Below, in pieces: positions 1 through 64,000 of a DNA stretch of 64,000 bases. The notes beneath the pieces are model-generated. The model had not been told where the DNA came from, did not search any database, and was given only the letters and a program-made list of their open reading frames with translations. The stretch comes from Candidatus Levyibacteriota bacterium. Its GTDB lineage: Bacteria; Patescibacteriota; Microgenomatia; Levybacterales; UBA12049. Location of the stretch: contig CAWBPM010000003.1 of the NCBI GenBank assembly GCA_963790825.1, positions 189,681-253,680 of the forward strand. Reading direction: 5' to 3'. Position numbers and translations under genes: made by a program. Position 1 is the first letter of the stretch. Each line of letters starts with the position of its first letter.

Positions 1-946
1 GGTATATTTCATTGGCAGTTTGCGGAGTTAAGACAAATTTTTTAATTTTTCCATCTTTATATTTAAAAAGCATTTGGATATCCGGACCTAAAACTTCATT
101 CCAATATCCATTTTCTAATTTTTCTTCAAGTAGTTTAAAATATTGCTCTATGTTTCCCTGAGGAATCTCGATTTTATAGATATTACCCTTCGTTTCAATT
201 ATTGTGATTCCGAGTTTTTCAAGATCTGAAGAGGAAATATTTTTTGTTCCCATCAGAAAGCTTATATAAAAATCTTTTTGCAATGTCCATTCAAATGTCC
301 TATTTATTTCGTCAAAATTATGACCATCAATGACGATAGTTTCAAATCCGAAAGCATTGAATCTTTTTTCATATTCCTCTGTCTGCCAACCAAACATCGT
401 TTCTTGGCTTTGGGCTAAGCGGTTAATATCGGCAATAACAATGAGATTGTTAAGCTTGTGGATCGAAGCAAAATTTGCCGCTTCCCACACTTGACCTTCC
501 GCAAGTTCTCCGTCTCCCAGCATTACATACGTCTTAAACCCCAGATTCTCCTGTTTGGCAAGATACGCAAGGCCGCATCCCACCGATAATCCTTGGCCCA
601 AAGATCCGGTTGCAGCGTCGGTATAAGGAAAACGTAATGTTGGATGTCCTTCTAACTGACTTCCGAATTTCCGTAGTGTTTTCAGATCTTCCATAGGTAT
701 TGCCCCACTCATGGCAAAAAGTGTATAAAAAAGTGGTGCAGCGTGACCTTTGGAAAGGATAAGCCTATCGTTATATTTATTAAGCGGGTTTTGGATGTCG
801 TAAGAAAAATACTTATCAAACAAAACAGTTGTCAAATCTGCTGCGGATAAACAAGAAGTCGGATGTCCTGACCCGGCTGTAGTAGTTGAAACCAGACACC
901 ACTTACGAATTAAGGTTGCTTTTTGCTTTAAATCAGTACTATCCAT
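1..946 (-). CDS. Transketolase N-terminal (TPP-binding) domain protein; partial, 3' end runs off the window start
   Basis: Start MDSTDLKQKATLIRKW, then ...GSGHPTSC...GDGELAEGQVWEA...VIDGHNFDEI, all transketolase PP-domain motifs. I confirmed the reading frame at positions 946, 598 and 300 and walked the last 40 codons to position 1 without a stop. The final ~100 aa are not recognisably transketolase-like. Confidence 0.75.
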   Translation of the reverse strand, partial: MDSTDLKQKATLIRKWCLVSTTTAGSGHPTSCLSAADLTTVLFDKYFSYDIQNPLNKYNDRLILSKGHAAPLFYTLFAMSGAIPMEDLKTLRKFGSQLEGHPTLRFPYTDAATGSLGQGLSVGCGLAYLAKQENLGFKTYVMLGDGELAEGQVWEAANFASIHKLNNLIVIADINRLAQSQETMFGWQTEEYEKRFNAFGFETIVIDGHNFDEINRTFEWTLQKDFYISFLMGTKNISSSDLEKLGITIIETKGNIYKIEIPQGNIEQYFKLLEEKLENGYWNEVLGPDIQMLFKYKDGKIKKFVLTPQTANEIY

Positions 947-1049
947 AGGCTAAATTATAGAATTATCTTATCACATGTCCAAGCTTTTCCATAGATAGCC
1001 TAGCGTTAATTGCATTTTTATACCTAAACCTCATATAATTTGGTAATAG

Positions 1050-2249
1050 ATGAATGCTCTGCCCAAAAAATTGCTTTTCATCAAACAGGAAAAGTTAATT
1101 GGTGCTTTACTGTTTGGAATACTAATTATTACTATTGCTACTTTTGGGTTTTTTAAATTATCTGCTGTAAATAATTCACTTCTTGCATCGAATGCTGATA
1201 TTATCAATCAACTTAGTCAGGCGCAGAAAGCGTATCAAAACCTTAAAAATCAGGATCAATATAAACGAAATGAAAAACTGCAGAGTGAAATGACGAGTAT
1301 TCACGACACCTATCAAAAAGCAATTGCTTCATATGAAGGCATTCAGGACCTTAAACTATCTGAAAAAACAGATACGCTCGATACACAGTTTGCTTCGATT
1401 CTGCAATTACTTTCCGATAAAAACTATGCATCTGCGGAAGCCGTACTTACTATGTTAGCTGCGCAAATTAAAACCGATAATGATAAAATTGCTGCTGCCC
1501 AAGCAGCTTCTTCAGTTGGTACTTCTACTACGAATGCGCCTTCGTCAAATGCACCGCCGGCAAGCGGATATAGCCTACAAAAAGTCCATACTGACAGTGG
1601 TGATTTTACTGTCGCAATTATTGCAGCAGATCTTAATACGACAAGGGTTATTGTCGATACGGCATCGGATAGTGACTGCTCAAATAATTGCCCCGTGTTG
1701 CCTTTGAGTACTTATGTAGCGCGTAACAGCGCGTTTGCCGGAATTAACGGTACGTATTTTTGTCCGAGTACATATCCAACTTGTGCAGGTAAAGCCAATT
1801 CTTTTGATCTTTTGGTTATGAATAAAAATAAACATTATTTCAACGCTGATAATAATGTTTACAGTACCAATCCTGCGGTTATTTTCTCAGGTAATTCTGC
1901 TCGCTTCGTCGGTCAAGCGCTTGAGTGGGGCCGCGATACCGGGGTGGATGCGGTTATTTCCAACTATCCGTTACTTATTTCAAATAATCAGATTGTCTAT
2001 AGCGATAGTTCTGATCCAAAATTTAATAGTAGTGGACCACGAGGTTTTGTCGGAGCAACCGGAAGTACAGTCTATATCGGTTTCGTCTATAATGCGACCA
2101 TGGGTGAAAGTGCAAAAGTTTTGCATGCTTTAAATATCACGAATGCCATGAATTTAGATGAGGGAGGATCAACTGCATTGTGGTCTGGCGGTTATAAAGC
2201 CGGACCCGGGCGAGATATTCCGAATGCGATTTTATTCGTCAGAAAATAA
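1050..2249 (+). CDS. Membrane-anchored secreted protein with a C-terminal phosphodiester glycosidase (NAGPA/DUF2233-like) domain
   Basis: N-terminal TM helix, then a coiled-coil/low-complexity region. C-terminal GINGTYF...NLDEGGSTALW pattern typical of the phosphodiester glycosidase family. Confidence 0.5.
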   Translation: MNALPKKLLFIKQEKLIGALLFGILIITIATFGFFKLSAVNNSLLASNADIINQLSQAQKAYQNLKNQDQYKRNEKLQSEMTSIHDTYQKAIASYEGIQDLKLSEKTDTLDTQFASILQLLSDKNYASAEAVLTMLAAQIKTDNDKIAAAQAASSVGTSTTNAPSSNAPPASGYSLQKVHTDSGDFTVAIIAADLNTTRVIVDTASDSDCSNNCPVLPLSTYVARNSAFAGINGTYFCPSTYPTCAGKANSFDLLVMNKNKHYFNADNNVYSTNPAVIFSGNSARFVGQALEWGRDTGVDAVISNYPLLISNNQIVYSDSSDPKFNSSGPRGFVGATGSTVYIGFVYNATMGESAKVLHALNITNAMNLDEGGSTALWSGGYKAGPGRDIPNAILFVRK

Positions 2250-2315
2250 CGATTACTTACAATCATTGACTACTTTCCTTCTCCTCACGTATAGTTTTAT
2301 ATAGGGGCATTATTT

Positions 2316-3608
2316 GTGCATATAAAACTTTTTTCTAAATCAGCCATTATTTTATTTTTACTAATACTAAGTGTTCCCCTCACCGTTCTTCTGCTGCAAA
2401 AACAACAAACAGTAGGGACAAAAGCCCAATCAGGAGGACCGAGCGTTTATACCGGTGTTTATGCTCAGGATTGGGATTCTGTTCTAGGATTTGAAAAAGA
2501 CAGCGGGAAGCCGGTTTCGATCGTGATGCAGTTTTATACCTGGACAGAGGGAAATTTTCCGACGGATTACATGAATACTGTTCGAAATCATGGTTCAATT
2601 CCCCTAATCTCATGGGAATCATATGACTCAAACAACTCCGACGCGACAAGCTGGAAAAATATTGCAAGCGGGAGTTATGATTCATATATTACTCAATGGG
2701 CAATTGATTCTCGAAATTGGGGACACCCGTATTTTCTGCGTCTTGATTGGGAAATGAATGGATTTTGGGATCCTTACGCGAAAGATGCCGCAGATTACGT
2801 TCCAATGTGGCAGCATGTGCATGATATCTTTACAAAAAACGGCGCGACAAATGTTACCTGGGTATGGTGTCCAAATGTTGATAGTTATTCTACACAGCCG
2901 CTTGACCAATTCTACCCGGGGTCTTCATATACAGATTGGGTCTGTATGGACGCTTATAATTTTGGTAATACGCAATCTTGGAGTTCCTGGACATCATTTT
3001 CAGATCTTTTTGCGGAAACGTATAACCATCTACTTCGCCTTGCACCCGGTAAGCCGATTATGATTGCCGAGGTCGGCTCTGCCGAAGGAGGCGGATCCAA
3101 AGCAGATTGGATCAGCGATACTTTTTCAAATCAGTTGCCCAATTCATTCCCCAATATAAAAGCTTTTATATGGTTTAATCTGAGTAAAGAAACGGACTGG
3201 CGGATAGAATCATCGCAGGCTTCGCAAAACGCATACGCGAGCGCTATGGCTACCTCTTATTATTCCTCATATTATTATTCCGGGTTATCTACCTCTCCCA
3301 TTCCATACTTAGGATCTTTGAGCAGTCAAACCGCACGAGTTGTTCCACTTATCACAAATACGCCTACACCGACTGCAACACCTACTCAAACACCAACAAC
3401 CACACCTTTTCCTACTAAACCGCTTCCGAAGGTGACAGCTCCTTTAGTAAGCTGTTCACAAGCGAACCTTTTCTGCAGCGGAAAAAATCAACTATTGGTA
3501 TTTGGAGGCGGACTGGTTGCTTTGATTGCAATAATATTTATTTTGAAGCAATCTCTTTATCCCACACATAAGTGGTCAAAAGTAAATAAGAAACAGAAGC
3601 GAAAATAA
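2316..3608 (+). CDS. Glycoside hydrolase (GH26/mannanase-like) with Thr/Pro-rich linker and C-terminal hydrophobic anchor
   Basis: Signal/TM at N-terminus. LRLDWEMNGFWDP and WVWCPN motifs resemble GH26 catalytic motifs. TPTPTATPTQTPTTTP linker, then C-terminal TM helix plus KR-rich tail. Confidence 0.5.
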   Translation: MHIKLFSKSAIILFLLILSVPLTVLLLQKQQTVGTKAQSGGPSVYTGVYAQDWDSVLGFEKDSGKPVSIVMQFYTWTEGNFPTDYMNTVRNHGSIPLISWESYDSNNSDATSWKNIASGSYDSYITQWAIDSRNWGHPYFLRLDWEMNGFWDPYAKDAADYVPMWQHVHDIFTKNGATNVTWVWCPNVDSYSTQPLDQFYPGSSYTDWVCMDAYNFGNTQSWSSWTSFSDLFAETYNHLLRLAPGKPIMIAEVGSAEGGGSKADWISDTFSNQLPNSFPNIKAFIWFNLSKETDWRIESSQASQNAYASAMATSYYSSYYYSGLSTSPIPYLGSLSSQTARVVPLITNTPTPTATPTQTPTTTPFPTKPLPKVTAPLVSCSQANLFCSGKNQLLVFGGGLVALIAIIFILKQSLYPTHKWSKVNKKQKRK

Positions 3609-3634
3609 AAGTTTATAACAATGCAGTAATACTA

Positions 3635-4639
3635 TCACTTGGGTAATATCACAGAGTCGTTTTTTACCGAGAGATATTTTTTATTAAGGGTAAAGGCATA
3701 ATATCCAACACCAATTAACGTAATTCCGCATATCACTAGCGAGAATGGCCATCCTAGTGTGCCGCTAAAATATTCACTAGTAATTTTCAATATATAAGCC
3801 ATAAGAAAAATCGTCCCGAATACAAGAAATGATTTGCTTTTCAAGTGGACACTTAAGAATAACACAACAAAGACGAGACCAGGAAATACCAGCTCCCATA
3901 AAACATCTTGTGATGGTTTCCAACCTCCCAATGCGAGCGCCGCTCCGAGAAAAAAGAGGGATCCGAATCCGTATAATCCTTCTGTAAGTTCTTTTTGCTC
4001 TGTAGAAGACAGATAATACCCAAGTAAAACGTAAGACAGACCAACCATGAGAAATCTGTATTCATAAAATTTGATATCTGCAAAATAAGGATTTGAACCA
4101 ATAAGAAAACTAGTAAAACTAAAGAAAAACCAGGTTGCAAAGGCAATCGCAAAAAAGGTGAAGATCGGTTTTTTAAAGACGTAATAAGAAGATAGATACA
4201 TGAGAAAAAGTATTCCTGAAATGAGACTTTGAGAACCGGCACTAGCTGTATTGAATCCTGCTTGATCAAAAATTACATATAATCCAAGTGGAAGAAGGAG
4301 TGCTGCGATAAGATGAAATGCATACCCGACTGCTCCGTACTTTTCTTCTTTATTTAACATAACACCAATAAAGTAAGCGGTAACTCCAAACACGAAAGTT
4401 GTCAGAATTTTTGTAAACGGATTTAATGTAGTCCAGTTCTGCCCAATTAATATGGCAATTCCCACAAACACAATGAAAGCACCGATAAAATATAAAACTT
4501 CAGACAAGTCGATATCTCGCGATAATATGATGGATTTTTTCTCTTTCCCGTTTTCAAATGCTTGTATTACTTCGTCCTTGGTTATCAGGTTTTGCGCAGA
4601 GAATGTCGTAAGAGAAGATAATAATTCTTGTTTTTCCAT
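3635..4639 (-). CDS. Polytopic integral membrane protein, function unknown
   Basis: About 8 predicted hydrophobic helices across 334 aa. Tightly coupled (4-nt gap) to the upstream gene 4643-5149. Confidence 0.5.
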   Translation of the reverse strand: MEKQELLSSLTTFSAQNLITKDEVIQAFENGKEKKSIILSRDIDLSEVLYFIGAFIVFVGIAILIGQNWTTLNPFTKILTTFVFGVTAYFIGVMLNKEEKYGAVGYAFHLIAALLLPLGLYVIFDQAGFNTASAGSQSLISGILFLMYLSSYYVFKKPIFTFFAIAFATWFFFSFTSFLIGSNPYFADIKFYEYRFLMVGLSYVLLGYYLSSTEQKELTEGLYGFGSLFFLGAALALGGWKPSQDVLWELVFPGLVFVVLFLSVHLKSKSFLVFGTIFLMAYILKITSEYFSGTLGWPFSLVICGITLIGVGYYAFTLNKKYLSVKNDSVILPK

Positions 4640-4642
4640 ATT

Positions 4643-5149
4643 CTATTGCATTATCCAACCGAGAAAATGAATTGAATCATAATAGCTTGTGTTATTATTT
4701 TTTATATTGAGTTTTTTACTCGTATTATGTCCGACGAGATACTCAGCGCTATAATCTCTACTATACCAGAAAAATGGGAAAAATCCATCATTTTGATTTC
4801 CACTTTCTAATGTATATCCATCGGGAGATTCAGCCGATGAATCAAGCGTAAGATTTTCTGCATTATCAAGAGTAACTGGCGTGCTTTCATTTGTCACAGC
4901 ATTATGAATATAAAGCTGCGGGTTCGATACATTATTCGGATAATAAGCATATTGAGGATTTACCGTAACGTGATTATTACTAACCGAATAGACTTGACTT
5001 GGGTAATAATCACCACCAATGCTATAGAGGAAGTTATATTTCGGTTGAAGAAAAAGTCCCGGGATATAAATACTGATTGCAACGAATAAGATCATCACGA
5101 TCGGTATTGCAAAACCAAGAATAAGAGGAAGATTCTTTTTCGAAATCAT
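4643..5149 (-). CDS. Membrane-anchored hypothetical protein
   Basis: Single N-terminal TM helix (LILGFAIPIVMILFVAISIYI). No recognisable domain. Confidence 0.4.
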   Translation of the reverse strand: MISKKNLPLILGFAIPIVMILFVAISIYIPGLFLQPKYNFLYSIGGDYYPSQVYSVSNNHVTVNPQYAYYPNNVSNPQLYIHNAVTNESTPVTLDNAENLTLDSSAESPDGYTLESGNQNDGFFPFFWYSRDYSAEYLVGHNTSKKLNIKNNNTSYYDSIHFLGWIMQ

Positions 5150-5291
5150 ACAATGAACGATAAACTCATCCTTAGTATTCCACGAAGCGGTTTTATTGTC
5201 AACATTAGGCTGTAGCCTGCAGTAACTATAAAGATCTAGATAAGAGAATTATTGACTTTGGTTAATACAAGAATCTGATTGGGATAGTGGT

Positions 5292-5355
5292 ATTTTTTAT
5301 CCTTCGACTTTGCTTAGGACTGCGCTAAGTTTAATTTGGAAAATGACAGCGCTTG
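5292..5355 (-). repeat. 64-bp copy of the secA 3' end (last 8 codons KRCHFPN* plus 39 nt of 3' flank); direct repeat of 18326-18389
   Basis: 60 of 64 nt identical to 18326-18389. The reverse complement reads aag cgc tgt cat ttt cca aat taa. An in-frame TAG lies just upstream, so it is only a gene-end remnant. Confidence 0.85.
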
Positions 5356-5414
5356 AAATGCTAGTCAGGTAGGGTACCTCACGTTAATTGGTTGAATTTG
5401 TTATGAACTGGTAT

Positions 5415-6071
5415 TTAATAGTGCTCTTCCAGATTAATGATGGCCAACTCTTTTAAATACTTTTCAGTTTTTTGTTTTTTTACCCATGTTTGCAAATAGT
5501 TTTTATCAAGATTTTTTTCTTGAATTTGATAAACAAAGGCTGCATCGATGAGATGTTTTTCAATTTTTGAGTCTTTATACCACAAAAGTTTAATAAGAAT
5601 TGTATCCTCTGCACTAGCAAAAGTCATTGACTGACCGAAAACATTGATGTTTTTTCTTCTTTTAAATCGGGATATATCAAATTCACTATGTGTCAACAAC
5701 CAAAAATCCAGCTTCAGCATTGTTGGAAGATGCAAGACATTAAATTGGAATTTATTATTAACAGCATCTTCGATCATTGACGTATCAACCATAAATTCAC
5801 TAAGAGGTAGAGATAAAAATGTTTGCTTTATACGTTCAATATCCTTTTTTTCTGCTTCAATGATAAAATCAATATCGTGTGAGGCTCGTGGTCTTCCATA
5901 AAAGATTACACTTAGGGAACCTGTAACCATATAGGGAATTTTTGCACCCTGTAAAAGCGAGGTAATATCTTTAAGCAGTTGCTCTTGTCCAAGATCTTTT
6001 CTGTGTCTTGCCATATTTTTTACCTTCTTCGCGAAGTTTTTTGACAAAGCAATTAAGACGGAAAGCCACAC
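5415..6071 (-). CDS. Pol-beta superfamily nucleotidyltransferase (minimal NTase fold)
   Basis: GSLSVIFYGRPRASHDIDFII matches the GS...hD[IL]D nucleotidyltransferase signature. The true start may be the internal MARHRK (about 6014). Confidence 0.55.
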   Translation of the reverse strand: MWLSVLIALSKNFAKKVKNMARHRKDLGQEQLLKDITSLLQGAKIPYMVTGSLSVIFYGRPRASHDIDFIIEAEKKDIERIKQTFLSLPLSEFMVDTSMIEDAVNNKFQFNVLHLPTMLKLDFWLLTHSEFDISRFKRRKNINVFGQSMTFASAEDTILIKLLWYKDSKIEKHLIDAAFVYQIQEKNLDKNYLQTWVKKQKTEKYLKELAIINLEEHY

Positions 6072-6171
6072 GCAACTTCTCTTCGGGTTTTTGTTTGGCG
6101 AGAAGATGAAGTATATCCTTAAATGAATAACGAACAGTCGTTCTTTGCATATTTCTCTCTGATATTACCAT
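5971..6171 (-). CDS. Small basic ORF overlapping the 5' end of the NTase gene; possible partner/regulator
   Basis: 66-aa ORF with K/R-rich C-terminus. Overlaps the annotated NTase start by about 100 nt. No homology recognised. Confidence 0.2.
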   Translation of the reverse strand: MVISERNMQRTTVRYSFKDILHLLAKQKPEEKLRVAFRLNCFVKKLREEGKKYGKTQKRSWTRATA

Positions 6172-6234
6172 ACTTCAAACGTATTATCTAGAAGATAAAA
6201 AGGGTGTATCATATGATGATGTAACTTGATATAG

Positions 6235-7029
6235 TTATGCTTTCTTTGCAACCAAAACGATTCTATGTCTTGGCAAATTTATTCCTTTTTCCGTTTGAAA
6301 CTTTTCTACATATTCTTCTAAGTATTTTCTATCTTTTTCCGAATCATAATCTTCGAAGATAGGAACTCCTTGCAAAAAAGTATCTAAATCTTTGTAAGAA
6401 AGATAATATTCGTTGTAATGAAAATCTTGGGCATAAACAATCTTAAAGCCTGCTTTTTTAGTATCCTCAACATCTCTATCTAAAACTGAATTATCCCATT
6501 TTCCGTAATTTTGCCCTCTTCCGAAAATAACCTTAATGTCTTTTGTATCTTTTTCTCCTATATCTATAGATAAAAAATATCCTCCGGGTTTTAGCATTTT
6601 ATAGAATAACTGATAAATGAGAACAGCTCTTCTTGCATAAATAATGTCAAAATAATTTTTAGGATAGTTTAATTCACGCGTATTTTTTTCAATAAACTCG
6701 ACATTTTTTATCCCTTTTTCTTTTTGAAGTTTTCTTGCTGCATTTAACATTAATCTTGAGGTATCATTGCCAATTACTTTTTTAAAATGTGGCGCAATTT
6801 CAAGAGTAAATCTTCCGTCTCCACACCCAGCATCCAAAACAACTTTTTCTTTCCAGCTTAGCCCTGCCAGTTTTTCTTTAAAAATTTCTTCGGGTGCACC
6901 TGATCGAAACTCCTGAATATATTGTGCAGGATTGGAATAATTTCCAAACTTTTTTGCTACTTTATCATAAAAATCTTGTGCCATATGAGAAATTATAGCA
7001 CTTTTAGCTTTTAAGAGGCTTAATCCCAA
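6235..7029 (-). CDS. Class I SAM-dependent methyltransferase (paralog of 27051-27800)
   Basis: VLDAGCGDGRFT motif I. About 65% identical to the product of 27051-27800 over its full length. Confidence 0.7.
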   Translation of the reverse strand: MGLSLLKAKSAIISHMAQDFYDKVAKKFGNYSNPAQYIQEFRSGAPEEIFKEKLAGLSWKEKVVLDAGCGDGRFTLEIAPHFKKVIGNDTSRLMLNAARKLQKEKGIKNVEFIEKNTRELNYPKNYFDIIYARRAVLIYQLFYKMLKPGGYFLSIDIGEKDTKDIKVIFGRGQNYGKWDNSVLDRDVEDTKKAGFKIVYAQDFHYNEYYLSYKDLDTFLQGVPIFEDYDSEKDRKYLEEYVEKFQTEKGINLPRHRIVLVAKKA

Positions 7030-7148
7030 TTGCGTAAATTCCGTTTTTCTTTATTCCATCCGCATATTCTGTATGAGAATTATCATATCATGTTACAAAT
7101 AATATTATCTAACCTATAGTTTACTTTTGGCCATTTCTGTGGTACAAT

Positions 7149-8954
7149 TTGCACAAGCTTATGCCAATCGAAAGAGAATACATAAAAACTAGTTTAGACC
7201 TACAATCAGCACCCGATAATATTGCTGTATTCACTGGCTGGCCTTACGCAAATGGACCAAGACATTTGGGGCACGGTGCAGCATTGCTAATGGGAGATGT
7301 ATTATCAAGATATTATAGAGCGAGAGGCTCAAATGTTTTAATGGTGAGTGGTACCGATGAGTACGGAACACCGAATCAAATCGCTGCAGAAAAAAGAGGC
7401 GTAAGTACACAAACTTATGTTGATGAAATGAGTCAGGTAATTAGAAATGATTTTAAAGAATTGGGAATGAGCTTTGATCATTTTAGTAGAACTACATCTA
7501 AGGAACATCAAAAAGTAGCTAGATCATTTTTCGTAGACTTACTTGAAAAAGGTTATATAACCGAGGGAGAAATGAAAACGGCATATGATTCTTTAACCAA
7601 TAGATCTTTACCCGATAGATATGTAGAAGGAATATGCCCACACTGTAAATATTCTGAGGCTAGGGGAGATCAATGTGATTCATGCGGAAATCTATTAGAT
7701 TCATTTGAATTAATAAACCCAAAATCAAAATTAACCAACAATCAAGTGCTTTTTAAAGATTCGCCTCAGTTATTTTTAAGGCTAGATTTACTTGGAGATC
7801 AGATAAAAAAATGGGTTATGGGTCAAAAAGATTGGAGAGCAAACGCAAAAAATCAAGCCTTAGGTATGGTAGATGATCTTAAAGCCAGATCTATTTCTAG
7901 AGATTTAGATTGGGGCATTCCAATTCCCGATGATGTTTTAAATGGAAAATATAGCGATAAAGTATTATATGTTTGGTTCGAGGCTGTTATAGGATATCTT
8001 TCTGCTTCAATGGAATGGGCAAAAGCAAAAGGAAACCCAGAGGAATGGAAAGATTGGTGGAAAAATCCACAAGCGAAACATTTCTATGCGATAGGAAAAG
8101 ATAATATCCCATTTCACACAGTAGTATGGCCTGGAATGTTAATGGGGCATAATGAAGGGTCTGAATCCCCTCTTCATCTACCTGATCAAATCGTGAGTGC
8201 TGAATATTTAACCTACGGGTCAGAAAAATTTAGCAGTAGTAGAGAGAATACATTGTTCATTAAAGATGCGCTTAAGTTATTAGATCCTGATGTACTTAGG
8301 TATTATTTAGTATCCGCTGGACCTGAAACAAAAGATGCGGAATTTAGCTTAGAAGAACTAGTTCGCAGAAACAATGAGGAATTAGTTTCTACATGGGGTA
8401 ATTTAGTAAATAGGGTTTTAACTTTTTCTTATAAGCATTTTGGTTCTGTCCCTACGCCTGATAGTATTCTTCCCCCTGAAGATCAACAGCTCCTTCAAGA
8501 ATTATGGAAAGGTTTTGAAACAACCGGATCTTTAATCAAACAGACTAAATTTAAGGCTGGGTTATCCAGTTTTATGGTAATGGCAAAAAATGTTAATAGA
8601 TTCTTAAATGAAAAAAAACCTTGGGAAAGTATAAAAACTAATCGATCGGATGCAGCTACTACAATGTTTACAGCTTTAAATGCAGTAGATATTCTTGCAT
8701 CAATTGCTTCTCCATTTTTGCCATTTAGTAGCGATAAAATTTTGAGTTATTTAGGATATGATAATGGGATAAAAGGAGAAATCATCGAAGATCAAATAGA
8801 CATTGAGGGAAATATAATTGATGTTTTAAAAGGAAATTATAATCTATCAAAAGGATTTTGGACTCCAAGTAGATTAACTCCGGGTCAAAAATTAAGAGAG
8901 CCAAAAATACTTTTTCAAATATTAGATGTTAATCAACTTAAGCAATCAATTTAA
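7149..8954 (+). CDS. metG: Methionyl-tRNA synthetase, paralog 1 (KMSKS motif reads KFSSS)
   Basis: PYANGPRHLGHG (HIGH motif), zinc knuckle CPHCKYSEARGDQCDSCG, LPDRYVEG, YVWFEAVIGYLSAS. The KMSKS position reads EKFSSSR. A TGGTACAAT extended -10 box lies 12 nt upstream. Confidence 0.85.
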   Translation: MHKLMPIEREYIKTSLDLQSAPDNIAVFTGWPYANGPRHLGHGAALLMGDVLSRYYRARGSNVLMVSGTDEYGTPNQIAAEKRGVSTQTYVDEMSQVIRNDFKELGMSFDHFSRTTSKEHQKVARSFFVDLLEKGYITEGEMKTAYDSLTNRSLPDRYVEGICPHCKYSEARGDQCDSCGNLLDSFELINPKSKLTNNQVLFKDSPQLFLRLDLLGDQIKKWVMGQKDWRANAKNQALGMVDDLKARSISRDLDWGIPIPDDVLNGKYSDKVLYVWFEAVIGYLSASMEWAKAKGNPEEWKDWWKNPQAKHFYAIGKDNIPFHTVVWPGMLMGHNEGSESPLHLPDQIVSAEYLTYGSEKFSSSRENTLFIKDALKLLDPDVLRYYLVSAGPETKDAEFSLEELVRRNNEELVSTWGNLVNRVLTFSYKHFGSVPTPDSILPPEDQQLLQELWKGFETTGSLIKQTKFKAGLSSFMVMAKNVNRFLNEKKPWESIKTNRSDAATTMFTALNAVDILASIASPFLPFSSDKILSYLGYDNGIKGEIIEDQIDIEGNIIDVLKGNYNLSKGFWTPSRLTPGQKLREPKILFQILDVNQLKQSI

Positions 8955-9049
8955 ATAAGTTTCATGATTATATCGCGAAAGTTAAGAATATATAAAAAAT
9001 CTTTCAATGCATATTTATTGCATGTCATAAGTATCTAGAAATATAAAAT

Positions 9050-10069
9050 ATGAAAATAATTGATTATTCCCAAAACTTTAACGCAATAATTAATAAAAAC
9101 AAGATCAAAAAAGCTTTAGAAATAAGCTGTCAACAATTATTTAGTTATCCTCATAAAGATAAAAAAGAATTAACTAAAGTAATAGCAAAAAGTTTAAAAT
9201 TGCCTGAGAAGTCAATCACAATAGGAAATGGAGCAACAGAAATTATATTTACACTCCCACGGTTTTTTGATAACAAAAATATATTAATTTTATCACCAAG
9301 TTTTTGGGAATATAGTGCCGCAAATATGATAGATAAAAATAACAATATCGACTTTCATATTTTGAAAGAGGCTGATAATTTCCAATTAAACTTTACTGAA
9401 TTTGAAAGCAAAATAAAAAATTTTTCAACAATATATCTATGTAATCCGAATAATCCTACTTCTACCCTGATTGACAAAACAAAGCTTTTACATATAATCA
9501 AAAAAAAGACTAAATCTATTTTTATTGTCGACGAAACATATCTAATTTTTCGCGAAGACTTTAAAGAACATTCACTTATTAAAGAAGCTATTTCTCTAAA
9601 TAATCTCTATATAGTTATATCATTTTCTAAGTTTTTTTCTATACCAGGCTTAAGAATTGGGATATTAATATCTAAACCAAAAAATATAGAAAAATTTAAT
9701 AAAATTACGATCCCTTATTTGATAAACCCTATGGCAGAAATAATAATTCCTTATTTATTAAAACAAAAGCGGTTTATTGAAAAAACCAAAAAATTTTATT
9801 CAAAACAAAGAGTTAAGGCTTATAAACTTTTTTTAAATAACTTTAACGGAAAATTAAAAATCTTTAAGCCAGAGGCTAACTTTATACTGGTTAAAATATT
9901 AACCCAAAAAACAAGTCAAGAAGTAGTTGCTAAGCTAAAAAAGAATGGAATAATCCTAAGAGATGGTTCAAGATTTAAAAATCTTGGTTACAAATGGCTT
10001 AGAATCGCAATTCGAACAGACGAGGAAATGTTAATTCTTATTAAAAATTTGAAAAGAATAATTGAATAA
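9050..10069 (+). CDS. Class I/II (HisC/CobD-like) PLP-dependent aminotransferase/decarboxylase-fold enzyme
   Basis: NPNNPTS motif and SFSKFFSIPGLRIGI (PLP-lysine motif). The 339-aa size fits the CobD/HisC subfamily. Very AT-rich coding sequence. Confidence 0.6.
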   Translation: MKIIDYSQNFNAIINKNKIKKALEISCQQLFSYPHKDKKELTKVIAKSLKLPEKSITIGNGATEIIFTLPRFFDNKNILILSPSFWEYSAANMIDKNNNIDFHILKEADNFQLNFTEFESKIKNFSTIYLCNPNNPTSTLIDKTKLLHIIKKKTKSIFIVDETYLIFREDFKEHSLIKEAISLNNLYIVISFSKFFSIPGLRIGILISKPKNIEKFNKITIPYLINPMAEIIIPYLLKQKRFIEKTKKFYSKQRVKAYKLFLNNFNGKLKIFKPEANFILVKILTQKTSQEVVAKLKKNGIILRDGSRFKNLGYKWLRIAIRTDEEMLILIKNLKRIIE

Positions 10070-10080
10070 TTCTTCTATTT

Positions 10081-11085
10081 ATGAATGAAAAAGAAACCCT
10101 AAAAAACATAATTTTAATCAATGATAATTCTTTAATTGATAGTCATACTCATTGTGGTTTTGGTCATTACAACCTAATACAACAAAGATATCCGACCAGT
10201 CAAAGTGTAATAGACTTAGAATCAAAAACCGAATTGGCTGGCATTGATTTTGTTATTTCGTTCCCTTTTCCTGGAGAATTATATTATTTCGATATATTTG
10301 CAAATTCTGAAAGTGATTTGCCACAACATCCTCCAATTGAAAAATTTCCATATCATTTTGCAAATAGACAATTGTTATATGAGATTTCATTATTTGGCAA
10401 TAACAGAATTATACCATTCGCAAATATATATCCAAATCACGAAGAGGGGCAACAAGCTGATTATCTCGATGAATTAGCAAAACAAGGATTAATTTTTGGT
10501 CTTAAATTGCATACTCTAGCTACTCAGTATTCCGCTGAAGCTCTTGCCAAATCTCCATTTTTGGACGTTTCTCGTGCTCATTCGCTTCCGGTTATAATTC
10601 ATTCAGGTCCAGATGATATTTCTCATCCCATGAATGTTGTTGAATTAGCTGAAACAAATCCAGATATTCGATTTTGCATTGCACATATTGCTCGGTTTGA
10701 AAAACAAGTTTTTGATTACATTAGAAATAATAATTTACAAAATGTATTTATAGATACCGCCCCCTTGCTTTCCTTATGTAAACTTACACAACTTGATATA
10801 AATAATGGAATTGGCGGTGAAAAACTAAATTTACCGTATGATTCTCCTCAGCAAACTTTAGTAGAACTTTGTAAACTTATGCCTGGACATATTGTATGGG
10901 GAACAGACGAACCCTGGACGACTATTACAGACGACAAACAAAAGCAAATACTTATGAAGGCAAGATATGGAGACGAAGTAGCTATACTTAGATCTATTCC
11001 GCCTAAATTAACAAAAGAGATTGCACATGATAATCCAATTAAATTACTCTTCAGTAATTATGTACCATCTGAAATTCAATTATGA
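10081..11085 (+). CDS. Amidohydrolase-2 family (TIM-barrel metal-dependent hydrolase/decarboxylase)
   Basis: N-terminal IDSHTHCGFG (D-x-H-x-H metal ligands), internal HSG and CIAHIA histidines, about 330 aa. Confidence 0.5.
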   Translation: MNEKETLKNIILINDNSLIDSHTHCGFGHYNLIQQRYPTSQSVIDLESKTELAGIDFVISFPFPGELYYFDIFANSESDLPQHPPIEKFPYHFANRQLLYEISLFGNNRIIPFANIYPNHEEGQQADYLDELAKQGLIFGLKLHTLATQYSAEALAKSPFLDVSRAHSLPVIIHSGPDDISHPMNVVELAETNPDIRFCIAHIARFEKQVFDYIRNNNLQNVFIDTAPLLSLCKLTQLDINNGIGGEKLNLPYDSPQQTLVELCKLMPGHIVWGTDEPWTTITDDKQKQILMKARYGDEVAILRSIPPKLTKEIAHDNPIKLLFSNYVPSEIQL

Positions 11086-12548
11086 TATTAACTAAAAAAA
11101 ATAGAAAACAAGCGGAATTATTTTTTAATGACGTAATTAAATTAGGTTTGGATTTCAAATTACAAAATTCGGTTACCCCAAAATACTTAACAGAAAAAAA
11201 TGGGAAAAAATTAATAAAAAAACTTCCAATTAAGGGAAAATCTGAAAAAGAGATTTTAGAAGAATTTAAAAAAGAGATTTTACCCTATTGCACAAATTTT
11301 AGTAGTAATAATTTTATGGGTTTTCCAGATTCAGGCAATTCAGTTGCTGCAATTGGAGCTTCGTTTTTATATAACCTCTTGCAACAAAATCTAATTAATC
11401 AAAGTTTTTGTGGACCTTCTGCAACTTTTATAGAAATTTCCGTAATTAGATGGTTAAGAGAAACTGTAGGTTATAAAAATGGTTCTATATCAGACATTTG
11501 GGATGTAGGTGGAATAATAACTCCTGGTGGAACAGCTAGTAACGCTATTGGGGCACTTCTTGCTAGAGAAAATAGATTTCCCAATGCAATGGAAAATGGA
11601 ATATCAGACCTTGATAGATGCTGGATGATTGTTCCTAAGGGAATTGGTCATTATAGTATAAAAAGTGGTCAAATGTGGGTGGGTTGTGGAAACAAGTTAA
11701 TTGAAGTAGAAACAAATAATTTTAGATACGACCTGAATGATCTTAAAGCCAAGCTGGAGAAGAACCGAGGAAAAATTATGGGTCTTGTGGCATATGCTGG
11801 AGACAGTAGAACGATGACTGTTGACAATTTTCAAGCAATTGCAAAATTAGTTAAATCAATTGATCCAACCATATGGCTACATGCAGACGCTTGTCATGGT
11901 TTCAGTTTAGGTTTTAGTAAAAATCTAAAATATAAACTAAAAGGAATCGAAAAATTTGACAGCATAACCATGGATCCTCACAAAGTATTAGCTACACCAT
12001 ATGCCATTAGTGCTCTATTGGTAAAAGATCCTCATAAACTAAAAACAATTACTAGTTTGTCAGATTTAATTATGCAAGAAAAATTTGCTTTTGGGCAAAT
12101 TACCCCCTTCTTAGGTAGTAGATCCTGGGAATCTCTTAAACTGTGGTTTTTTATGAAAAACTTGGGTAAAGAAGGTTTAGATGATCTTATCCAAAAAAGA
12201 CATGAGTTAGCAATATATTTATCTGACAGATTAAAGATTGATTCAGACTTTATTGTTTTAAATGAAGTTGAGATTAATTCAGTTGTATTTATGTATAAAG
12301 GAAAAATAAAATTAAATGAAATAGATAAATTAAATTTAATAAATAAAAAGATACATGAACTTATAATAAAAGAGGGAAAGTATCATTTACACCAATTTAG
12401 TATTCCAGACTCCGGAAGAATAAAAAGCGGAGAGATAATCTACCCACAAAGATATATGTGTGGAAATCCAAACACAACAAAAAAAGATATACTTGAAATG
12501 GTCGAATATGTAAGAAAATTAGGTAAAAAAAATGAAAAATTACTATGA
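11082..12548 (+). CDS. Group II pyridoxal-dependent decarboxylase (GAD/CSAD/DABA-decarboxylase type)
   Basis: SITMDPHKVLATPYAISALLVKD matches the S-x-x-x-N/DPHK...ALLV[KR]D signature of GAD/CSAD-type decarboxylases. HADACHGF present. Overlaps the upstream gene by 4 nt, which suggests an operon. Confidence 0.7.
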   Translation: MILTKKNRKQAELFFNDVIKLGLDFKLQNSVTPKYLTEKNGKKLIKKLPIKGKSEKEILEEFKKEILPYCTNFSSNNFMGFPDSGNSVAAIGASFLYNLLQQNLINQSFCGPSATFIEISVIRWLRETVGYKNGSISDIWDVGGIITPGGTASNAIGALLARENRFPNAMENGISDLDRCWMIVPKGIGHYSIKSGQMWVGCGNKLIEVETNNFRYDLNDLKAKLEKNRGKIMGLVAYAGDSRTMTVDNFQAIAKLVKSIDPTIWLHADACHGFSLGFSKNLKYKLKGIEKFDSITMDPHKVLATPYAISALLVKDPHKLKTITSLSDLIMQEKFAFGQITPFLGSRSWESLKLWFFMKNLGKEGLDDLIQKRHELAIYLSDRLKIDSDFIVLNEVEINSVVFMYKGKIKLNEIDKLNLINKKIHELIIKEGKYHLHQFSIPDSGRIKSGEIIYPQRYMCGNPNTTKKDILEMVEYVRKLGKKNEKLL

Positions 12549-13207
12549 AAATTTCCCTGAAGAAAATAATTTTTGATTTTGAACCATATTTTAAAGAATA
12601 CTTTAGAAACAGAAAATATTTTGTATGTTTGTATGGTTCACATTTAACCAACAAAGCAAATGTACATTCTGACATAGATATCTTTATTGCACTACCTAAA
12701 TACACAAAGACTGATTTAAAAATTATTAAAAAATTTATTATTAATTATCATATTAAAAACAAATTAGAACTTGACAACGAAGTTCCATACGCAAATAAAT
12801 TACTAATTACCTATTCAGATTTGGATAAAGCTGTAAAGTTAGGTGGATTAAGTATTGAAAACGGGAAGTTAATTGTTCCTCCTATAATAAAAACTAAAAA
12901 ATTTTTGTCTTCCAAAAAAGTTAAATTAAGACTTGCATTTAACGCTTTAACTTCACCGCACAAATTTTTTGGTACAGATTTAGATCAATACTTTAAAATG
13001 AAAGAATTTGCAGAAAGTAATTTATTTTATCTATCCAAAACGTTTACAATCAAAAAAAAATTATCAATTAATAATTTAGTAGAAACTTTAATTAAAGGGG
13101 CGGATGGTGAAACTGGAGAGTTATATTTAGGTTATAAATCACACCCATTAGTATTAAAATATTTAAATAATATTATTAAAATCGAAAATCAAAGATCGGT
13201 TAAATAA
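12545..13207 (+). CDS. Pol-beta superfamily nucleotidyltransferase (small-molecule NTase-like)
   Basis: YGSHLTNKANVHSDIDIFIALP matches the GS-x(n)-hD[IL]D NTase motif. 4-nt overlap with the upstream gene. Confidence 0.55.
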   Translation: MKISLKKIIFDFEPYFKEYFRNRKYFVCLYGSHLTNKANVHSDIDIFIALPKYTKTDLKIIKKFIINYHIKNKLELDNEVPYANKLLITYSDLDKAVKLGGLSIENGKLIVPPIIKTKKFLSSKKVKLRLAFNALTSPHKFFGTDLDQYFKMKEFAESNLFYLSKTFTIKKKLSINNLVETLIKGADGETGELYLGYKSHPLVLKYLNNIIKIENQRSVK

Positions 13208-13351
13208 ATCATGATTCAAAATAAAATCGAGACATAAAATTATTTTAGGAAAATTATATTTACTGATTTAGTTTTATTAATTGAATATTTCTTATAACCC
13301 CTATTCTGGATTTATATAATATTTAATACTATAATATATTAACGAAGCTAA

Positions 13352-15043
13352 ATGAGTATAAATAAAACAGCTAATAAAGAAAAAAGATTTATAGGGGTTG
13401 CCTGGCCTTACGTTAATGGCGACTTACATATAGGACATCTGGCAGGTTATCTACTTCCAGCAGATATTTTTGCGAGATATTCACGATCAGCGGGCTATGA
13501 TGTTTTAATGGTATCGGGATCTGACTGCTTCGGAACACCTATAACCATAGAGGCAGATAAACAAGGTGAGTCACCGAAAAATATTGTTAAAAAATATCAT
13601 TCCAAAGATGTGTATTTATTTAAGAGAATCCTACATCTTTCTTATGATATATATACAAAAACAAATACCCAAAATCACATCAGTGTTGTACAAGATATGT
13701 TTCTTAAACTTTTAGAAAATGGTTTGATTTCTATTAATACTACGAAACAATATTACTCCCCCATTGATAAAAAGTTCTTACCCGATCGATATGTAGAAGG
13801 AGAATGTAAAAATTGTGGATTCTTAGAAGCGCGTAGCGATCAATGTGATAATTGCGGAAAAGTTCTCGATACGGGAGATATTAAGAATCCAATAAGTAAG
13901 TTAACTGGTGCAAATGTTGAATTAAGAGATACTCAACATTATTTTATAAATTGGCCAAAATTAGAAAAGAATATTGAAGAATATGTTAATAAAAATGGAC
14001 AGCAATGGAAGAAATGGGTCTTCGCTGAAACTCTCGGATGGCTAAAGCAGGGCTTAAAACCCAGAGCAATTACTAGGGATTTAGATTGGGGCGTTCCTTT
14101 ACCCATAAAAAGGATGCCAAAAAATTTAATAATAAATAATATTGAAAATAAACGTTTATATGTTTGGTTTGATGCAGTAATAGGATATTTATCCGCTTCT
14201 ATTCTATGGTCAAAAGAAACTGGCAAAAATTGGGAAATATTTTGGAAAGATAATTCTACTCGTCATTATTACTTTATGGGTAAAGACAACCTTATATTTC
14301 ACACTATTTTTTGGCCTGGGCAACTAATGGGTTACGATAAAAATCTTAAATTACCTGACATCGTAAGTATAAACATGTTTTTAAACTTAGATGGTAATCA
14401 ATTTTCAAAAAGTCGTGGCGTAACAATTTCAATTGAAGAAATTGTTAGAAAATTTGGTAACGACTCTGTTAGATTTTACTTAACACTTATCATGCCAGAA
14501 ATCAAAGATTCTAGCTTTAATTGGAATGATTTTTATAAACAAAATGATGATATATTGGTTGGAAATTTAGGTAATTTTATACATCGTGTTTTGTCAATTT
14601 CATTTAATTCTGGGACCAAGCAGCTTGTTAAAACAGAAATCAATTCAAAAATTAAATCAAATATTACAAACGCATTTAATAAATCCCATGAATATTTAAA
14701 CAATTGTGAATTTAAAAAATATTTAAATTCTATATTAGATTTATCAACAGTTGGAAACCAATACCTAAATGATATTAAATTATGGGAAATAAGAAAATCT
14801 AACAAATTAAAGTTTGACCAAGAACTTGTTCAATTATTTTCTATTATTATATCCATTGGGTATTTGATCTCTCCTTTAATGCCGGAAAGTTCTGATAAAA
14901 TTTTCAAAATGATTGGATTAGAAACTAATATGCCTTGGCCCAACCATAATTATGAAATTGATAATATAAGAGATTTATTATCTAAAGTAAAAATTAATAA
15001 GAAACCAATAATATTATTCTCAAAAATAACAACTAAATATTAA
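13352..15043 (+). CDS. metG: Methionyl-tRNA synthetase, paralog 2 (KMSKS motif reads QFSKS), embedded in the AT-rich operon
   Basis: WPYVNGDLHIGH, zinc knuckle CKNCGFLEARSDQCDNCG, LPDRYVEG, YVWFDAVIGYLSAS, QFSKSRG. About 40% identical to paralog 1 by eye. Confidence 0.85.
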   Translation: MSINKTANKEKRFIGVAWPYVNGDLHIGHLAGYLLPADIFARYSRSAGYDVLMVSGSDCFGTPITIEADKQGESPKNIVKKYHSKDVYLFKRILHLSYDIYTKTNTQNHISVVQDMFLKLLENGLISINTTKQYYSPIDKKFLPDRYVEGECKNCGFLEARSDQCDNCGKVLDTGDIKNPISKLTGANVELRDTQHYFINWPKLEKNIEEYVNKNGQQWKKWVFAETLGWLKQGLKPRAITRDLDWGVPLPIKRMPKNLIINNIENKRLYVWFDAVIGYLSASILWSKETGKNWEIFWKDNSTRHYYFMGKDNLIFHTIFWPGQLMGYDKNLKLPDIVSINMFLNLDGNQFSKSRGVTISIEEIVRKFGNDSVRFYLTLIMPEIKDSSFNWNDFYKQNDDILVGNLGNFIHRVLSISFNSGTKQLVKTEINSKIKSNITNAFNKSHEYLNNCEFKKYLNSILDLSTVGNQYLNDIKLWEIRKSNKLKFDQELVQLFSIIISIGYLISPLMPESSDKIFKMIGLETNMPWPNHNYEIDNIRDLLSKVKINKKPIILFSKITTKY

Positions 15044-16037
15044 AGACTTTTACTGCCTCTTCTTCAGAGAGTGGATAAAAACAAAAAACCTTTCTATCGT
15101 TTTTAGAATAATCCAACAAATTTAGAATCTTTCCATTCCCATTAACCAAAACTAATCTTGAGTTATTTGAATCTGCTATGAGATATTTACTACCAGCTAT
15201 CTCAATAGCATCTTGAACCCAATTAAAATTATTTTTAATCTCCTTAATTATTTTGAATTTTTCTGTTAAAACTAACACTCTATTATTTAAAGTATCACTT
15301 ACAATATATCCTAAATTTGAATATCTTATATTGTGTGGACATTTTAATCCGCTTAATTTAGTATTCCATTTTTTTGTATTCTTATCTATCTCTATTACAC
15401 TCCCCTGATGAAATAAAGTTGCTAATATTTTATTATCACCAATTTCTAAGCAACTATTTATGTGTGTTACATGCTCTGGCGTAGCCGTTACTACTTTAGT
15501 ATAGTCACAATTTTTATCTATAACTCTTCTATTTCCTTGTGGATTTAATGCAAAACCATTCTCTGTTGCAAGCCAATCCCAAACAAAATTACTAAAATTA
15601 GAATTATTAAATTCAAGTATACTATCCGTACCTGTTGAAACAACAAATAAGTTGCCATTTTTACTTTTTGATAACCCATGTAAATCATTAAACATTTTGT
15701 TTGTGTATTGTTCTTGGACTATTCCATTCGTTATAAACTTTATAGTTTTGCCGCTTGCACAAAAAAGACCACCACGCTCAGTGTCATATTCTAGACCAGT
15801 TGCCCATGGTAATGGAATTTCGGATATAAAGCCTTTATCTAATCTTGTTGCATCTATTAAGCAAACAGCACCACCTAGTTGCGTATCTTCAGTTTTAATA
15901 GTGGTTGATTTTGATCGACCGAGGAATTTTTTATGCTCTGCATCTCTTTGTTTCCATTGTTGCCTAAGTATTTTAAGACCTTTAGGATCTGTTGCTAAAA
16001 AACTAACAGCAAATAACTCTTTTTTTATCTTTTTCAT
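15033..16037 (-). CDS. NHL-repeat / six-bladed beta-propeller-like protein
   Basis: Repeated hydrophobic-[DN]-x-x-N-x-R-[VL] blocks (IVSDTLNNRVLVL, LIADSNNSRLVLVN). Convergent with metG2, overlapping it by 11 nt. Confidence 0.35.
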   Translation of the reverse strand: MKKIKKELFAVSFLATDPKGLKILRQQWKQRDAEHKKFLGRSKSTTIKTEDTQLGGAVCLIDATRLDKGFISEIPLPWATGLEYDTERGGLFCASGKTIKFITNGIVQEQYTNKMFNDLHGLSKSKNGNLFVVSTGTDSILEFNNSNFSNFVWDWLATENGFALNPQGNRRVIDKNCDYTKVVTATPEHVTHINSCLEIGDNKILATLFHQGSVIEIDKNTKKWNTKLSGLKCPHNIRYSNLGYIVSDTLNNRVLVLTEKFKIIKEIKNNFNWVQDAIEIAGSKYLIADSNNSRLVLVNGNGKILNLLDYSKNDRKVFCFYPLSEEEAVKVFNI

Positions 16038-16121
16038 AGTCTTATTTATATTAAAAATTTAATAATATAGCATATTTATAATTACAATCCTTATTTTGGT
16101 TTACTAATATATAAATATGTA

Positions 16122-16328
16122 TTACCTTTTTATACCCCAAGAAATTTTATTCCAACTCCTCTCATGAAAGTAATAGAATACTAATTTTATAAGTCCATCT
16201 AAACCACCTATGCTTAATGAAATTAAAAGTTTATGTGTAAAAAAGAAAACAATACTTGCAGTTATAAAGGAAGCAATAATTCTCCAGGTGATTGTTTTAA
16301 TTATACTTCTTAGACGATGTTCATTCAT
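16122..16328 (-). CDS. Small two-helix membrane protein (DUF2061-like)
   Basis: 68 aa, with TWRIIASFITASIVFFF and a second hydrophobic helix. Immediately downstream of the sat/cysC fusion. Confidence 0.35.
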   Translation of the reverse strand: MNEHRLRSIIKTITWRIIASFITASIVFFFTHKLLISLSIGGLDGLIKLVFYYFHERSWNKISWGIKR

Positions 16329-16354
16329 ATGTAATATAATTTACAAAATTAAAA

Positions 16355-18013
16355 CTAATTCTTAATATATTTATTTTTTTGTAAAAAATTAATTATTTCA
16401 TTTACACAGGAGGATACACTTCTATTTGCAGTATTTATATTTAATTCTGAATTTTCAGGCACCTCATAATTATCATCTTTGCCTGTAAGCCCTTTAAGCT
16501 TACCAATGCTTTGCATTTTATATAAACCTTTTTCATCTCTTTTAATACATATATTTAAGGGTGTAGATACATATATCTCAACATAGTTTCCGTTTTTTTC
16601 TATCATGAACCTATTTTTTAATCTAGCTTCATTATACGGAGCTATAGCGGCACAAATAGTTATTCCTCCATGTCTTGTTACCTCATTAGCTACAAATCCA
16701 ATACGAGCAATATTTGTATCTCTATCCTCCTTGCTAAACCCTAAGCCTTTAGATAGATTTTGCCTTACGATATCTCCATCAAGTAATGTAATATTTTTTG
16801 TTTGCATTTCAAGCAGTTTAAAATATAACATTCTGGCTAGAGTAGACTTACCTGAAGACGGTAAACCTGTAAAAAAAATGGTTAATCCTTCTTTTTTCTG
16901 ACGATTAATATTATTTTTTATTTCTTTAATTACTTCCGGAAAAGAAAACCAAGACGGAATAGTCTCATTTTCTATAATCATTTTTCTAAATTGAGTACCT
17001 GAAATACTTTTAACAGTTTGATTTTTTTTTACCTCATTAATTGGCAAATAATCATTTATTTCCTCAACATAAACCATCTCATTAAAAAAAATCGGAACTA
17101 TGCCAATTTCATCTTTATATTTTTCAACAAGTTTCTGGGCCTCATAAGGATCGTAATAGGGTTTGCCATTCTTATCGCTTCCAGGACTTGCGTGATCTCT
17201 CCCAACTATAAAATGCGTACATCCATAGTTCTTTCTGATTATTGCATGGAGAATTGCTTCTCGTGGTCCGGCCATTCTCATTGCAAGAGGAAGAAGACTC
17301 AAATATCCAAAATCATTAATATATTTGTTATATAAGTAAATATAACATTTTGTTCTGGTAATATAATCTATGTCACCCTCTTTAGTCTCACCTACAGAAG
17401 GGTGCAATAGTATCTTTGCATGTTGTTCATTGGCCGCTCTTTTTATCATTGCAAAATGAGCCTTATGAAGAGGGTTTCTGGTTTGAAATCCTATTATTCT
17501 TTTCCATCCGAGTTTTTTAAATATTGTTTTTAATTCTTTAGGAGAATGTCTAAACTCAGAAAAATCAGATCTTTCTATATCGTGAATTTTTATTATTTTA
17601 CCTCCAACATAATATTTTCCGGTATTGAAAAATAATTGATTAACCCCAGAGTGATTTTTATCAGTAGTTCCATAAACTTTATTTGCTTCCAATATTTTAT
17701 TTGGTTCATAAATTGATTCGATAATTAAAAAGGCGATTGGTTTTCCAAATTCATCACAAAGTATAATTTTTTGTCCTACTGAGTATTTATTTTTATCATC
17801 AATATCTAAAACAATAGGAATTGGCCAGATACTTCCATTGCTTAAATGCATATTATTAACCACGCTTTCATAATCCATTTTATTTAGAAAACCTTGTAAT
17901 GGAGAAAACCCACCATTCACAATAAGTTCCAGGTCACATATTTGTCTTGTATTCAAAGTCAATCTTAATAGATCTGACTTTGATTTATTCCGAGAAGAGG
18001 AATTATTAATCAT
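16355..18013 (-). CDS. sat/cysC: Bifunctional sulfate adenylyltransferase (ATP sulfurylase) / adenylylsulfate kinase (PAPS synthase)
   Basis: N-terminal PUA-like region plus QTRNPLHKAH and HFIVGRDHAS (ATP-sulfurylase motifs). C-terminal GLPSSGKSTLA P-loop and LLDGDIVRQ (APS-kinase motifs). Confidence 0.85.
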   Translation of the reverse strand: MINNSSSRNKSKSDLLRLTLNTRQICDLELIVNGGFSPLQGFLNKMDYESVVNNMHLSNGSIWPIPIVLDIDDKNKYSVGQKIILCDEFGKPIAFLIIESIYEPNKILEANKVYGTTDKNHSGVNQLFFNTGKYYVGGKIIKIHDIERSDFSEFRHSPKELKTIFKKLGWKRIIGFQTRNPLHKAHFAMIKRAANEQHAKILLHPSVGETKEGDIDYITRTKCYIYLYNKYINDFGYLSLLPLAMRMAGPREAILHAIIRKNYGCTHFIVGRDHASPGSDKNGKPYYDPYEAQKLVEKYKDEIGIVPIFFNEMVYVEEINDYLPINEVKKNQTVKSISGTQFRKMIIENETIPSWFSFPEVIKEIKNNINRQKKEGLTIFFTGLPSSGKSTLARMLYFKLLEMQTKNITLLDGDIVRQNLSKGLGFSKEDRDTNIARIGFVANEVTRHGGITICAAIAPYNEARLKNRFMIEKNGNYVEIYVSTPLNICIKRDEKGLYKMQSIGKLKGLTGKDDNYEVPENSELNINTANRSVSSCVNEIINFLQKNKYIKN

Positions 18014-18325
18014 AATCTAATTAGGAACCAATTATATCAAATTAAGGCACGAAACTATAGCTGTTTATGAATTATGAGGGAATAATAATTTTTATTTAAT
18101 AATCTAAATTTTTCTTAATTCATTTGTGCCGCATATCTTGAGTTATACGACATGAATTTAAAACCATATGGTCACGGATGATTATAAACTTAGACTTATA
18201 GAAAATTTTAGGGTTTTAAAAATATCCGAAATTACAAAAATTTACAAGGCTGGGAAATTTCGTCTATGTGGCACTAAAAATAAACGATTAGATTGTAAAA
18301 TCAAGCTATCAATTAGGATAATGAC

Positions 18326-18389
18326 ATTTTTTGTCCTTAGACTTTGCTCAGGACTGCGCTAAGTTTAATTGGGAAAATGACAGCGCTTG
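18326..18389 (-). repeat. Native secA 3' end plus 3' flank; direct repeat of 5292-5355 (att-like boundary)
   Basis: Covers the secA stop codon at 18365-18367, the last 7 codons and 39 nt downstream. 94% identical to 5292-5355. Contains the inverted repeat CTTAG-N7-CTAAG. Confidence 0.85.
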
Positions 18390-21061
18390 TATTTTTTCCC
18401 ACTTCCGCACCAGCAGGGATCGTTGCGACCGAGTTTTGCATGACTATTTTGCACGGGAGCAGAAGACGCACTTGCTTTTCGCATTTGTTCACTTACTTCA
18501 CTCTCCGGTGTATTTAACTTTATGTTACTTTGCTCCTGAACAGGTACCGGGTTTTGGGTTATTTGAATTCTATAGATTCTATGTACAATCTCGTCATCGA
18601 TTCCCGCGATCAGCTGCTCAAACATTTTGAATGCTTCATTTTTATATTCCACCAATGGATCTTTTTGTGCATACCCCCGAAGACCGATGCCACCCCGCAA
18701 ACTTTCAATCGCATCCAGATGTGCCATCCATAAATTATCAATGACTGATAACATAACAAATCGCTCAGCAAAACGTGAAAGCTCTTTTCCCATTTGCTCT
18801 TCTCGCCGTGCGTAAATATCATGAGCAACTTGCGTCAAAAATTCTGTTTTTTCTTCAGTAGCTGTTCGCTGTTCAAGTTGTTGGATAAGCTGTTGTTGGG
18901 ACTGCGGGTCGAATTGAATAATGGTCCCGAATGCTTCCATAATTTTTTCATTCGCTGATTTTTCTAAGTCTAAATTCCCCTCGCCATTCACAACAACAAG
19001 TGTTTGAATCGCGCTATCGATACGGTTCACAACTTCGTTGCGAAGTGTATCTTGCGATTTTTCAGCCGATTCCAGAACTTTTTTTCTAAGTGTATAGATG
19101 ATTTCCCTATGCTTATTCAAAACATCATCATACTCAACCGTATGCTTCCTGCTGTCAAAATAAAATCCTTCTACCTTTACCTGCGCGTTTTCAATAGCCT
19201 TCGAAACGAGTGAGTGTTCAAGCGGTACGTCTTCCGGCATATTAAACCGTGTCATAATGCCGGCAATTCGGTCTCCGCCAAAAAGCCGCATAATCTCGTC
19301 TTCCAAAGAAACAAAAAACTTAGAAGCACCGGGATCTCCCTGCCTGCCAGATCGTCCTCGAAGCTGATTATCGATACGTCTGGATTCATGCCGTTCCGTA
19401 CCGATAACATAAAGTCCGCCCAGTGAAACGACCTCATCATGTGCTTTCTGCCAGGCTTTAAATTCACTAGTTCCAATTGCTGCCCGTCCATCTTCTATTT
19501 TCGGCGAGTCGCCGCCTAAGATAATGTCAACTCCGCGTCCCGCCATGTTCGTCGCCACCGTCACAGCATTTTTTGCTCCGGCCTGCGCGATAATTTCTGC
19601 CTCTTTGACGTGGTTTTTGGCATTTAATACCTGGTGTACTATTCCCCGCCTCTTAAGCAGTTCGGAAAGAATCTGGTTCTTATCAATTGACGTCGTACCG
19701 ACCAGTACGGGTTGTCCTCTTTTATGTGCCTTGTCAATCTCAGAAACGACCGCAGTAAACTTCGCCCGCGATGTTTTATATACCGCGTCAGGATAGTCGG
19801 TTCTGTTGATAGGATTATTTGTAGGAATCACCACGACGTCCAGTTTGTAGATTTTCTGGAATTCTTCCGCTTCGGTAACAGCTGTTCCTGTCATGCCGGA
19901 AAGGAGGCGGTACATACGGAAATAATTTTGCAGAGACACTGTTGCCAAAGTTTTCGATTCCCGCTGAATTGGCACATTTTCCTTTGCTTCGATAGCCTGG
20001 TGAATTCCTTCCGAGAGCCGGCGTCCTTCCATAAGTCTGCCGGTAAATTCATCAACCAAAATCACCTGATTATCACGAACGATATAATCTTTTTCGCGGT
20101 GAAACAGGGTTCGTGCTTTAAGTGCCGCTTCCAGGTGGTAGACGGTATCAAAATCTTTCTCGTAGATATTCTGGATTCCGTATAGCTTTTCTATTTTGCC
20201 GATACCATGATCAGTCAAATGTGCGGTTCGCAGTTTTTCATCTATTTTATAATCAGTCTCGGACGTCAATTTATCGACTATTTTCGCGTAATCATAATAC
20301 TTGGCAGAAGGCGATTCGTCGGGTGCTGAAATAATATGCGGCGTTCTCGCTTCATCAATCAAAACTGAGTCGACCTCATCAACAATTGCAAAATAATATT
20401 CTCTTTGGCTGATATCTTTAATATCCTGAGCCATATTATCACGCAGGTAATCGAACCCGAATTCCGAATTAATGCCGTAGACGACATCTGCCTGATATGC
20501 TTCCTTTCTGGTAATTGGTCTAAGGTGCGAAAGTCTGAAATCCGTTGCTGTTTGATCGGTAAAATCAGGATCATAAAGATACGAACGTTCACTAATAATT
20601 GATGAGACTGAAACACCCAGCAGATGAAATACCGGCCCCATCCATCCCGCGTCTCTCCGAGCCAGATAATCATTGACAGTAACCAGATGCACTCCCCGTC
20701 CGGTCAAACTATGGAGATAAAGCGCCAAAATCGCGGAGAGGGTTTTTCCTTCTCCGGTTTTTTGTTCGGCAATCTTTCCTCTGGAGAGAACAACTCCTGC
20801 CATAAGTTGCACGTCATAGTGCCAAAGTCCCGTTGTCCGTTTGCTTGCTTCACGACATAGTGCAAATGCTACAGGCAGAATCGTATCGGTTGTTTCGCCT
20901 GACTGTAATCTGTTTTTTAACTCCTGAGTTTTCTTAGGAAAATCAGTATCTTTCAGTTTTTCGTATTCTTTAGAAAACGCATTTATTTCGGCGATAACCG
21001 GTTTGAGCCGTTCAATTTCACGATCATTGGAATCAAATAATTTAGAAAGAAGAGGAATCAT
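18365..21061 (-). CDS. secA: Preprotein translocase ATPase SecA
   Basis: N-terminal DEAD motor (KTGEGKTL), preprotein cross-linking domain, and C-terminal zinc finger CWCGSGKKYKRCH. TGGTAAGAT extended -10 box 6 nt upstream of the ATG. Confidence 0.95.
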   Translation of the reverse strand: MIPLLSKLFDSNDREIERLKPVIAEINAFSKEYEKLKDTDFPKKTQELKNRLQSGETTDTILPVAFALCREASKRTTGLWHYDVQLMAGVVLSRGKIAEQKTGEGKTLSAILALYLHSLTGRGVHLVTVNDYLARRDAGWMGPVFHLLGVSVSSIISERSYLYDPDFTDQTATDFRLSHLRPITRKEAYQADVVYGINSEFGFDYLRDNMAQDIKDISQREYYFAIVDEVDSVLIDEARTPHIISAPDESPSAKYYDYAKIVDKLTSETDYKIDEKLRTAHLTDHGIGKIEKLYGIQNIYEKDFDTVYHLEAALKARTLFHREKDYIVRDNQVILVDEFTGRLMEGRRLSEGIHQAIEAKENVPIQRESKTLATVSLQNYFRMYRLLSGMTGTAVTEAEEFQKIYKLDVVVIPTNNPINRTDYPDAVYKTSRAKFTAVVSEIDKAHKRGQPVLVGTTSIDKNQILSELLKRRGIVHQVLNAKNHVKEAEIIAQAGAKNAVTVATNMAGRGVDIILGGDSPKIEDGRAAIGTSEFKAWQKAHDEVVSLGGLYVIGTERHESRRIDNQLRGRSGRQGDPGASKFFVSLEDEIMRLFGGDRIAGIMTRFNMPEDVPLEHSLVSKAIENAQVKVEGFYFDSRKHTVEYDDVLNKHREIIYTLRKKVLESAEKSQDTLRNEVVNRIDSAIQTLVVVNGEGNLDLEKSANEKIMEAFGTIIQFDPQSQQQLIQQLEQRTATEEKTEFLTQVAHDIYARREEQMGKELSRFAERFVMLSVIDNLWMAHLDAIESLRGGIGLRGYAQKDPLVEYKNEAFKMFEQLIAGIDDEIVHRIYRIQITQNPVPVQEQSNIKLNTPESEVSEQMRKASASSAPVQNSHAKLGRNDPCWCGSGKKYKRCHFPN

Positions 21062-21087
21062 ATATTTATCTTACCATACCCCAGCCT

Positions 21088-21119
21088 CAAAAAAAACCCC
21101 CAAGCAAATGCCTGGGGGC
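21088..21119 (-). terminator. Intrinsic terminator: GC hairpin (GCCCCCAGG/CTTGGGGG) followed by a T8 run on the minus strand
   Basis: Minus strand reads gcccccaggcatttgcttgggggtttttttt. Lies downstream of serS and the small ORF, about 30 nt before the secA promoter. Confidence 0.6.
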
Positions 21120-21159
21120 TTAACTACCAATTGATCAATTGGTGAAAGAAACAAAAAAG

Positions 21160-21219
21160 TTATTTCTTCTTCTTCTTTGTTGACTTTCTTGCTACTTTCT
21201 TGGTTTTTTTGGCTGCCAT
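21160..21219 (-). CDS. 19-aa lysine-rich small ORF (MAAKKTKKVARKSTKKKKK) with a perfect Shine-Dalgarno sequence
   Basis: TAAGAAGGAGGTGATCCGC lies immediately 5' of the ATG (complement of the 16S rRNA 3' end). Followed by the 16-nt palindrome CCAATTGATCAATTGG, then the terminator. Confidence 0.35.
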   Translation of the reverse strand: MAAKKTKKVARKSTKKKKK

Positions 21220-21434
21220 GCGGATCACCTCCTTCTTACCTGCATAAATTGATAAATTCAATACTTGAGGCAGGTTGCATCTATAGTGAAATATTTTTAT
21301 CATTATGTCAAGTAAATTTATTGCTTCAAAGTTAGCAGTTTAGCTTGTCAATTCAGCAAAAATCATCATACCAAATTATTACTTTTTTATTACAAGTTGA
21401 GGCTAAATTTTAGAAAAATTTTGAGGCTAAAATT

Positions 21435-22760
21435 TTATTTTTTTACAGTTATTATTTTTTTACCGATATATTTTTGTAAAACTTCAGGAATCTGTACACT
21501 TCCGTCACTTTTTTGGTAATTATCTAAGATGGCGATAATCATTCTCCCCATCGCACAACCCGTATCATTTACAGTATGGACATATTCTTTTCCGCCGTCT
21601 TCTGTCTGATATCTTATATTCAGTCTTCTGGCTTGAAAATCAGTCGCATTGGTATCGCTCATTACTTCCATAAAAGTTTTTTGCGACGGAAGCCATACTT
21701 CGACATCATATTTTTTATAGGTCGCCGCGTAGCCGGCATCACCACTGCACATTAAAATCACATGGTAGGGAAGACGTAACTCTTGCAGCAGCCATTCATT
21801 GATAGACAGCAAATACTCCATTGTTTCTTTTGATTGCGACGGATTACAAACGATATCCATCTCGAGCTTATCGAATTGGTGAACCCGTTTTATACCTCTG
21901 ACATCTTTCCCCCATGAGCCGACTTCAGACCTAAAACACGACGTAAAGGCGAATACTTTTTGTGGCAACGCTTTTTCAGGCAGCATCTTATCCATAAAAT
22001 AGGAAAAAAGTGGCGGTTCAGACGAGCCGACCAGATTTAAACTCTGATTTTCCTCAACGTATTTATTTTCTATTTTGTAAACTTGATCCGCGTCTCCCGG
22101 GAAATGTGACGTACCGTAGAGCGTCCGGTCATGAACCAGAAGAGGAACTACCATTGGCATAAATCCTTCTTCAAGTAGTTTATTTTTTAACAATTCAAAT
22201 AATGCGTACTCCAGAAGTACTGCTTCATTTTTTAGATACGCAAAACGGCTGCCTGAAACAAGGGCACTTTGTTCGATATCAATAATGTCCAGTTCTTTTC
22301 CAAGATCCACATGATCTTTGCCTGCGAAATTTAGAGTTGGCATTGCCACTTTCGCAGCATCTTTTTTGCCCAATTTATCTTTACTTACGAAACCATCTTT
22401 CGGAGTCCAAGCTTTTATCTCTAGATTATCATCTTCGTTTTTACCAACCGGCACATCAGGAGAAAGCATATTCGGAACCCAAGATAATTTCTCCCGTAAG
22501 GTTTCTTGCACGGTTTTTAACTGCCCCTCAAGGCTTGTAATCTGATTACCTGTTTTGCGAAGGTGGGTAATTTCCTCAGGGGTCGGTTTCTGTTTCGAAG
22601 ATTGATTGAGGGTTTGCCGAAGTTTATCCAGTTCTATTTGTAATGTTTTTCGTTTATCATCAAGTTTAATGATTTCCAAAATAGCAATATCAACCTTACG
22701 ATTCTTTGCATTTCTTTGTACTTCTTCCTGATGTTCGCGTATAAATTTAATATCCAGCAT
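21435..22760 (-). CDS. serS: Seryl-tRNA synthetase
   Basis: N-terminal coiled coil, class II motifs (FRSEVGSWGKDVRGIKRVHQFDKLE). Start reassigned to MLDIKFIREHQ because a TATAAT box sits 7 nt upstream of that ATG. Confidence 0.85.
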   Translation of the reverse strand: MLDIKFIREHQEEVQRNAKNRKVDIAILEIIKLDDKRKTLQIELDKLRQTLNQSSKQKPTPEEITHLRKTGNQITSLEGQLKTVQETLREKLSWVPNMLSPDVPVGKNEDDNLEIKAWTPKDGFVSKDKLGKKDAAKVAMPTLNFAGKDHVDLGKELDIIDIEQSALVSGSRFAYLKNEAVLLEYALFELLKNKLLEEGFMPMVVPLLVHDRTLYGTSHFPGDADQVYKIENKYVEENQSLNLVGSSEPPLFSYFMDKMLPEKALPQKVFAFTSCFRSEVGSWGKDVRGIKRVHQFDKLEMDIVCNPSQSKETMEYLLSINEWLLQELRLPYHVILMCSGDAGYAATYKKYDVEVWLPSQKTFMEVMSDTNATDFQARRLNIRYQTEDGGKEYVHTVNDTGCAMGRMIIAILDNYQKSDGSVQIPEVLQKYIGKKIITVKK

Positions 22761-22797
22761 ACTTGGGATTATAGCGCGTTTCCGAAAGCTGGTCAAT

Positions 22798-23841
22798 TTA
22801 GAAAGCAATCGTTGACCGGAGTTTCCTAATTTTTGCGACATAAAATCCTTCCATCAAACTACTTGGCCAGACCCGCGCAGTTTTTGTCAAACTTCTGTCA
22901 AACACTTTATTTTTCCAATGTGTTAGTCCTTCGCTTAATTCTAAATTCTCAATTTTTATTTCTTCCAACTCTACCGCTCCCTTTTCTGTTCGTAAGAGCC
23001 AATCAATAATTCCTTCGTTTTCCTCAGGAGCAAGCGTGCAGGTTGAGTAGACAATTAATCCTTCCGGTTTTGTGCAGCTTACTGCAGATCGAAGAAGATA
23101 GCGTTGTGTTTGAATCAAAGATTTAATTTTTCTAAGCGTCCAATCTTTGTACGTTTCTGGATCAAGTGTTGAAACTCTTCCTTCCATACTGCAGGGTACG
23201 TCAACGAGTGCTTTATCGAAATATTCAGGATAAAACTTCCACAACATTTCTCCAGGAAAATTTGCTATTGTTACCAATTCATCTGTCATTCTGGCTTGTC
23301 CAGAATCGCTCTCGTTTCTGATTCTGGAATCGCTTCGCTCTCCAGAATGACGCTGTGTTGAAAATGAAACTCCATATTGTTTCAAAACCGCAGTTAGTTT
23401 ATAGATTCGCTCCCGACTCCTGTCATTTGCCAGAATTTCTCCTTTATTTTCCATATATGCTGCAATCTGCGTTGTTTTACTTCCCAGCGCTGCAGCAATA
23501 TCTAAGATTCTTTCTCCTGGCTTCGGATCAAGAATTAAAGCAGGAATCATACTCGAAAGATTTTGAATATAGACATATCCTTTCTTATAACAATCAGTTT
23601 TTGTCAGTTTTTCTTCACTGTCTTTTAAAATAAACGCGTTAGGAAAGCCCAATACTGGCTCCAGCGGTATTTTCAATGACTTCAGTTCGCTAAGACATTC
23701 CTTATGAGTTATTTTTAACGTATTAATTCGAAATGACCTAGGACGTAAGGTTTGAAGAGACATGAGAACAAGTGGCAGTTTTTTCTCAGGAATAATTATT
23801 CGGAGACGTTCTAGAAATTGTTCAGGTAATGGGTTCGTCAC
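22798..23841 (-). CDS. NOL1/NOP2/Sun-family RNA cytosine-C5 methyltransferase (RsmB/F-like)
   Basis: SAM-binding LDIAAALGSKT and catalytic VDVPCSMEG (PC motif) with a downstream TC cysteine. Contains an insertion before motif IV. Confidence 0.65.
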   Translation of the reverse strand: MTNPLPEQFLERLRIIIPEKKLPLVLMSLQTLRPRSFRINTLKITHKECLSELKSLKIPLEPVLGFPNAFILKDSEEKLTKTDCYKKGYVYIQNLSSMIPALILDPKPGERILDIAAALGSKTTQIAAYMENKGEILANDRSRERIYKLTAVLKQYGVSFSTQRHSGERSDSRIRNESDSGQARMTDELVTIANFPGEMLWKFYPEYFDKALVDVPCSMEGRVSTLDPETYKDWTLRKIKSLIQTQRYLLRSAVSCTKPEGLIVYSTCTLAPEENEGIIDWLLRTEKGAVELEEIKIENLELSEGLTHWKNKVFDRSLTKTARVWPSSLMEGFYVAKIRKLRSTIAF

Positions 23842-23848
23842 AGCGAAG

Positions 23849-24178
23849 TTATTTGGCTTTTTTAGCAGAGGTAGTTTTCTTTTTTGCGATTGTTTTTTTC
23901 GCAGGCTTTTTGGCTGCTTTTTTCGGAGTAGACACTGCTACTTTTCCGCTGGTGAGCTTTGAAAGCGCAGACTTCATATGTGCTGCTTTGTTTGTATGGA
24001 TAATATTATTTTTTGCAGCTTTATCAATACTTTTAAACGCGACACTAATTGACTTAGTCGTAGGGTTCAGATTGGCTTTTTTAACAAGAGACCTGTAAAG
24101 ACTACGGACGCTTTTATTTCTTAGTGTTCGTTTCTTATCCTGACGTAATTTTTTCTTGGCGTGTTTTAAGACTGGCAT
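23849..24178 (-). CDS. rpsT: 30S ribosomal protein S20 with a Lys/Ala-rich C-terminal extension
   Basis: MPVLKHAKKKLRQDKKRTLRNKSVRS matches the bS20 N-terminus. C-terminal AKKPAKK repeats. Confidence 0.75.
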   Translation of the reverse strand: MPVLKHAKKKLRQDKKRTLRNKSVRSLYRSLVKKANLNPTTKSISVAFKSIDKAAKNNIIHTNKAAHMKSALSKLTSGKVAVSTPKKAAKKPAKKTIAKKKTTSAKKAK

Positions 24179-24212
24179 TTCGTTATTTTAGCATGATATA
24201 CTTAAAAAAACA

Positions 24213-25871
24213 ATGGTTGACAACCTCCTAAAGAAAAGCTTGGATCTAATTCTTAAACAACAGACGAACATACTTTCGGCTGCTTTCGTCATTATGATGA
24301 CGAGTGTTCTGTCGCAAATTTTAGGTATTTTCCGCTACCGCTTACTGGCCGCAATTTTCGGTCCGTCAAATACGCTTGGTATTTATTTGGCTTCTTCACG
24401 TTTGCCCGATTTTATTTTTCAGGTTGTTATCGCAGCTGCAATATCTAGCGCGTTTATTCCTGTCTTCTCAAATACTTTGACTAAAGAAGGAAAAGAGGCA
24501 GCGCATAAAGTTGCTTCCGTACTACTCACGCTGAGCATTGTTATTTTCCTTATTCTGGCTATTATTTTGGTAATTTTCGCGCCATTTTTTCTAAGTATCC
24601 TTAATCCCGGATCAGGTTTTACTCCCGACCAAATGAGTCTCATGGCGAATCTTATGCGATTTATTATTATTGCCCAATTTTTCTTTCTCATCGGACTGTT
24701 TTTTACCGCGCTTTTACAGTCCTATAATCACTTTTTCCTTCCCGGATTTGCAGCCGCCATGTACAACCTCGGTATTATTATCGGTATTCTCTGCTTCTCG
24801 TCTTTCGCCGGTATTTACGCCCCGGTTTACGGCATGATTTTAGGCGCGCTTTTGTTTATCCTGATGCAATTACCACTCGTTAAAAAAGTAGGGTTTTCTT
24901 TTCATTTTGATTTTTCCTGGCGTATTCCGGGTGTGATAAAAATATTTTGCTTGATGTGGCCGAGGGCTATTTCAAATACTATTTTTAATCTTGCGGGCCT
25001 TTTGACAGTCGGACTGATTTCGTTTATTCCTTCTTCCGGCCGGTCTGTCGTAATTTTTGATTTTGCTCAAACGCTCGCCTTCGCGCCGGTCGGTTTATTC
25101 GGTCAGGCAATTGCTCAAGCTGCTTTTCCGGCACTTTCCCGTGAAAAAGACAGTCCTGAAGAATTTAAAAAAACCTTTATTACCAGTTTTAACCAGATGC
25201 TTTATATCGTTCTGCCAATTTCCGTTCTGATGCTTATACTTCGTATCCCTATTGTCCGCCTGATTTACGGGGCATCGCAATTCGACTGGGCTGCTACAGT
25301 TCTGACCGGCAAGACACTTGCTTTTTTCTCAATCTCTATTTTCTCAGAGTCTTTAATCGCGCTTATTTCGCGGGCATTTTTCGCACTCCACAATACGAAA
25401 ATTCAGCTGATTGTCGGTGCTGCTACCACTGCTTTCATGTTGTGTCTCGCTTTTATTTTTATCGTCATTGAGCATTTCGGCATCGCCAGTATCGCGATAG
25501 CATATTCAACCGCCAGTATTACGGAGTTGGTTATTTTATTTTATCTTCTTGACCGGGCAGTCGGTGGGTTTGACAGAGCGGATTTCGTGTCCTCATGGAT
25601 GAAATTTTTCACCTGTTCATTTTTCACTGCGTTCGCGCTTTATATACCGATTAAACTTCTTGATAAGCTGGTATTTGATACCACCCATACCATTAACCTT
25701 ATTATTCTTACCGGTATCTCAAGTCTCGCCGGATTAACGCTTTATCTGCTTCTAACCTGGCTTTTCAACGTCAAAGAGGCGTATACTTATATTCTCATGG
25801 CGAAAAAAATCGGCGACTGGCGAGATGTACTTAGGAAATCAGACGAGGTTATCGAAGGCACAAAGTTCTAG
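24213..25871 (+). CDS. murJ: Lipid II flippase MurJ/MviN
   Basis: 552 aa, about 14 TM helices, N-terminal ...ILGIFRYRLLAAIFGPSNTLGIYLASSRLPDFIFQVV typical of MurJ. Confidence 0.75.
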   Translation: MVDNLLKKSLDLILKQQTNILSAAFVIMMTSVLSQILGIFRYRLLAAIFGPSNTLGIYLASSRLPDFIFQVVIAAAISSAFIPVFSNTLTKEGKEAAHKVASVLLTLSIVIFLILAIILVIFAPFFLSILNPGSGFTPDQMSLMANLMRFIIIAQFFFLIGLFFTALLQSYNHFFLPGFAAAMYNLGIIIGILCFSSFAGIYAPVYGMILGALLFILMQLPLVKKVGFSFHFDFSWRIPGVIKIFCLMWPRAISNTIFNLAGLLTVGLISFIPSSGRSVVIFDFAQTLAFAPVGLFGQAIAQAAFPALSREKDSPEEFKKTFITSFNQMLYIVLPISVLMLILRIPIVRLIYGASQFDWAATVLTGKTLAFFSISIFSESLIALISRAFFALHNTKIQLIVGAATTAFMLCLAFIFIVIEHFGIASIAIAYSTASITELVILFYLLDRAVGGFDRADFVSSWMKFFTCSFFTAFALYIPIKLLDKLVFDTTHTINLIILTGISSLAGLTLYLLLTWLFNVKEAYTYILMAKKIGDWRDVLRKSDEVIEGTKF

Positions 25872-25929
25872 TCCAGACTCCCCGGCAATTTAGTTTAGCC
25901 TATTAAATCAATCTTTTTTTTTGTCCTCT

Positions 25930-27014
25930 TGAATAAGTCACGATACATATTGGAATCTTAAGGAAGAAGATTCTATGCCAAGTGATTTTAAACGAGTAAG
26001 ACATTTACGACCAAAATACTCACAAAAGAGCTATCATATACTGATGAAAATGCTCCAGAATTCATTAGCAGTTGAAGTATCCGATGTAGCTGCTTTTCGC
26101 CTTCACGTGATTAATCACTACTACAAGTATGGACTGCGTCCAACCCTTGCTGCATTCAAAATAAAGAAGAGCAGCTTATACAACTGGAGAAATGCTTATG
26201 AACACAACGGAAAAAGGACAATCAGTTTAGTGCCACACGGAACTAGACCTCTCCATGTGCGAAAGATGGAGACAGACTGGAGAATAATTGAGTTCATTAG
26301 AGAGATGAGGCATGAGCATGGGAATATTGGTAAAAGTATGCTCAAGCCCTTTGTTGATGCGTATGCCAAAGAGCTGGGTATTAAGACCTTGGCAGAAAGT
26401 ACTATTGGGAAAGTACTTAAAAGACGTCACTTAACATTTGAGAAGAAAGTCTACCCACAGAAACAAAAAAACAAGTTCAAAAAGCTAAGAGTGAGAAAGT
26501 CTCCTAAGGTAGTTTCTCCTGGATTTATTGAGATGGATTCAGTAGTTGTCTATATCAATTTTGAGAAACATTTGTTTATGTGTGTGATTGATATTTACAC
26601 AAAATTTGCCTTAGTTGTATATGTACCGGATCTCTCCTCAGTAACAGCAAGAGAGGTTTTTAAGCAGTTCCAGTGCAATAATCCAACACCGATTCATACA
26701 ATCCAAACAGATAATGGATCAGAGTTTCTCAAATCATTCCATGAGTATATAGTTGAACAGAAAATTAAACATCAATTTATCTATCCCAGAATGCCAAAGA
26801 TTAATAGTTACATTGAGAGATTCAATCGGACAATCCAGGAGGAATTCATTTTAAGAAATGACGAGATTTACTATGACTCAGAAGCATTTGCAAAAAAGCT
26901 CACAAAGTATTTATACTGGTATAACTATAAGAGGCCACATGCTTCGCTTAAATACATGTCGCCTATGTCCTTTATACAAGCCAAGATTCCAATAAGTGCG
27001 TGACGCATACACCT
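25930..27014 (+). mobile_element. IS element copy 1 (1085 bp; single DDE/rve transposase; IS30- or IS481-like); identical to 47190-48274
   Basis: Imperfect terminal inverted repeats GTCACG-N6/7-TTGGAATCTT at both ends. 2-bp flanking direct repeat CT/CT. The whole element is repeated at 47190-48274. Confidence 0.8.
25975..27003 (+). CDS. DDE-type (rve integrase-core) transposase
   Basis: N-terminal HTH-like region; catalytic D (IEMDS), D (IQTDNGSEF), E, then YNYKRPHASL (rve signature). AAGGAAGAAG Shine-Dalgarno sequence upstream. Confidence 0.85.
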   Translation: MPSDFKRVRHLRPKYSQKSYHILMKMLQNSLAVEVSDVAAFRLHVINHYYKYGLRPTLAAFKIKKSSLYNWRNAYEHNGKRTISLVPHGTRPLHVRKMETDWRIIEFIREMRHEHGNIGKSMLKPFVDAYAKELGIKTLAESTIGKVLKRRHLTFEKKVYPQKQKNKFKKLRVRKSPKVVSPGFIEMDSVVVYINFEKHLFMCVIDIYTKFALVVYVPDLSSVTAREVFKQFQCNNPTPIHTIQTDNGSEFLKSFHEYIVEQKIKHQFIYPRMPKINSYIERFNRTIQEEFILRNDEIYYDSEAFAKKLTKYLYWYNYKRPHASLKYMSPMSFIQAKIPISA

Positions 27015-27050
27015 CTTCCTGGACGTTAAACTTTTTGCTATACTTTGGAT

Positions 27051-27800
27051 ATGTCTCAAGATTTTTACGATAAAGTAGCAAGTAAGTTTGGGAATTATGA
27101 TACTCCGGCTAAATATATTAAGGAATGCCTGATGGGAAATCCTGAAGAAATATTTAAACGTAAACTTCTAGGGATAGGTGGAAAGGATAAGATTGTTCTA
27201 GATGCGGGTTGCGGAGATGGAAGATTTACTCTTTCTATTTCAAGCCATTTTAAAAAAATAATTGGCAATGATACCTCAAGATTAATGTTGAATGCAGCAA
27301 AAAAACTTCAGAAAGAGAAAGGGATTAAGAACGTGCAATTTATCGAGAGGAACACGCGAGAATTAAATTATTCACGTAATTATTTCAACATTATTTATGT
27401 TAGAAGATCCCCGGTAGATTATCCTCTATTTTATAAAATACTAAAGACAGAAGGGCATGTTTTATATATTGGTATTGGAGAAAAAGATACAATGGAAATA
27501 GAAAGAGTATTTGGTAGGGGGCAAAATTTCGGTGGATTTGACGAGCCTAGACTGGAAAAAGAAAAAAATAATATTAAGAATGCCGGTTTTGAAATAATTT
27601 ATGCAAAGAATTTTTATTACAATGAATATTATCTATCTTTTGAAGATTTAGATATATTTTTGCAGGGTGTTCCAATTTTCGAAGATTATGATTCAGTTAA
27701 AGATAGACAAAACTTAGAAGAATACGTAAAGAAACATCAAGAACCTCAGGGAATTGATTTGCCCAGACATAGATATGTAATTGTTGCAGCTAAAGAGTAA
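27051..27800 (+). CDS. Class I SAM-dependent methyltransferase (paralog of 6235-7029)
   Basis: VLDAGCGDGRFT motif I. About 65% identical to the 6235-7029 product. TGCTATACT -10 box 6 nt upstream of ATG 27051 (the ORF track begins at TTG 27045). Confidence 0.7.
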   Translation: MSQDFYDKVASKFGNYDTPAKYIKECLMGNPEEIFKRKLLGIGGKDKIVLDAGCGDGRFTLSISSHFKKIIGNDTSRLMLNAAKKLQKEKGIKNVQFIERNTRELNYSRNYFNIIYVRRSPVDYPLFYKILKTEGHVLYIGIGEKDTMEIERVFGRGQNFGGFDEPRLEKEKNNIKNAGFEIIYAKNFYYNEYYLSFEDLDIFLQGVPIFEDYDSVKDRQNLEEYVKKHQEPQGIDLPRHRYVIVAAKE

Positions 27801-27916
27801 GGTTATCTAATAAGACTAAGCTGGTTCTAATGTCATCTAGTGCCCGCAGTAGAGTTGGATTATGTAAGTACAGACCGGAGTTCCTAAATTTTTTGTGCTT
27901 AATTAAGAAGCTTTAT

Positions 27917-28171
27917 TTAATACTTATAAATTTCTCTTCTATGTCCAACCCTGAGAACTATAATATTCTTATCATCTACATCGAAAATGATTCTATAATT
28001 CCCAATTCTCCATCTGTAAGTCCCGATGGAAGACTCTGTTAGTTTTTTAGAAGTAGAAAGTGGGTCTTTTGAGTATTCTTTGATTTTTTTACCAATTCTT
28101 TTTTTAACTACAATATCTAATTTTTTAATATCTTTAAACGCAGTATTAGTATATAGAAGCTTATAAGACAT
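27917..28171 (-). CDS. RelE/ParE-family type II toxin
   Basis: 84 aa, C-terminal YRIIFDVDDKNIIVLRVGHRREIY typical of RelE/ParE. Start overlaps the antitoxin stop. Confidence 0.65.
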   Translation of the reverse strand: MSYKLLYTNTAFKDIKKLDIVVKKRIGKKIKEYSKDPLSTSKKLTESSIGTYRWRIGNYRIIFDVDDKNIIVLRVGHRREIYKY

Positions 28172-28419
28172 TAAACTTCTCCGAATATTTGCTCATGAGA
28201 AAATACATCACCTTTTTTATAATCTACCCTTGCTTCTTTGATGCTTTTAAGATAGTCCTTATTAGACAGAGCAAGTAAATCCTCAAACAAATCAATGTTA
28301 ACTAAAGCAGAAGTTATTTTACCTTTCTTAGCAACTAAAAGAAAATCTTTATTTTCGTTTACTTCATTTAATGCGTCGGAAAGATTATTTCTTAAAACAG
28401 TAGCATTTACAATATTCAT
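28171..28419 (-). CDS. Phd/YefM-family antitoxin
   Basis: 82 aa, MNIVNATVLRNNLSDALNEV N-terminus typical of Phd/YefM. Directly upstream of the RelE-like gene. Confidence 0.6.
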   Translation of the reverse strand: MNIVNATVLRNNLSDALNEVNENKDFLLVAKKGKITSALVNIDLFEDLLALSNKDYLKSIKEARVDYKKGDVFSHEQIFGEV

Positions 28420-28660
28420 GTTAATTATAATTATACATTATAAATGTACATTGTCAAGTAGCTAATCTTACGAAGCCTTTTATAACGTCTCACTTAGCCT
28501 TGAAATAATCCATCAATTATAATGATAGAAGGGTCAACAACGGCTCGAACATTTGCTATAAATACATAGGTGATAATTACTAAAGCGAAACCGTTCACAA
28601 CCTCTTCTGTTGACTTTTTTTAACCTTCTATATAATAATAGTAATTAAGGATATATAAAT

Positions 28661-28966
28661 ATGGGGCTAGTAATTTTTATTATCGTACTATTTTATTCTT
28701 TTTACTTAATGGATAAAATAAAAGAGAGAAGTAAAAAAGACGGATCGTTAACGCGTAGCGAGAAGATCCAAATTATTATTACCGAAGTCTTTAATCCAAT
28801 CGTTGCCGGTGCAGTTTATTATTATGGTTGGAAAAAAACAATGCCCAAAAATGCAAAATGGGCGAATCGATATTCTTGGTATGTTTTTGGCGCACTGATA
28901 CTTCTTGGTATTCTATGTGTCGGCATATTATACGTTTTATATCCTCCATTTACTTCAAGATCATAA
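28661..28966 (+). CDS. Small membrane protein, unknown function
   Basis: 101 aa with 3 hydrophobic helices. Confidence 0.35.
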   Translation: MGLVIFIIVLFYSFYLMDKIKERSKKDGSLTRSEKIQIIITEVFNPIVAGAVYYYGWKKTMPKNAKWANRYSWYVFGALILLGILCVGILYVLYPPFTSRS

Positions 28967-29050
28967 ACATTATGCTCCAAGACTATTAACTACACTATCA
29001 AATAATTCTTCCGTTTCGTAGCATTTTTTGCTACAATCTACAGTAGAGAT

Positions 29051-30028
29051 ATGGCTGTTCGCGTAGAAACGGTGCATCGAATTTCCCGCCCTCCTAAAGA
29101 TTCACGCGTTATTAACCTTTATAGCTGGAATGTAGAAAACCTGCAAAATCAGGAGGCAATTCTTTCAGGGCTGTCTGATATAACCCAGGAAGCAGAAAGC
29201 CATCCGGATGAACCAACAATCGTTGGTCTACAAGAAGCCCGTTCACATAAAGGTATGCGGCAAACTATTAAGCTGTTGCGAGGTGGGGTATTTTCACGGG
29301 AGTGGAACATTCAACATACAACTCATGCAGGTATTTTAGGCCGAAACAAGGAAGGACTGCTTACTGCTTCAAGGGGTTTAATTCACAAGAAAAAAGAAGA
29401 GATTCTTCTTCCGCCACCGACACGTTACTCTTCTTTTGCTGAGGCACTTGGTGATTCCAGACATAGCATGGCTGGATTGTCATTACTCTATACCACTACC
29501 GATAATCAGGATTTGCTTGCTATAAATACACATCTTCATGACTATATCGGACCGGAAGGTCATGACTGTCGTAAAGGAGAATTAGAACAAATAGCAGCCG
29601 ATTCGCGGAAGAAAAAGGCTCATATCAAATTAGTGTTTGGGGATTTTAACTCGTTAGGATTCCCATATATTGAGCCTAGGAGATTTGAACAAAGAATGGA
29701 GGATTTATTTTCCGCTCTTGGTCCTGCTTTGCATCTTACTCCTAATCTTGACACGTATGATATGCTGGCAAGTTTTGATAAGGATATGAAAATTGTTTTT
29801 AAGAAATTACTTGGTGGCTTAAAATTCTTACAAATTATTCCTTTGATCCGAGGCAAACATCGAGAGCGACTCGATCAAGCAGTATTACTACTTCCTGAGG
29901 ATAATAACTCAACTCCTGTGCCGATTGAAGATGTACAAGTAGAATCATTAGACATACCGGGTTCTGACCACAAACCATTTCGCCTCAGATTTCGCCGCTC
30001 GCGCCAGTCGGTAGAGCAGAACTACTAG
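29051..30028 (+). CDS. Endonuclease/exonuclease/phosphatase (EEP) family protein
   Basis: SWNVENL, VGLQEA, GDFN and PGSDHKP motifs in the order typical of EEP-fold enzymes. Confidence 0.55.
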   Translation: MAVRVETVHRISRPPKDSRVINLYSWNVENLQNQEAILSGLSDITQEAESHPDEPTIVGLQEARSHKGMRQTIKLLRGGVFSREWNIQHTTHAGILGRNKEGLLTASRGLIHKKKEEILLPPPTRYSSFAEALGDSRHSMAGLSLLYTTTDNQDLLAINTHLHDYIGPEGHDCRKGELEQIAADSRKKKAHIKLVFGDFNSLGFPYIEPRRFEQRMEDLFSALGPALHLTPNLDTYDMLASFDKDMKIVFKKLLGGLKFLQIIPLIRGKHRERLDQAVLLLPEDNNSTPVPIEDVQVESLDIPGSDHKPFRLRFRRSRQSVEQNY

Positions 30029-30053
30029 ACAATATGTTTATTGGTTTTAGTTA

Positions 30054-30077
30054 CAAAAAAACCCGCTCGTTAGCGGG
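30054..30077 (-). terminator. Intrinsic terminator after groEL (hairpin CCCGCTaacgAGCGGG followed by T7)
   Basis: Minus strand reads cccgctaacgagcgggttttttt, immediately 3' of the groEL stop. Also sits 3' of the convergent plus-strand EEP gene. Confidence 0.7.
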
Positions 30078-30113
30078 ATAATTCTTAATTTTGAATTCTA
30101 AACTTTAAATTCT

Positions 30114-32073
<1,960 letters not shown>

Positions 32074-32078
32074 ATCAA

Positions 32079-32105
32079 TTAACACTTGATAAACTTTACT
32101 GCTAA
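32079..32105 (-). promoter_or_regulatory. Degenerate CIRCE-like inverted repeat (putative HrcA operator) between the groES -10 region and its start codon
   Basis: Minus strand reads TTAGCAGTA-N9-AAGTGTTAA, against consensus TTAGCACTC-N9-GAGTGCTAA (7/9 matches in each arm). A TATAGTATAAAT -10 region lies just upstream. Confidence 0.45.
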
Positions 32106-32278
32106 TTTATACTATATAAACCAGTATGTGTCAATAGCTTATAGTAATAATGCTCTGTTGTGTCAAGTTACATGTAAAAATATCAAGGGCGCCTTGACCC
32201 AGATTAAATCGGGGTTGACACTTTTCTATTTCTTCTATACGATAAACTCAGGGGTCAAATACCCAGTGAATTTATTGT

Positions 32279-33436
32279 ATGAATTTAAGCGGTAAACGAT
32301 TGATGTTACTCGGTTTTATTACAGTACTTTTGGTAGCAATTCCTATTACGACCTGGTTAATTAGTCAGCAGCAACAAACAAAAAGCAATGCTGAGAAATC
32401 TACCGTTCTTTCATTCTCACCTGACTCAACACAATCTACTCCAATTATTAAAAACGTGGGAGATTCCATTCCCCTGGATCTCATGATCAATCCCGGCGTG
32501 AATCTTGTTACTTATGCAAAAATTGAGATCCAGTATGACCCTGCGAAGCTCGCCACTGATAGCGCAGCACCGTTCACGCCAAATACCAGCGTCTTCCCGA
32601 CGATTCTCGAAGGTCCTATTTATTTGCCCGGCAAGATTGATATATCACTTTCAATCGGCTCGGACCCGACAAAAGCAATTCAAACCCTTGCAAAAATCGG
32701 AACAATTACACTAGACTCAATTGCAGCAACAGATCCAAATACACCTACACAGGTAATATATACAACTGTCACACAAGTTCTGTCCCTCGGATCAAATGAT
32801 CAGGCAAGTGAAGATGTACTTTCAAGCGTTAATCCTGCTTTTATAGCAATAAGTAATAACACTGTAACCGGAACTCCGACAATGACACCTACTGAGACAC
32901 CTACCCAGATTCCCACGCAAACTCCTACTCCTACTACCTCTACTACTACAACTACTACAACAACAACATCTTCAGGGCCTACGGTATCTTGTAACGTCAT
33001 GTCTGCTTCGCCTTCCGCAAGTGGAGTTGCACCCTTTACTGCTACATTTACGGTCTCAGGTTCCAGTGCTACAGCAGCAAACATTAATAAGGCAACATTT
33101 AATTTTGGTGACGGGGGACTCGAAGATGTGACTAATGGCGGAGGAATAGGAACAACAACTATTACAAATGTCCAAGCCAATCATGTTTATAATTCAGCCG
33201 GAACATATAATGCGACAGCCATTTTAACAGATACTAATGGTAATACCAGTACACCGACATCATGTGCGCTTGCCATTACGGTAAGTGCCGCTTCAGGCGG
33301 AACTACTACGACGACCGTTGCTTCGACAGCTACACCGACCTTAGCACCAACCGGACCCGGAGATACATTTGTTAACAGCGGAATTTTCCTGACAATTATA
33401 ACCATTGTCGGCGGCGTCCTCTTCTTCGCACTATAA
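32279..33436 (+). CDS. Secreted surface protein with Thr/Pro-rich linker, poly-Thr tract and C-terminal LAPTG + hydrophobic anchor
   Basis: N-terminal TM/signal, TPTETPTQIPTQTPTPTTSTTTTTTTTT linker. C-terminus ...TPTLAPTGPGDTFVNSGIFLTIITIVGGVLFFAL. Confidence 0.5.
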   Translation: MNLSGKRLMLLGFITVLLVAIPITTWLISQQQQTKSNAEKSTVLSFSPDSTQSTPIIKNVGDSIPLDLMINPGVNLVTYAKIEIQYDPAKLATDSAAPFTPNTSVFPTILEGPIYLPGKIDISLSIGSDPTKAIQTLAKIGTITLDSIAATDPNTPTQVIYTTVTQVLSLGSNDQASEDVLSSVNPAFIAISNNTVTGTPTMTPTETPTQIPTQTPTPTTSTTTTTTTTTSSGPTVSCNVMSASPSASGVAPFTATFTVSGSSATAANINKATFNFGDGGLEDVTNGGGIGTTTITNVQANHVYNSAGTYNATAILTDTNGNTSTPTSCALAITVSAASGGTTTTTVASTATPTLAPTGPGDTFVNSGIFLTIITIVGGVLFFAL

Positions 33437-33524
33437 ATATTGGTTATTCAATAAAAAGCCTGGGACACTTTATAAAGTCTATCTTATTGACGCTCTTTTG
33501 TTTTTTTGAGATACTAGGCTACGT

Positions 33525-34328
33525 ATGGATACGATCTCCGAATCCAACTCACCGATAGTTCCAGAACCCGAAGAACCAAAACCACTTTCCAGATTGGAAC
33601 TTGCCCGCAGAGAATCTGCTTTTCAGTTTGTAGAATCGGGAGATAGAGTTGCTAATATATTAGGACAATTCGATAGTTATTTTGGTACTGAGGTTATAAA
33701 AGGAGTATCTATTGATATTATTGATGCGTATTCTTGGAAAAGCCAGATGTATACCGGAGGAGAAGCGCTGGAAATAAATAAAACAGCCGGAGTTTTTGGA
33801 TACGAAAAGGTAATATTCGCCCACCAATACTTAACAGCACAAAAAAAACAAGGAGTTGAGCTTTTTGAATCACAACTTTGGCCGGAGAAATTAGGAGTGC
33901 AGACCGAACATTATCTAGATATTACTACTCCCGATCTCGGACAAGAGCAGCAAGCGCTTGCTAAAGGATTGGCTGAAAGACCGGAATTATCTTCTGTTGT
34001 CGGCGTTCGCTATTACGCTGACAAAACTGGAAAACTTATAAAGTTGGGGTACTATCCTAAAGGGATTGTAAAAGACAAAAAACCATTTTCATCTCAGGAA
34101 TTAGTAATTAATGCAGATGTTGGGCATAATGACCCGTCAAATATCGTCGCTACTGATTATTTTATTGAAGATATAAAACCGAATGAATATGAAATGCTGG
34201 GAGCAGTAATGCATAGCATGGGGATAAAAGCACAGGAAGCTCTAGCTGAAGCAAGTATGACAGAGGAAGAAAAAATTGAGCGTTGGAGAAACAGACGAGA
34301 CGAAGAAGAAAATTCGGACAGAGGTTAA
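33525..34328 (+). CDS. Hypothetical protein, acidic C-terminus
   Basis: 267-aa ORF with no recognisable motifs. Confidence 0.35.
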   Translation: MDTISESNSPIVPEPEEPKPLSRLELARRESAFQFVESGDRVANILGQFDSYFGTEVIKGVSIDIIDAYSWKSQMYTGGEALEINKTAGVFGYEKVIFAHQYLTAQKKQGVELFESQLWPEKLGVQTEHYLDITTPDLGQEQQALAKGLAERPELSSVVGVRYYADKTGKLIKLGYYPKGIVKDKKPFSSQELVINADVGHNDPSNIVATDYFIEDIKPNEYEMLGAVMHSMGIKAQEALAEASMTEEEKIERWRNRRDEEENSDRG

Positions 34329-34334
34329 CAGTTT

Positions 34335-36164
34335 TTATCCGTTCTCAATCATTGAGAAAAGTGCTTCCTGAGGTAGATTGATTTTTCCCGTTGATAACAT
34401 CCGCTTTTTCCCCTTTTTCTGGGCTTCAAGAAGCTTATCTTTCCGCGTTCTGTCTCCGCCTGACATTTTCGCCAGAACATCTTTCCGAAATGGCGGAATT
34501 TCAGTTCGCGCTACAATAGCATTATCTAAAACTGCCTGGATAATTTGACGGAATTGTTGTCTGGGCAAAGCTTCTTTTAGTTTTTCAGTTTTCTCCCGGG
34601 CAATATGGATTCCATCTTCTTTATAGACAAGTTCTGAGAGGACATCAATAGGATTGTCATTAATGCGAATCTCTAAGCTTGCCAGATCGGCTTCTTTATA
34701 GTCCGATAATTCATAGTCCATACTGGCATATCCGGCTGTTACGGATTTTAATTCTGCAGACAGACCGCGGATAAACATACTGTAGGGCATATCGTACGAC
34801 AGCACTGCATAGATATCATGATATGCCAAATCAAGCATCTGGCCTTTATGTTTCTGACAAACAGTCATGACGCCACCGACATATTGTACCGGTGTGTAAA
34901 TAGCGAGGTGCATATACGGCTCAAGAATCATTCCGTCGTCATGCTTCTGATAAAGCACTTGAGGCATGGTTAAGAGAAGCTCTAAATTGAACTCCTGACT
35001 GAGCCGTTCTTTCACAATCTCCGCATGCAGTAAACCGAGAAACCCAACTCTAAATCCACTTCCTAGGTATGCCGAATATTCTTCCGAATAAGTTAGTGCG
35101 GTATCGTTAAGAGATAATTTACCCAAGGCTTCTCTGAGACGGACGAAATCATCTGGATATTTGGGATAAAGACCGAAAAAGACCATTGGCTTGGGTGTCG
35201 TGTAGCCGGGAAGCGGTATTACAATTTGGTCTTCCAATATAATTGTATCTCCGACGCGACATTCTCTGATATTTTTAATCCCACCAATTACATAGCCTAT
35301 TTCTCCGGCATTCAGTTTTCCTGACGACTTCAGAAAAGGCGTAAAAAAACCTACGTCTGTCGTGTCAGTTTTTACATTACTTTGGTAAAATTGTATTTTA
35401 TCACCGGTCGATACACTTCCATCAATTACTCTAACATAGGCAACAACTCCCCGGTATTCATCGTACACCGCGTCAAAAATGAGCGCCCGAAGCGGTTTAT
35501 GTATATCTCCCTTAGGTGGAGGGATTTTCACAACGATTTCCTTAAGTAGTTTATCTACATTTTCTCCTGTTTTGGCAGAGATAAAAAGTATTTCTTCTTT
35601 CCGGAAATTAAACACCTCAACAAGCTCTTTTACTACTATTTCAACCGTCGCATTCGGCAGATCAATTTTATTAATAACCGGGATCATAACAAGTCCTTCT
35701 TTTTTCGCAGCCATAAAATGCGCAACTGTCTGGGCTTGGATTCCTTGGGTTGCATCTACCAGAAGTACCGCACCCTCACAAGCAGCAAGAGTTCTGGAGA
35801 CTTCATAGGAAAAATCTACGTGGCCCGGCGTATCAATCAGATTCAGTTGATAAATTAAATCTGTATTATCTAATTCCGAATTTCTAATTTCCAAACTATT
35901 TTTGTTATTTGTATTTTGATTTTGTGATTTATTTAGTATTTCGGATTTAGTATTTCGGATTTTCGTATGATACATCATGCGAACAGGTGCAAGTTTAATC
36001 GTAATTCCCCGTTTTTTGCTGATTGGGTTTTGATCGAGAAATTGTTCTCCCAGCTTATCTTTCGCGATAGTATGGGTAATCTCAAGCATCCGGTCAGACA
36101 AAGTCGATTTCCCATGATCGATATGAGCAATGATTGCGAAATTTCTAATATGCGTCTTATTCAT
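34335..36164 (-). CDS. lepA: Elongation factor 4 (LepA) with a ~30-aa low-complexity insertion in the G domain
   Basis: NFAIIAHIDHGKSTL, DTPGHVDF, NKIDL. Start set at MNKTHIRNF because a TACAAT box sits 7 nt upstream. Insert ...KSQNQNTNNKNSLEIRNSELDNTD... lies between G2 and G3. Confidence 0.9.
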   Translation of the reverse strand: MNKTHIRNFAIIAHIDHGKSTLSDRMLEITHTIAKDKLGEQFLDQNPISKKRGITIKLAPVRMMYHTKIRNTKSEILNKSQNQNTNNKNSLEIRNSELDNTDLIYQLNLIDTPGHVDFSYEVSRTLAACEGAVLLVDATQGIQAQTVAHFMAAKKEGLVMIPVINKIDLPNATVEIVVKELVEVFNFRKEEILFISAKTGENVDKLLKEIVVKIPPPKGDIHKPLRALIFDAVYDEYRGVVAYVRVIDGSVSTGDKIQFYQSNVKTDTTDVGFFTPFLKSSGKLNAGEIGYVIGGIKNIRECRVGDTIILEDQIVIPLPGYTTPKPMVFFGLYPKYPDDFVRLREALGKLSLNDTALTYSEEYSAYLGSGFRVGFLGLLHAEIVKERLSQEFNLELLLTMPQVLYQKHDDGMILEPYMHLAIYTPVQYVGGVMTVCQKHKGQMLDLAYHDIYAVLSYDMPYSMFIRGLSAELKSVTAGYASMDYELSDYKEADLASLEIRINDNPIDVLSELVYKEDGIHIAREKTEKLKEALPRQQFRQIIQAVLDNAIVARTEIPPFRKDVLAKMSGGDRTRKDKLLEAQKKGKKRMLSTGKINLPQEALFSMIENG

Positions 36165-36244
36165 ATAACGCATTGTACCTGATTCGCTAATGTAGTGCAA
36201 AAATACATTTCTATTTTTAAACTTAATTTGCTACAATAGGAAAA

Positions 36245-36931
36245 ATGGAAAAATTACATGTTCTTCTTTTTTCGGCTATTATTATTCTTTTTATCGTTAT
36301 TTTTTTTATCACTCAGAATACTCCGATTTCGAAAGATGCTTTACCAAGTATTCCCTCCCTTCCTCCGCAAGCAGCAACATTTCAACCGGTTAATCCACAG
36401 GTTCAAGGTGCACAAACGAGTGCTCAAGCGCAATCTCAAACTAACGCCCAAGTGCCTCCTCAAGCCGATAATCAACAATCCGCGCCAAGAGATATGCAAG
36501 GTCCTATAGATGCTACCGTTTCTGCTGTTATAAAAACGTCCAAAGGAGATATTCATGTGTCGTTATATGGACAACAAGAGCCTAATACGGTAAGAAACTT
36601 TCTAGCGAAAGCAACTTCGGGTTTTTATGTTAATCTTATTTTTCATAGGGTTGAAGACTGGGTTATTCAAGGAGGAGATCCGAACGGCGATGGGACCGGC
36701 GGAGGACAGATGCCTTCCGAAGCGTCTACTCAGCCGTTTGTCACCGGGTCAATCGGAGTTGCCAGAGGATCGGATGCAAGTATTAATAATGCCTCACAGT
36801 TTTTTATTACCAAAACTGATGCCGATTGGCTCAATGGTCAATACACAAATTTCGGCATCGTGACAAGCGGAATGGACGTTGTGGATAAGATTCAAATTGG
36901 AGATAAGATACTTGGGATAACGATTGAGTAG
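36245..36931 (+). CDS. Membrane-anchored cyclophilin-type peptidyl-prolyl cis-trans isomerase
   Basis: N-terminal TM, Q/P-rich linker, then VRNFLAKATSGFYVNLIFHRVEDWVIQGGDPNGDGTGG (cyclophilin core). Confidence 0.75.
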   Translation: MEKLHVLLFSAIIILFIVIFFITQNTPISKDALPSIPSLPPQAATFQPVNPQVQGAQTSAQAQSQTNAQVPPQADNQQSAPRDMQGPIDATVSAVIKTSKGDIHVSLYGQQEPNTVRNFLAKATSGFYVNLIFHRVEDWVIQGGDPNGDGTGGGQMPSEASTQPFVTGSIGVARGSDASINNASQFFITKTDADWLNGQYTNFGIVTSGMDVVDKIQIGDKILGITIE

Positions 36932-36956
36932 TATAAATTACAAGATTTAATGTTAT

Positions 36957-37460
36957 TTAATACGATTTATCAATAATTTCTTTGCATTCTTCCAAATTAT
37001 TTTCTTCTGTATTTAGTTTTATCGCATCTTTGTATGGATTATTTTTCAAATTATTATAAATTCTCTCGATAGTTTCGTTTCCCAGCGGCGGTCTTTTTCC
37101 CTCAGGCACTCCTTCCCGAACCAAGTCTCGTTTTTGCAGAACTTTAAGCGGAACATCTAGCTCAAATACTTTTACCGGTATTTTCATAGTTCCCGCTAAT
37201 TGTACTGCCGAATCTATTGGAGTTATATCTTGAAATACTCCGTCTAATACTACTGAAAATCCCTCTTCTAAAAGATACTTAAGCGTTGCAATTGCCGAAC
37301 CATTTACGTAAGGGAGGGCTATTGATGAATCATCGGCAAAAAAATCTTTAAAATTATCGACTTTTAACCAGACAAATTTTTCGGAAAAATTCCTGTAGCT
37401 TTTGCCAATTGTCGTCTTTCCGCTCGCCGGAGTCCCTCTAAGAATAATTACTCTTTGCAT
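36957..37460 (-). CDS. P-loop NTP kinase-like protein (zeta-toxin/AAA_33-like fold?)
   Basis: Walker A RGTPASGKTT at the N-terminus, taking MQRVIIL as the start. The longer track ORF would overlap hicA by 112 nt. Confidence 0.45.
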   Translation of the reverse strand: MQRVIILRGTPASGKTTIGKSYRNFSEKFVWLKVDNFKDFFADDSSIALPYVNGSAIATLKYLLEEGFSVVLDGVFQDITPIDSAVQLAGTMKIPVKVFELDVPLKVLQKRDLVREGVPEGKRPPLGNETIERIYNNLKNNPYKDAIKLNTEENNLEECKEIIDKSY

Positions 37461-37473
37461 AAGATTGAACTTA

Positions 37474-37695
37474 TTAAAGTTTCTCAAACTCATTTCTTGA
37501 AATATTTGTGTCTCGAAGAATCTTCCGCAGTAACCCAACTCCCACTTTTTCACCGGCATGCACAGGAACTGTTGTCCGTCTTCCATCTTTATGTACCAGT
37601 CTTGTATGACTTCCTTTTTGATGGATAATAAGGAAACCTCGTTTCTCTAATATAGCAATCAGTTTTCGACCTCTGATCGGAGAAAGCTTAGGCAT
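37474..37695 (-). CDS. hicA: HicA-family mRNA interferase toxin
   Basis: 73 aa; LIAILEKRGFLIIHQKGSHTRLVH matches the HicA/YcfA signature. Confidence 0.65.
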   Translation of the reverse strand: MPKLSPIRGRKLIAILEKRGFLIIHQKGSHTRLVHKDGRRTTVPVHAGEKVGVGLLRKILRDTNISRNEFEKL

Positions 37696-37948
37696 AGCTT
37701 TGAATGGTTATTTCTTCGATACCAAAAAAATTGGAACGTGAAAGAGGAGATGCAAGTTTCTCTTTTTTTAGATCTTTATCAGATTCCAATACCAGCTCGA
37801 TTGCTTCTTTAATTCTTTTTCGCGCCTCTTCAAGAGTTTTTCCTTGCGTGTAACAACCGGGAAGTTCAGGAACTGAAGCAATGTAGATACCATTTTCATC
37901 TTGTTCTATTAAAACTTTAAATTGTAATTCTTTTATTGTCTTTGCCAT
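37688..37948 (-). CDS. hicB: HicB-family antitoxin
   Basis: 86 aa; YIASVPELPGCYTQGKTLEEARKRIKEAIEL typical of HicB. Overlaps the hicA start. Confidence 0.65.
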   Translation of the reverse strand: MAKTIKELQFKVLIEQDENGIYIASVPELPGCYTQGKTLEEARKRIKEAIELVLESDKDLKKEKLASPLSRSNFFGIEEITIQSYA

Positions 37949-38019
37949 GACATAATTATACCATGTTTTAGTGAGAGAAAATATAAGCTGGCAAGCCTTG
38001 ACAACTTTTTATACAATTA

Positions 38020-38595
38020 TTAATTAGCAGCTTTCTTTATTTTATATACTGTATGACCTCTTCTTTTTCTTATATACTTTATGTCCAAATTATGTTCTGT
38101 GCCTATTCGAGGGATTAGACGATTTAATGCACTAACAACAACAATCCAATACTCCCCATTGGGATTAAGGCGTTTATACGGATCTAAAATAAATTCTTGT
38201 GTAATAGCTTCGTCACCAATTTTAGCTGGAATATTAGAAACGATTAAATCAAACGTTTTATCTTTTACTGCCTCCACTCCTAAACTGCCTAGAGCAGTCG
38301 CATTAGTTATATTGTTCCTTATAATGTTGTACTTGGTATAACGAACAGCGAGCAAGTCACGATCAATCATGATAACTTCTGCCTCTGGATTATTTTTTGC
38401 TAATATTATTCCCAGTGGTCCATATCCGCAACCAATGTCTAAAATACTTTTAGGATTTTTTAAAGTAATAACACGGATTAATATATCAGTTCCGTGATCC
38501 ATGCCGAAAGTCGAAAATAAAGTATTCGCTATAGCAAAAATAAACTTTTGTCCGGCAAAAGGATAAATGATTTTTTTCTTAAAATAGACATCCAT
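38020..38595 (-). CDS. Small class I SAM-dependent methyltransferase (MTS/RsmC-like domain)
   Basis: ILDIGCGYGPLGIILA motif I, SNIPAKIG motif IV-like. TGCTATAAT -10 box 6 nt upstream of the ATG. Confidence 0.55.
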   Translation of the reverse strand: MDVYFKKKIIYPFAGQKFIFAIANTLFSTFGMDHGTDILIRVITLKNPKSILDIGCGYGPLGIILAKNNPEAEVIMIDRDLLAVRYTKYNIIRNNITNATALGSLGVEAVKDKTFDLIVSNIPAKIGDEAITQEFILDPYKRLNPNGEYWIVVVSALNRLIPRIGTEHNLDIKYIRKRRGHTVYKIKKAAN

Positions 38596-38661
38596 TTTTG
38601 GATTATAGCAGAATTGAGGCTAAAATGCGCAGTTGACAAGCCTAGGTTGGAATGGAATGAT

Positions 38662-38680
38662 AAAAACTCCCTTTCGGGAG
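38662..38680 (-). terminator. Intrinsic terminator downstream of rpsG (CTCCC-gaaa-GGGAG followed by T5)
   Basis: Minus strand reads ctcccgaaagggagttttt, about 100 nt 3' of the rpsG stop. Confidence 0.6.
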
Positions 38681-38779
38681 AGGAGTAGATTCTGGACGAG
38701 TTCACCTTGCAGAAGCTTTGGCAAAGCGGGCCAGAATGACGAAAATGCTTATCCTTCGACAAGCTCAGGATAGCTAAAG

Positions 38780-39253
38780 CTACCACCTAAAATGGGCGAA
38801 GGCTTTATTTGCGTCGGCTTGTTTATGCATGACTTCTTTTTTCCGTACTGCTTCGCCTGCATTTTGCGATCCATCCAAGAGTTCCTGGGCAAGTTTTTCT
38901 TCAAACGTTTTAAATTCCTTGTTCGAGCGCTTTCTGGCTGCTTCAATGAGCCAGCGAATTGCCAAGGATACCTTTCGATCGCTTCTTACCTCAATCGGAA
39001 CCTGATAATTTGCTCCTCCGACTCGTCTTGCTTTGACTTCGACTTTTGGCGCCACATTCTGGAGCGCTTTCTCAAATACTTCAAGCGCATTTTGCTCTTT
39101 TTTCGCAATCAGGTCAAAAGCTCCGTAAACATTCCTTTGAGCTACTGATTTTTTACCGTCTTTCATCAAGCGGTTAATAAATTTAGTAACCAGTATGTTG
39201 TTGTATATTTGATCCGGCACTGCCGCTCGTCTTGCGACTTTTGCGTGTCTCAT
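38780..39253 (-). CDS. rpsG: 30S ribosomal protein S7
   Basis: ...FINRLMKDGKKSVAQRNVYGAF... Confidence 0.95.
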   Translation of the reverse strand: MRHAKVARRAAVPDQIYNNILVTKFINRLMKDGKKSVAQRNVYGAFDLIAKKEQNALEVFEKALQNVAPKVEVKARRVGGANYQVPIEVRSDRKVSLAIRWLIEAARKRSNKEFKTFEEKLAQELLDGSQNAGEAVRKKEVMHKQADANKAFAHFRW

Positions 39254-39258
39254 TTATC

Positions 39259-39696
39259 TTACGCAGCTTTCGCTGCTCCTCCCTGTCCTGATGGTTTTTT
39301 CGTTCCGTAAATACTGCGGGCTGTCATCCTTCCCTGAACTCCTGCGAGGTCAAATTTACCCCGAACAAGATGATATTTTACCCCCGGTAAATCTTTCACT
39401 CTGCCGCCCCGAACGAGCACGATACCGTGTTCTGAAAGAGAATGTCCGACACCTTGAATGTAGGCTGTTACTTCGGTCTTATTCGATAGTTTTACGCGGG
39501 CCACTTTGCGAAGTGCCGAATTCGGTTTTTTCGGCGTCATAGTTTTAACAAGTGTTACTACGCCCCGCTTTTGCGGAGAATTTACCTCGGTATAATTCCT
39601 GTCTTTCGCATTAAAAAGCCTATGAAGTCCCGTAGCGCGGATCTTTTTCGTCCGTTTCTTTCTTCCATGTTTTGCTAATTGTGATAAAGTCGGCAT
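39259..39696 (-). CDS. rpsL: 30S ribosomal protein S12
   Basis: [14 protein letters not shown]...[18 protein letters not shown]...VRGG. TGCTATAAT promoter about 75 nt upstream. Confidence 0.95.
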
Positions 39697-39793
39697 AATA
39701 AAAATTCAGAATTTATAATTAATTCTGAGCTCTGAATTCTAGATTCTGAATTGTTGTATTATAGCACATTCTAAGCTCAGAGAAAACAGAATA

Positions 39794-42700
39794 CTATCCA
39801 ATAATTTCCGGAGCGGCTGTATCCGGCACGGTCGCAGTAGCTACCGCTTCCAAGGTCTCGTTTTCCAATCCTCCGTCTACGGGGATAAGCCTACCGATAA
39901 TAACATTTTCTTTAAGGCCTATCAGATGATCTTCTCTCCCTTCAAGCGCCGCTTCTGTTAAGACTTTCGTTGTTTCCTGGAAAGATGCTGCTGAAAGCCA
40001 TGAGTCTGAAAATAATGCTGCTTTCGTAATTCCGAGAATAATTTGCTTGCCGGTTATCGGTTCTCCGCCCTCTGAGAGAATCTCAGAATTAATTTCTTCG
40101 AATCTTGCTTTTGAGATAAAGTCGCCAGGTATTAGCGATGAGTCGCCAACGCTGTCTACCATTAGTTTATCCGACATCTTTCGCAGCATTACTTCAAAAT
40201 GTTTATCATTAATTGCAATACCTTGGGATTCGTATACTTTCTGGGCTTCAGTAATAATGTAATGCTGCGCTAAGGATAATCCTCCTACTTTTAAGATTTC
40301 TTTTGGATCCAGATATCCTTCGGCAAGCGGTGTTCCGGCTTTCACTTCATCGCCATCAGAAACAATAAGAGTGGATGCCAAGGGGATAAAGTATTCCTGC
40401 ATTTCAACCGGTTTAATGCGGGTATTTTTTACTTGTACACGGTATCCGTCATCGCTTGTTTCAATACTGACTTTTCCGGAAATTTCCGAAATCGGCGATA
40501 AACTCTTTGGCGTCCTCATTTCGAAAAGCTCTTCGACACGGGGTAGTCCATGTGTAACGTCCTGCATTACGGCTCCTGCAACATATCGCGTTCTCATGGT
40601 GAGCTGAGTCCCCGGCTCTCCAATACTTTGGGCAGCGACAACACCAACGGGTACGCCAAATTCCACTTTCTTTTTGGTCGAGAAATCCCATCCATAACAA
40701 CTAGCACAAATTCCATAGGAAAGCCTGCAGGTAATTGGAGAGCGAACGATTACTTCCTCTACGTTTTCAGATAGCATTTTTGCTGTGTCTTCCATAATTT
40801 CTTCCCCTGCCCGCTTAATGATCTTTCTGTTTTTACCGAGTGCATCTTCTGCCAGAATGCGTCCGACAATCCTATCAGCAAAAGCTATAGTCCTTAGCGA
40901 GTCGTCTTTTCTTATGGTAATTCCTTCAGTAGAACCACAGTCTGCTGTCATAATGATCACATCATGTGAGACATCGACTAATCGGCGGGTTAAATATCCC
41001 GCATTCGCAGTTTTTAAGGCTGAGTCGGTAAGGCCTTTTCTTGACCCTCGAGCACTGGCAACATATTCAAAAATTGATAATCCTTCGCGGAAATTCGATT
41101 TAATCGGCAATTCTACGATTTTTCCAAGCGGGTCAAGAATAAGTCCCCGCATAGCCGAAAGCTGCTTGAGTTGTTCGCGGCCGGCACGAGCTCCTTCTGA
41201 GTCAATAATCAGCTTAACGACATTGGTAGATTTAAGATTATTCCAGGTCAAATCGGCAACTGACTCAGCCGTTCCTAACCAAACATCATTGGTTAACCGC
41301 TTGCGTTCATAGAGCGTGATAAGTCCTCGTTGATATTCATCTTCTATCGTTGCTACTTTTTCTTCTGCCTTTGCAATCATTTCGTCCTTTTCTTTTATCA
41401 TTTCATTATCAAAAACGGATACACTGATTCCTGACATCGTAGCGCCGTAGAATCCAAGACTTTTAATCCGGTCAATAAGATTCGCAACTTCTTCGGATGA
41501 ATACTCTTTCATTGCCCGGGTAATAAGCCGCTTAATTCCTGAAGCACTCACCGATTGGTTAATAAAACCGAAGTCAACCGGCAAAACTTCATTGAAAAGA
41601 AGTCTTCCAACGGTTGTCTCTATGGTTTCAGTTTTCTTACTCTCGTTTGTACCGGTAACAACACGTGCTCTTATCGGCTCACGCAGTTTAATCTGATTGA
41701 GATCAAATGCCATCGTTGCGCTTTTTATACCAGAAAAATAAATCTGTTCTTCTTCGGGTTTCCTTAATGTTTCATTCATAGAAGTCAAATAGAAAATACC
41801 AATTGCCATTTCTTTGTTCGGAAGAGTAATCGGACTTCCGTCAGCCGGTTTTAAGAGGTTATGACTTGGCAACATAAGCCGAATTGCTTCTTCCTGCGCT
41901 TTGGAAGAAAGCGGAATATGAACAGCCATCTGGTCACCATCGAAATCTGCGTTATAATCCTGCACAGACACAAGGATGCAGCTGAATAGCCGATCCTTCA
42001 ATGAGAACCGGAAAGAATGCCTGAATACCAAGTTTATGAAGTGTGGGTGCACGATTTAAGAGAATTGGATGATTTTTTGTAATTTCTTCAAGAATATCAA
42101 ATACCTCAGGCGGTCTTTTTTCAATATAGCGTTTTGCTGATTTAATATTTGTCGCCAAACCCCGGACAATAACTTCACGCAGCACAAAGGGTTTAAACAT
42201 TTCTAAAGCCATTTCTTTCGGCAAACCACATTGAGTCAATTTCAACTCAGGTCCGACTACGATAACCGAACGGCCTGAATAATCTACTCTTTTTCCGAGT
42301 AAATTCTGGCGGAATCTTCCTTGTTTTCCTCTCAAAAGGTCTGATAAAGATCTGAGAGGTGAAGAAACAACTTGGCTGGAGCGCTGTGTAACATCAATTA
42401 AGGCGTCAACTGATTCTTGAAGCATTCGTTTCTCGTTTCGTAAAATTATTTCCGGAGCGCCAAGTGCCATCAAATGTTTTAACCTATTATTCCTATTAAT
42501 CACACGTCTGTATAAATCATTCAGGTCTGAGGTTGCAAATCTACCGCCCGACAGTTGAACCATTGGTCGAAGATCCGGCGGTATAACAGGCAAAATAGTC
42601 AAAATCATTGCAGCAGGTTTCACACCGGCTTTCCGCATGTTTTCAACCAGACGCAACCGTTTAATAAGTTTAAGATATTTCGGGCCAGTGGTTTTAACGG

Positions 42701-43586
42701 CTTCTGTTCGCAACGTGGCAATAAGGCCAGATAAATCAAGTGGTTCTATAAGCTCAAGAAGTGCTTCTGAGCCGGTTTTAATGGTAAAAAAGATCGGAAT
42801 TTCGTATTCCAAAAGCTTATAATACTCATCCTCCGAGAAAACACTTGATATTTTCAGACTCTTAAGCAAACGAAGCAGCATATCAGCAATCTCATCGAGC
42901 TTTTTTGATTCCGTTTCAAAAGCTTCCTGAAGCTGTACTTTTCGCTGACGCATTGCGAGTCCCATCTCCTCAGCAATAAGCTGTTTCTGAACTTTTTGCG
43001 CGTGATGTTTGGCGTCCTGCTCTTTTTCTTTTGCTTCAACCTCTATTTTTTCCTCTTCATCCTCCATCTTATTTTTAAGTTCCAAACGTCTCTCTTCAAT
43101 CTTTTTCATGAAGATATCAAGTGCTTCTTTTTTCTTCTCCTCATTAATTTCAGTCACCAAATAAGAAGCAAAATAAATGACAGATTCGAGACTTTTTTGC
43201 GGGATATCCAAAAGTAAAGACAGCGGACTCGAAGATCCCTTAAAGAACCAGACGTGAGCTGTCGGAGTCGAAAGTGCGATATGTCCGATTCTTTCCCTTC
43301 GGACACGAGACAGAGTTACTTCTACTCCGCATTTATCGCAAATTATTCCTTTATAGCGAATTCTTTTATATTTTCCGCAGTAACATTCCCAATCTTTTGT
43401 GGGCCCAAAAATACGTTCATCAAAAAGTCCGTCTTTTTCCGGTCGAAGTGTCCGATAATTAATCGTCTCCGGCTTGGTTATTTCACCATATGACCAATTT
43501 AATATATCATCTCTGTTGGCGACTAATATTTTCAAAGATTTAAAATCGACAAATGTCGGATCTTTAACAATCTTTTTATTATTCAT
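39794..43586 (-). CDS. rpoC: DNA-directed RNA polymerase beta' subunit, interrupted by an apparent +1 frameshift near 41957
   Basis: The two overlapping ORFs 41952-43586 and 39794-42052 together give a collinear RpoC. Frame 1 ends ...[12 protein letters not shown] and frame 2 resumes ...[14 protein letters not shown]. One extra T in GGATTAT breaks the catalytic segment. Confidence 0.85.
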
Positions 43587-46500
43587 TCGATATGCCTCCT
43601 TCTACCACTGATTCTGCCACAGCTTTTGACCCTTCGCTTTCTGAAACTTCCATACCACTTGTCTTACTATCGACAACTGCTTCATTGGCATCTAGAGCTT
43701 TCTCCAGTTCTACTACTTCTTCTTTTACTGCTTCAGATGCTACTTCATCTTTTGTTTCCGAAGCTTCGTTATATAGCGTTGCGCCCATCGGAATAACGTT
43801 CAGTCCCAGCGACTGCAATTCTTTAATAAGAACCTTAAATGATTCAGGTACTTTCGGCGTCGGGATATCCGTACCTTTTACGATTGCTTCAAAGGCCTTA
43901 GCCCGTCCTACTACATCATCAGCTTTAATTGTTAACATTTCCTGAAGAACATGGCGCGCACGATGTGCTTCCAGAGCCCAAACTTCCATTTCTCCAAGTC
44001 TTTGTCCTCCCATTTGCGCTTTTCCGCCAAGCGGCTGCTGAGTAACTAAAGAATACGGTCCTGTAGAGCGGGCATGGGTCTTGTCTTCCACCATGTGGAT
44101 TAATTTCATCATATACTCAATACCGACAACGACCGGGTTCTCATATGCTTTTCCCGTCCGCCCATCGTATAATGTTACTTTTCCATCAACCGATAAACCG
44201 GCTTGCTTAAGTAAGTTTATGACGTTTGTTTCCGGAATATCTTCAAATACCGGTACGCCGACCTTCATATGCAACTTTTGTGCTGCAAAACCCACATGTG
44301 CCTCAAGTAGTTGTCCGAGATTCATACGTGCCAAAATACTCGAGGGAGAAATAATAATATCAACCGGTGTTCCGTCGTTTAAATAAGGCATGTCTGCTGC
44401 AGGAAGAATTCGAGAAATAATCCCTTTGTTTCCGTGTCTTCCGGCAAGTTTATCGCCGACCACAACATGGCGGTATTGCGCAACTTCAACCAAAATCTTC
44501 CGTAATGTTCCAGGCTCCAGTTCATCGCCTTTTTTCCGGTCAAGGATTTGTACCGAGACCACGGTTCCCCGCTCTCCATGAGGCATACGAAGACTGGTAT
44601 CGCGCACCTCTCGAGCTTGCTCGCCGAAAATTGCCCGAAGCAACCTTTCCTCGGCAGTGAGTTCTGTCTCACCTTTCGGTGCGATCTTTCCAACCAGTAT
44701 GTCTCCGGGTGTTACTTCTGATCCGGCAACGACAATTCCTTCTTCATCTAAACTTGCCAGATCTTCTTCTGAAACATTTGGAATATCCCGTGTAGTTTCC
44801 TCAGGGCCAAGTTTGGTCTCGACAACCGCTGCTTCATATCTTTCAACATGAATTGAGGAAAGAATGTCTTCTTTTACCAACCGGTCTGAAATTACAAGTG
44901 CATCCTCATAGCCTAAGCCGTCAAGAGACATGTAAGCGATCATTAAATTCTGACCCAATGCAAGTTCTCCGTTTTCTGATGCCGGACCATCAATAATAAC
45001 GTCGCCTTTTTTCACTTTTTGTCCGCTAAAAACACAAGCATTTTGCGTATAAGAAGTTGCCTGCGATGTACGCCGGAATGCTTCGATACTAAAGTTGGCT
45101 TTTTCTCCCTTTGTACTTTTCAGGTTGATTTTATCCGCATCGGCATAAAGTACCTGTCCATCAAAGGGCGCTTTTATTACTCTGCCCATAACTTCTGAGA
45201 TTTCTGCTTCCATACCGGTACCAACCATAGGACTTTCCGGTTTCACTAAAGGCACCGCCTGACACTGCATATGTGTTCCCATAAGCGCACGATTCGCCTC
45301 ATCATGTGAGACAAATGGAATAAGTGAGGCCGAAGAGCCGACTACTTGCCGAGGAGTTATATCAATATAGTCGATTTTTTCCCGATCAACTTCTATAAAT
45401 TCACCGTTAAAGCGTGCCGGCACGCGGGAATCAAGGATTTCCCCTGTATCTGAAATATTAATACTGGCATGTGTAACATGTTTTTCCCGCTCGTCATCTG
45501 CTGCCAAATACTCGATTTCACTAGAGACGAGAACTTTTGTTTTTTTCCCTCTTCCTTCCTTGATTACTTTTCTATATGGTGTTTCTAAAAAACCATATTT
45601 ATTTACCCGAGAATAAAGTGCCATATAGGTAACAAGACCGATATTTGGTCCTTCAGGACTTCTGATTGGATCAATACGTCCGTATTGCGAACTATTGATA
45701 TCACGAATCGAGAAGGCTGCACGCTCTCTGGAGATACCACCGGTTCCCATAACAGTCAGCCGGTTTAGATTATCAATTTCAGAAAGCGGATTCGTTTGAT
45801 CGAGAATGGTTGAGAGTTGAGAAGTACGGAAAAATTCATTAATTGATGCCATAATCGGCCTGGCATTAATAAGATTGACTACCGAAACAGGTCCTTCTGC
45901 CTGGAGAAGACTCATGCGTTCTTTGACAGACCGCTCAACTCTCAGTGCCCCGACACGGAAAGCATTGGCTGCGACGAGCTCTCCGACACTGCGAACACGC
46001 CTATTTGCAAGACTATCAATATCGTCGACAGTTCCTTTTCCAAGCTGTAGTAATACGAGATATTTTATAGTAGCGACAACATCCTCTACGGTTAGTACGT
46101 TTTCGCTGCTTGCTTGAAATCCAGGGACTGAATGTAGTTTTTTATTAATTTTATACCTACCCACGAGCCCCAAGTCATATCTCCTATTATTAAAAAACAT
46201 GGTGAGGAAGTTCTCACGAACTTTATCATAAACGATCGGTTCTCCCGGATGCATTCTCTTAAAGATTTCTATAATTGCTTCTGTTTCACTGACGGTTTCA
46301 TCTTTTGTCAGTGTTGCTTCAATCAGCGATTCATTTTCATTAATCTCGACATCCTGGAACCGTTCACGAATAGTATCATTCCCGGAAATACCAATCGCCC
46401 GAAGGAATGTTGTTGCCATAAATTTCCTTCGCCTGTCAATCTTTACCGTAATAGTTCCATATCTTGTTGTACTGAATTCAAGCCAAGATCCATGTACCGG

Positions 46501-46998
46501 CCGAATTTCGGCAGAGTAAAGCGTTTTACCTGTAGTCGGTTCCAAAGTAGCGGTAAAAAATACACCGGGAGACCTGACGAGCTGGTTAACAACTGCCCGC
46601 TCAATACCGTTGACGATAAACGTACCACGTATTGTCATTTGGGGAATATCACCTAAGAATACTTCTGCTTCGTGTGTTTTATTGGTTTTTTTATTAAGCA
46701 GTGTGACACGAACATAGAGGGGAGCATCAAAAGTAAGACCCTTAGACAGCGCAAGCTCCGGTGTATTACTTGCTTCGCCAAGTCGATATTCATGGAGTGT
46801 CAAACTCCAATTTTTTCCCGTAAAGTCATCGATGGGAGAAATTTCCTGAAGAATTTGGCCGATAGCAATATCTTGAAACCACTTATAGGATTCTTTTTGT
46901 ACGGCAAGAAGATCAATTTGCGGCAAGTGAGTATACTTTTTTCCCCAAATCTGTCGAATATTATCCTTATGGTCTTTCGCTCGTGATTTATTTGGCAT
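43579..46998 (-). CDS. rpoB: DNA-directed RNA polymerase beta subunit
   Basis: 1139 aa. Conserved RpoB blocks (...GERGTVV..., ...[15 protein letters not shown]...). Acidic C-terminal extension. Confidence 0.95.
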
Positions 46999-47087
46999 TT
47001 GTAAGTATTAGGCAGGAACTCTTTAGGTACACAAAAAACACAGGGACAACGTCCTTGTATTTAATTTGACAATTGAGCTAATACTAT

Positions 47088-47115
47088 GTATAGCATATGC
47101 GCCAAAAACTGTCAA
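47088..47115 (-). promoter_or_regulatory. Candidate rpoB promoter (TTGACA-N17-TATACA on the minus strand)
   Basis: Minus strand reads cTTGACAgtttttggcgcatatgcTATACA, about 90 nt upstream of the rpoB ATG and about 75 nt from the IS left end. Confidence 0.35.
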
Positions 47116-47189
47116 GCCCCAAGTTGGAAGATTTCTTGTGATATTTTAGACAACACAAGATACCTTATTTTATTAAATAAACGGCCTAT

Positions 47190-48274
47190 TGAATAAGTCA
47201 CGATACATATTGGAATCTTAAGGAAGAAGATTCTATGCCAAGTGATTTTAAACGAGTAAGACATTTACGACCAAAATACTCACAAAAGAGCTATCATATA
47301 CTGATGAAAATGCTCCAGAATTCATTAGCAGTTGAAGTATCCGATGTAGCTGCTTTTCGCCTTCACGTGATTAATCACTACTACAAGTATGGACTGCGTC
47401 CAACCCTTGCTGCATTCAAAATAAAGAAGAGCAGCTTATACAACTGGAGAAATGCTTATGAACACAACGGAAAAAGGACAATCAGTTTAGTGCCACACGG
47501 AACTAGACCTCTCCATGTGCGAAAGATGGAGACAGACTGGAGAATAATTGAGTTCATTAGAGAGATGAGGCATGAGCATGGGAATATTGGTAAAAGTATG
47601 CTCAAGCCCTTTGTTGATGCGTATGCCAAAGAGCTGGGTATTAAGACCTTGGCAGAAAGTACTATTGGGAAAGTACTTAAAAGACGTCACTTAACATTTG
47701 AGAAGAAAGTCTACCCACAGAAACAAAAAAACAAGTTCAAAAAGCTAAGAGTGAGAAAGTCTCCTAAGGTAGTTTCTCCTGGATTTATTGAGATGGATTC
47801 AGTAGTTGTCTATATCAATTTTGAGAAACATTTGTTTATGTGTGTGATTGATATTTACACAAAATTTGCCTTAGTTGTATATGTACCGGATCTCTCCTCA
47901 GTAACAGCAAGAGAGGTTTTTAAGCAGTTCCAGTGCAATAATCCAACACCGATTCATACAATCCAAACAGATAATGGATCAGAGTTTCTCAAATCATTCC
48001 ATGAGTATATAGTTGAACAGAAAATTAAACATCAATTTATCTATCCCAGAATGCCAAAGATTAATAGTTACATTGAGAGATTCAATCGGACAATCCAGGA
48101 GGAATTCATTTTAAGAAATGACGAGATTTACTATGACTCAGAAGCATTTGCAAAAAAGCTCACAAAGTATTTATACTGGTATAACTATAAGAGGCCACAT
48201 GCTTCGCTTAAATACATGTCGCCTATGTCCTTTATACAAGCCAAGATTCCAATAAGTGCGTGACGCATACACCT
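47190..48274 (+). mobile_element. IS element copy 2 (identical to 25930-27014), same orientation
   Basis: Same 1085-bp sequence, with 2-bp flanking repeat AT/AT. The right end lies 21 nt upstream of the alaS -10 box. Confidence 0.8.
47235..48263 (+). CDS. DDE-type (rve) transposase, identical to 25975-27003
   Basis: The 342-aa translation is identical to copy 1. Confidence 0.85.
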   Translation: MPSDFKRVRHLRPKYSQKSYHILMKMLQNSLAVEVSDVAAFRLHVINHYYKYGLRPTLAAFKIKKSSLYNWRNAYEHNGKRTISLVPHGTRPLHVRKMETDWRIIEFIREMRHEHGNIGKSMLKPFVDAYAKELGIKTLAESTIGKVLKRRHLTFEKKVYPQKQKNKFKKLRVRKSPKVVSPGFIEMDSVVVYINFEKHLFMCVIDIYTKFALVVYVPDLSSVTAREVFKQFQCNNPTPIHTIQTDNGSEFLKSFHEYIVEQKIKHQFIYPRMPKINSYIERFNRTIQEEFILRNDEIYYDSEAFAKKLTKYLYWYNYKRPHASLKYMSPMSFIQAKIPISA

Positions 48275-48295
48275 ATGCGTCTTATTTTCCATTCG

Positions 48296-48304
48296 TGCTA
48301 TAAT
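48296..48304 (+). promoter_or_regulatory. Extended -10 box TGCTATAAT 6 nt upstream of the alaS ATG (leaderless-type promoter)
   Basis: cgTGCTATAATtacctcATG. The same TGCTATA[AC]T-N6-ATG arrangement occurs at 38602-38610 (minus strand) and 27036-27044. Confidence 0.55.
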
Positions 48305-48310
48305 TACCTC

Positions 48311-50161
48311 ATGTTATTAACAGCCTCGGAAATTATTCAACGGTATATTACTTTTTTTGTTAATCGGGGACACAAAAGGATTCCCAATTCTCCCCTGGTT
48401 CCCGAAAATGATCCGACAACACTTTTTACCAGTTCCGGCATGCAGCCACTTATTCCGTATTTAATGGGACAAGAACATCCAGAAGGAACGCGTCTAGTGA
48501 ATGTACAAAATTGTTTTCGGGCAGTAGACATAGATGAGATTGGAAATAGCCGACATACAACTTTTTTTCGAATGCTAGGTAATTGGTCACTCGGCGATTA
48601 TTTTAAAAAAGAAGAAATCCCTTGGCTCTACGAATTTTTAACCAATCCAACTACCGGACTCTGCATAGACCCAGCTAAATTACATTTTACGGTCTTTAAA
48701 GGATTTGAAGATATTCCCCAGGATAACGACGCGTATCAAATCTGGGAGGAAGTATTACAAAAAGCCAATGTTAAAGACTATAAAGATCATTTGTCTTGGT
48801 ATGGAGCAGAAAAGAATTGGTGGTCACGCTCCGGAACACCGGATAAAATGCCTGCAGGTGAAATTGGCGGACCAGACACAGAAGTTTTTTATGACTTTGG
48901 TGCAAACCTTAAATTGCATGAGAAATCAAAATTCAAGGGTGAGCCATGTCATCCAAATTGTGACTGCGGAAGATACTGGGAAATTGCAAATAGCGTGTTC
49001 ATGCAGTATAAAAAGAATGTTGAAGGGAAGTTTGAACATTTACCTAAACAAAATGTTGATTTCGGCGGTGGATTAGAGCGACTTCTCGGCGCTGCTGAAA
49101 ACCAAACTGATATTTTTCAAACTTCCCTCTTCAAACCAACAATTACGACAATTGAGAAACAGACAAAGCAAATTTATACGGATCATAAACCAGCTATGCA
49201 AATCATTGCTGATCATTTAGGAGCAGCTATTTTTATAGCCAACGCCGGAGTCACTCCATCAAAAACTGATCAGGGATATATTCTACGAAGACTCATCAGA
49301 CGGGCACTGGATAATTTCTATCAATTAAAAGGACAAAAGATTGATATCGTACTTGAGACAATTGTCAACCAATATAAGGCAACTGATCCAGATCTTGAGC
49401 AAAATTTTGAAAAAATTAAATATGTCATTTTGGAAGAGGAACAGAAATATCATGCAACACGTAAACAAGCTCTTACTTTCATTGAGAAAAAATATAATCA
49501 ATCTCGGCATGACGGAGATGTTAAAGAGATATCAGCCGAAGACGCTTTCAATTTATATACAACACATGGACTTTCACCCACACAAATTGAAAGTTTAGGT
49601 TATTATTTCGACAGCAAATTATTTTTAGAGAAAATGGAGGAACATCAAAATCTCTCTCGCAAAGGTGCGGAGAAGAAATTTAAAGGCGGGTTGGCGGATC
49701 ATGAAGAACGAACAATCATGGGACATACCGCAACACACTTACTTCACCAAGCACTCCGAAACATTTTAGGAAATCAGATTCATCAAACCGGCTCAAATAT
49801 TACGACGGAACGGGTGCGATTTGATTTTAATTATGATAAACGGTTAACAGATGAGGAAATAAAAAAAGTGGAAGATTTGGTTAATAAAAAAATTAAAGAA
49901 AATTTACCGGTTCATTTTGAACTTATTTCAACTCAGGAGGCGCATAAAATAGGCGCTATCGGTCTTTTTATGGATACGTATGGGGAGAAATCAAAAATCT
50001 ATTTTATCGGAGACACGAGTAAATCATATCGTGATGCTTTTTCGATCGAGTTTTGCGGAGGTCCGCATGTGGATTTTACAGGAAAGCTTAAATCCTTTAC
50101 AATAATAAAGCAAGAGAACCTAGGGAAAAATCAAAAACGGATATATGCTCTCGTGGGATAA
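48311..50161 (+). CDS. alaS: Alanyl-tRNA synthetase, catalytic + tRNA-recognition + editing domains; no C-terminal C-Ala domain
   Basis: FTSSGMQPLIPYLMG, CFRAVDIDEIGNSRHTTFFRMLGNWSLGDYFK. Editing-site HTATHLLHQALR...CGGPHV. About 617 aa from ATG 48311. Confidence 0.85.
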   Translation: MLLTASEIIQRYITFFVNRGHKRIPNSPLVPENDPTTLFTSSGMQPLIPYLMGQEHPEGTRLVNVQNCFRAVDIDEIGNSRHTTFFRMLGNWSLGDYFKKEEIPWLYEFLTNPTTGLCIDPAKLHFTVFKGFEDIPQDNDAYQIWEEVLQKANVKDYKDHLSWYGAEKNWWSRSGTPDKMPAGEIGGPDTEVFYDFGANLKLHEKSKFKGEPCHPNCDCGRYWEIANSVFMQYKKNVEGKFEHLPKQNVDFGGGLERLLGAAENQTDIFQTSLFKPTITTIEKQTKQIYTDHKPAMQIIADHLGAAIFIANAGVTPSKTDQGYILRRLIRRALDNFYQLKGQKIDIVLETIVNQYKATDPDLEQNFEKIKYVILEEEQKYHATRKQALTFIEKKYNQSRHDGDVKEISAEDAFNLYTTHGLSPTQIESLGYYFDSKLFLEKMEEHQNLSRKGAEKKFKGGLADHEERTIMGHTATHLLHQALRNILGNQIHQTGSNITTERVRFDFNYDKRLTDEEIKKVEDLVNKKIKENLPVHFELISTQEAHKIGAIGLFMDTYGEKSKIYFIGDTSKSYRDAFSIEFCGGPHVDFTGKLKSFTIIKQENLGKNQKRIYALVG

Positions 50162-50203
50162 TTGTAATATAATAGCCATAGTAACAACCCAAACTAAATT
50201 CGT

Positions 50204-52573
50204 ATGAAACTGTCCATTCCAATCTTAGGCGGAAAAAAAGAGAAAACCGAGTATTTTCTCGCTCTCCTTCTTCGGGACACAAAAGCAAGTGCGGTAATTC
50301 TGGAAGAAACAGGAAAAAAGCTTAAAATTATCAGTTCTCATGAAGAGTATTTCACAACTTCTATTGAAGATGCGCCGTTTGAGGAGTGGCTTCAGGTCCT
50401 TGATAAAACTATCAGTCAAGCTGAAGAAACGCTTCCTCCGACTATTGAAAGTCATAAGACAGTCTTCGGTGTAAAAGACAGTTGGATAGAAGAGAAAAAA
50501 ATTAAAAAAGACTACCTTGTTAAACTTAAAAAAGTTTGTGAAAGTCTGGATCTTTCACCGATTGGTTTTCTCATAATCAGTGAAGCGATCGCCCATCTCA
50601 TTCAAGATGAAGAAGGTGCTCCTTTAACCGCAATTCTGGCTGAAGTTACCAAGTCTCAAGTAACCATCTCGCTTTTTAGAGCCGGAAAATTGACAGAAAC
50701 CAAACATAAAGCAATTACAACATCCCCCGCAGAAATAACTGATAATTTGCTGAGAGAGTTTGAAACCGTTGAGGTTTTACCGTCACGGATTATTTTGTTT
50801 GACGGCAGCCTTACCGAGGATTTGGCACAGCAATTTATCATTCATAAATGGAGTAAAAGCCTACCGTTTTTGCATATGCCGCAGATTTCTATACTCCCCC
50901 AAGGTTTTGATGCTAAGGGGGTCGTTTTCGGTGCTGCCACACAAATGGGGTTTGAGGTGCTAAATACGGGAGAAAAATCAGTAATTAAAACTTTCGCGTC
51001 TACAGTTGAAGAGGAACAAAAAGAAGACGCTGAAGAAGAGCCTTTCATTTCCTCTGAAGTGAAACCTATGGGCGGACATGTGGTTATTCCGGCAGAACCG
51101 GAGGACGAAAAACAAGATACGGAGAAAGAAGCTTCAGAAAAAATTGGGCAAACAGCCACTTGGGAGTTTGGCTTTATGACAGACCAGGATGTCGCAGATT
51201 TACCGCGCCCAGAATCTCACCCCCCAGGTGAAGACCATGAATCTGAAGGGACAAGCGAAACACACATCCCATTCTCAGGGGAGAGAGAGCATACTCTCGC
51301 CTATCAGATGCGAGGTAAATCAGAAAACTCTCTGGAAATGCCGGAAAAATCCGCGACAAGACAATTTCCAAAGTTTCATCTGTCAGGTCTAAAACTTCCT
51401 TCTCTTACATTTCCACCGCTACCGTTTCTTACGGGGCGTAATAAATCTTTTATTCTTCTTCCACTCGTCTTACTGCTTCTTATCGGGATTATTGTCTTGT
51501 ATGTTTTTATGCTTCATGCAACGGTTGTTCTGCATCTTAATCCAAAACAGTTCTCAGATACAGAGACAATCAGTTTCTCCATTGATGGAAATAATGATTT
51601 TTCCAGTAATATTATCGCTGCGCAAAAAATATCTACGACGCTTAAAGGCAGTGTATCCACTGATACTACCGGCAAAAAAAATATTGGCGATAAAGCAACG
51701 GGTACAATCACTATCTTTAACAGTTCTGATAATTCCCAGCAGTTAAATGCAGGTACTACGATTACCTCCCAAAACGGACTTAATTTTACGACGGATAAAG
51801 ACGTAACTGTTGCTTCGGCTTCGGGCGATATTTTTTCAGGCATTGAGTCAGGAACAACTGATGTTCCGGTTACCGCAAGTACATTTGGAACAGAATATAA
51901 TCTCCCCTCAGGTACTACATTTTCTCTCGGCGGTAGTTCCACACTTGCCGGTAAAAACAGTAACGCATTTTCAGGTGGAACAAAAAAGACTATCGTTATC
52001 GTAACGAAAGCTGACGAGAATCAATTACTCGCTCAATTACCCAAAAGCCTGGAACAACAAGCGAAAGATGCGTTGTCGAAAAAAATCAGTAGTGATCAGA
52101 CAATTTTACCTTTTATTCTTAGCGAATCTTTCAATAATAAAACATTTGATAAAAATATCGGAGATCAATCCTCCACGGTGACGTTAAATGGCTCTGTCTC
52201 CTTTTCGGAAGCGGTATATAAAAATAGTGATATCCATGATTTCGCGACAACATTGATGAAAAACAAAAGCAATAGTAACTTACAGCTCGATGAAAAAGGT
52301 ATTCAAACATCAGTCGCTAATCTCAAGCAGAAGAATGATACGACAATTAACGCTCCGCTTTCCCTGAAAGCCGGATTGCTGCCGCAAATCGACCAGGCTA
52401 AAATTATTCAGGAGATCACCGGTAGCTCAGTTAGGGACGCAACCACCAGGCTTTCAAAACTGCCGCAAGTTGAAAGTGTCGATATAAACTTATCGCCGAA
52501 TATTCCGTTCTTACCGAAGTTTCTACCCAGAATAATGAATCATATTACACTGACAGTTGACAGCAATGGTTAA
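50204..52573 (+). CDS. Large bitopic membrane protein: cytoplasmic N-terminal domain (possibly actin-like/PilM-FtsA-like), acidic linker, TM helix, long Ser/Thr-rich extracytoplasmic region
   Basis: 789 aa; single TM SFILLPLVLLLLIGIIVLYVFML near residue 410. N-terminal YFLALLLRDTKASAVILEE resembles the start of actin-fold ATPases (weak). The C-terminal half is low-complexity S/T/N-rich. Confidence 0.35.
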   Translation: MKLSIPILGGKKEKTEYFLALLLRDTKASAVILEETGKKLKIISSHEEYFTTSIEDAPFEEWLQVLDKTISQAEETLPPTIESHKTVFGVKDSWIEEKKIKKDYLVKLKKVCESLDLSPIGFLIISEAIAHLIQDEEGAPLTAILAEVTKSQVTISLFRAGKLTETKHKAITTSPAEITDNLLREFETVEVLPSRIILFDGSLTEDLAQQFIIHKWSKSLPFLHMPQISILPQGFDAKGVVFGAATQMGFEVLNTGEKSVIKTFASTVEEEQKEDAEEEPFISSEVKPMGGHVVIPAEPEDEKQDTEKEASEKIGQTATWEFGFMTDQDVADLPRPESHPPGEDHESEGTSETHIPFSGEREHTLAYQMRGKSENSLEMPEKSATRQFPKFHLSGLKLPSLTFPPLPFLTGRNKSFILLPLVLLLLIGIIVLYVFMLHATVVLHLNPKQFSDTETISFSIDGNNDFSSNIIAAQKISTTLKGSVSTDTTGKKNIGDKATGTITIFNSSDNSQQLNAGTTITSQNGLNFTTDKDVTVASASGDIFSGIESGTTDVPVTASTFGTEYNLPSGTTFSLGGSSTLAGKNSNAFSGGTKKTIVIVTKADENQLLAQLPKSLEQQAKDALSKKISSDQTILPFILSESFNNKTFDKNIGDQSSTVTLNGSVSFSEAVYKNSDIHDFATTLMKNKSNSNLQLDEKGIQTSVANLKQKNDTTINAPLSLKAGLLPQIDQAKIIQEITGSSVRDATTRLSKLPQVESVDINLSPNIPFLPKFLPRIMNHITLTVDSNG

Positions 52574-53291
52574 ATATTACAGCAAACATAAATCTCTCAA
52601 CATACGAATTATTATCCGATCAATAAGTTTGGGGGTGTCCCTGTGCGGATTATTGTCGCTCATGTACTTTGCACTTCCACTTCTCTCCTGGCAACTTTAC
52701 CTCGCTCCTGCGTTCGCTTCGCAAAACTTGGCGCTTCCAATTCCGAAAACGACTGTTATAAGCGGGCCTAGCATTACAAGTCTTGTTCAGTCGACAGCAA
52801 GTGTTATTTCGGGAACTGATTATTCTGATGCTTCCAATTGGTTCCCAAGCTACAAAGATGTGAATATCGTTACCACCCAGACAACCTATCTTCTCTCAAT
52901 TCCAAAAATCAACGTTTATAATGCTGTCGTTTCAACTGCCGATACAAACCTCAATATACATCTCGTTCATTACGGAGGAACCCCGCTTCCTCCAAACAAC
53001 GGTAATGCAATTATTTTTGGACATTCTACGCTTCCGCAGTTATTTGATCCAAAAAACTATAAAACTATTTTTGCTAATGCGCATTTACTGCAGGTCGGCG
53101 ATACCGTTACCGCGACAATTAACGGCGTTGGGTATGAATATAAAATCTACCAGATAGTTATCATAGATCCTGAGGATACGAGTATGCTTGCGCAGGATTT
53201 CAGTGACAGTTTTATTACACTTGTCACCTGCACACCACCCGGAACGACCTGGAAAAGGCTGGTCATCAGAGCCAGACTTGAAAAATTATAA
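52557..53291 (+). CDS. Sortase-family transpeptidase
   Basis: N-terminal TM; catalytic AIIFGHS (His) and TLVTCTPPG (TLxTC Cys motif), followed by a downstream Arg (RLVIRAR). Confidence 0.7.
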   Translation: MTAMVKYYSKHKSLNIRIIIRSISLGVSLCGLLSLMYFALPLLSWQLYLAPAFASQNLALPIPKTTVISGPSITSLVQSTASVISGTDYSDASNWFPSYKDVNIVTTQTTYLLSIPKINVYNAVVSTADTNLNIHLVHYGGTPLPPNNGNAIIFGHSTLPQLFDPKNYKTIFANAHLLQVGDTVTATINGVGYEYKIYQIVIIDPEDTSMLAQDFSDSFITLVTCTPPGTTWKRLVIRARLEKL

Positions 53292-53465
53292 TCATTCCGG
53301 TTACAATAAATTAGTTATGTGGGAAAGAAATAGATACCAAGCGCTTTTGATTCGAGTTTGGCCAACCATAAATCATGCAATTAACGGAACACTTTATTTT
53401 CTCTACTCAGTAACAAAAAGCAGTTTTAAGCTGGCTTGGGAACAAATTAAAGGAAGCTTCCACAC

Positions 53466-54740
53466 ATGACAGAAGAAGAATTGGCGCTCGACAGTATACG
53501 GAAAAAACTCGTCGGAAAAACACTTACTTACCAAGAAATTTACGCAATCATGGATGAAATTGCACACAAAAGGCTTGGTAGTGTTTTGACGACATATTTT
53601 GCTGCCTCAGGATACGCTAAAGGCTTTTCAGATGAAGAAATTTATTTTCTCACGAAGGCTATGGTCGAAACCGGTGAAAGACTTCAATTCAAGGGAATTG
53701 TGGCAGACAAGCATTCAATTGGCGGAGTACCCGGAACCAGAACAACGATGATCGTGGTTCCGATTGTGGCTGCAGCAGGATTTACAACTCCGAAAAGTTC
53801 CAGTCGTGCCATTACTACACCCGGCGGTACTGCGGATGATATGGAGGTATTGGCTCCGGTTACTTTTAGCAAAGAGCAAATTTATAAAATCGTTAAGGAA
53901 ACAAGCGGTTGTATTGTGTGGGGAGGCAGCTTTCATATTGCTCCTGCCGATGATGTTCTTATCAAAGTTGAATCACCGCTGATGTTTGAAAGCTATGATA
54001 AAATTCTGGTTTCTATTATGGCTAAAAAAATTGCTTTCGGTTCAAATCATGTCATTATCGATTTACCTTACGGAGAATATGTAAAATTACACAGGTTAGT
54101 AGATGCAGAGCTTCTGGCTGAAAAATTTAAAAAGCTTGCCCAGCGATTTGGTATTAAAATCAGTGTTCTGATCCACAAAACCAATGAACCGGCAGGGCGG
54201 GGAATTGGACCTGTTCTAGAAGCACGGGAAGCACTCCGCGTTCTTGAACAAACTGATGACCGTCCAAAAGACCTTGAAGAACGGTCGCTTAATTTAGCAG
54301 GAGAGCTTCTCAATCTTTGTCTCAGTGATGCACCTGAAACGCTCAGGCAAAAAATTAAAAGCGAATTTGCTACTCCGACCGGTTGGGCTTCCTATATTCT
54401 AACCTCCGGTCATGCGCATAAAAAAATGCAAGAGATTATAAAAGCCCAGGGGGGCAACCCAGATATACGCAGTAATGAATTAAAACCGGCTAAACTTTCT
54501 TACAAGGTCCAAGCAAAAACTGATGGAAAAATAAAAAAAATCAACTGTAAAAATATCTCCCTACTGGCCAAGATACTGGGTAACCCGGCTGAAAAAGAGG
54601 CAGGCATGTACCTGAATAAAAAAATCGGCGACACTGTTTCTCGGGGAGAAACCGTTTGTACTTTTTTTGCAAATAACGAACATAAACTAAAAGAAGCAGC
54701 AGAATCGCTCTCGAATTTTCCTATTATGTCTGTTGAATAA
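53466..54740 (+). CDS. Thymidine/AMP phosphorylase-family (glycosyltransferase family 3) enzyme
   Basis: LTYQEIYAIMDEI (N-terminal helical domain), DKHSIGGVPGTRTTMIVVPIVAAAG, ITTPGGTADDMEV. These are pyrimidine-nucleoside phosphorylase motifs. Confidence 0.7.
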   Translation: MTEEELALDSIRKKLVGKTLTYQEIYAIMDEIAHKRLGSVLTTYFAASGYAKGFSDEEIYFLTKAMVETGERLQFKGIVADKHSIGGVPGTRTTMIVVPIVAAAGFTTPKSSSRAITTPGGTADDMEVLAPVTFSKEQIYKIVKETSGCIVWGGSFHIAPADDVLIKVESPLMFESYDKILVSIMAKKIAFGSNHVIIDLPYGEYVKLHRLVDAELLAEKFKKLAQRFGIKISVLIHKTNEPAGRGIGPVLEAREALRVLEQTDDRPKDLEERSLNLAGELLNLCLSDAPETLRQKIKSEFATPTGWASYILTSGHAHKKMQEIIKAQGGNPDIRSNELKPAKLSYKVQAKTDGKIKKINCKNISLLAKILGNPAEKEAGMYLNKKIGDTVSRGETVCTFFANNEHKLKEAAESLSNFPIMSVE

Positions 54741-54745
54741 ATGTT

Positions 54746-55702
54746 ATGAGGAAGTTTTTTCGTTTTTTACTTATTATTATTTTTCTTGGGGGAATTGGTT
54801 TTATATGCTGGAGTTATGAGCTGCAACCCGCAGACAGCAGTAATTACTCATCCCAAATTTTTACCATAACACCCGGGGAGGGTGTCAAACAAATAGGCAC
54901 AAGCCTGGAAAGCAAGGGATTAATCAAAAACTCTCTTGCATTTTATTTGTTCGTTAAGCAGTCAGGAATTGAAAATAAGATCCAAGCCGGAGATTTTCAG
55001 CTATCTCCATCTTTAAGCTTGAAGCAAATCGCAAATAAATTAACGGCAAATACGCTTGATATCTGGGTAACAATTTCTGAAGGAAAACGCGCAGAGGAAA
55101 TTGCCGATCTTTTCGAAAGTAAATTACCTCATTTTAGCCAGTCCTGGAGAAAAGCATTGGACAAAGAGGAAGGATATCTCTTTCCCGATACCTATCTTAT
55201 CCCCCACGGAGCTGATATTAAGCAAATTGTTTCCCTCATGAAAAATAATTTTGCTAAGAAATATGCCAGTATTGATCCAAATCCTGATAGCAAACTTAGT
55301 CAACAAGAGATTGTGACGATTGCTTCAATGGTCGAACGTGAAGCACGGTTCCCCGATGATCAACCATTAGTAGCATCGGTTATTCTCAATCGATTAAATC
55401 TTGGTATGCCGCTTCAGATTGATTCTACAATCCAGTACGCGCTTGGCTACCAAACAGGGGAGAATACATGGTGGAAAAAAAAGCTAACTTTGAATGACTT
55501 GGAGATTGACTCACCGTATAATACTTATACTCAGACAGGGCTTCCCCCTACCCCTATCGCAAATCCTGGTTTAGGTGCCTTAAAAGCAGCAGTTCACCCG
55601 GCAGATACTTCATATTTATATTATATTTCGGATAAATACGGACATAATCACTATGCAAAAACGTTGAGCGAGCAGAATGCAAATATACAAAAGTATGAGT
55701 AG
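54746..55702 (+). CDS. mltG: Endolytic murein transglycosylase MltG (YceG-like)
   Basis: N-terminal TM; GYLFPDTYLIP and the catalytic-region IVTIASMVEREAR are typical of the YceG/MltG family. Confidence 0.7.
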   Translation: MRKFFRFLLIIIFLGGIGFICWSYELQPADSSNYSSQIFTITPGEGVKQIGTSLESKGLIKNSLAFYLFVKQSGIENKIQAGDFQLSPSLSLKQIANKLTANTLDIWVTISEGKRAEEIADLFESKLPHFSQSWRKALDKEEGYLFPDTYLIPHGADIKQIVSLMKNNFAKKYASIDPNPDSKLSQQEIVTIASMVEREARFPDDQPLVASVILNRLNLGMPLQIDSTIQYALGYQTGENTWWKKKLTLNDLEIDSPYNTYTQTGLPPTPIANPGLGALKAAVHPADTSYLYYISDKYGHNHYAKTLSEQNANIQKYE

Positions 55703-55708
55703 TAGATA

Positions 55709-56158
55709 TTATTTTCTTTTGAAAAAGCGGCGGATTGTACTCGTTTTTTGAGTCTCATGTTTTACTTTTACTTCCCCATGCGGTTCGTTTTTTAAGTCTT
55801 TGTGTGTAGATTTTTCTTGATTTTCCGGATTATTGACTTCTTTATCTGTTTTTTCCGCTTTTACTGTTTGCTCCGGGCTCTTTTCTGTTTCTTTAAGGTC
55901 AATTTTTACTTCCTCTTCATCTTCATCATCAACAACTTCTTCCATCCCGTCTTCATCAGTTTTTTCGAAGAGTTTTTCCTGCTCATTTGTAATGACCTCT
56001 TCAAGATCTGAAAACTTATTTAATCCCTCATCGATAATATTTCGCAGTAGCTCACGGCCTTTTTTCGTGGTTAAGAGGAGGGTTAATACAATTCCTAACA
56101 AGAATCCAAGAAAAAAACCACCTCCGCGTGTTTGGTCGCATGTACATTTATGATCCAT
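55709..56158 (-). CDS. Membrane-anchored acidic hypothetical protein
   Basis: N-terminal TM (FFLGFLLGIVLTLLLTT), highly acidic/lysine-rich tail. Confidence 0.35.
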   Translation of the reverse strand: MDHKCTCDQTRGGGFFLGFLLGIVLTLLLTTKKGRELLRNIIDEGLNKFSDLEEVITNEQEKLFEKTDEDGMEEVVDDEDEEEVKIDLKETEKSPEQTVKAEKTDKEVNNPENQEKSTHKDLKNEPHGEVKVKHETQKTSTIRRFFKRK

Positions 56159-56160
56159 TT

Positions 56161-56463
56161 TTACTCCTTTTTGTGCTTGTGTTCTGAAGATTCTTTTCCA
56201 TCCCGGCTTAATAACGATCTGACCAGCTTAACGAGAACCAGAATCGATCCTCCTTTTAAGCTGCCCACAAGTGCAGATACCGTTGCCAGAGGACCCGACA
56301 CACTATCTGTCAGATTATTGGCATTGTCCAAAACATGATTTGCTTTTCGAATCGTTTTATGGAAATCTGTTAGAATAAAAAATACTTGAATTCCCAGAGC
56401 TACCAGAAGAACAGTTAAAATAATAATAACGATTAGCAAAACGAGTTGGACAGAATCAATCAT
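56161..56463 (-). CDS. Small membrane protein (DUF948-like?)
   Basis: 100 aa with an N-terminal TM. Tightly linked to the downstream gene. Confidence 0.3.
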   Translation of the reverse strand: MIDSVQLVLLIVIIILTVLLVALGIQVFFILTDFHKTIRKANHVLDNANNLTDSVSGPLATVSALVGSLKGGSILVLVKLVRSLLSRDGKESSEHKHKKE

Positions 56464-56530
56464 ATTATTTAGTTTACCCTCCCCACCTCATCTATGTCAA
56501 GAATGAAATGGGTAAGAAAAAGCGTTGATT

Positions 56531-57160
56531 TTACCTTACCGTTATTTTGCGTTCAATTACCGTTTCTTTGCCAAACGTGTTTTTTGCAATGATTCTGATA
56601 ATTGATGGTCCGGGAAAAATAGTCAGATGCTTAGTAAATTTACCGTCCGAGTCAAGCGCAACCTGATTATTATTGATCGAGACATCTGAACTGCTTTCGG
56701 CTTTCCCTATGACAATTACATCTGAGGAAACTACTGCATTATTTTTTGGCGAACTTACACTAAGACCGGGATTCATAAAAACCGCACGATATTGGAAAAG
56801 TAAAAATCCTGTCAGGAGAAGAAAAATACCAACCAGTACAAAAAAAGTGCCCGAGAAATGAATTTTATGAATATTAATTGGTTTCTTTTCCGTCATCTCT
56901 AAAGGCAAAACTTTTACGTCTTTATCTGTTGCAAATTCACGTCGGAAAAGCGGCAATATGTCTTTTTTGGAAAGTCCCAAAAATTCAGCATAGGTAATTA
57001 CAAATCCTTCGGCATAGGTAGGAGAGGGTAGCTTCTGATATTCTCCTTTTTCAATCGCCTGAAGAAAGGCCGGCCGAATTTTAGTCTCAGCAGCAACGGC
57101 GTCAATAGTTAATTTTTTACGTACACGTTCATCGTGCAGCTTCTGGTACACTCGAATCAT
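56531..57160 (-). CDS. rodZ: RodZ-like cytoskeleton protein (XRE-type HTH + TM)
   Basis: N-terminal HTH LTIDAVAAETKIRPAFLQAIEKGEY..., then a single TM and an extracytoplasmic beta-rich domain. Confidence 0.55.
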   Translation of the reverse strand: MIRVYQKLHDERVRKKLTIDAVAAETKIRPAFLQAIEKGEYQKLPSPTYAEGFVITYAEFLGLSKKDILPLFRREFATDKDVKVLPLEMTEKKPINIHKIHFSGTFFVLVGIFLLLTGFLLFQYRAVFMNPGLSVSSPKNNAVVSSDVIVIGKAESSSDVSINNNQVALDSDGKFTKHLTIFPGPSIIRIIAKNTFGKETVIERKITVR

Positions 57161-57205
57161 ACTAAGATTTTCTTGTGAAAGTTCACTTATGCAATATGCA
57201 GATAC

Positions 57206-59350
57206 TTATTGCATTTGTTGGTTTTGTAAGAACTCTTCGGCATTACGAACGAGCACATCCCGCGGTTTTGAACCTTCGGCATGCCCGACAACTCCTGCTT
57301 CTTCCAATTGATCAAGAATTCTGGCAGCCCGTGAATAGCCGATTGACATTTTGCGCTGCAGGAAGGATGCGGAGGCGGTATCAAATTGACAAACAAGTCT
57401 CACTACATCTTCAAACATCTCGTCTTTCTCGCCCAGACCACCTGCTCCGCTACTCCTACTGTTCTTACTGTTTACTTGCTGAGTAAGAATCTCTTCTGTG
57501 TATTCAACCGGAAAATTTTTGGCTTTCAGAAAATCTACCAGATTCTTAATTTCCCTCTCCGAAACAAATGCTCCCTGAATACGGGTCGGTTTTGCCTGGT
57601 CAGGAGGAATATAAAGCATATCCCCTCTTCCCAGTAGTTTCTCGGCGCCGGGTGAATCCAGGATAACTCGAGAATCCATCATTGAAGATACGTTAAAAGC
57701 AATACGGGTAGGAATATTCGCTTTAATAAGGCCTGTGATAACATTAACCGAGGGACGCTGGGTAGAAATTACCAGGTGAATACCAACCGCACGTGCCATT
57801 TGGGCAAGTCTGGTTACGGTATCTTCAACTTCAACCGGTGCAAACATCATCAAATCCGCCAGTTCATCGACAATAATTATGATAAACGGCATTGCCTGAA
57901 AACCCGAAAGTTCATTATATGCATCAATATTTCTAACTCCCCGCTCTGCAAAAATCCTATACCGTCTATCCATTTCCCCTGTTGCCCACTTCAGAGCAGA
58001 TAAAATTTTCTCAACTTCGACAATGACCGGTGTTAAAAGATGAGGAATATGGTTGTATCCGGTGAATTCGACCCGTTTGGGATCAATCATAATAAGCTTT
58101 ACCTCTGTCGGCGATGCGCGGAAAAGAAGTGTCGCGATAAATGCATTCAGAAGAACCGACTTGCCTGAACCGGTTGTACCGGCTATAAGAACATGCGGCA
58201 TTCTCGCGATATCGACAACCAGCGGATTACCCGATACATCAAGTCCCATCGCTACTGTTAATTTCGACCGGCTTTTCTGCATAGTGTTAGACGAGAGCAT
58301 AGTCCGAAGCGTTACCAGTTCCAGTGAGCGATTGGGAATTTCGATACCGATTAAGTTTCTCCCCGGAATCGGCGCTTCGATACGAATTTGACCTGTAGGC
58401 GCTTCTGTAGCAAGCGCCAGATCATTTGCCAAGGCTGTGATTTTCGAAACTTTTGTCCCCAGAGCAATTTCGAGCGCATACTGGGTAACTGCCGGACCTA
58501 AGTTTACCTCCGCTACTCTGGCTTCTATTCCAAAACTCTGGAGAGTTTTTTCTATTACCGAGGCTACTTTATTAATATCTCCTCTGTCTGCTTTTTTTCC
58601 GGAGCTTTCAGAAAGCAAAGACAGGGGCGGATGTTCCCAAATTCCGGGTCCTACATTTGTCAACACATTTGCAACTAGTTTATCCGTCAATCCATCCTGA
58701 TCTTTTTTTTGTACTTTCGGGTCTTCACCGGGTTTTTTCTGAAAAGGCAAGGGCTGCTGTTCTACATCTTTTTGTCCGCCTTTTATAGTAATCGGTCTGT
58801 TCCGGTTAAATGTATGTCTTCCTCCGGCGAAGGAAAAAAGCTTCATGGGCACTAGCCGGTGAGTATTTTTCCCAATTATTCCAAGCACTTGTAGAATTTC
58901 GTCAATTGACGTATCAAAAAAGACAATATTTCCTACGATGAAACCGGTAATAAAAACAATATCCGCACCGGGTACAGTAAGAATTTCTTTGAAGACAGTA
59001 AAGAGCTGTGTACCGATACTGCCGGTACGGGAAAGTCCCAGAAGAGAGATAAAAAGCACTAAAAATCCGACTGCAACATTGACGCGCGAGATGTAGATTT
59101 TCAGCCTGAGAAACAGAAAACCGAAGAATACAAGATTGAGAGGAAAAATAATTCCCAACCATCCAAACTTATCCGATAAAAAGGTATGAATACGAACTAA
59201 TTCTCTGCTATTAGTGAATGAAAGAAAAAGAAGCGTTGCAAATAGAAGAAGGAGTAAGCCGGTAACCGTATAGACAGTTGTTTTCTTAAGCTTAAATTTC
59301 ACTTTCCTGTATGATCTTCTTCTCCTTCTAACTAATTTTCTTGCGGGCAT
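57206..59350 (-). CDS. ftsK: DNA translocase FtsK/SpoIIIE
   Basis: N-terminal TM helices. Motor domain LIAGTTGSGKSVLLN (Walker A), IIVDELADLM (Walker B). C-terminal gamma-like domain. Confidence 0.9.
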   Translation of the reverse strand: MPARKLVRRRRRSYRKVKFKLKKTTVYTVTGLLLLLFATLLFLSFTNSRELVRIHTFLSDKFGWLGIIFPLNLVFFGFLFLRLKIYISRVNVAVGFLVLFISLLGLSRTGSIGTQLFTVFKEILTVPGADIVFITGFIVGNIVFFDTSIDEILQVLGIIGKNTHRLVPMKLFSFAGGRHTFNRNRPITIKGGQKDVEQQPLPFQKKPGEDPKVQKKDQDGLTDKLVANVLTNVGPGIWEHPPLSLLSESSGKKADRGDINKVASVIEKTLQSFGIEARVAEVNLGPAVTQYALEIALGTKVSKITALANDLALATEAPTGQIRIEAPIPGRNLIGIEIPNRSLELVTLRTMLSSNTMQKSRSKLTVAMGLDVSGNPLVVDIARMPHVLIAGTTGSGKSVLLNAFIATLLFRASPTEVKLIMIDPKRVEFTGYNHIPHLLTPVIVEVEKILSALKWATGEMDRRYRIFAERGVRNIDAYNELSGFQAMPFIIIIVDELADLMMFAPVEVEDTVTRLAQMARAVGIHLVISTQRPSVNVITGLIKANIPTRIAFNVSSMMDSRVILDSPGAEKLLGRGDMLYIPPDQAKPTRIQGAFVSEREIKNLVDFLKAKNFPVEYTEEILTQQVNSKNSRSSGAGGLGEKDEMFEDVVRLVCQFDTASASFLQRKMSIGYSRAARILDQLEEAGVVGHAEGSKPRDVLVRNAEEFLQNQQMQ

Positions 59351-59452
59351 AGATGTATTATAAGTACAAGAGAACTAGAACGCAAATATGTTAATACACT
59401 AAAGTTTTTCTTGTAATGATATGAAAAATAGAAAGTAAATTAGTAAATCGGA

Positions 59453-61825
59453 TTAAATACCAGACAACAATACAGTTTTACTGCCAGTTTTATTATCCCG
59501 CCAATTTGGATCAGCCGCTTCACTTTCTGAATAACCAGGCTGGTTATTATAGTTAAGACTTCTATACTCTCTTCCATTATGGGTAAACGCATTTGTTCCT
59601 GGTCTGCGTGGAGTATTCTCAGGTTTACCACCGTTTCTCTTTATTCTATTCACTTCAATTTCTTTCCACTCAGGAGTTTCAGCCAATGTACGCAAAATTT
59701 CTTGTATTTCGCTCTGTTCATCTGCGTAGACTGCAATACGAGGATCTGTACTTGTTAGTTCGTTGTACTGACCAACATTATCAGGATTGGAAACGTATTG
59801 TGCCATATCAGCGGCATTACCATGTTTTGGATAAGTCATAACTAACCATTTAAAATCCGTATTTTTCCCTTCGGCTTTTCTTTGTTCTCCAATATGCATG
59901 AGGATATCCAAAGCTTTCGGCATATCTTCTGGTTCAATCATAGCGTATCCTCTATATAAATCATCGCTGTGTTTTTGCAGACTATCTCCATAGGTGACAT
60001 GCTGCCATAAGAACTTACCAGCAGTTAGAAAGCCGGGAGATATTTGAACTTCGCCATTTCTCTGCAATACTTGGAGCTCTTGCTGAGATTTAAGTAATGC
60101 TTCGTGTGTCGATTTTTGTAACTCAGTATCTTGTACATAGGGGAGTGGCGATGTTTCTTGTTTATCAGGTTCGGCAGTAGCGTAAATTAACTCATCCACA
60201 GGGACAGCTGTATTACTTCCTTTTATGAATACATAGTCGCGGCCATCCGGCCCCTTTCCCGCAAACCCAATTACTTCAACCGGTTGATCATAATTTTTAT
60301 TTTTCCAGGTAGCCTGACCGGGCTGAAATCCTGCAGACGGAGTTGCATCCGGTGTCTGAGGAGCTATTGGTTGTGTAGGAGGGTTATTTGCAAGTTGAAA
60401 CGCTTCTTGTTCTCTCACTATTTCATCCGGAAGAGCAGATAAATTAATAACCACTGCTTTACGCGTCACGCCCTTAACCTGTATTGTAAGTGGATGGAAT
60501 GCCTGTGGTGTGTCTATATCAATACCAAGTTGTACGACTATCCCTATGTTTCTCATTTGCTGTTGCCAATCTAATAACTTTGCTTTTTCTTCTGCGTGTT
60601 CCCTAAAGAATTTTATATTAGTTAAAAGTGGATATAATACTTTTAGTTTGTGTTCTGTTAAGTCCAGATTAATGACACCAGAAATCCATATTTCTTCTTC
60701 TTCCGGACCACCGACAATATGAATTTGTTCTGACCTGATTTGTCCAAGTATTTGGCTTAAGCTGGTCTCCCCATACTTATTATCACTCATAAACTTATCC
60801 AACTCGATCGGAAGCTTAAGTTCTTGTAATAAATTTGCACACTGCTGCTTATACTCATCGATATTTTCCGGATATTTCATTTCTTGCTCTTTTTGCTGAC
60901 CAGTGTCAGTATCCGGAGAAGCCGGTGGAGTTAGCGGCTGAGTCTGTGCCGGCTCTTGCGGGCGATTTTCCCAAAGAAGATTCAATAGCTCTTTTTCCCG
61001 ATCTGTTAAATTATTAATACGCAGAGTTCCATTATTGTCTGATCTTTCATTTACCTTATCTGTAAAAACGGCCAATGTTTTTTCGTCGTAGTCTATTCGA
61101 CATGTATCCACCAGATCTGTGATTATTTCAGATGAGTTATTGCCAAAAATTTTGCCGAGCCATAAGATACCTTCCATATCCTGCTGTAGCCGCTCAATAT
61201 CAATTTTTTTATCATCCAGTACATATTGATCCAATATGTCACGGACAAAATCTTCTATTCGTGATTTACCAGTCGCTTCGTCAAAATACTTTGCGTATAT
61301 GTTCTTTGCATCTTCTTCAGTAAAGTTTGTCGCATCAAATTTAAGTTTTTTATATAAGACGTTCCAGCTTTCGCCTTTGCCGCCGGGAGTAGCAAAGAAA
61401 TCTTTGTTGTTGGTAAAGATACTTTTTACTTCTTTTCGCCACGTTTCTTTTTGCCTTTCAAAATCGGTAATTCCTTCATTTCGCCAATAATTTCTTCTTT
61501 CTGCGTCTGATGTTCGATTGACTGTGGCGTATAGCCTTTCTGGCTCCCCTTCATGATCTAACTTGAGAGTTTCCGGACTAAGAGGATCTAAGTCAGTTTT
61601 ATTAGGATCTAGTGCTTCAACACCCATAAACAGGCGTGCTTGAAGACCGATGTTTGCCCTAAGAACAACTTCTTTTTCACGAGTTTCGAGAGTACCTTCC
61701 GGTTGGGTTATATCTACTTGTACTTCTCCGGCATCTGCAGATTCTCCTTGCGGTGCAGGCCTAAAAGGATCCGGTTGAGAATTATCTACTTGAGGTTCTG
61801 AGCTAAGAGCAGCTTCTGTTGGCAT
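59453..61825 (-). CDS. Large (790 aa) hypothetical protein; no TM or signal peptide recognised; Q/P-rich internal linkers
   Basis: Long uninterrupted ORF with moderate GC and coding-like composition. No motif I can assign. Confidence 0.5.
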   Translation of the reverse strand: MPTEAALSSEPQVDNSQPDPFRPAPQGESADAGEVQVDITQPEGTLETREKEVVLRANIGLQARLFMGVEALDPNKTDLDPLSPETLKLDHEGEPERLYATVNRTSDAERRNYWRNEGITDFERQKETWRKEVKSIFTNNKDFFATPGGKGESWNVLYKKLKFDATNFTEEDAKNIYAKYFDEATGKSRIEDFVRDILDQYVLDDKKIDIERLQQDMEGILWLGKIFGNNSSEIITDLVDTCRIDYDEKTLAVFTDKVNERSDNNGTLRINNLTDREKELLNLLWENRPQEPAQTQPLTPPASPDTDTGQQKEQEMKYPENIDEYKQQCANLLQELKLPIELDKFMSDNKYGETSLSQILGQIRSEQIHIVGGPEEEEIWISGVINLDLTEHKLKVLYPLLTNIKFFREHAEEKAKLLDWQQQMRNIGIVVQLGIDIDTPQAFHPLTIQVKGVTRKAVVINLSALPDEIVREQEAFQLANNPPTQPIAPQTPDATPSAGFQPGQATWKNKNYDQPVEVIGFAGKGPDGRDYVFIKGSNTAVPVDELIYATAEPDKQETSPLPYVQDTELQKSTHEALLKSQQELQVLQRNGEVQISPGFLTAGKFLWQHVTYGDSLQKHSDDLYRGYAMIEPEDMPKALDILMHIGEQRKAEGKNTDFKWLVMTYPKHGNAADMAQYVSNPDNVGQYNELTSTDPRIAVYADEQSEIQEILRTLAETPEWKEIEVNRIKRNGGKPENTPRRPGTNAFTHNGREYRSLNYNNQPGYSESEAADPNWRDNKTGSKTVLLSGI

Positions 61826-61842
61826 ATATCAATTGTAGCATT

Positions 61843-63537
61843 TTAAACTTCGATGACAACCGGTAGAACAAGCGGGCGGCGGCGGAGTTTTTTAAAGATA
61901 TGCTTACCCGCAGTGTCGCTAATTATTTTGCGGATATGTATCCAACTGCTGACATGACCTTTTCGCCGGGACATTATTTCCCGAATTTCCCGACTCAGCG
62001 TTTTCTTTAAACCCGCGGCTTCATTCGTAGAGAATCCTCTGCAGACGAGTTCCGGTTCCTGTATTACCTGACCATTTTCCGCGGCAATCTCAACCATCAG
62101 AATAACGATGCCGTCTTTTGCTAATTTTTCCCGGTCCCTCAGAACAAAGCTTTCTACTTCTTCTCCTGATATCTGGTCGACGTAGACATTTTTCGTCTCA
62201 ATCTTTTTGCCAAATTTGACTAGGTTTTTCGAGAAAATAACTTCCTGACCATTGGCAACAAGAAAAATATCTGAATCCTTGTAGCCTACTTTTTTCGCGA
62301 GTTTTTCATATGCGACCATCTGTTTATAATTTCCGCTGATGGGAAGGACATACTTCGATCTAACCAGGGACATCAAAAGCATTAAATCCCACGAAGACCC
62401 ATGTCCTGAAACGTGGAACGAGTCGGAAATTTGCGAATATAATACCCTTGCACCTCTTTTCGCAATCGCATCAATCAGTGAGTTAACGGATACTTCATTC
62501 CCGGGAATCGGATCCGAGGAAAAAATGACAACGTCCTGGGGGCTCAGTTTTATATCCTGATGCTCGCCATTTGCAATCCTGGTCATCGCTGAGTTTTCCT
62601 GTCCTTGACTTCCGGCAACCATTAACATAATTTGATTATCGTGATAGTTTTTTAAATCATTGATTTCTACCTCTGTTCCATCATGCATATGTAAATAACC
62701 CAGATCTTGCCCAATTGTTTTTGTCTTTATTAGCGATCTGCCAACGAAGCATACTTTCCGTTTGTATTTCTCCGCAGCCTGGATTGCTTGATTTAGACGT
62801 GAAAGGTTTGAAGAATAGGTTGTCACAATAAATTTTCCCGTGCAATCCCGCATTTCCCGATCAAAACTTTCAGACAGCGCTTCTTCTGACGGGGTATGCC
62901 CTGCTCGTTCCGCACCCAGACAGTCGGACATGAGACACAGTATATCGTTCTGTTCTGCCTGGACAATTTTTTCAAATTCTGTTTTTTTGCCGTCAGCCGG
63001 AGTAAGATCAAATTTAAAATCACTGCCATGATAGAAGCTTCCTGCCGGCGTTTTAATGATGATATTACTACTATCGGGAACAGAGTGAGTAATACGCAGA
63101 AAAGAAACAGTAAAGCTACCGATTTTTATATCGTTGCTGCCAAACGGCACGGAATTTATCTGGGAGGGAAGTTTAAAATCTTTCAATTTCTCGTTTGCCA
63201 AGGCTGCAGTTAAAGGAGTTGTAAATATGGGAAATTGGGGCAGTTGTGGCAAAATATAGGGCAGTGCTCCGATATGATCTTCATGACCATGTGTCAGAAG
63301 CATGCCGACAATTTTTTTCTTCGTAGTTAATAGATAACTAATATCCGGCAGTAATAAGTCAACTCCGAGCATTGTTTCGTCAGCAAATCCCAATCCGCAA
63401 TCGACAATCAGTATCTCCTCCCCATATTCATAGAGATACATATTCCGGGTTACCTGCTCGAGTCCCCCGAGCGGAATAAAAGAGACAGTAGGTTCCAGAG
63501 AATTTGTTATTGAAGAAATCGGGTTATTTTGATCCAT
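61843..63537 (-). CDS. rnj: Ribonuclease J-like enzyme (metallo-beta-lactamase/beta-CASP)
   Basis: LLTHGHEDHIGALPYIL (HxHxDH), beta-CASP motifs, C-terminal domain present. Confidence 0.85.
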   Translation of the reverse strand: MDQNNPISSITNSLEPTVSFIPLGGLEQVTRNMYLYEYGEEILIVDCGLGFADETMLGVDLLLPDISYLLTTKKKIVGMLLTHGHEDHIGALPYILPQLPQFPIFTTPLTAALANEKLKDFKLPSQINSVPFGSNDIKIGSFTVSFLRITHSVPDSSNIIIKTPAGSFYHGSDFKFDLTPADGKKTEFEKIVQAEQNDILCLMSDCLGAERAGHTPSEEALSESFDREMRDCTGKFIVTTYSSNLSRLNQAIQAAEKYKRKVCFVGRSLIKTKTIGQDLGYLHMHDGTEVEINDLKNYHDNQIMLMVAGSQGQENSAMTRIANGEHQDIKLSPQDVVIFSSDPIPGNEVSVNSLIDAIAKRGARVLYSQISDSFHVSGHGSSWDLMLLMSLVRSKYVLPISGNYKQMVAYEKLAKKVGYKDSDIFLVANGQEVIFSKNLVKFGKKIETKNVYVDQISGEEVESFVLRDREKLAKDGIVILMVEIAAENGQVIQEPELVCRGFSTNEAAGLKKTLSREIREIMSRRKGHVSSWIHIRKIISDTAGKHIFKKLRRRPLVLPVVIEV

Positions 63538-63635
63538 GGTTATTTTTCTATTTCACTTTCTGTCCAGAGCGAGGAAGCTCGTAAGTGCTTATGTTTATAG
63601 TATACACTTTCTTAGATAAGAAGACAAGAGCATAA

Positions 63636-64000
63636 CTACCACTCCGGCAGAAAATGTTTCATATTATCAGACGATATCGTTACTGTGGTTGCAGCTCCGG
63701 TCACGATCTGCATCGCTGCCTTCCTGCACATGTTGGAGAGAAGCCGGTCCAAACCTCGAACACCCGGATCGTATCCCAGAGGTCTAACTAACGGTGCCCA
63801 AACATCTTCGGTAATGGTAAGCTGTTCCGGCAACAGTCCTGTACTTTTCTTGGTTTTTGGTAATATATAATCTCTGCCGATGACGATTTTTTCTTCATCA
63901 CTGTAGGAGGGCATGTGAATAATTTCCAGACGATCCAACACAGCCGTAGCAACGCTATTAATATTATTTGCAGTAGCAACAAAAATCACATCCTGCAGAT
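63636..64000 (-). CDS. lon: Lon-like AAA+ ATPase, partial (5' end beyond window); terminates after the AAA+ module with no protease domain
   Basis: ...ATANNINSVATAVLDRLEIIHMPSYSDEEKIVIGRDYILPK...GVRGLDRLLSNMCRKAAMQIV aligns to the Lon AAA+ alpha-subdomain. A stop follows ...DNMKHFLPEW, where the protease domain should begin. Confidence 0.7.
   Translation of the reverse strand, partial: LQDVIFVATANNINSVATAVLDRLEIIHMPSYSDEEKIVIGRDYILPKTKKSTGLLPEQLTITEDVWAPLVRPLGYDPGVRGLDRLLSNMCRKAAMQIVTGAATTVTISSDNMKHFLPEW

Follow-up and report, generated by a model that had tools for sequence, protein, structure and literature searches.

The window, a 64-kb stretch of DNA from an organism described as an uncultured Levybacteria (CPR) bacterium, carries a block of foreign-looking genes just after secA. 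The secA gene (18365..21061, minus strand) encodes an 898-aa protein with Pfam matches to SecA_DEAD, the SecA P-loop, SecA_SW, SecA_PP_bind, and SEC-C; it is still intact, and SerRS-SecA synteny is kept among Levybacteria relatives. Its last eight codons, here T1 (AAGCGCTGTCATTTTCCCAATTAA, 18365..18388, minus strand), read KRCHFPN-stop and form the proximal copy of an attachment-like 24-mer, whose first 12 nt are the core AARMRNTGYCAY. T1 is followed by a 32-nt spacer, S (18333..18364, minus strand), which contains a hairpin (GTCCTGAGCAAAGTCTAAGGAC, 18333-18354). Next, 32 nt past the real stop, comes T2 (AAAAAATGTCATTATCCTAATTGA, 18309..18332, minus strand), an older orphan secA end that reads KKCHYPN-stop. 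The short-range T1-T2 arrangement is also present in L037, L053, L108, L110, and other loci, and the spacer is conserved 3′ of secA in L037, L053, L014, and L031.

The same three units recur on the far side of the block, again on the minus strand: a displaced secA end, T1′ (AAGCGCTGTCATTTTCCAAATTAA, 5331..5354), a copy of the spacer and hairpin, S′ (5299..5330), and a more decayed copy of the old orphan, T2′ (AAAAAATACCACTATCCCAATCAG, 5275..5298; 20 of 22 specified positions match). The sequence-only reading had reported 64-bp repeats (5292-5355 and 18326-18389, 94% identical), described as the last eight codons of secA plus 39 nt of 3′ flank. We counted four mismatches in these 64 nt, as that identity implies, and found the repeat to be larger. 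Repeat finding in the window extended it to 78 nt at 90% identity, while codon-level reading gave 80 nt (5275-5354 and 18309-18388, ~90% identical), past which an extension revealed no significant similarity. The eight codons were correctly assigned; the remainder is not plain flank, but the 32-nt spacer with its hairpin and the older, decayed copy of those codons. Identity between the repeat copies falls off away from the breakpoint, from 23/24 in T1 to ~29/32 in S and 19/24 in T2. Since an in-frame TAG lies two codons upstream of T1′, the distal copy is not part of a gene, in line with the earlier view that it is non-functional. Directly 5′ of T1′ is a 28-nt junction motif, M (GTGAGGTACCCTACCTGACTAGCATTTC, 5355..5382, minus strand), which is unique within the window. 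No terminal inverted repeats were found for the segment, and the core region contains only a weak palindrome (GCATTTC / GAAATGC), with no clear recombinase core architecture.

Coincidental similarity, membership in a generic dispersed repeat family, and a chimeric assembly joined at a conserved k-mer are all extremely unlikely explanations of the repeat. The hairpin of S is indeed a generic small repeat, with nhmmer matches in many places, including other phyla and 38748-38774 of the window (its predicted fold is weak, z ~-1.6), and the window's distal junction is supported by one assembly only. However, the 31-nt repeat core occurs exactly twice in the window, with none expected and no matches in 100 shuffles, and the whole T-S-T unit is found only twice in the 64 kb. 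Nor does the whole repeat form a generic family in ~2 Mb of related loci, where, among isolated exact direct repeats of at least 18 nt, gene-end duplication was seen for secA ends only. Moreover, enrichment of the 24-mer is confined to the region downstream of secA and to the secA strand, and L081 (Logan ERR11594402), an independent assembly from another sample, reproduces the secA-proximal junction, together with the cargo order. Equivalent orphan junctions are present in independent assemblies of other organisms.

The DNA between the repeats (5383..18308, 12.9 kb of cargo) differs in composition from its surroundings. Its GC content is 29.9%, compared to 38.2% in the left flank and 40.2% in the right, so the lower GC noted from the letters holds, and its tetranucleotide distance from the rest of the window is 0.39, whereas ordinary 4-kb windows give 0.13-0.20. 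GC3 is 0.18-0.23 over 6235 to 18013 and 0.28-0.40 in the flanks. Adjoining the distal junction is an AbiEii-like, toxin-type nucleotidyltransferase gene (5415..6071, minus strand; Pfam AbiEii, 3e-5), whose GC3 of 0.29 is nearer the host value. Beyond the repeat, the host flank carries a gene for a 168-aa protein (4643..5149, minus strand), then one for a DUF2157 protein (3635-4639), with a promoter-like site (TTGACA-17-AATACT) at 5174-5202. This pair is conserved in the Levybacteria relatives L139, L166, L167, and L168 and does not adjoin secA in the closest relatives from the collections, where the nearest SecA is only 70-75% identical to that of the window. With relatives at this distance, the search of the collections yielded no empty site from a close relative.

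The cargo includes two methionyl-tRNA synthetases that are 35% identical to each other. MetRS1 (7149..8954, plus strand) is of non-CPR type; it has only two close homologs (73-74%), one of which sits in a like cluster in L164, while identity to the next best does not exceed 50%, and those with a named source come from Chloroflexi or Actinobacteria. MetRS2 (13352..15043, plus strand) is CPR-type, 60-70% identical to Patescibacteria MetRS, and its closest homologs (69-70%) lie in similar clusters of L162 and L163. Between them is an operon on the plus strand (9050..13207) whose products were assigned by Pfam as a class I/II aminotransferase (9050-10069), Amidohydro_2 (10081-11085), a PLP-dependent decarboxylase (11082-12548), and a Pol-beta-type nucleotidyltransferase (12545-13207); the same gene set is present in L162, L163, and L164. 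On the minus strand are a SAM-dependent methyltransferase (6235..7029; Pfam), which is paired with MetRS1 in L165 as well and has a paralog at 27045-27800 (inverted repeats I1-I4, 73-82% complementary, the two longest arms 78-79%), a protein of 334 aa that weakly matches the NHL repeat (15033..16037), and a bifunctional ATP sulfurylase/APS kinase, which makes PAPS (16355..18013; Pfam). The L081 contig encodes an identical ATP sulfurylase/APS kinase in matching gene order. Apart from this near-identical strain, the cargo genes had no homologs within 10 kb of secA in ~160 related loci, and the two-MetRS cluster was found on other contigs away from secA. If the genome has no other MetRS, this "island" now carries an essential gene.

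Could the bracketed genes be native, the secA 3′ region having been duplicated or rearranged locally to give the repeat? MetRS2, an ordinary CPR-type enzyme, may be the housekeeping one, and gene order 3′ of secA is poorly conserved in Levybacteria anyway. Against this stand the 10-point drop in GC, a tetranucleotide distance about twice background, the non-CPR affinity of MetRS1, and the occurrence of the cargo cluster elsewhere in other contexts. In addition, the junction of motif and orphan borders unrelated cargo in other lineages. We consider a native origin very improbable. Instead, the segment is very probably an acquired insertion bounded by a displaced secA end. Composition, a repeat that is not generic, the lack of a recombinase, and the presence of the cargo cluster away from secA all support the insertion scar that had been proposed at the secA 3′ end, with the suggestion of an element that restores the gene end and, having no integrase, may be decayed or mobilized in trans.

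The recurrence of orphan secA ends downstream of secA, on its strand, is a new result of the comparison. In 102 distinct loci of the Microgenomates type, 28 copies of the core AARAARTGYCAY lie downstream of secA on its strand, while similar amounts of sequence yielded two copies on the opposite strand and four and four upstream. In 37 non-Microgenomates loci there were no downstream copies on the secA strand, the sole match being upstream on the opposite strand. An orphan secA end lies 0.6-13 kb away in ~16 of 93 loci, or about one in six, and several of these junctions are reproduced in independent assemblies (L038/L123/L124, L013/L100/L121, L024/L135, and L107/L111). The architecture recurs in ~16 other Microgenomates lineages with a common breakpoint codon and a shared junction motif. 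In all motif-linked loci compared (the window, L038, L020, L096, L028, L013, and L110), the orphan starts at one fixed codon, although the length of the identity block differs among loci (12, 24-26, or 80 nt). Some orphans match the codon choices of their own host (24/24 in L038, 25/25 in L020, and 25/26 in L096), while others encode a different C terminus (KCHYPSLI-stop versus KCHYPVISA-stop in L028; also L013), the pattern that a resident end and an imported one would be expected to give.

Most orphans are directly preceded by the 28-nt motif. The window's copy is identical at 23 of 28 positions to the motif at the same place in the Amesbacteria locus L038, and the motif is conserved 5′ of orphans from Levybacteria to Amesbacteria, between which SecA is only 57% identical. 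An nhmmer profile of motif plus 24-mer detected ~10 distinct sites at E <=1e-6, to which a motif-only profile added L096 and L030; all of these sites are downstream of secA on the same strand. We read the motif as the element-side arm of an attachment site. Some junctions consist of motif, 12-nt core, and unrelated DNA (L028 at 14091 and the left junction of L110) and look like attP-type or attL-type hybrids. The site also holds arrays in L024, L028, and L096. The cargo across loci is varied, including Fic, HicAB, BrnTA, and AbiEii-type toxin modules, purB, a class II RNR, glycosyltransferases, and the two-MetRS cluster.

Comparison of related loci revealed occupied and empty versions of the site. 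The 3.5 kb inserted in L110 lies exactly at an orphan 24-mer, which the relative L108 has unbroken, with 92% identity between the two over the secA 3′ end and 90% over the downstream flank. In L082/L089 and in L028/L048/L031, different DNA occupies one and the same slot. In two other pairs of close relatives (L141/L009 and L114/L112), the last 200-300 nt of secA are replaced and an insert is present, with no orphan. Thus, homologous recombination anchored in secA is certainly also at work.

These mosaic 3′ ends favor a second explanation, in which cassettes pass between Microgenomates with no dedicated recombinase, through natural transformation with RecA recombination or through homology-facilitated illegitimate recombination. 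Here, secA would serve as the long left arm and the orphan 24-mer, matching the secA end of every recipient, as the short right arm; the junction of motif and orphan would have been born once by an illegitimate event and have hitchhiked since. A double crossover in secA and between donor orphan and recipient T1 would give exactly the order T1-S-T2 ... M-T1′-S′-T2′, and the decay of identity away from the breakpoint is what donor and recipient versions of the region would be expected to show. However, homologous recombination does not create junctions of a 12-nt core and unrelated DNA at one position in independent loci (L110 and L028), and an arm of 24 nt is about as short as RecA-dependent exchange allows. 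It also leaves unexplained a non-coding 28-nt motif that is 70-85% conserved beside the orphan despite full turnover of the cargo and a SecA identity of 57%. We therefore regard this explanation as rather doubtful.

A third explanation invokes a homing endonuclease. In the 0.65-kb L107/L111 insert, the only gene encodes a 200-aa HNH protein with a homing-endonuclease-associated repeat (PF18780, 8e-12) and abuts the secA stop; the gene is also present in L127. A free-standing homing endonuclease might cut the conserved secA terminal target (AARAARTGYCAYTAYCC) in naive genomes, and repair from the donor would copy a recoded secA end, the endonuclease gene, and neighboring cargo, leaving the old end downstream. 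Consistent with an immune, recoded target, the current secA end of L107/L111 and L127 (KHCHYPN-stop) and the orphan disagree at most synonymous positions. But the endonuclease occurs in only two of ~16 distinct occupied loci, is absent from the window's insert and the whole 64 kb, and would leave unexplained the conserved motif at the distal edge of the cargo. For homing to work in a bacterial chromosome, expression from incoming DNA is needed as well. We consider this explanation improbable.

As suspected from the sequence-only reading, no recombinase domain was detected by Pfam in any of the segment's ten larger ORFs. We also found no tyrosine recombinase in the window or in any CPR locus examined, and no recombinase gene in any insert at the secA-end site. 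Since neither this insert nor others at the site carry a recombinase, the elements would behave as passive cassettes that are moved by a function supplied from elsewhere; integron cassettes, Xer-dependent elements, and the microcin H47 island are analogous. The best reading of the sequence is that 5383-18308 was mobilized in trans and integrated site-specifically, restoring secA and displacing its old end. The sequence-specific attachment site for the 12.9 kb would be the last eight secA codons, with the breakpoint at the first base of the K codon in K-[KR]-C-H and a shared core of ~12 nt (AARAARTGYCAY). The incoming DNA may have carried its own secA terminus, along with the spacer and old orphan found after secA in Levybacteria, so that secA stayed intact, while the resident terminus (T1′-S′-T2′) was pushed 13 kb downstream, behind the element's conserved 28-nt end motif. 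The simplest route to the 80-nt duplication would be a donor circle, excised between the secA end and a distal site and carrying S-T2 plus cargo, whose integration at the end of secA took place in a recipient that already had S-T2. Ordinary homologous recombination involving secA and the orphan might further spread a cassette that already exists. What we infer is the mechanism: that the recombination was site-specific, acted in trans, and involved the two-cassette circle. Against it count the variable length of the identity block, the lack of a clear recombinase core architecture and of terminal inverted repeats, and the mosaic secA ends of some related pairs; taken whole, the statement that horizontally acquired DNA was integrated site-specifically at the secA end is slightly favored. 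The displaced last eight codons of secA mark a spot at which about one in six related genomes has an insertion, none with a recombinase gene of its own.

Integron cassettes, Xer-dependent elements (IMEX), and the pdif modules of Acinetobacter plasmids lack a recombinase and are moved in trans. Like them, the secA-end elements carry no recombinase, form arrays split by copies of a short site, and frequently contain toxin-antitoxin cargo. However, the secA site has no adjacent intI and no attC-type R″/R′ boxes, is not at the replication terminus, and does not resemble the 11-6-11 dif sequence. Its copies are in direct orientation, whereas pdif sites are inverted, and its cargo ranges from 0.65 to 13 kb and includes operons. 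In Allomyces mitochondria, an endonuclease-linked event reportedly replaced the 3′ end of atp6 and left the native end downstream (a finding attributed to Paquin et al. 1994). Although the endonuclease gene is absent from the window's insert and most others, there, as proposed for secA, an imported terminus replaced a resident one that survives as a downstream orphan, and an HNH homing-endonuclease gene occupies this very secA site in L107 and L127.

Integrase-borne islands in conserved gene ends (the 3′ ends of tRNA and tmRNA genes; dusA) resemble the secA segment in their fixed crossover in a conserved gene, their identity block that starts at the crossover and reaches at least the gene end, and their highly diverse cargo, with the gene staying functional. 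They differ in that an integrase gene is their one universal feature (PMC4482086) and is universally absent at the secA site, and in that dusA-specific islands target the 5′ end (PMC4482086), the secA segment the 3′ end. The microcin H47 island of E. coli is 13 kb long, has extensive imperfect direct repeats and no integrase or excisionase, is excised and integrated by host-supplied functions without homologous recombination, and has attachment sites that are widespread in E. coli (PMC3191183). With its similar size, imperfect direct repeats, and lack of its own recombinase, it sets a precedent for a recombinase-less island that uses host functions. In contrast to microcin H47, mobility at secA is inferred from sequence, the secA elements have a conserved 28-nt element-side motif, insertion restores the target, an essential gene's coding 3′ end, and many unrelated cargoes have used this one site in lineages of a phylum-level group.

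The window's secA gene (18365-21061, minus strand) is intact and encodes the SEC-C motif (Pfam). A reading made from the sequence alone had placed 64-bp direct repeats of the secA 3′ end on both sides of the adjacent DNA, and these are present: 5292-5355 and 18326-18389 differ by 4 mismatches in 64 nt. A repeat search gave a longer match of 78 nt (90% identity), and the full direct repeat spans 5275-5354 and 18309-18388 (~90% identical). The secA-proximal copy, read on the minus (secA) strand, consists of T1 (18388-18365; AAGCGCTGTCATTTTCCCAATTAA), which codes KRCHFPN-stop, S (18364-18333), a 32-nt spacer containing the hairpin GTCCTGAGCAAAGTCTAAGGAC, and T2 (18332-18309; AAAAAATGTCATTATCCTAATTGA), which codes KKCHYPN-stop. 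T2 is an older orphan, that is, a displaced extra copy of the gene end. The distal copy, also on the minus strand, holds the counterparts T1′ (5354-5331), S′ (5330-5299) and T2′ (5298-5275), and no significant similarity between the two window copies extends past T2; the repeat is thus an 80-nt composite. Variant bases of the distal copy are CCA instead of CCC at 5337, A at 5315 and G at 5305. In the window, the repeat's 31-nt core has exactly two occurrences, where shuffled sequence predicts 0. An identical secA-T1-S-T2 junction and the same cargo order were found in an independent assembly from another sample (Logan contig ERR11594402, L081).

As with islands of integrases that target gene 3′ ends, repeats derived from the target bracket the insert. 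The gene end is also restored, as secA is intact and the orphan end T1′ lies downstream, preceded by an in-frame stop (TAG), as the sequence-only reading had reported. We found no RNA gene at the junction: ARAGORN detected none and Rfam gave chance-level matches only. The whole window (1-64000) lacks tRNA genes, and no Rfam family reaches the gathering threshold in it. A diversity-generating retroelement was rejected, since no RT domain was found by Pfam and the repeat mismatches are of mixed types rather than adenine-specific.

The hairpin in S has the form CCTGAGC(N3-4)GTCGAAGG. Further copies occur at window 38748-38774 (minus strand), in comparison loci L019, L038, L152 and L156, and in others; they sit at unrelated places, some within coding regions, and also in other phyla. 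As a small repeat, the hairpin S is generic; the T-S-T unit is not. A CRISPR-like arrangement of two 24-mers (the last eight secA codons) around a ~30-nt spacer was dismissed because this spacer is the conserved generic hairpin and not variable.

The DNA between the repeat copies (5383-18308, 12.9 kb) has a GC content of 29.9%, compared to 38.2% and 40.2% for the flanks, and its tetranucleotide distance from the rest of the window is 0.39, while ordinary 4-kb windows give 0.13-0.20. GC3 is 0.18-0.23 from the methyltransferase (6235) through the sulfurylase (18013) and 0.28-0.40 outside. The lower GC noted earlier is therefore borne out. Pfam assigned its ten larger ORFs to an AbiEii-like nucleotidyltransferase, a SAM methyltransferase, a methionyl-tRNA synthetase (MetRS1, 7149-8954), an aminotransferase, an Amidohydro_2 protein, a PLP-dependent decarboxylase, a Pol-beta-type nucleotidyltransferase, a second synthetase (MetRS2, 13352-15043), an NHL-like protein and a bifunctional ATP sulfurylase/APS kinase.

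The two synthetases are 35% identical to each other. MetRS2 is of the usual Patescibacteria type (60-70% identity). MetRS1 has two close homologues (73-74%); beyond these, identity is at most 50%, and matches with a name come from Chloroflexi or Actinobacteria. For both synthetases, the closest homologues lie in clusters of the same type on other groundwater contigs (L162, L163 and L164), which encode a MetRS, an aminotransferase, an amidohydrolase, a decarboxylase, a nucleotidyltransferase together with a kinase, a glycosyltransferase and a sulfotransferase. In these three clusters, we found neither an adjoining secA nor sites resembling the secA end. Since the cluster recurs there away from secA, the cargo is a coherent accessory module found in varied genomic contexts.

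In the window, the MetRS genes flank an operon of the aminotransferase, amidohydrolase, PLP decarboxylase and nucleotidyltransferase genes, with the PAPS-synthesis gene close by. The association of MetRS with such an operon recurs on groundwater contigs L162, L163, L164 and L165, with kinase, glycosyltransferase, epimerase and sulfotransferase genes. The two-MetRS cluster may be a biosynthetic cluster that carries a resistance or biosynthetic MetRS paralogue; the placement of this unusual PAPS-linked cluster on mobile DNA bears on that question.

SecA relatives place the genome in Candidatus Levybacteria (Microgenomates, CPR), with best SecA identities of only 70-75% among 185,579 species genomes and JGI metagenomes. 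Synteny upstream (groEL ... murJ, SerRS, SecA) is kept in these relatives, and the DNA downstream of secA differs in almost every one. The host genes beyond the distal repeat, encoding a 168-aa protein and a DUF2157 protein, are kept as a pair in L139, L166, L167 and L168. In L139, secA lies 5.9 kb from the pair, with other genes between; in the other three, secA is not within the 10 kb fetched around it. Searches through flank genes and SecA relatives (nearest SecA 70-75%) yielded no empty site for the window's lineage. Exact protein look-ups with SecA, the 168-aa protein and DUF2157 gave no match, and only the sulfurylase returned a second contig, L081.

The genes murJ (24213-25871) and groEL (30114-31760) adjoin each other in relatives L004, L005, L007, L037 and L052; in the window they are separated by ~4.2 kb (25872-30113). 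This stretch has a GC of 30-37% and contains one IS copy, a methyltransferase gene, a ParE/Phd toxin-antitoxin pair (27917-28419) and a 325-aa unknown protein. The methyltransferase gene (27045-27800) is inverted relative to that of the island (6235-7029), with 78-79% nucleotide identity over the longest aligned stretches. The IS is present in two identical 1.08-kb copies (25929-27013 and 47189-48273), each encoding a 342-aa rve-type DDE transposase; their identity suggests recent activity. They are flanked by the 4-bp duplications CCTC and CCTA, and the second abuts the alaS start. The IS ends and 4-bp duplications are unrelated to the secA site.

To examine other loci, mostly secA loci of related Microgenomates, we took the secA end of each and sought second copies downstream. 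Matches of 25/25 nt, 24/24 nt and 25/26 nt were found 1.8 kb away in L020, 0.94 kb away in the Amesbacteria locus L038 (= L123 = L124) and 0.74 kb away in L096, respectively, and L028 and L022 had matches of 16-18 nt. A downstream match of at least 16 nt was present in 7 of 145 loci; 4,350 control queries from within secA gave such a match in only 4 of the 145. No match of at least 16 nt was in inverted orientation. Among 102 Microgenomates-type loci (duplicates removed), the 12-nt core that begins the 24-mer (AARAARTGYCAY) occurred 28 times downstream on the secA strand, twice downstream on the opposite strand, and 4 and 4 times upstream, the compartments being of similar size. In 37 loci of other phyla, the core was absent downstream on the secA strand, and the sole match was upstream on the opposite strand.

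After near-duplicate loci and one chance hit were discounted, ~16 of 93 distinct loci had an orphan 0.6-13 kb away, and nine loci had one within 130 nt of the secA stop. A survey of isolated exact direct repeats of at least 18 nt in ~2 Mb of loci found gene-end duplication of this kind for secA only, in agreement with the expectation that the repeat does not belong to a generic family. The proposal that the repeats are a scar of insertion is supported, and the structure belongs to a recurrent, sequence-specific insertion platform that Microgenomates have at the secA end. Literature searches revealed no earlier description of secA-end integration in CPR.

The inserts share a junction. In the motif-linked loci compared, the orphan starts at the K codon of K-[KR]-C-H and is directly preceded by a 28-nt motif (consensus rTGwGGTACCCTAtttgACTAgCATTTC; window 5382-5355). 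The window and L038 motifs are identical at 23 of 28 positions, although the SecA proteins are only 57% identical. An nhmmer profile of the motif plus 24-mer matched (E ≤1e-6) the window, L038, L053, L024, L127, L033, L020, L013, L047 and an internal site of L028, and a motif-only profile added L096 and L030 (E 0.002-0.003); every site was downstream of secA on the secA strand. As the motif's end, GCATTTC, is the reverse complement of the target's GAAATGC, a short imperfect palindrome spans the breakpoint.

Several junctions combine sequences of two origins. The L028 orphan codes KCHYPSLI*, while the gene end codes KCHYPVISA*, and the L013 orphan likewise differs from its gene end. Their sequences suggest that the L024, L032 and L033 orphans also code a C-terminus different from that of the current secA. 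Such differences fit one end being resident and the other imported. At the internal L028 site and the left junction of L110, motif or host sequence is followed by the 12-nt core and then by unrelated DNA. These junctions have the form expected of attP-like and attL-like hybrids, and they argue against a target duplication of fixed length. L024, L028, L096 and the window each hold an array of two or three sites.

Two other sequences lie near these sites. CTTGATTnnACAATCTAA follows secA-end 24-mers in the window (18283-18300), L013, L093 and L032; we rejected it as a left-end motif following T2 because it also occurs ~400 nt upstream of secA in L012, L027, L052 and L115, and it is probably promoter-like host sequence and not an element end. 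Strings resembling tRNA T-loops (GGATTCGAAC; GGGATTCGAACC, TGGATTCGAAC) lie just cargo-side of the motif in L127 (~4415-4445) and L013 (~11980-12000), where neither ARAGORN nor Rfam detected a tRNA.

Comparison of L110 with L108 provided occupied and unoccupied states. The loci are 92% identical over the secA 3′ end and 90% over the downstream flank, and differ by 3.5 kb, which in L110 is inserted exactly at the short-range orphan 24-mer, with AAAAAATGCCAC on both sides. In L108 itself, the secA end is duplicated perfectly (24/24) within stop+1 to +56, the copies only 30 nt apart (AGTTTGGAGAATTTCTTGCGCGCTTCGTGTTT); it may reflect either a minimal insert or a footprint at this site. Between common left and right flanks, the DNA of L082 differs from that of L089; likewise, L028, L048 and L031 differ from one another.

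Not all remodeling leaves an orphan. In L141/L009 and L114/L112, the last 200-300 nt of secA are replaced along with the insert and no orphan is present; thus, homologous recombination anchored in secA also remodels the region. In these pairs, the tail is ~80% identical or barely alignable, secA just upstream is 92-98% identical and the downstream flank 93-100%, which indicates that the tail was swapped by recombination together with a small insert. A recombinase-free route, in which transforming DNA recombines by double crossover at secA and at the orphan 24-mer, would yield the final structure equally well and probably has a share in spread, but it explains neither why the motif is conserved nor how the hybrid junctions arose. 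Taken together, the fixed breakpoint, the motif, the hybrid junctions, the arrays and an identity block of variable length, which extends from the breakpoint in the direction of the gene end and beyond it, are the pattern of site-specific integration into a gene 3′ end with gene restoration.

Inserts at other loci encode Fic, HicAB, BrnTA and DUF433/PIN-like toxin-antitoxin modules, adenylosuccinate lyase, class II ribonucleotide reductase, a radical-SAM protein, glycosyltransferases, an AAA ATPase and several unknown proteins, and 14 of 17 have a GC below that of the conserved upstream DNA. As the sequence-only reading had stated for the bracketed DNA, no recombinase accompanies the cargo: Pfam found no recombinase domain or integrase beside the att site among the ten larger ORFs (at least 80 aa), and a jackhmmer search that started from XerD detected no tyrosine recombinase, either in the window or at any CPR locus. 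With recombinase genes consistently lacking, the inserts are passive cassettes. The sole mobility-type gene at the site encodes an HNH protein with a homing-endonuclease-associated repeat and abuts the secA stop in L107/L111 and L127. This 200-aa endonuclease is encoded on the strand opposite secA (L107 11877-12479, = L111; L127 2297-2899), and the current secA end there (KHCHYPN*) is recoded compared with the orphan. On the less likely reading that a homing endonuclease drives these events, the secA-end sequence AAAAAATGCCACTATCC would be the cleavage target of the L107 protein. For the window, where this endonuclease gene is absent, a free-standing homing endonuclease is judged unlikely.

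Other classes of element were also considered. Integrons carry intI beside attI, and their cassettes end in attC with R′′/R′ (GTTRRRY) boxes. No tyrosine recombinase lies near the window's site, arguing against an integron or CALIN array, and the junctions are unlike attC: they read ...NTTC|AARAAR, and 12-80 nt of the site are duplicated, not 6-7 nt. A dif or replication-terminus site, as used by IMEX, was rejected because GC skew has the same sign on both sides of the secA end in 42 of 53 loci, and the 24-mer lacks the 11-6-11 organization of a Xer/dif site. Insert ends showed no significant terminal inverted repeats in any of 10 loci, and an inverted motif core directly follows the secA stop in L028 and L048 only. 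Lack of terminal inverted repeats, with duplications of 12, 24-26 or 80 nt, argues against a DDE transposon or IS composite. An exact 20-mer of the repeat was absent from the metagenome_contigs and viral_contigs sets, as were three motif patterns from viral_contigs; thus, no episomal or phage form was found in the sets searched.

A route to the window's structure can be proposed. A donor circle, formed between a secA end and a distal site and carrying S-T2, the cargo and the motif, would have integrated into the secA end of a recipient in which S-T2 was already present; the ~10% divergence of the repeat copies would then be donor-versus-recipient divergence. More broadly, and tentatively, since we consider it somewhat less probable than its negation, Microgenomates may possess a cassette-capture system. 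Its att site would be the 12-nt core in the last eight codons of the essential secA gene; cassettes, ranging from toxin-antitoxin pairs to the 13-kb two-MetRS cluster, would carry the 28-nt arm and never a recombinase, would form arrays, and would be moved with one putative trans-acting enzyme. If true, this would be an integron-like or IMEX-like platform in function, anchored on a housekeeping gene.

To our knowledge, almost nothing is known of gene exchange in small uncultured CPR bacteria. A hot spot with a precise breakpoint and junction motif can be recognized by a simple signature: downstream of secA, the motif precedes AARAARTGYCAYTAYCC. With this signature, accessory genes can be catalogued, transfers followed from lineage to lineage, and the putative recombinase sought through co-occurrence. 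An enzyme acting in trans on a 12-24-nt target in a universally conserved gene, should one exist, could be turned into a site-specific insertion tool. In their apparent integration into a gene 3′ end and restoration of the gene, the secA-end inserts resemble islands that target tRNA genes and some that target protein genes (PMC4482086). The closest documented case to inserts lacking a recombinase is the microcin H47 island, a 13-kb element that moves by functions supplied by its host (PMC3191183).

Follow-up and report, generated by a model that had tools for sequence, protein, structure and literature searches.

Why would a single bacterial locus carry two methionyl-tRNA synthetase (MetRS) genes, and what might the genes around them do? 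The question arose from a 64,000-nucleotide stretch of DNA from Candidatus Levyibacteriota bacterium (GCA_963790825.1 CAWBPM010000003.1:189681-253680; hereafter, the window), in which an earlier sequence-only reading had pointed to two divergent MetRS paralogs close together, each with an unusual KMSKS motif. Both genes (P1 and P2) proved to be full-length open reading frames with 4.4 kb between them, and the shared motifs (zinc knuckle, LPDRYVEG, and KMSKS variants) were all found where that reading had placed them. The two genes, their motifs, and their neighbors are as follows.

6235..7029, minus strand: class I SAM methyltransferase (Pfam methyltransferase domains; GC3 0.21), at the left edge of a low-GC3 island
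7149-8954, plus strand: MetRS P1, 601 aa, TTG start; KFSSS type; single zinc knuckle, anticodon-binding domain present
7263-7274, plus strand: P1 motif HLGH (aa 39-42)
7608-7631, plus strand: P1 motif LPDRYVEG
7635-7685, plus strand: P1 zinc knuckle
7968-8009, plus strand: P1 motif YVWFEAVIGYLSAS
8226-8240, plus strand: P1 motif KFSSS
9050..10069, plus strand: HisC/CobD-like class I/II PLP enzyme (AT; PF00155, 7e-37)
10081..11085, plus strand: Amidohydrolase_2 family protein, accessory (PF04909)
11082..12548, plus strand: group II PLP-dependent decarboxylase (deC; PF00282, 3e-45)
12545..13207, plus strand: nucleotidyltransferase of the Pol-beta superfamily, C-terminal domain helical (NTase; PF01909/PF18765)
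13352-15043, plus strand: MetRS P2, 563 aa; QFSKS type; single zinc knuckle, anticodon-binding domain present
13427-13438, plus strand: P2 motif HIGH (aa 26-29)
13778-13801, plus strand: P2 motif LPDRYVEG
13805-13855, plus strand: P2 zinc knuckle
14159-14200, plus strand: P2 motif YVWFDAVIGYLSAS
14399-14413, plus strand: P2 motif QFSKS
15033..16037, minus strand: NHL-repeat-like protein, accessory (weak PF01436 match)
16355..18013, minus strand: bifunctional ATP sulfurylase/APS kinase for PAPS synthesis (NF004040, 756 bits, cut-off 669; GC3 0.20)

Both proteins scored above the cut-off (336 bits) of the metG model TIGR00398 (488 bits for P1, 459 bits for P2) and matched the Pfam families tRNA-synt_1g and Anticodon_3 (the anticodon-binding domain, PF19303); they fell below the cut-off of the full-length model NF001100 because its C-terminal part is absent from both. 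The database version of P1 begins at an ATG at 7161 and is 597 aa long. The two are indeed divergent, and the identity of about 40% first proposed was too high, as BLASTP gave 35% over 523 aa. Their KMSKS variants are non-canonical only when set against E. coli: KFSSS is the majority form of the P1 subfamily (~100 of the 120 closest homologs) and QFSKS that of the P2 homologs (~74 of the closest 120, with KFSKS in ~39), and alignments show KFSTS in the solved MetRS of Pyrococcus abyssi and KFSKS in the human enzyme. As the norms of their own subfamilies, these variants are no sign of altered catalysis.

The active-site residues were compared using an E. coli MetRS reference sequence, with its numbering checked against the motifs. 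The methionine/adenylate pocket (Y15, D52, W253, A256, Y260, D296, and H301) is kept in P1, in P2, and in every MetRS linked to related clusters (see below) that aligned across those positions. Likewise, the CAU-recognizing anticodon-binding residues N391, R395, and W461 are kept in all linked MetRS aligned there, and HxGH in all aligned across that position except L021.1 and L062.2; the one diagnostic pocket substitution among them was A12 to G in the P1 clade. P1 and P2 are both complete MetRS, probably active, and neither is a degenerate paralog. With all of these pocket and anticodon-binding residues intact in P1 and P2, the suggestion that one copy is a non-discriminating or regulatory variant found no support.

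The genes lie in an AT-rich operon, as had been noted, with a GC content of 0.25-0.32 across 9-18 kb and ~0.40 elsewhere in the window. The low-GC3 island (6235-18013, ~12 kb; GC3 0.18-0.23 versus 0.30-0.43 in most other ORFs of the window) holds P1 as well as P2. The gene order was reproduced by an independent Logan assembly, and the island appears to have been acquired horizontally with both MetRS genes as cargo. Nor is P2 the odd copy. P2 is of the ordinary Patescibacteria type, with cluster-linked closest relatives (62-70% identity) and unlinked relatives at 58-60% identity; P1 is the foreign one, a xenolog of the Chloroflexota/Actinomycetota-like type (47-50% identical to MetRS from these groups) with only two close relatives (73-74% identity), one of them cluster-linked (L002). 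Linked and unlinked P2-type MetRS are mixed together at ~60% identity, and there is therefore no dedicated "resistant" clade.

Between the two synthetase genes lies a core of three enzymes. The most conserved is deC (mean column identity of 70% across phyla), for which the closest solved structures were CSAD, GADL1, GAD, and a DABA-related enzyme (~1e-29). The NTase gene, whose start overlaps the deC stop by 4 nt, belongs to a family of 411 clusters at 50% identity; its AF2 model (pLDDT 88) gave weak fold matches (E ~0.01, TM 0.38) to AAD(9), ANT(3'')(9), KNTase, DrrA, and GlnE-N, the nearest structures being antibiotic adenylyltransferases. Some members of this family form fusion proteins with MetRS, deC, or AT, and the NTase is joined to the MetRS N-terminus in independent sequences (L003, L019, L025, P0248, P0263, and P0246). 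The AT scored 205 bits against TIGR01140 (CobD) and 184 bits against TIGR01141 (HisC), each under its cut-off. Among the accessory genes, the Amidohydrolase_2 gene recurs in L001, L002, L003, L019, L020, L022, L028, and L102, and NHL-repeat-like homologs adjoin deC in L007, L021, L022, L039, and L096. The SAM methyltransferase is a tentative cluster member, and in L105 a methyltransferase lies directly upstream of a P1-like MetRS. A paralog of the window's methyltransferase is also present at 27045-27800 (78-79% DNA identity). The PAPS synthesis gene is possibly an accessory cluster gene; none of the other fetched loci yielded a homolog of it, and a sulfotransferase gene is present in the related locus L001.

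Is the association between MetRS and these enzymes more than a chance duplication? The AT is conserved in 52 related loci, all of which hold deC, NTase, and AT, and 42 of these carry a MetRS gene within 5.8 kb; the other 10 have a flank of 1.7 kb or less on one side. The placement of MetRS inside a biosynthetic-looking operon, as originally proposed, is thus a real and conserved association. The linked MetRS represent at least nine types (below 48% identity) in at least ten gene orders, with a MetRS-deC gap of less than 150 bp in 16 loci, and because unlinked MetRS from the same subfamily exist, the linkage is not lineage synteny. Two MetRS genes per locus were found in the window, L002, L013/14, L055, and L062, and no synthetase was found within the available flanks of L007, L044, and L094. 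The module also occurs on the Bacillus cereus plasmid pRML02, where metG accompanies NTase, AT, deC, an ACP, two adenylate-forming enzymes, and an ABC transporter, and in Nocardia and Streptomyces. ABC or MFS transporters and an ACP with adenylating enzymes are present in the B. cereus and Streptomyces versions; no obvious exporter was seen in the Patescibacteria-type loci.

MetRS is not the only synthetase so placed. We found the order deC-methyltransferase-NTase-ArgRS in L072, L076, L083, L086, and L100 (in L086, the synthetase gene overlaps the NTase stop), deC-ArgRS-NTase in L091, where the synthetase lies between deC and NTase, and deC-NTase-LeuRS in L053. The decarboxylase varies with the synthetase: positions 73, 86, 87, and 110 of deC read F/N/S/C where the locus is of the Met type, E/D/D/D where it is of the Arg type, and W/N/S/C in the single Leu-type locus, and these positions fall in segments aligned with the selectivity residues of CSAD. 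The module thus appears to be part of a wider family of deC-NTase pairs, each with its own class I synthetase, be it MetRS, ArgRS, or LeuRS. Such near-constant pairing points to an undescribed pathway that either produces or guards against a small molecule directed at the synthetase.

We tentatively favor, as somewhat short of probable, an undescribed mobile pathway specific for one amino acid, with a product that would target the cognate synthetase and a synthetase gene that would protect the producer. In this scheme, deC would act on the cognate amino acid or a near analogue (the inferred substrate), and the NTase, with help from AT or the methyltransferase, would make a nucleotide-linked, side-chain-specific compound (the inferred product), presumably toxic and directed at the cognate synthetase. 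The co-inherited synthetase gene or genes would then serve as an insensitive or spare target, P1 and P2 being putatively resistant, so that translation in the producer continues. Self-resistance or a biosynthetic role had been proposed from the presence of a second synthetase copy in a biosynthetic-looking operon; this is still the best frame, and the plasmid-borne B. cereus copy, the gene fusions, and the ArgRS and LeuRS sister clusters strengthen it. The conserved linkage to diverse MetRS types, the loci with two MetRS genes, the intact enzymes, the co-varying deC segments, the island composition, and the nearest NTase structures also count in favor of the scheme. Weighing against it are the mixing of linked and unlinked P2-type MetRS, the weakness of the NTase fold matches, the loci in whose flanks no synthetase was seen, and the lack of an obvious exporter in the Patescibacteria-type loci. 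A broader version, which we consider possible but doubtful, is a previously unrecognized and widespread family of modules, each consisting of deC and an ANT-like NTase, plus in some cases a HisC-like PLP enzyme or SAM methyltransferase, and each tied to MetRS, ArgRS, or LeuRS with a tuned deC pocket; such modules would make amino-acid-specific nucleotide conjugates directed against the cognate synthetase.

Self-resistance synthetases are known from several antibiotic clusters, including mupM/ileS2 (mupirocin), agnB2 (agrocin 84), borO (borrelidin), and the SerRS and TrpRS copies associated with albomycin and indolmycin, respectively. Like these, the loci described here combine a full-length, intact second synthetase, often of another subtype, with a putative small-molecule cluster that is mobile or plasmid-borne. 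They differ in having a core of no more than two or three enzymes and in that the synthetase can be fused to an enzyme of the pathway. In addition, a linked MetRS may be the sole copy where the genome is as small as in Patescibacteria, which counts against the spare-target reading. The literature searched turned up no natural product or cluster directed at MetRS or ArgRS. A chemical parallel is microcin C, in which the adenylyltransferase MccB, the SAM-dependent methyltransferase-fold protein MccD, and the PLP decarboxylase N-domain of MccE yield an aspartyl-adenylate mimic; here too, nucleotidyl transfer, a SAM-enzyme fold, and PLP decarboxylation would be tied to a synthetase-directed compound. 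The parallel is incomplete, as MccB is ThiF/E1-like whereas the NTase of this module has a Pol-beta fold, MccE-N belongs to a different PLP fold group from deC, and immunity to microcin C comes from acetylation, a peptidase, or efflux, not a second synthetase. A review of microcin C is available (PMC8323819).

A further parallel is MetRS2: Streptococcus pneumoniae and the Bacillus anthracis/cereus group have a second MetRS that MetRS1 inhibitors do not affect. It too is a horizontally acquired MetRS of another subtype alongside the native one, and the pathogens' MetRS2 genes are not known to be linked to such clusters. Firmicutes-like loci, like the B. cereus plasmid, carry linked copies of the PRK00133 type (MetRS2-like), and some Patescibacteria-like loci carry one of the PRK12267 type (MetRS1-like), following the MetRS1/MetRS2 classification (PMC7916415). 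That the pathogens' MetRS2 and the cluster-linked MetRS might share a common origin is a hypothesis.

The synthetase might instead be a working part of the pathway, supplying Met-, Arg-, or Leu-tRNA or a bound aminoacyl-adenylate from which the amino acid is moved onto a scaffold made by deC, NTase, and AT. We regard this as the main rival and a possibility to be taken seriously, if a rather doubtful one. A catalytic partnership accounts for the NTase-MetRS fusions no less well than immunity does, and the position of synthetase genes within the operon (even between deC and NTase or overlapping the NTase stop), the short MetRS-deC gaps, and the agreement between synthetase identity and deC pocket type point the same way, as does the strict conservation of the anticodon-binding residues, expected if tRNA charging matters. 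There is a precedent in VlmL, the dedicated SerRS of the valanimycin cluster, a real tRNA-charging synthetase whose charged tRNA serves the transferase VlmA. However, no counterpart of VlmA is recognizable here, the core module (some accessory ORFs carrying no family assignment) being without any known aminoacyl-tRNA-dependent transferase family (Fem/GNAT-like, CDPS, or PEARL/LanB-like). In addition, charged tRNA would already be available from the housekeeping enzyme, the linked MetRS come from many unrelated lineages rather than one co-evolving dedicated paralog, and no dedicated tRNA gene is linked to them. ArgRS cannot activate arginine without tRNA, which makes a tRNA-free adenylate role harder to uphold for the Arg-type clusters.

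Could the cluster instead serve envelope decoration or metabolism, making a nucleotide-activated amino-alcohol or amine phosphate merely beside a housekeeping metG, with the second MetRS an ordinary acquired duplicate? This has some appeal, as L001 and L002 carry extra kinase, GT4 glycosyltransferase, epimerase/dehydratase, and sulfotransferase genes, L001 adjoins Wzy and flippase genes, the PAPS synthase adjoins the cluster in the window, and MetRS lies beside ordinary translation genes in L006 and L102. The island's low GC is also in keeping, since surface-polysaccharide loci are typically low in GC. Yet glycan-related genes are limited to a few loci, and such a pathway leaves unexplained the linkage over at least nine MetRS types and several phyla, the B. 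cereus plasmid metG, the NTase-MetRS fusions, and the ArgRS and LeuRS sister clusters with matching deC pockets, so that we consider it unlikely.

Less likely still is a role in tRNA modification or synthetase regulation, in which, for example, the decarboxylated amino acid would be nucleotidyl-activated and then joined to a tRNA base, or the NTase would AMPylate the synthetase. The AMPylators DrrA and GlnE are among the fold neighbors of the NTase, the accessory genes include 2H/LigT-like phosphoesterases, Nudix hydrolases, and nucleotidases, and several Firmicutes-like loci have a RelA/SpoT gene immediately upstream. A decarboxylase-made amine would also resemble the agmatine used by TiaS, following the agmatidine/lysidine logic by which tRNA-Ile(CAU), otherwise mischarged by MetRS, is modified. 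Against this, the loci have no consistently linked tRNA gene and no Rfam element was found, and the extra synthetase copies, transporters, ACP with adenylating enzymes, and ArgRS and LeuRS versions are left unexplained.

Finally, MetRS homologs of the hydrazine synthetases (Spb40/Tri28/PyrN family) act tRNA-free in natural-product-type clusters, sometimes fused to a partner enzyme, and combine a MetRS-like domain with a zinc cupin and a lysine N-hydroxylase to activate Gly, Glu, Ser, Ala, or Tyr (PMC8664883). That P1 or P2 is a biosynthetic ligase of this kind is effectively ruled out, as Pfam scans of the window neighbors and related loci found neither a cupin (as domain or separate gene) nor a lysine/ornithine N-hydroxylase, and both proteins are ordinary MetRS that score as full metG and retain the anticodon-binding domain and its recognition residues.

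Synthetase genes in clusters are a proven beacon for antibiotics against that synthetase, and the module offers a testable lead, with a plasmid version in culturable B. cereus and actinomycete versions in Nocardia and Streptomyces. If the broader version holds, no natural antimetabolites directed at MetRS or ArgRS would precede these products, and they could represent the natural selective force by which MetRS2 genes have spread among Gram-positive pathogens. The module could also explain where drug-insensitive second MetRS genes come from in nature, a matter of relevance to MetRS-inhibitor development. If the synthetase is a catalyst instead, the module would reveal a new use for intact class I synthetases in small-molecule biosynthesis. 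Under either reading, the co-variation of the deC pocket with the linked synthetase gives a handle on predicting the chemistry, and the antimetabolites, if real, would come even from gut Firmicutes and would extend specialized metabolism to ultra-small Patescibacteria.

Two intact methionyl-tRNA synthetase (MetRS) genes, P1 and P2, are present in the window, as the sequence-only reading had stated; both ORFs encode proteins with the Pfam domain tRNA-synt_1g and the MetRS anticodon-binding domain, and both surpass the TIGR00398 metG cut-off. The motifs quoted in that reading were all found at the expected positions. In another run, assembled independently in Logan, the gene order from P1 to SecA was identical, which argues that it did not arise through misassembly. 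The two genes and their neighbors are as follows:

7149-8954, + strand: MetRS P1, 601 aa from TTG (database version 597 aa from the ATG at 7161)
Between P1 and P2: AT, a HisC/CobD-like class I/II PLP enzyme
Between P1 and P2: Amidohydro_2 protein
Between P1 and P2: deC, a group II PLP decarboxylase
Between P1 and P2: NTase, a Pol-beta-type nucleotidyltransferase
13352-15043, + strand: MetRS P2, 563 aa
Downstream of P2, opposite strand: NHL-like protein
16355-18013, - strand: bifunctional ATP sulfurylase/APS kinase (PAPS synthesis), downstream of P2 and inside the low-GC island

The amidohydrolase/deC and deC/NTase junctions are 4-nt overlaps. The nearest relatives of deC are CSAD, GADL1, GAD, and diamine-forming decarboxylases; a PDB sequence search returned no match for NTase or the amidohydrolase. 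The AF2 model of NTase (pLDDT 88) weakly resembles, in its predicted fold, the antibiotic adenylyltransferases AAD(9), ANT(3'')(9), and KNTase, as well as the AMPylators DrrA and GlnE.

Pairwise comparison gave 35% identity between P1 and P2 over 523 residues. The sequence-only reading had treated their KMSKS loops as non-canonical, an argument that we discount, as KFSSS occurs in ~100 of the 120 closest P1 homologs, and QFSKS and KFSKS in ~74 and ~39, respectively, of the 120 closest P2 homologs (the corresponding loop is KFSTS in the crystallised Pyrococcus abyssi MetRS and KFSKS in human MetRS). Because each variant is the norm within its own subfamily, the variants were rejected as a sign of altered catalysis. 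In an alignment to an E. coli MetRS reference checked against the motifs, both copies retain Y15, HxGH, D52, W253, A256, Y260, D296, and H301, together with the anticodon-recognition residues N391, R395, and W461; the only lineage-specific pocket change, A12 to G in P1, is common to its close relative L002.2. With ORFs, domains, family scores, and key residues intact, a pseudogene or truncated copy was also rejected. Nothing in these alignments suggests a loss of catalysis or tRNA binding, and by their sequences P1 and P2 are canonical members of the MetRS family.

The two copies differ in their relatives. P2 is of the type ordinary in Patescibacteria (CPR), with 55-70% identity to WWE3, Roizmanbacteria, and Shapirobacteria enzymes. 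P1 has two close relatives only (73-74% identity); the next are MetRS from Chloroflexota and Gaiellaceae, at 47-50% identity, and in one such genome the P1-like gene lies in a normal metG-tatD context. Third-position GC content (GC3) is 0.18-0.23 in every ORF between 6235 and 18013, compared to 0.30-0.43 in the majority of the window's remaining ORFs (SecA, SerRS, RsmB, and MurJ among them); P1 and P2 thus both lie within a single compositionally foreign block. In the nearest relatives of the cluster (L018, L042, and L002; deC identity 79-87%), the MetRS is either of MetRS1-type alone or of MetRS1-type accompanied by a P1-type copy, which indicates that the linked synthetase turns over rapidly.

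Several other features were observed in and around this island. SAM-methyltransferase paralogs at 6235-7029 (-), at the island edge, and 27045-27800 (+) are inverted, share 78-79% DNA identity, and both have low GC3. The latter directly follows the first of two identical ~1.09-kb IS copies (25925-27015 and 47185-48275) encoding a 342-aa rve-family integrase, and the pair may be a trace of island DNA having been rearranged by the IS element. Just outside the island, an ORF at 5415-6071 (-) has weak AbiEii-toxin and aminoglycoside-nucleotidyltransferase-like Pfam matches. The PAPS synthase sits in an apparent Patescibacteria genome, and related locus L001 has a sulfotransferase at 20635-21417. 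Promoter and terminator scans showed no enrichment over shuffles; a perfect sigma-70 consensus (TTGACA, 16 nt, TATAAT) lies within the aminotransferase gene at 9471-9498 (+), in an AT-rich region whose promoter-like sites are not above shuffles.

Related loci were gathered with deC, not MetRS, as bait, yielding 13 loci from genomes and 80 from metagenomes, which were mapped by tblastn and include several re-assemblies of one same organism. All three of deC, NTase, and AT were present in 52 loci, and in 42 of these a MetRS gene lay at most 5.8 kb away (within 150 bp of deC in 16); each of the 10 loci without MetRS has at most 1.7 kb of sequence on one side. By our estimate, chance alone would place a single gene within ~6 kb of a given locus in only a few percent of 0.5-1 Mb genomes. 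As a control, members of the same MetRS subfamilies that are encoded in other genomes (P0024, P0031, P0040, and P0125) do not lie beside the cluster. Gene order varies (at least 10 arrangements), and two MetRS genes per locus were found in the window, L002, L013/14, L055, and L062. Despite the re-assemblies, linked MetRS comprise at least nine types below 48% identity, among them:

Types of linked MetRS, with motif
CPR-type: QFSKS/KFSKS
Chloroflexota-like: KFSSS
Short PRK12267/MetRS1-type: KISKS
Firmicutes-associated PRK00133/MetRS2-type: KISKS or KMSKS
Archaeal-like forms: KISTS and QLSTS

P2-type enzymes that are linked to the cluster are interspersed with unlinked ones at ~60% identity, and there is thus no dedicated "resistant" clade. 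Some loci have other contents: deC and NTase occur without a synthetase gene in the available flanks in L007, which lies among genes for ribosomal proteins, in L044, where a methyltransferase and a 2H phosphoesterase accompany them, and in L094, which also has AT. In L103 (8001-17713), a P2-type MetRS adjoins a weak decarboxylase homolog and GT4, APH, HAD, and Nudix genes, and in L097 (10001-14708) a MetK-like (SAM synthetase) gene and a decarboxylase relative are ~2 kb apart.

One cluster with metG is plasmid-borne (L098, Bacillus cereus HN001 plasmid pRML02, NZ_CP011157.1: 99.7-115.1 kb). It also contains genes for a BtrH_N/DUF6005 protein, NTase, AT, a CatA-like acetyltransferase, an NT5C-like nucleotidase, an acyl carrier protein, two adenylate-forming enzymes, a decarboxylase (52-57% identical), and an ABC transporter; no near-identical B. 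cereus cluster was found on other plasmids in the plasmid collection. Duplication of an essential gene on a mobilizable plasmid, within a cluster that also encodes an exporter, is a classic mark of a producer's protection gene, and the pRML02 metG would fit this picture.

Sister clusters combine the deC-NTase core with other synthetases in place of MetRS. The order deC-SAM methyltransferase-NTase-ArgRS was found in the soil and actinomycete loci L072, L076, L083, L086, and L100 (Nocardia farcinica NZ_LN868939.1), deC-ArgRS-NTase in L091, and deC-NTase-LeuRS in L053; in deC-methyltransferase-NTase loci without a detected ArgRS, the sequence ends just past NTase. Decarboxylase positions 73, 86, 87, and 110 are invariant inside each subfamily and switch between subfamilies:

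Decarboxylase residues at positions 73/86/87/110
Met-type loci: F, N, S, C
Arg-type loci: E, D, D, D
Leu-type locus: W, N, S, C

These positions fall in two N-terminal segments aligned with the CSAD/GAD substrate-selectivity region, where CSAD F94, S114, and Y116, which we take to be substrate-selectivity residues, align with deC D83, N103, and I105. The predicted pocket would be acidic with ArgRS and neutral or hydrophobic with MetRS or LeuRS, which suggests that the decarboxylase acts on whichever amino acid the linked synthetase uses, or on a near analogue.

Producer protection appears to be the most economical explanation for the module and its linked synthetase, with function inferred from comparative genomics only. 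The module would make a nucleotide-bearing, side-chain-specific compound directed at the cognate synthetase, with the linked gene providing an insensitive or spare target. This reading is supported by the many interchangeable MetRS lineages, subtype switching versus the host norm, the occurrence on a plasmid and with an exporter, and the retention of tRNA-binding residues. In the main rival reading, the synthetase would itself serve the pathway as a source of aminoacyl-tRNA or adenylate; its positions within operons and the NTase-MetRS fusions favour this, but no aminoacyl-tRNA-dependent transferase is recognisable. Among the related loci and the NTase family, the latter gathered by exhaustive profile search (a word-index search gave 7 proteins only), NTase is fused to MetRS in L003 (796 aa), L019 (778 aa), L025, P0248 (771 aa), P0263 (805 aa), and P0246, to the decarboxylase in P0334, P0295, P0364, and P0365, and to AT in P0266, P0307, P0353, and L013/14. 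The closest known kinds to the window's MetRS pair include synthetase genes that confer self-resistance in antibiotic clusters, MetRS2, which has spread horizontally in Gram-positive pathogens, VlmL-type tRNA-supplying synthetases, MetRS-like hydrazine synthetases (PMC8664883), and microcin C MccB/MccD/MccE chemistry. P1 and P2 are not hydrazine synthetases, because the defining partner genes are absent.

Accessory genes differ from locus to locus and include several of nucleotide or phosphoester chemistry (2H/LigT-like phosphoesterase, type I phosphodiesterase, Nudix, HAD, and NT5C-like nucleotidase), as well as an APH-family kinase, GT4 glycosyltransferase, sulfotransferase, and radical SAM enzymes. 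A RelA/SpoT-family gene (HD, RelA_SpoT, and TGS domains) lies directly upstream of deC in L011, L056, L057, L058, L070, and L091; this placement in Firmicutes-like loci may reflect synteny or a functional link to uncharged-tRNA sensing. In L008, the RelA/SpoT gene is ~4.4 kb upstream, with MetRS and other genes between it and deC. A regulatory RNA or dedicated tRNA was rejected, with no tRNA genes or Rfam families in the window, no consistent or dedicated tRNA gene across 43 loci, and neither a T-box nor a riboswitch among the 10 loci scanned for them (Firmicutes-like and B. cereus). Methionine salvage, with the APH-family kinase as MtnK, was set aside on weak APH(3')/ThiK matches only in NCBIfam, and an anti-phage defence system on a single generic MNT-like PADLOC match, for NTase.

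The argument from context in the sequence-only reading, that a MetRS sits in a biosynthetic-looking operon, is strengthened by the conserved linkage, plasmid, fusions, and sister clusters, and generalises far past the window; full-text literature searches turned up no published account of a decarboxylase-nucleotidyltransferase cluster linked to MetRS or ArgRS. Overall, our comparative data show what appears to be a mobile module, specific for an amino acid, that requires the gene of the cognate class I synthetase in cis, and in minimal Patescibacteria genomes the linked MetRS may be the sole MetRS.

Follow-up and report, generated by a model that had tools for sequence, protein, structure and literature searches.

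The stretch of DNA analysed here (64,000 nucleotides, hereafter the window) contains an AT-rich island of ~12 kb (6235–18013) in a streamlined, presumably Patescibacteria-like genome. We interpret this island as a mobile element around a conserved four-protein module composed of a group II decarboxylase, a nucleotidyltransferase (NTase), a HisC/CobD-like enzyme and a methionyl-tRNA synthetase (MetRS), an assignment that is well supported (probability about 0.85). Gene content, synteny, gene fusions, composition and the covariation of group-specific residues with the type of synthetase were all observed directly. An amidohydrolase, a propeller protein, methyltransferases and assorted phosphoesterases are optional accessories. 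No published description of the module was found in the literature.

Layout and composition of the island

An earlier note on this DNA had placed five plus-strand and three minus-strand genes between 9050 and 18013. Open reading frames occur at precisely these coordinates, including the two 4-nt overlaps between plus-strand genes (11082–11085 and 12545–12548), and profile HMMs uphold the gene calls at family level. Together with two further genes on the left, the features are:

6235–7029, minus strand: SAM-dependent methyltransferase, 264 aa (Methyltransf_31/25/11; GC3 0.21)
7149–8954, plus strand: MetRS1, 601 aa (TIGR00398, 488 bits, cut-off 336; GC3 0.23)
9050–10069, plus strand: HisC/CobD-family PLP enzyme, 339 aa (PF00155, Aminotran_1_2, E 7e-37)
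10081–11085, plus strand: amidohydrolase-superfamily metal hydrolase 'AH2', 334 aa (PF04909, Amidohydro_2, 39 bits, cut-off 26)
11082–12548, plus strand: group II PLP amino-acid decarboxylase, 488 aa (PF00282, Pyridoxal_deC, E 3e-45)
12545–13207, plus strand: Pol-beta-superfamily NTase, 220 aa (PF01909, 31 bits, cut-off 21)
13352–15043, plus strand: MetRS2, 563 aa (TIGR00398, 459 bits, cut-off 336)
15033–16037, minus strand: putative NHL-type beta-propeller protein, 334 aa (weak NHL matches)
16122–16328, minus strand: DUF2061 small membrane protein, 68 aa (precomputed Pfam on the identical gene of locus L001)
16355–18013, minus strand: bifunctional ATP sulfurylase/APS kinase (PAPS synthase), 552 aa (NF004040, 756 bits, cut-off 669)

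The low GC content previously claimed for this region is borne out: GC is 0.25–0.32 in the island (1-kb windows) against about 0.40 elsewhere, and GC3 is 0.18–0.26 for nine island genes versus 0.335 ± 0.054 for the remaining 34 ORFs (Mann–Whitney p = 2.7e-5). The AT-rich tract therefore stands, but its left edge does not lie at 9050, as low GC3 extends through MetRS1 and the SAM methyltransferase to 6235. The latter, a possible left-hand member of the island, has a 68% paralogue at 27045–27800 adjoining an IS; SAM methyltransferases also occur in the module elsewhere (L002, L028 and L030, where L numbers denote loci), and 'MTase X' is present in nine loci. The genes flanking the island encode SecA, SerRS, RsmB, MurJ, GroEL, LepA, RpoB/C, AlaRS, FtsK and RNase J. 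Transposases adjoin the block, the distribution of which is sporadic and island-like.

The proposed tie between the minus-strand unit and the block holds in part, because homologues of the propeller protein occur inside the block in other loci (L016/17, 54%; L023, 45%; L038, 32%), whereas the PAPS synthase is found with the block in this window alone. The family call for the propeller stands weakly (NHL repeat E 6e-4; NHL-domain PDB matches E 0.003–0.07), and we regard the protein as a putative recurrent accessory member; its stop and the end of MetRS2 overlap by 11 nt. The DUF2061 gene was seen in none of the other module loci. With its PUA_2, ATP-sulfurylase and APS_kinase domains and a GC3 of 0.20, the PAPS synthase is compositionally part of the island and may also be linked to it functionally; among the other module loci, a related gene was seen once, as an APS-kinase-like domain (L023, 28% identity).

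Recurrence, synthetase partners and fusions

The block was found again in unrelated contigs, rearranged in order and orientation, with a MetRS in or beside the decarboxylase–NTase pair in 17 of the 18 low-GC loci with a visible flank; the commonest gene order is MetRS–decarboxylase–NTase–HisC-like, and the rough expectation for such adjacency by chance is below 1e-30. This synteny supports the earlier suggestion of a horizontally mobile, functionally coupled small-molecule module. Genes for GNAT, NUDIX, AP-type phosphodiesterase, His-phosphatase, 2H phosphoesterase, HAD and DHH proteins repeatedly adjoin it. The NTase forms 411 clusters at 50% identity, compared with thousands of MetRS clusters at 90% identity, which indicates that the module is confined to a small minority of Patescibacteria.

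The two synthetases of the window are 35% identical to each other. MetRS1 (motifs HLGH and KFSSS) is without the C-terminal dimerisation domain and has an orthologue, 72–73% identical, beside the same enzyme block in L024. MetRS2 (motifs HIGH and QFSKS) is of an ordinary Patescibacteria type, with more than 120 database clusters at 51–70% identity, named Patescibacteria, Shapirobacteria, Roizmanbacteria and WWE3; in seven loci (L002, L003, L007, L016, L018, L028 and L032) an orthologue adjoins the block or is fused to it, and a 60% relative (L062) has ordinary housekeeping neighbors, GluRS among them, and no module. The MetRS partners of the module belong to at least five clades that are mutually 24–43% identical, all with HIGH and KMSKS motifs. 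Even the three closest blocks (window, L024 and L030; decarboxylases mutually 76–84% identical) carry different MetRS types, so that the element retained appears to be a MetRS and not one MetRS lineage; two of these three (window and L024) carry two MetRS genes. In L041–44 the module MetRS has a housekeeping setting (SerRS, FtsQ, MetRS ... DHH, HolB), and in several lineages it may be the sole copy.

The NTase is the hub of the module. It consists of a catalytic domain (G31-S32...D43-x-D45...D77/E79) and a helical domain, is of the Tam41/ANT-like type within the Pol-beta superfamily, and is fused to MetRS (L002, 796 aa; L018, 767 aa; P0165; P0180), to the HisC-like enzyme (six representatives: P0183, P0224, P0268, P0270, P0297 and P0301), to the decarboxylase (four representatives, P0212, P0251, P0281 and P0282, plus L040) and, in high-GC contigs, to ArgRS (L053). 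In fold searches, DrrA and GlnE, which are protein AMPylators, score nearly on par with ANTs.

The decarboxylase (PLP lysine K301 in DPHK) is 58–84% identical among low-GC module loci, its clades mostly co-diverging with those of MetRS, and its closest PDB entries are DABA-DC, CSAD and GADL1. Group-specific positions follow the synthetase, being F73/S87/C110 in MetRS-linked proteins versus E73/D87/D110 in ArgRS-linked relatives. These positions align with the substrate loop of DOPA decarboxylase and presumably belong to the substrate region. The specificity of the enzyme would match the amino acid charged by the partner synthetase; the predicted substrate here is methionine itself or a derivative with that side chain intact. 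The HisC/CobD-like enzyme (PLP lysine K194 in SFSK; closest PDB entries 3ftb, 1lc5 (CobD) and 6oux) belongs to a family that characteristically binds phosphate-ester substrates, and is absent from the ArgRS version of the module.

AH2 is an accessory of the module and a hallmark of synthetase-linked clusters. Its family is rare (37 relatives among 5.8e9 proteins), with invariant D20, H22, H24, K142, H144, H174, H202 and D276, and its AF2 model (pLDDT 91) matches LigW, ACMSD, DHOase and SsoPox in Foldseek at TM about 0.55. Members are operonic with synthetases of at least five specificities (MetRS, W/Y-RS, HisRS, class I LysRS and a D/K/N-type class II synthetase) and with SAM synthetase, and elsewhere adjoin an S51 peptidase and a YcaO/nitroreductase RiPP-like set.

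A possible methionine-derived nucleotide conjugate

The explanation we favor, tentatively and at somewhat less than even odds, is that the module builds a nucleotidylated amine-type conjugate from the cognate amino acid, and that this product targets the corresponding synthetase as an aminoacyl-adenylate-like antimetabolite. The chemistry at each step, the target and the role in immunity are inferred as follows. The decarboxylase and the HisC/CobD-like enzyme would start from methionine, or from a keto or phospho precursor of it, and yield an amine or aminoalkyl(-phosphate), which the NTase would couple to a nucleotide via a hydroxyl or phosphate, like Tam41 and ANT enzymes. The product would bind MetRS as an adenylate-like antimetabolite, and the adjacent MetRS genes (two here) may provide tolerance or titration. 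The amidohydrolase and, elsewhere, the GNAT, S51 peptidase, NUDIX, 2H, HAD and DHH enzymes could process or detoxify the conjugate, with the PAPS synthase contributing an optional sulfation step.

This explanation draws on the 17/18 synteny with MetRS, the diversity of MetRS clades, the NTase fusions and the residues that follow synthetase type, and further on the phosphate-ester binding typical of the HisC/CobD family, the aaRS links of AH2, the recurrent accessory genes from GNAT to DHH, and the sporadic distribution with transposases nearby. S51 peptidases are described as conferring resistance to the aminoacyl-nucleotide antibiotic microcin C (PMC9239234), and in tiarin clusters one biosynthetic family occurs with different aaRS genes plus GNAT immunity (10.64898/2025.12.02.691738). 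The AH2 family likewise lies beside varied aaRS genes; unlike in tiarin clusters, where a second aaRS copy is always present elsewhere in the genome, the module MetRS may be the only copy in several lineages. The general direction of the earlier proposal of a sulfated or sulfamoylated aminoacyl-nucleotide antimetabolite stands, given the fusion of the NTase to MetRS, decarboxylase and HisC-like enzyme, with PAPS as sulfur donor and MetRS2 as self-immunity copy no more than possibilities.

Several observations speak against a conjugate. MetRS2 is ordinary and has a 60% relative without the module, in several lineages the module MetRS has a housekeeping neighborhood and may lack a second copy, and AMPylators lie near ANTs in the NTase fold searches. 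Vertical inheritance beside a housekeeping gene would produce the same co-divergence of decarboxylase and MetRS. Decarboxylated methionine offers neither hydroxyl nor phosphate to a Pol-beta NTase, nor does it obviously mimic an adenylate; the scheme therefore lacks at least one step. The search for a precursor peptide, a dedicated exporter or a known warhead-forming enzyme (MccB-like, sulfamoyl set) found none, and the PAPS synthase is particular to this window.

Alternative readings

The same observations could mean that the module serves the cell's own MetRS or ArgRS as an accessory or regulator and is not a weapon, which we consider unlikely but credible. It might control cognate amino-acid flux through charging by the aaRS, breakdown by the decarboxylase and aminotransferase-dependent formation from the keto acid; the NTase would be a GlnE-like AMPylating regulator of its fusion partners; or the product might be an amine–nucleotide cofactor or tRNA-modification donor needed for decoding. 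The MetRS partners are indeed canonical and match the type of the host lineage, the neighborhoods in L041–44 and L016 are housekeeping ones, decarboxylase and MetRS co-diverge, the top structural matches of the NTase include GlnE and DrrA, and the enzymes to which it is fused are precisely the three that use up or make the amino acid, among which the HisC-family transaminase, absent from the Arg version, could make methionine from its keto acid. However, a housekeeping function fits poorly with the rarity of the module among Patescibacteria, its island-like setting here, the two adjoining MetRS genes in the window and L024, and the lack of tRNA genes adjacent to the module, and it accounts neither for the many aaRS links of AH2 nor for the presence of GNAT, S51 and phosphoesterase enzymes as accessories.

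Envelope decoration by way of an amino-alcohol or amine head group, activated in a Kennedy-like manner, is similarly unlikely. Here CobD-like and group II decarboxylases would yield (phospho)amino-alcohols or amines, tailored by a kinase and methyltransferases; the Tam41-like NTase would form an NDP-activated intermediate, glycosyltransferases or sulfotransferases (with PAPS) would decorate a glycan or lipid of the cell surface, and the synthetase would either donate an aminoacyl group or simply share the regulation of the other genes. Such a pathway would accommodate the CobD model as best NCBIfam match of the HisC-like enzyme, the APH/choline-kinase-like kinase, GT4, NAD-epimerase and sulfotransferase genes that flank the block in L003/L025, L024 and L061, the recurrent SAM methyltransferases and the PAPS synthase. 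It explains neither the NTase::MetRS and NTase::ArgRS fusions nor the decarboxylase residues that track the amino acid of the synthetase; glycan genes are present in few versions, the commonest form being merely MetRS–decarboxylase–NTase–HisC-like, and a head-group transferase resembling LicD or EptA was not found.

A strict ascamycin-type pathway, in which PAPS would provide a 5'-O-sulfamoyl group on adenosine and MetRS would add methionine or immunity to give Met-sulfamoyl-adenosine, is improbable. Sulfate activation, a sulfotransferase, sulfatases and two AlaRS-like genes do occur together in the ascamycin cluster (PMC4257720), and a bona fide PAPS synthase lies in the island; in other loci, a sulfotransferase adjoins the block (L003/L025), sulfatases adjoin the amidohydrolase and a class II aaRS (L004–6), and an APS-kinase-like gene is present (L023). 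Yet the window encodes no sulfotransferase of the L003 type, the Pfam-scanned genes of island and flanks include no sulfatase or amidinotransferase, and at least 15 other module loci are wholly devoid of sulfur genes. That chemistry also gives decarboxylases no role, and the ascamycin and nucleocidin papers make no mention of any amidohydrolase.

The sulfonate route raised in the earlier note, PAPS-dependent sulfonation followed by CSAD-type decarboxylation to taurine or a relative, is not supported and very improbable. CSAD and GADL1 are among the PDB relatives of the decarboxylase (E 4e-29 and 1e-27) and the PAPS synthase is adjacent, but DABA-DC-type matches equal CSAD in quality, the decarboxylase pairs with MetRS in 17/18 loci and elsewhere does so without a PAPS synthase, no cysteate- or sulfolactate-forming enzyme was found, and F73/S87/C110 turn acidic, not basic, in ArgRS-linked relatives.

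That these are ordinary histidine or cobalamin genes, or unrelated hitch-hikers beside metG, can practically be dismissed: among named families the first gene (9050–10069) matches HisC and CobD best, and adjacency is cheap in gene-dense Patescibacteria genomes, but the protein scores under both equivalog cut-offs (CobD 205 bits, cut-off 290; HisC 184 bits, cut-off 276) and his and cob genes are otherwise absent, the set turns up again in varied order and orientation with five MetRS clades, the adjacency far exceeds chance, and the gene fusions already contradict it.

Composition and extent of the island

The five plus-strand reading frames of the earlier note and those of the minus-strand unit facing them were all recovered at the same coordinates, including two genuine 4-nt overlaps (10081-11085 with 11082-12548, and 11082-12548 with 12545-13207); the stop of the convergent minus-strand gene overlaps the end of the second methionyl-tRNA synthetase gene by 11 nt. 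Profile searches agreed with that note on the family of each gene that it named, apart from the beta-propeller call, for which weak NHL-repeat matches were the sole basis.

Genes of the AT-rich island
6235-7029, SAM methyltransferase
7149-8954, methionyl-tRNA synthetase (MetRS1)
9050-10069, plus strand, HisC/CobD-like enzyme of the class I/II aminotransferase fold
10081-11085, plus strand, amidohydrolase (Amidohydro_2)
11082-12548, plus strand, group II PLP decarboxylase
12545-13207, plus strand, Pol-beta nucleotidyltransferase (NTase)
13352-15043, plus strand, methionyl-tRNA synthetase (MetRS2)
15033-16037, minus strand, putative beta-propeller protein
minus strand, same unit, small protein (DUF2061)
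minus strand, same unit, PAPS synthase, by score a genuine bifunctional fusion of ATP sulfurylase and APS kinase (NF004040, 756 bits; cut-off 669)

The atypical composition noted earlier also holds, with a GC content of 0.25-0.32 in the island versus ~0.40, and a GC3 of 0.18-0.26 in nine genes versus 0.335 +/- 0.054 in the other open reading frames of the window (p = 2.7e-5). The low-GC3 tract reaches leftwards across MetRS1 and the SAM methyltransferase; the island therefore probably extends from 6235 to 18013, with both MetRS genes (35% identical products) inside it. Core genes flank it, encoding SecA, SerRS, RsmB, MurJ, GroEL, LepA, RpoB, a split RpoC, a short AlaRS, FtsK and RNase J; this gene content, with the split rpoC, the short AlaRS and RNase J in particular, suggests a host that is probably Patescibacteria-like.

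Several features of the surrounding sequence deserve mention. At the left edge of the island, a minus-strand gene of intermediate GC3 (5415-6071; 0.29) encodes a second nucleotidyltransferase-like protein of 218 aa with weak matches to AbiEii and aminoglycoside-2''-adenylyltransferase. Two IS-type transposase genes (25975-27003 and 47235-48263; rve integrase core, 342 aa) are 100% identical, and behind the first lies a methyltransferase gene of low GC3 (27045-27800) whose product is 68% identical to that of 6235-7029; this IS copy and methyltransferase may be mobile DNA related to the island. Downstream of rpoB (43579-46998), rpoC consists of two overlapping reading frames (39794-42052 and 41952-43586; 544 aa and 752 aa), either because the beta-prime subunit is truly made in two parts or because of a frameshift. 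The AlaRS (48260-50161, 633 aa) matches NF002436 (~595 positions) best and almost end to end, so it is a short form without the C-terminal part of the standard ~870-aa enzyme.

No tRNA genes were found in the window or beside the related blocks described below, and a dedicated tRNA following a pyrrolysine-like logic was rejected on this ground. A search for riboswitch or T-box leaders with Rfam at E <= 1 returned one chance-level match and otherwise nothing, and a promoter and terminator scan, uninformative in AT-rich DNA, gave no more sites than shuffled sequence.

Recurrence of the module and its synthetases

Related loci were fetched via the amidohydrolase and via the NTase, and the window proteins were then mapped onto them. 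The related loci were read over ~20 kb each; two MetRS genes were seen in the window and, over that span, in one related locus, L024. In high-GC loci, reading frames were placed by tblastn rather than gene prediction. The synteny search suggested in the earlier note showed that the block recurs: decarboxylase, NTase and HisC-like enzyme, which together with a MetRS we refer to as the module, occur jointly, in varying gene order and orientation, in many low-GC contigs whose labels read Patescibacteria, Shapirobacteria or Microgenomates. The commonest form is a co-directional MetRS-decarboxylase-NTase-HisC-like operon (L026, L027, L029, L030, L035, L038, L040, L041-44) that lacks the amidohydrolase, propeller and sulfur genes. 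Of the 18 low-GC loci with a visible flank, 17 have a MetRS gene within the block or next to it (chance probability < 1e-30 by a rough binomial estimate), and in L031 a DDE transposase stands in its place.

The MetRS partners form at least five clades, 24-43% identical to one another and all carrying HIGH and KMSKS motifs. Decarboxylase clades mostly co-diverge with them; the exception is the three most similar blocks, whose decarboxylases are 76-84% identical and yet whose synthetases differ.

MetRS types in the three closest blocks
Window: B and A
L024: E and B
L030: E

As far as these clades indicate, the module retains some MetRS and not one given MetRS lineage. With two MetRS genes in the window, a second synthetase of the same specificity is present besides either copy, and likewise in L024. 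Both window enzymes class as canonical methionyl-tRNA synthetases by score, motifs and anticodon-binding domain (TIGR00398 488 bits for MetRS1 and 459 bits for MetRS2 versus 336; motifs HLGH/KFSSS and HIGH/QFSKS; Anticodon_3 in both). MetRS1 has a module-linked orthologue in L024. MetRS2 is of the ordinary Patescibacteria type: > 120 clusters share 51-70% identity with it, many of them from contigs 0.7-1.1 Mb long, and a 60% identical relative sits beside GluRS at a locus without the module (L062). A dedicated resistant clade, as might be expected from the self-immunity role proposed for MetRS2 in the earlier note, is therefore not supported; the enzyme grades smoothly into ordinary Patescibacteria MetRS.

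The association extends to gene fusions. An exhaustive profile search delimited the NTase family to 411 representative clusters; among the best 150 of these, Pfam identified 2 NTase::MetRS, 6 Aminotran_1_2 and 4 Pyridoxal_deC fusions. In L002 (796 aa), L018/19 (767 aa), L028 and L032, the NTase precedes MetRS in a single fused protein. High-GC soil contigs (GC 0.63-0.69) carry an operon of decarboxylase, SAM methyltransferase and NTase, the last fused or adjacent to ArgRS, with no HisC-like gene (L053 3190-5424, NTase::ArgRS of 745 aa; also L046, L052 and L056). The fusions of the NTase with MetRS, HisC-like enzyme, decarboxylase and ArgRS thus point to functional coupling. At the level of sequence and gene content, the comparison shows the four module proteins to be one functional unit, in which the amino acid predicted to be handled follows the synthetase.

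An alignment of 15 MetRS-linked and 5 ArgRS-linked decarboxylases contains 12 positions that are fixed differently between the two groups. Three of these, F73/S87/C110 in the Met group versus E73/D87/D110 in the Arg group, lie in an N-terminal segment that we take to align with the substrate loop of DOPA decarboxylase. The change from F/S/C to E/D/D is the one that would be expected on going from a thioether to a guanidinium substrate side chain; synthetase specificity thus appears to match, indirectly, a putative product determinant, namely the group-specific residues of the decarboxylase. The enzyme has a group II fold with the PLP lysine in place (DPHK) and matches CSAD no better than DABA-DC; the residues that track MetRS and ArgRS, as aligned, argue against an acidic substrate.

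The HisC/CobD-like enzyme belongs to PF00155 and retains its PLP lysine (SFSK), but scores below the equivalog cut-offs for both CobD (TIGR01140, 205 bits versus 290) and HisC (TIGR01141, 184 bits versus 276), and no cob or his genes are present among the island neighbours. A histidine or cobalamin pathway was rejected on these grounds.

For the NTase, residues G31-S32, D43, D45, D77 and E79 are conserved across 50 diverse members, and the predicted model (pLDDT 88) comprises a catalytic and a helical domain; the hG[GS]...[DE]x[DE]...[DE] motif and the two-domain fold of the small-molecule Pol-beta type (ANT/Lnu/Tam41) are both present. A sequence search of the PDB gave no usable match. The best structural match is Tam41, with MNT antitoxins, AAD(9), DrrA, GlnE, KNTase and LinB ranked lower, and Foldseek with the model placed AAD(9) and ANT first, weakly. 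On these structural matches, the predicted NTase looks like an enzyme of the kind that transfers a nucleotidyl group to a small molecule at a phosphate or hydroxyl; the model also leaves room for a role as a protein AMPylator.

Some module loci lie in housekeeping neighbourhoods, and serine recombinases, transposases and one prophage-like context were found around the NTase and amidohydrolase networks. Genes for GNAT, NUDIX, His-phosphatase, AP-type phosphodiesterase, 2H phosphoesterase, HAD and DHH proteins recur near both the module and the amidohydrolase. A trio of genes also recurs beside MetRS, with or without the module (L003/L025, L024, L061); it encodes a kinase of APH/choline-kinase-like type, a GT4 glycosyltransferase and a protein of ~530-554 aa that lacks annotation and in L061 matches Pyridoxal_deC weakly. 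Low-GC contigs with Patescibacteria-like content (L002, L004, L005, L009, L011, L012, L014) are labelled 'uncultured Gammaproteobacteria bacterium', and taxonomic labels of such MAG contigs may be unreliable.

The amidohydrolase and its own network

The amidohydrolase has only 37 relatives among 5.8 billion proteins. Invariant residues comprise an HxH pair (H22, H24), K142, H174, H202 and D276, and the model (pLDDT 91) is a metal-dependent TIM barrel, (beta/alpha)8, with the HxH...H...H...D ligands in place. Its structural neighbours are LigW, ACMSD, dihydroorotase and SsoPox, from which no specific function follows, and it was assigned to no characterised subfamily; neither sequence nor profile gave a usable match to PDB sequences. 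The relatives are operonic with synthetases, often with overlapping stop and start codons, and a synthetase lies at most two genes away in 7 of the 9 context types (~1e-6 by chance).

Gene contexts of amidohydrolase relatives
MetRS
Tyr/Trp-type synthetase (L013, L023)
two HisRS-like genes and an aromatic/histidine ammonia-lyase (L022)
class I LysRS, LuxC-type reductase and SDR (contig of database protein P0026)
class II Asp/Asn/Lys-type synthetase and two sulfatases (L004-6)
archaeal-type SAM synthetase, S51 peptidase, AlaRS-like protein, carbamoyltransferase and radical-SAM enzymes (L008-14)

L023 combines NTase, amidohydrolase and propeller with genes for a Tyr/Trp-type synthetase, an AMP-binding protein, an aldehyde dehydrogenase and an aldo-keto reductase. 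Upstream of its amidohydrolase lie two synthetase fragments of the same type (5132-5981; 69 and 182 aa), which look like a decayed duplicate beside the intact 409-aa copy downstream (7347-8576). In L020 (6297-10987), an amidohydrolase relative (48%) directly follows a 65-aa reading frame and genes for YcaO, a nitroreductase-family protein and an M16 peptidase, in composition a trifolitoxin-like RiPP layout; an APH-type phosphotransferase lies upstream, and the contig also has type IV pilus genes. More distant relatives (33-37%; L008, L009, L010, L011, L012, L014) sit in a conserved set in which the AlaRS-like protein has ~395 aa, the carbamoyltransferase is of the NodU/TobZ type, and HAD or NUDIX genes accompany the SAM synthetase, S51 peptidase and radical-SAM enzymes. 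One amidohydrolase-bearing contig looks prophage-like; viral_contigs contained no relatives of the amidohydrolase or of the NTase.

Candidate products and the sulfur genes

The functional statements that follow are drawn from sequence, synteny and predicted structure. We favour, at a probability of roughly 0.4, a module product that would be an aminoacyl-adenylate-like antimetabolite made under self-protection, because of the parallels with tiarins and microcin C and because the window and L024 each have two MetRS genes. The decarboxylase would form an amine from methionine or a methionine derivative. The HisC/CobD family handles phosphate esters, and its member here could either form methionine out of the corresponding keto acid or produce an aminoalkyl phosphate. 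A nucleotide would be attached by the NTase to an intermediate that bears a hydroxyl or a phosphate, giving a product that acts at the MetRS active site. Plain decarboxylated methionine offers a Pol-beta NTase no handle, so at least one step is missing from this scheme. Against an antimetabolite stand the canonical MetRS partners, the housekeeping surroundings of some loci, and the fact that no exporter or precursor was found. Patescibacteria are generally regarded as almost devoid of specialised metabolism; here, a multi-enzyme module is conserved across many of their lineages, is also present in high-GC bacteria, and is wired to an essential translation enzyme via synteny, gene fusion and residue covariation. 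Adenylate-like inhibitors, if made, would form a family of natural products directed at aaRSs that is both new and programmable (for Met, Arg and perhaps others), and could be an episymbiont weapon or control device.

Judged by sequence features, the module appears to share some, but not all, hallmarks of clusters with a self-resistance (target-duplicate) aaRS. Tiarin (trifolitoxin-like) clusters encode an aaRS of varying specificity together with GNAT immunity, and the module is similarly one biosynthetic family with synthetases of different specificities (10.64898/2025.12.02.691738). In both, a product determinant covaries with the synthetase: the residue before the modified Gln in tiarins, the group-specific decarboxylase residues in the module. 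GNAT genes lie near some module versions, and the amidohydrolase relative of L020 adjoins tfx-like YcaO, nitroreductase and phosphotransferase genes. Tiarins, however, are RiPPs whose hallmarks are a precursor peptide and the TfxB/TfxC dehydrogenases (10.64898/2025.12.02.691738), and Pfam revealed no nitroreductase-type (TfxB/TfxC-like) or YcaO genes among the scanned island and flanking genes. Tiarin producers always have a second, housekeeping aaRS elsewhere, whereas for the module a second MetRS was seen in the window and L024 only; unlike in tiarins, the module synthetase often forms one protein with a pathway enzyme.

In microcin C biosynthesis, MccD and the PLP decarboxylase MccE install an aminopropyl group. 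In the module, too, a PLP decarboxylase would tailor a nucleotide-linked amino-acid moiety. Microcin C-type systems use the MccB adenylyltransferase, with immunity from MccE-GNAT, MccF and S51 peptidases, the last being microcin C resistance enzymes (PMC9239234). Common points are the aminoacyl-adenylate mimic aimed at an aaRS (proposed here), the fusion of a biosynthetic enzyme to an immunity function, and S51 and GNAT immunity genes. By contrast, the nucleotidyl donor enzyme of the window is a Pol-beta NTase rather than ThiF-like MccB, with no ThiF-family match among the island genes and no precursor peptide recognised; the decarboxylase is of group II (fold type I) and not of the Orn/DAP type; and module clusters contain an aaRS gene, which mcc clusters lack.

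It is possible, if doubtful, that the synthetase is instead a working, catalytic part of a new kind of pathway and not an immunity gene. An aaRS (MetRS, ArgRS, possibly Tyr/TrpRS) would then be physically coupled to a Pol-beta NTase and a decarboxylase of the cognate amino acid, and amino-acid-specific amine-nucleotide conjugates would be built on the synthetase scaffold, serving as a translation-linked signal, cofactor, tRNA-directed modification or a family of programmable adenylate mimics. A wider set of synthetase-centred clusters, so far undescribed, would exist in Patescibacteria, with the rare amidohydrolase family as its marker. A synthetase acting as catalytic partner would put canonical aaRSs to a new use outside translation. 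LysX is a LysRS-MprF fusion. A MetRS paralogue found with a cupin and a lysine N6-monooxygenase is a predicted peptide ligase (Aravind et al. 2010, PMC2922099), and the two are precedents for synthetases taken up into pathways outside translation and for an aaRS joined with a pathway enzyme in one protein. Unlike that paralogue, a dedicated divergent clade, the module MetRS is canonical and of several clades, and the partner enzymes differ entirely (PMC2922099). A full-text literature search found no description of the module gene combination or of NTase::aaRS fusions. Whether inhibitor or catalytic partner, clear and cheap experiments are possible with three soluble enzymes and defined candidate substrates.

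That the module is a housekeeping or regulatory accessory of the synthetase seems unlikely, even with canonical MetRS partners. An activation of Kennedy type, in which an amine head group is readied to decorate the envelope, is rather improbable. Its attraction lies in the Tam41 match of the NTase, in CobD being the best model for the first gene of the block, and in kinase and methyltransferase accessories that recall the route from ethanolamine to CDP-choline; CobD itself yields a phospho-amino-alcohol, to which a nucleotide is attached at a later stage of cobamide assembly. However, lipid and cobamide genes are absent, the CobD score is sub-cut-off, and we know of no aaRS involved in the Tam41, Kennedy or CobD pathways, let alone fused to them.

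Ascamycin and nucleocidin clusters for 5'-O-sulfamoyladenosines carry sulfate activation beside aaRS-like genes, aminoacyl-sulfamoyl-adenosine being a classic aaRS inhibitor, and the island resembles them in having ATP sulfurylase and APS kinase beside aaRS genes (PMC4257720, PMC10946740). A strict pathway of this type is nevertheless very unlikely, as its defining features are lacking: Pfam detected no sulfotransferase (AcmK/NucK), sulfatases (AcmG/I) or amidinotransferase (AcmN/NucN) among the island and flanking genes, and the radical-SAM genes of these clusters were not found in the window. Conversely, the acm gene table, in the extract available, has no decarboxylase, HisC-like enzyme, Pol-beta NTase or Amidohydro_2 (PMC4257720). 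By gene content and profile score, the module classes with none of microcin C, ascamycin-type, CobD-equivalog or HisC-equivalog systems. The taurine/sulfonate route of the earlier note can hardly be right, since it lacks its defining features and is contradicted by the MetRS synteny and the F/S/C versus E/D/D decarboxylase residues.

The link between sulfur and the module is weak but not nil. Among module loci, the PAPS synthase accompanies the block in this window only, and was rejected as a conserved partner. The earlier note had advised looking for a PAPS-dependent sulfotransferase; with the L003 sulfotransferase and the L004 sulfatase as tblastn queries, nothing was found in the 64-kb window. 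In other loci, a PAPS-type sulfotransferase adjoins the block (L003/L025), a cytidylyltransferase-like/APS-kinase-like gene is present (L023), a DHH/DHHA1 protein follows the block (L041), and sulfatases lie beside a distant amidohydrolase (L004-6). Homologues of the propeller, which in the window belongs to the PAPS unit, lie inside the module in L016/17 (54%), L023 (45%) and L038 (32%), and the plus- and minus-strand units are therefore connected.
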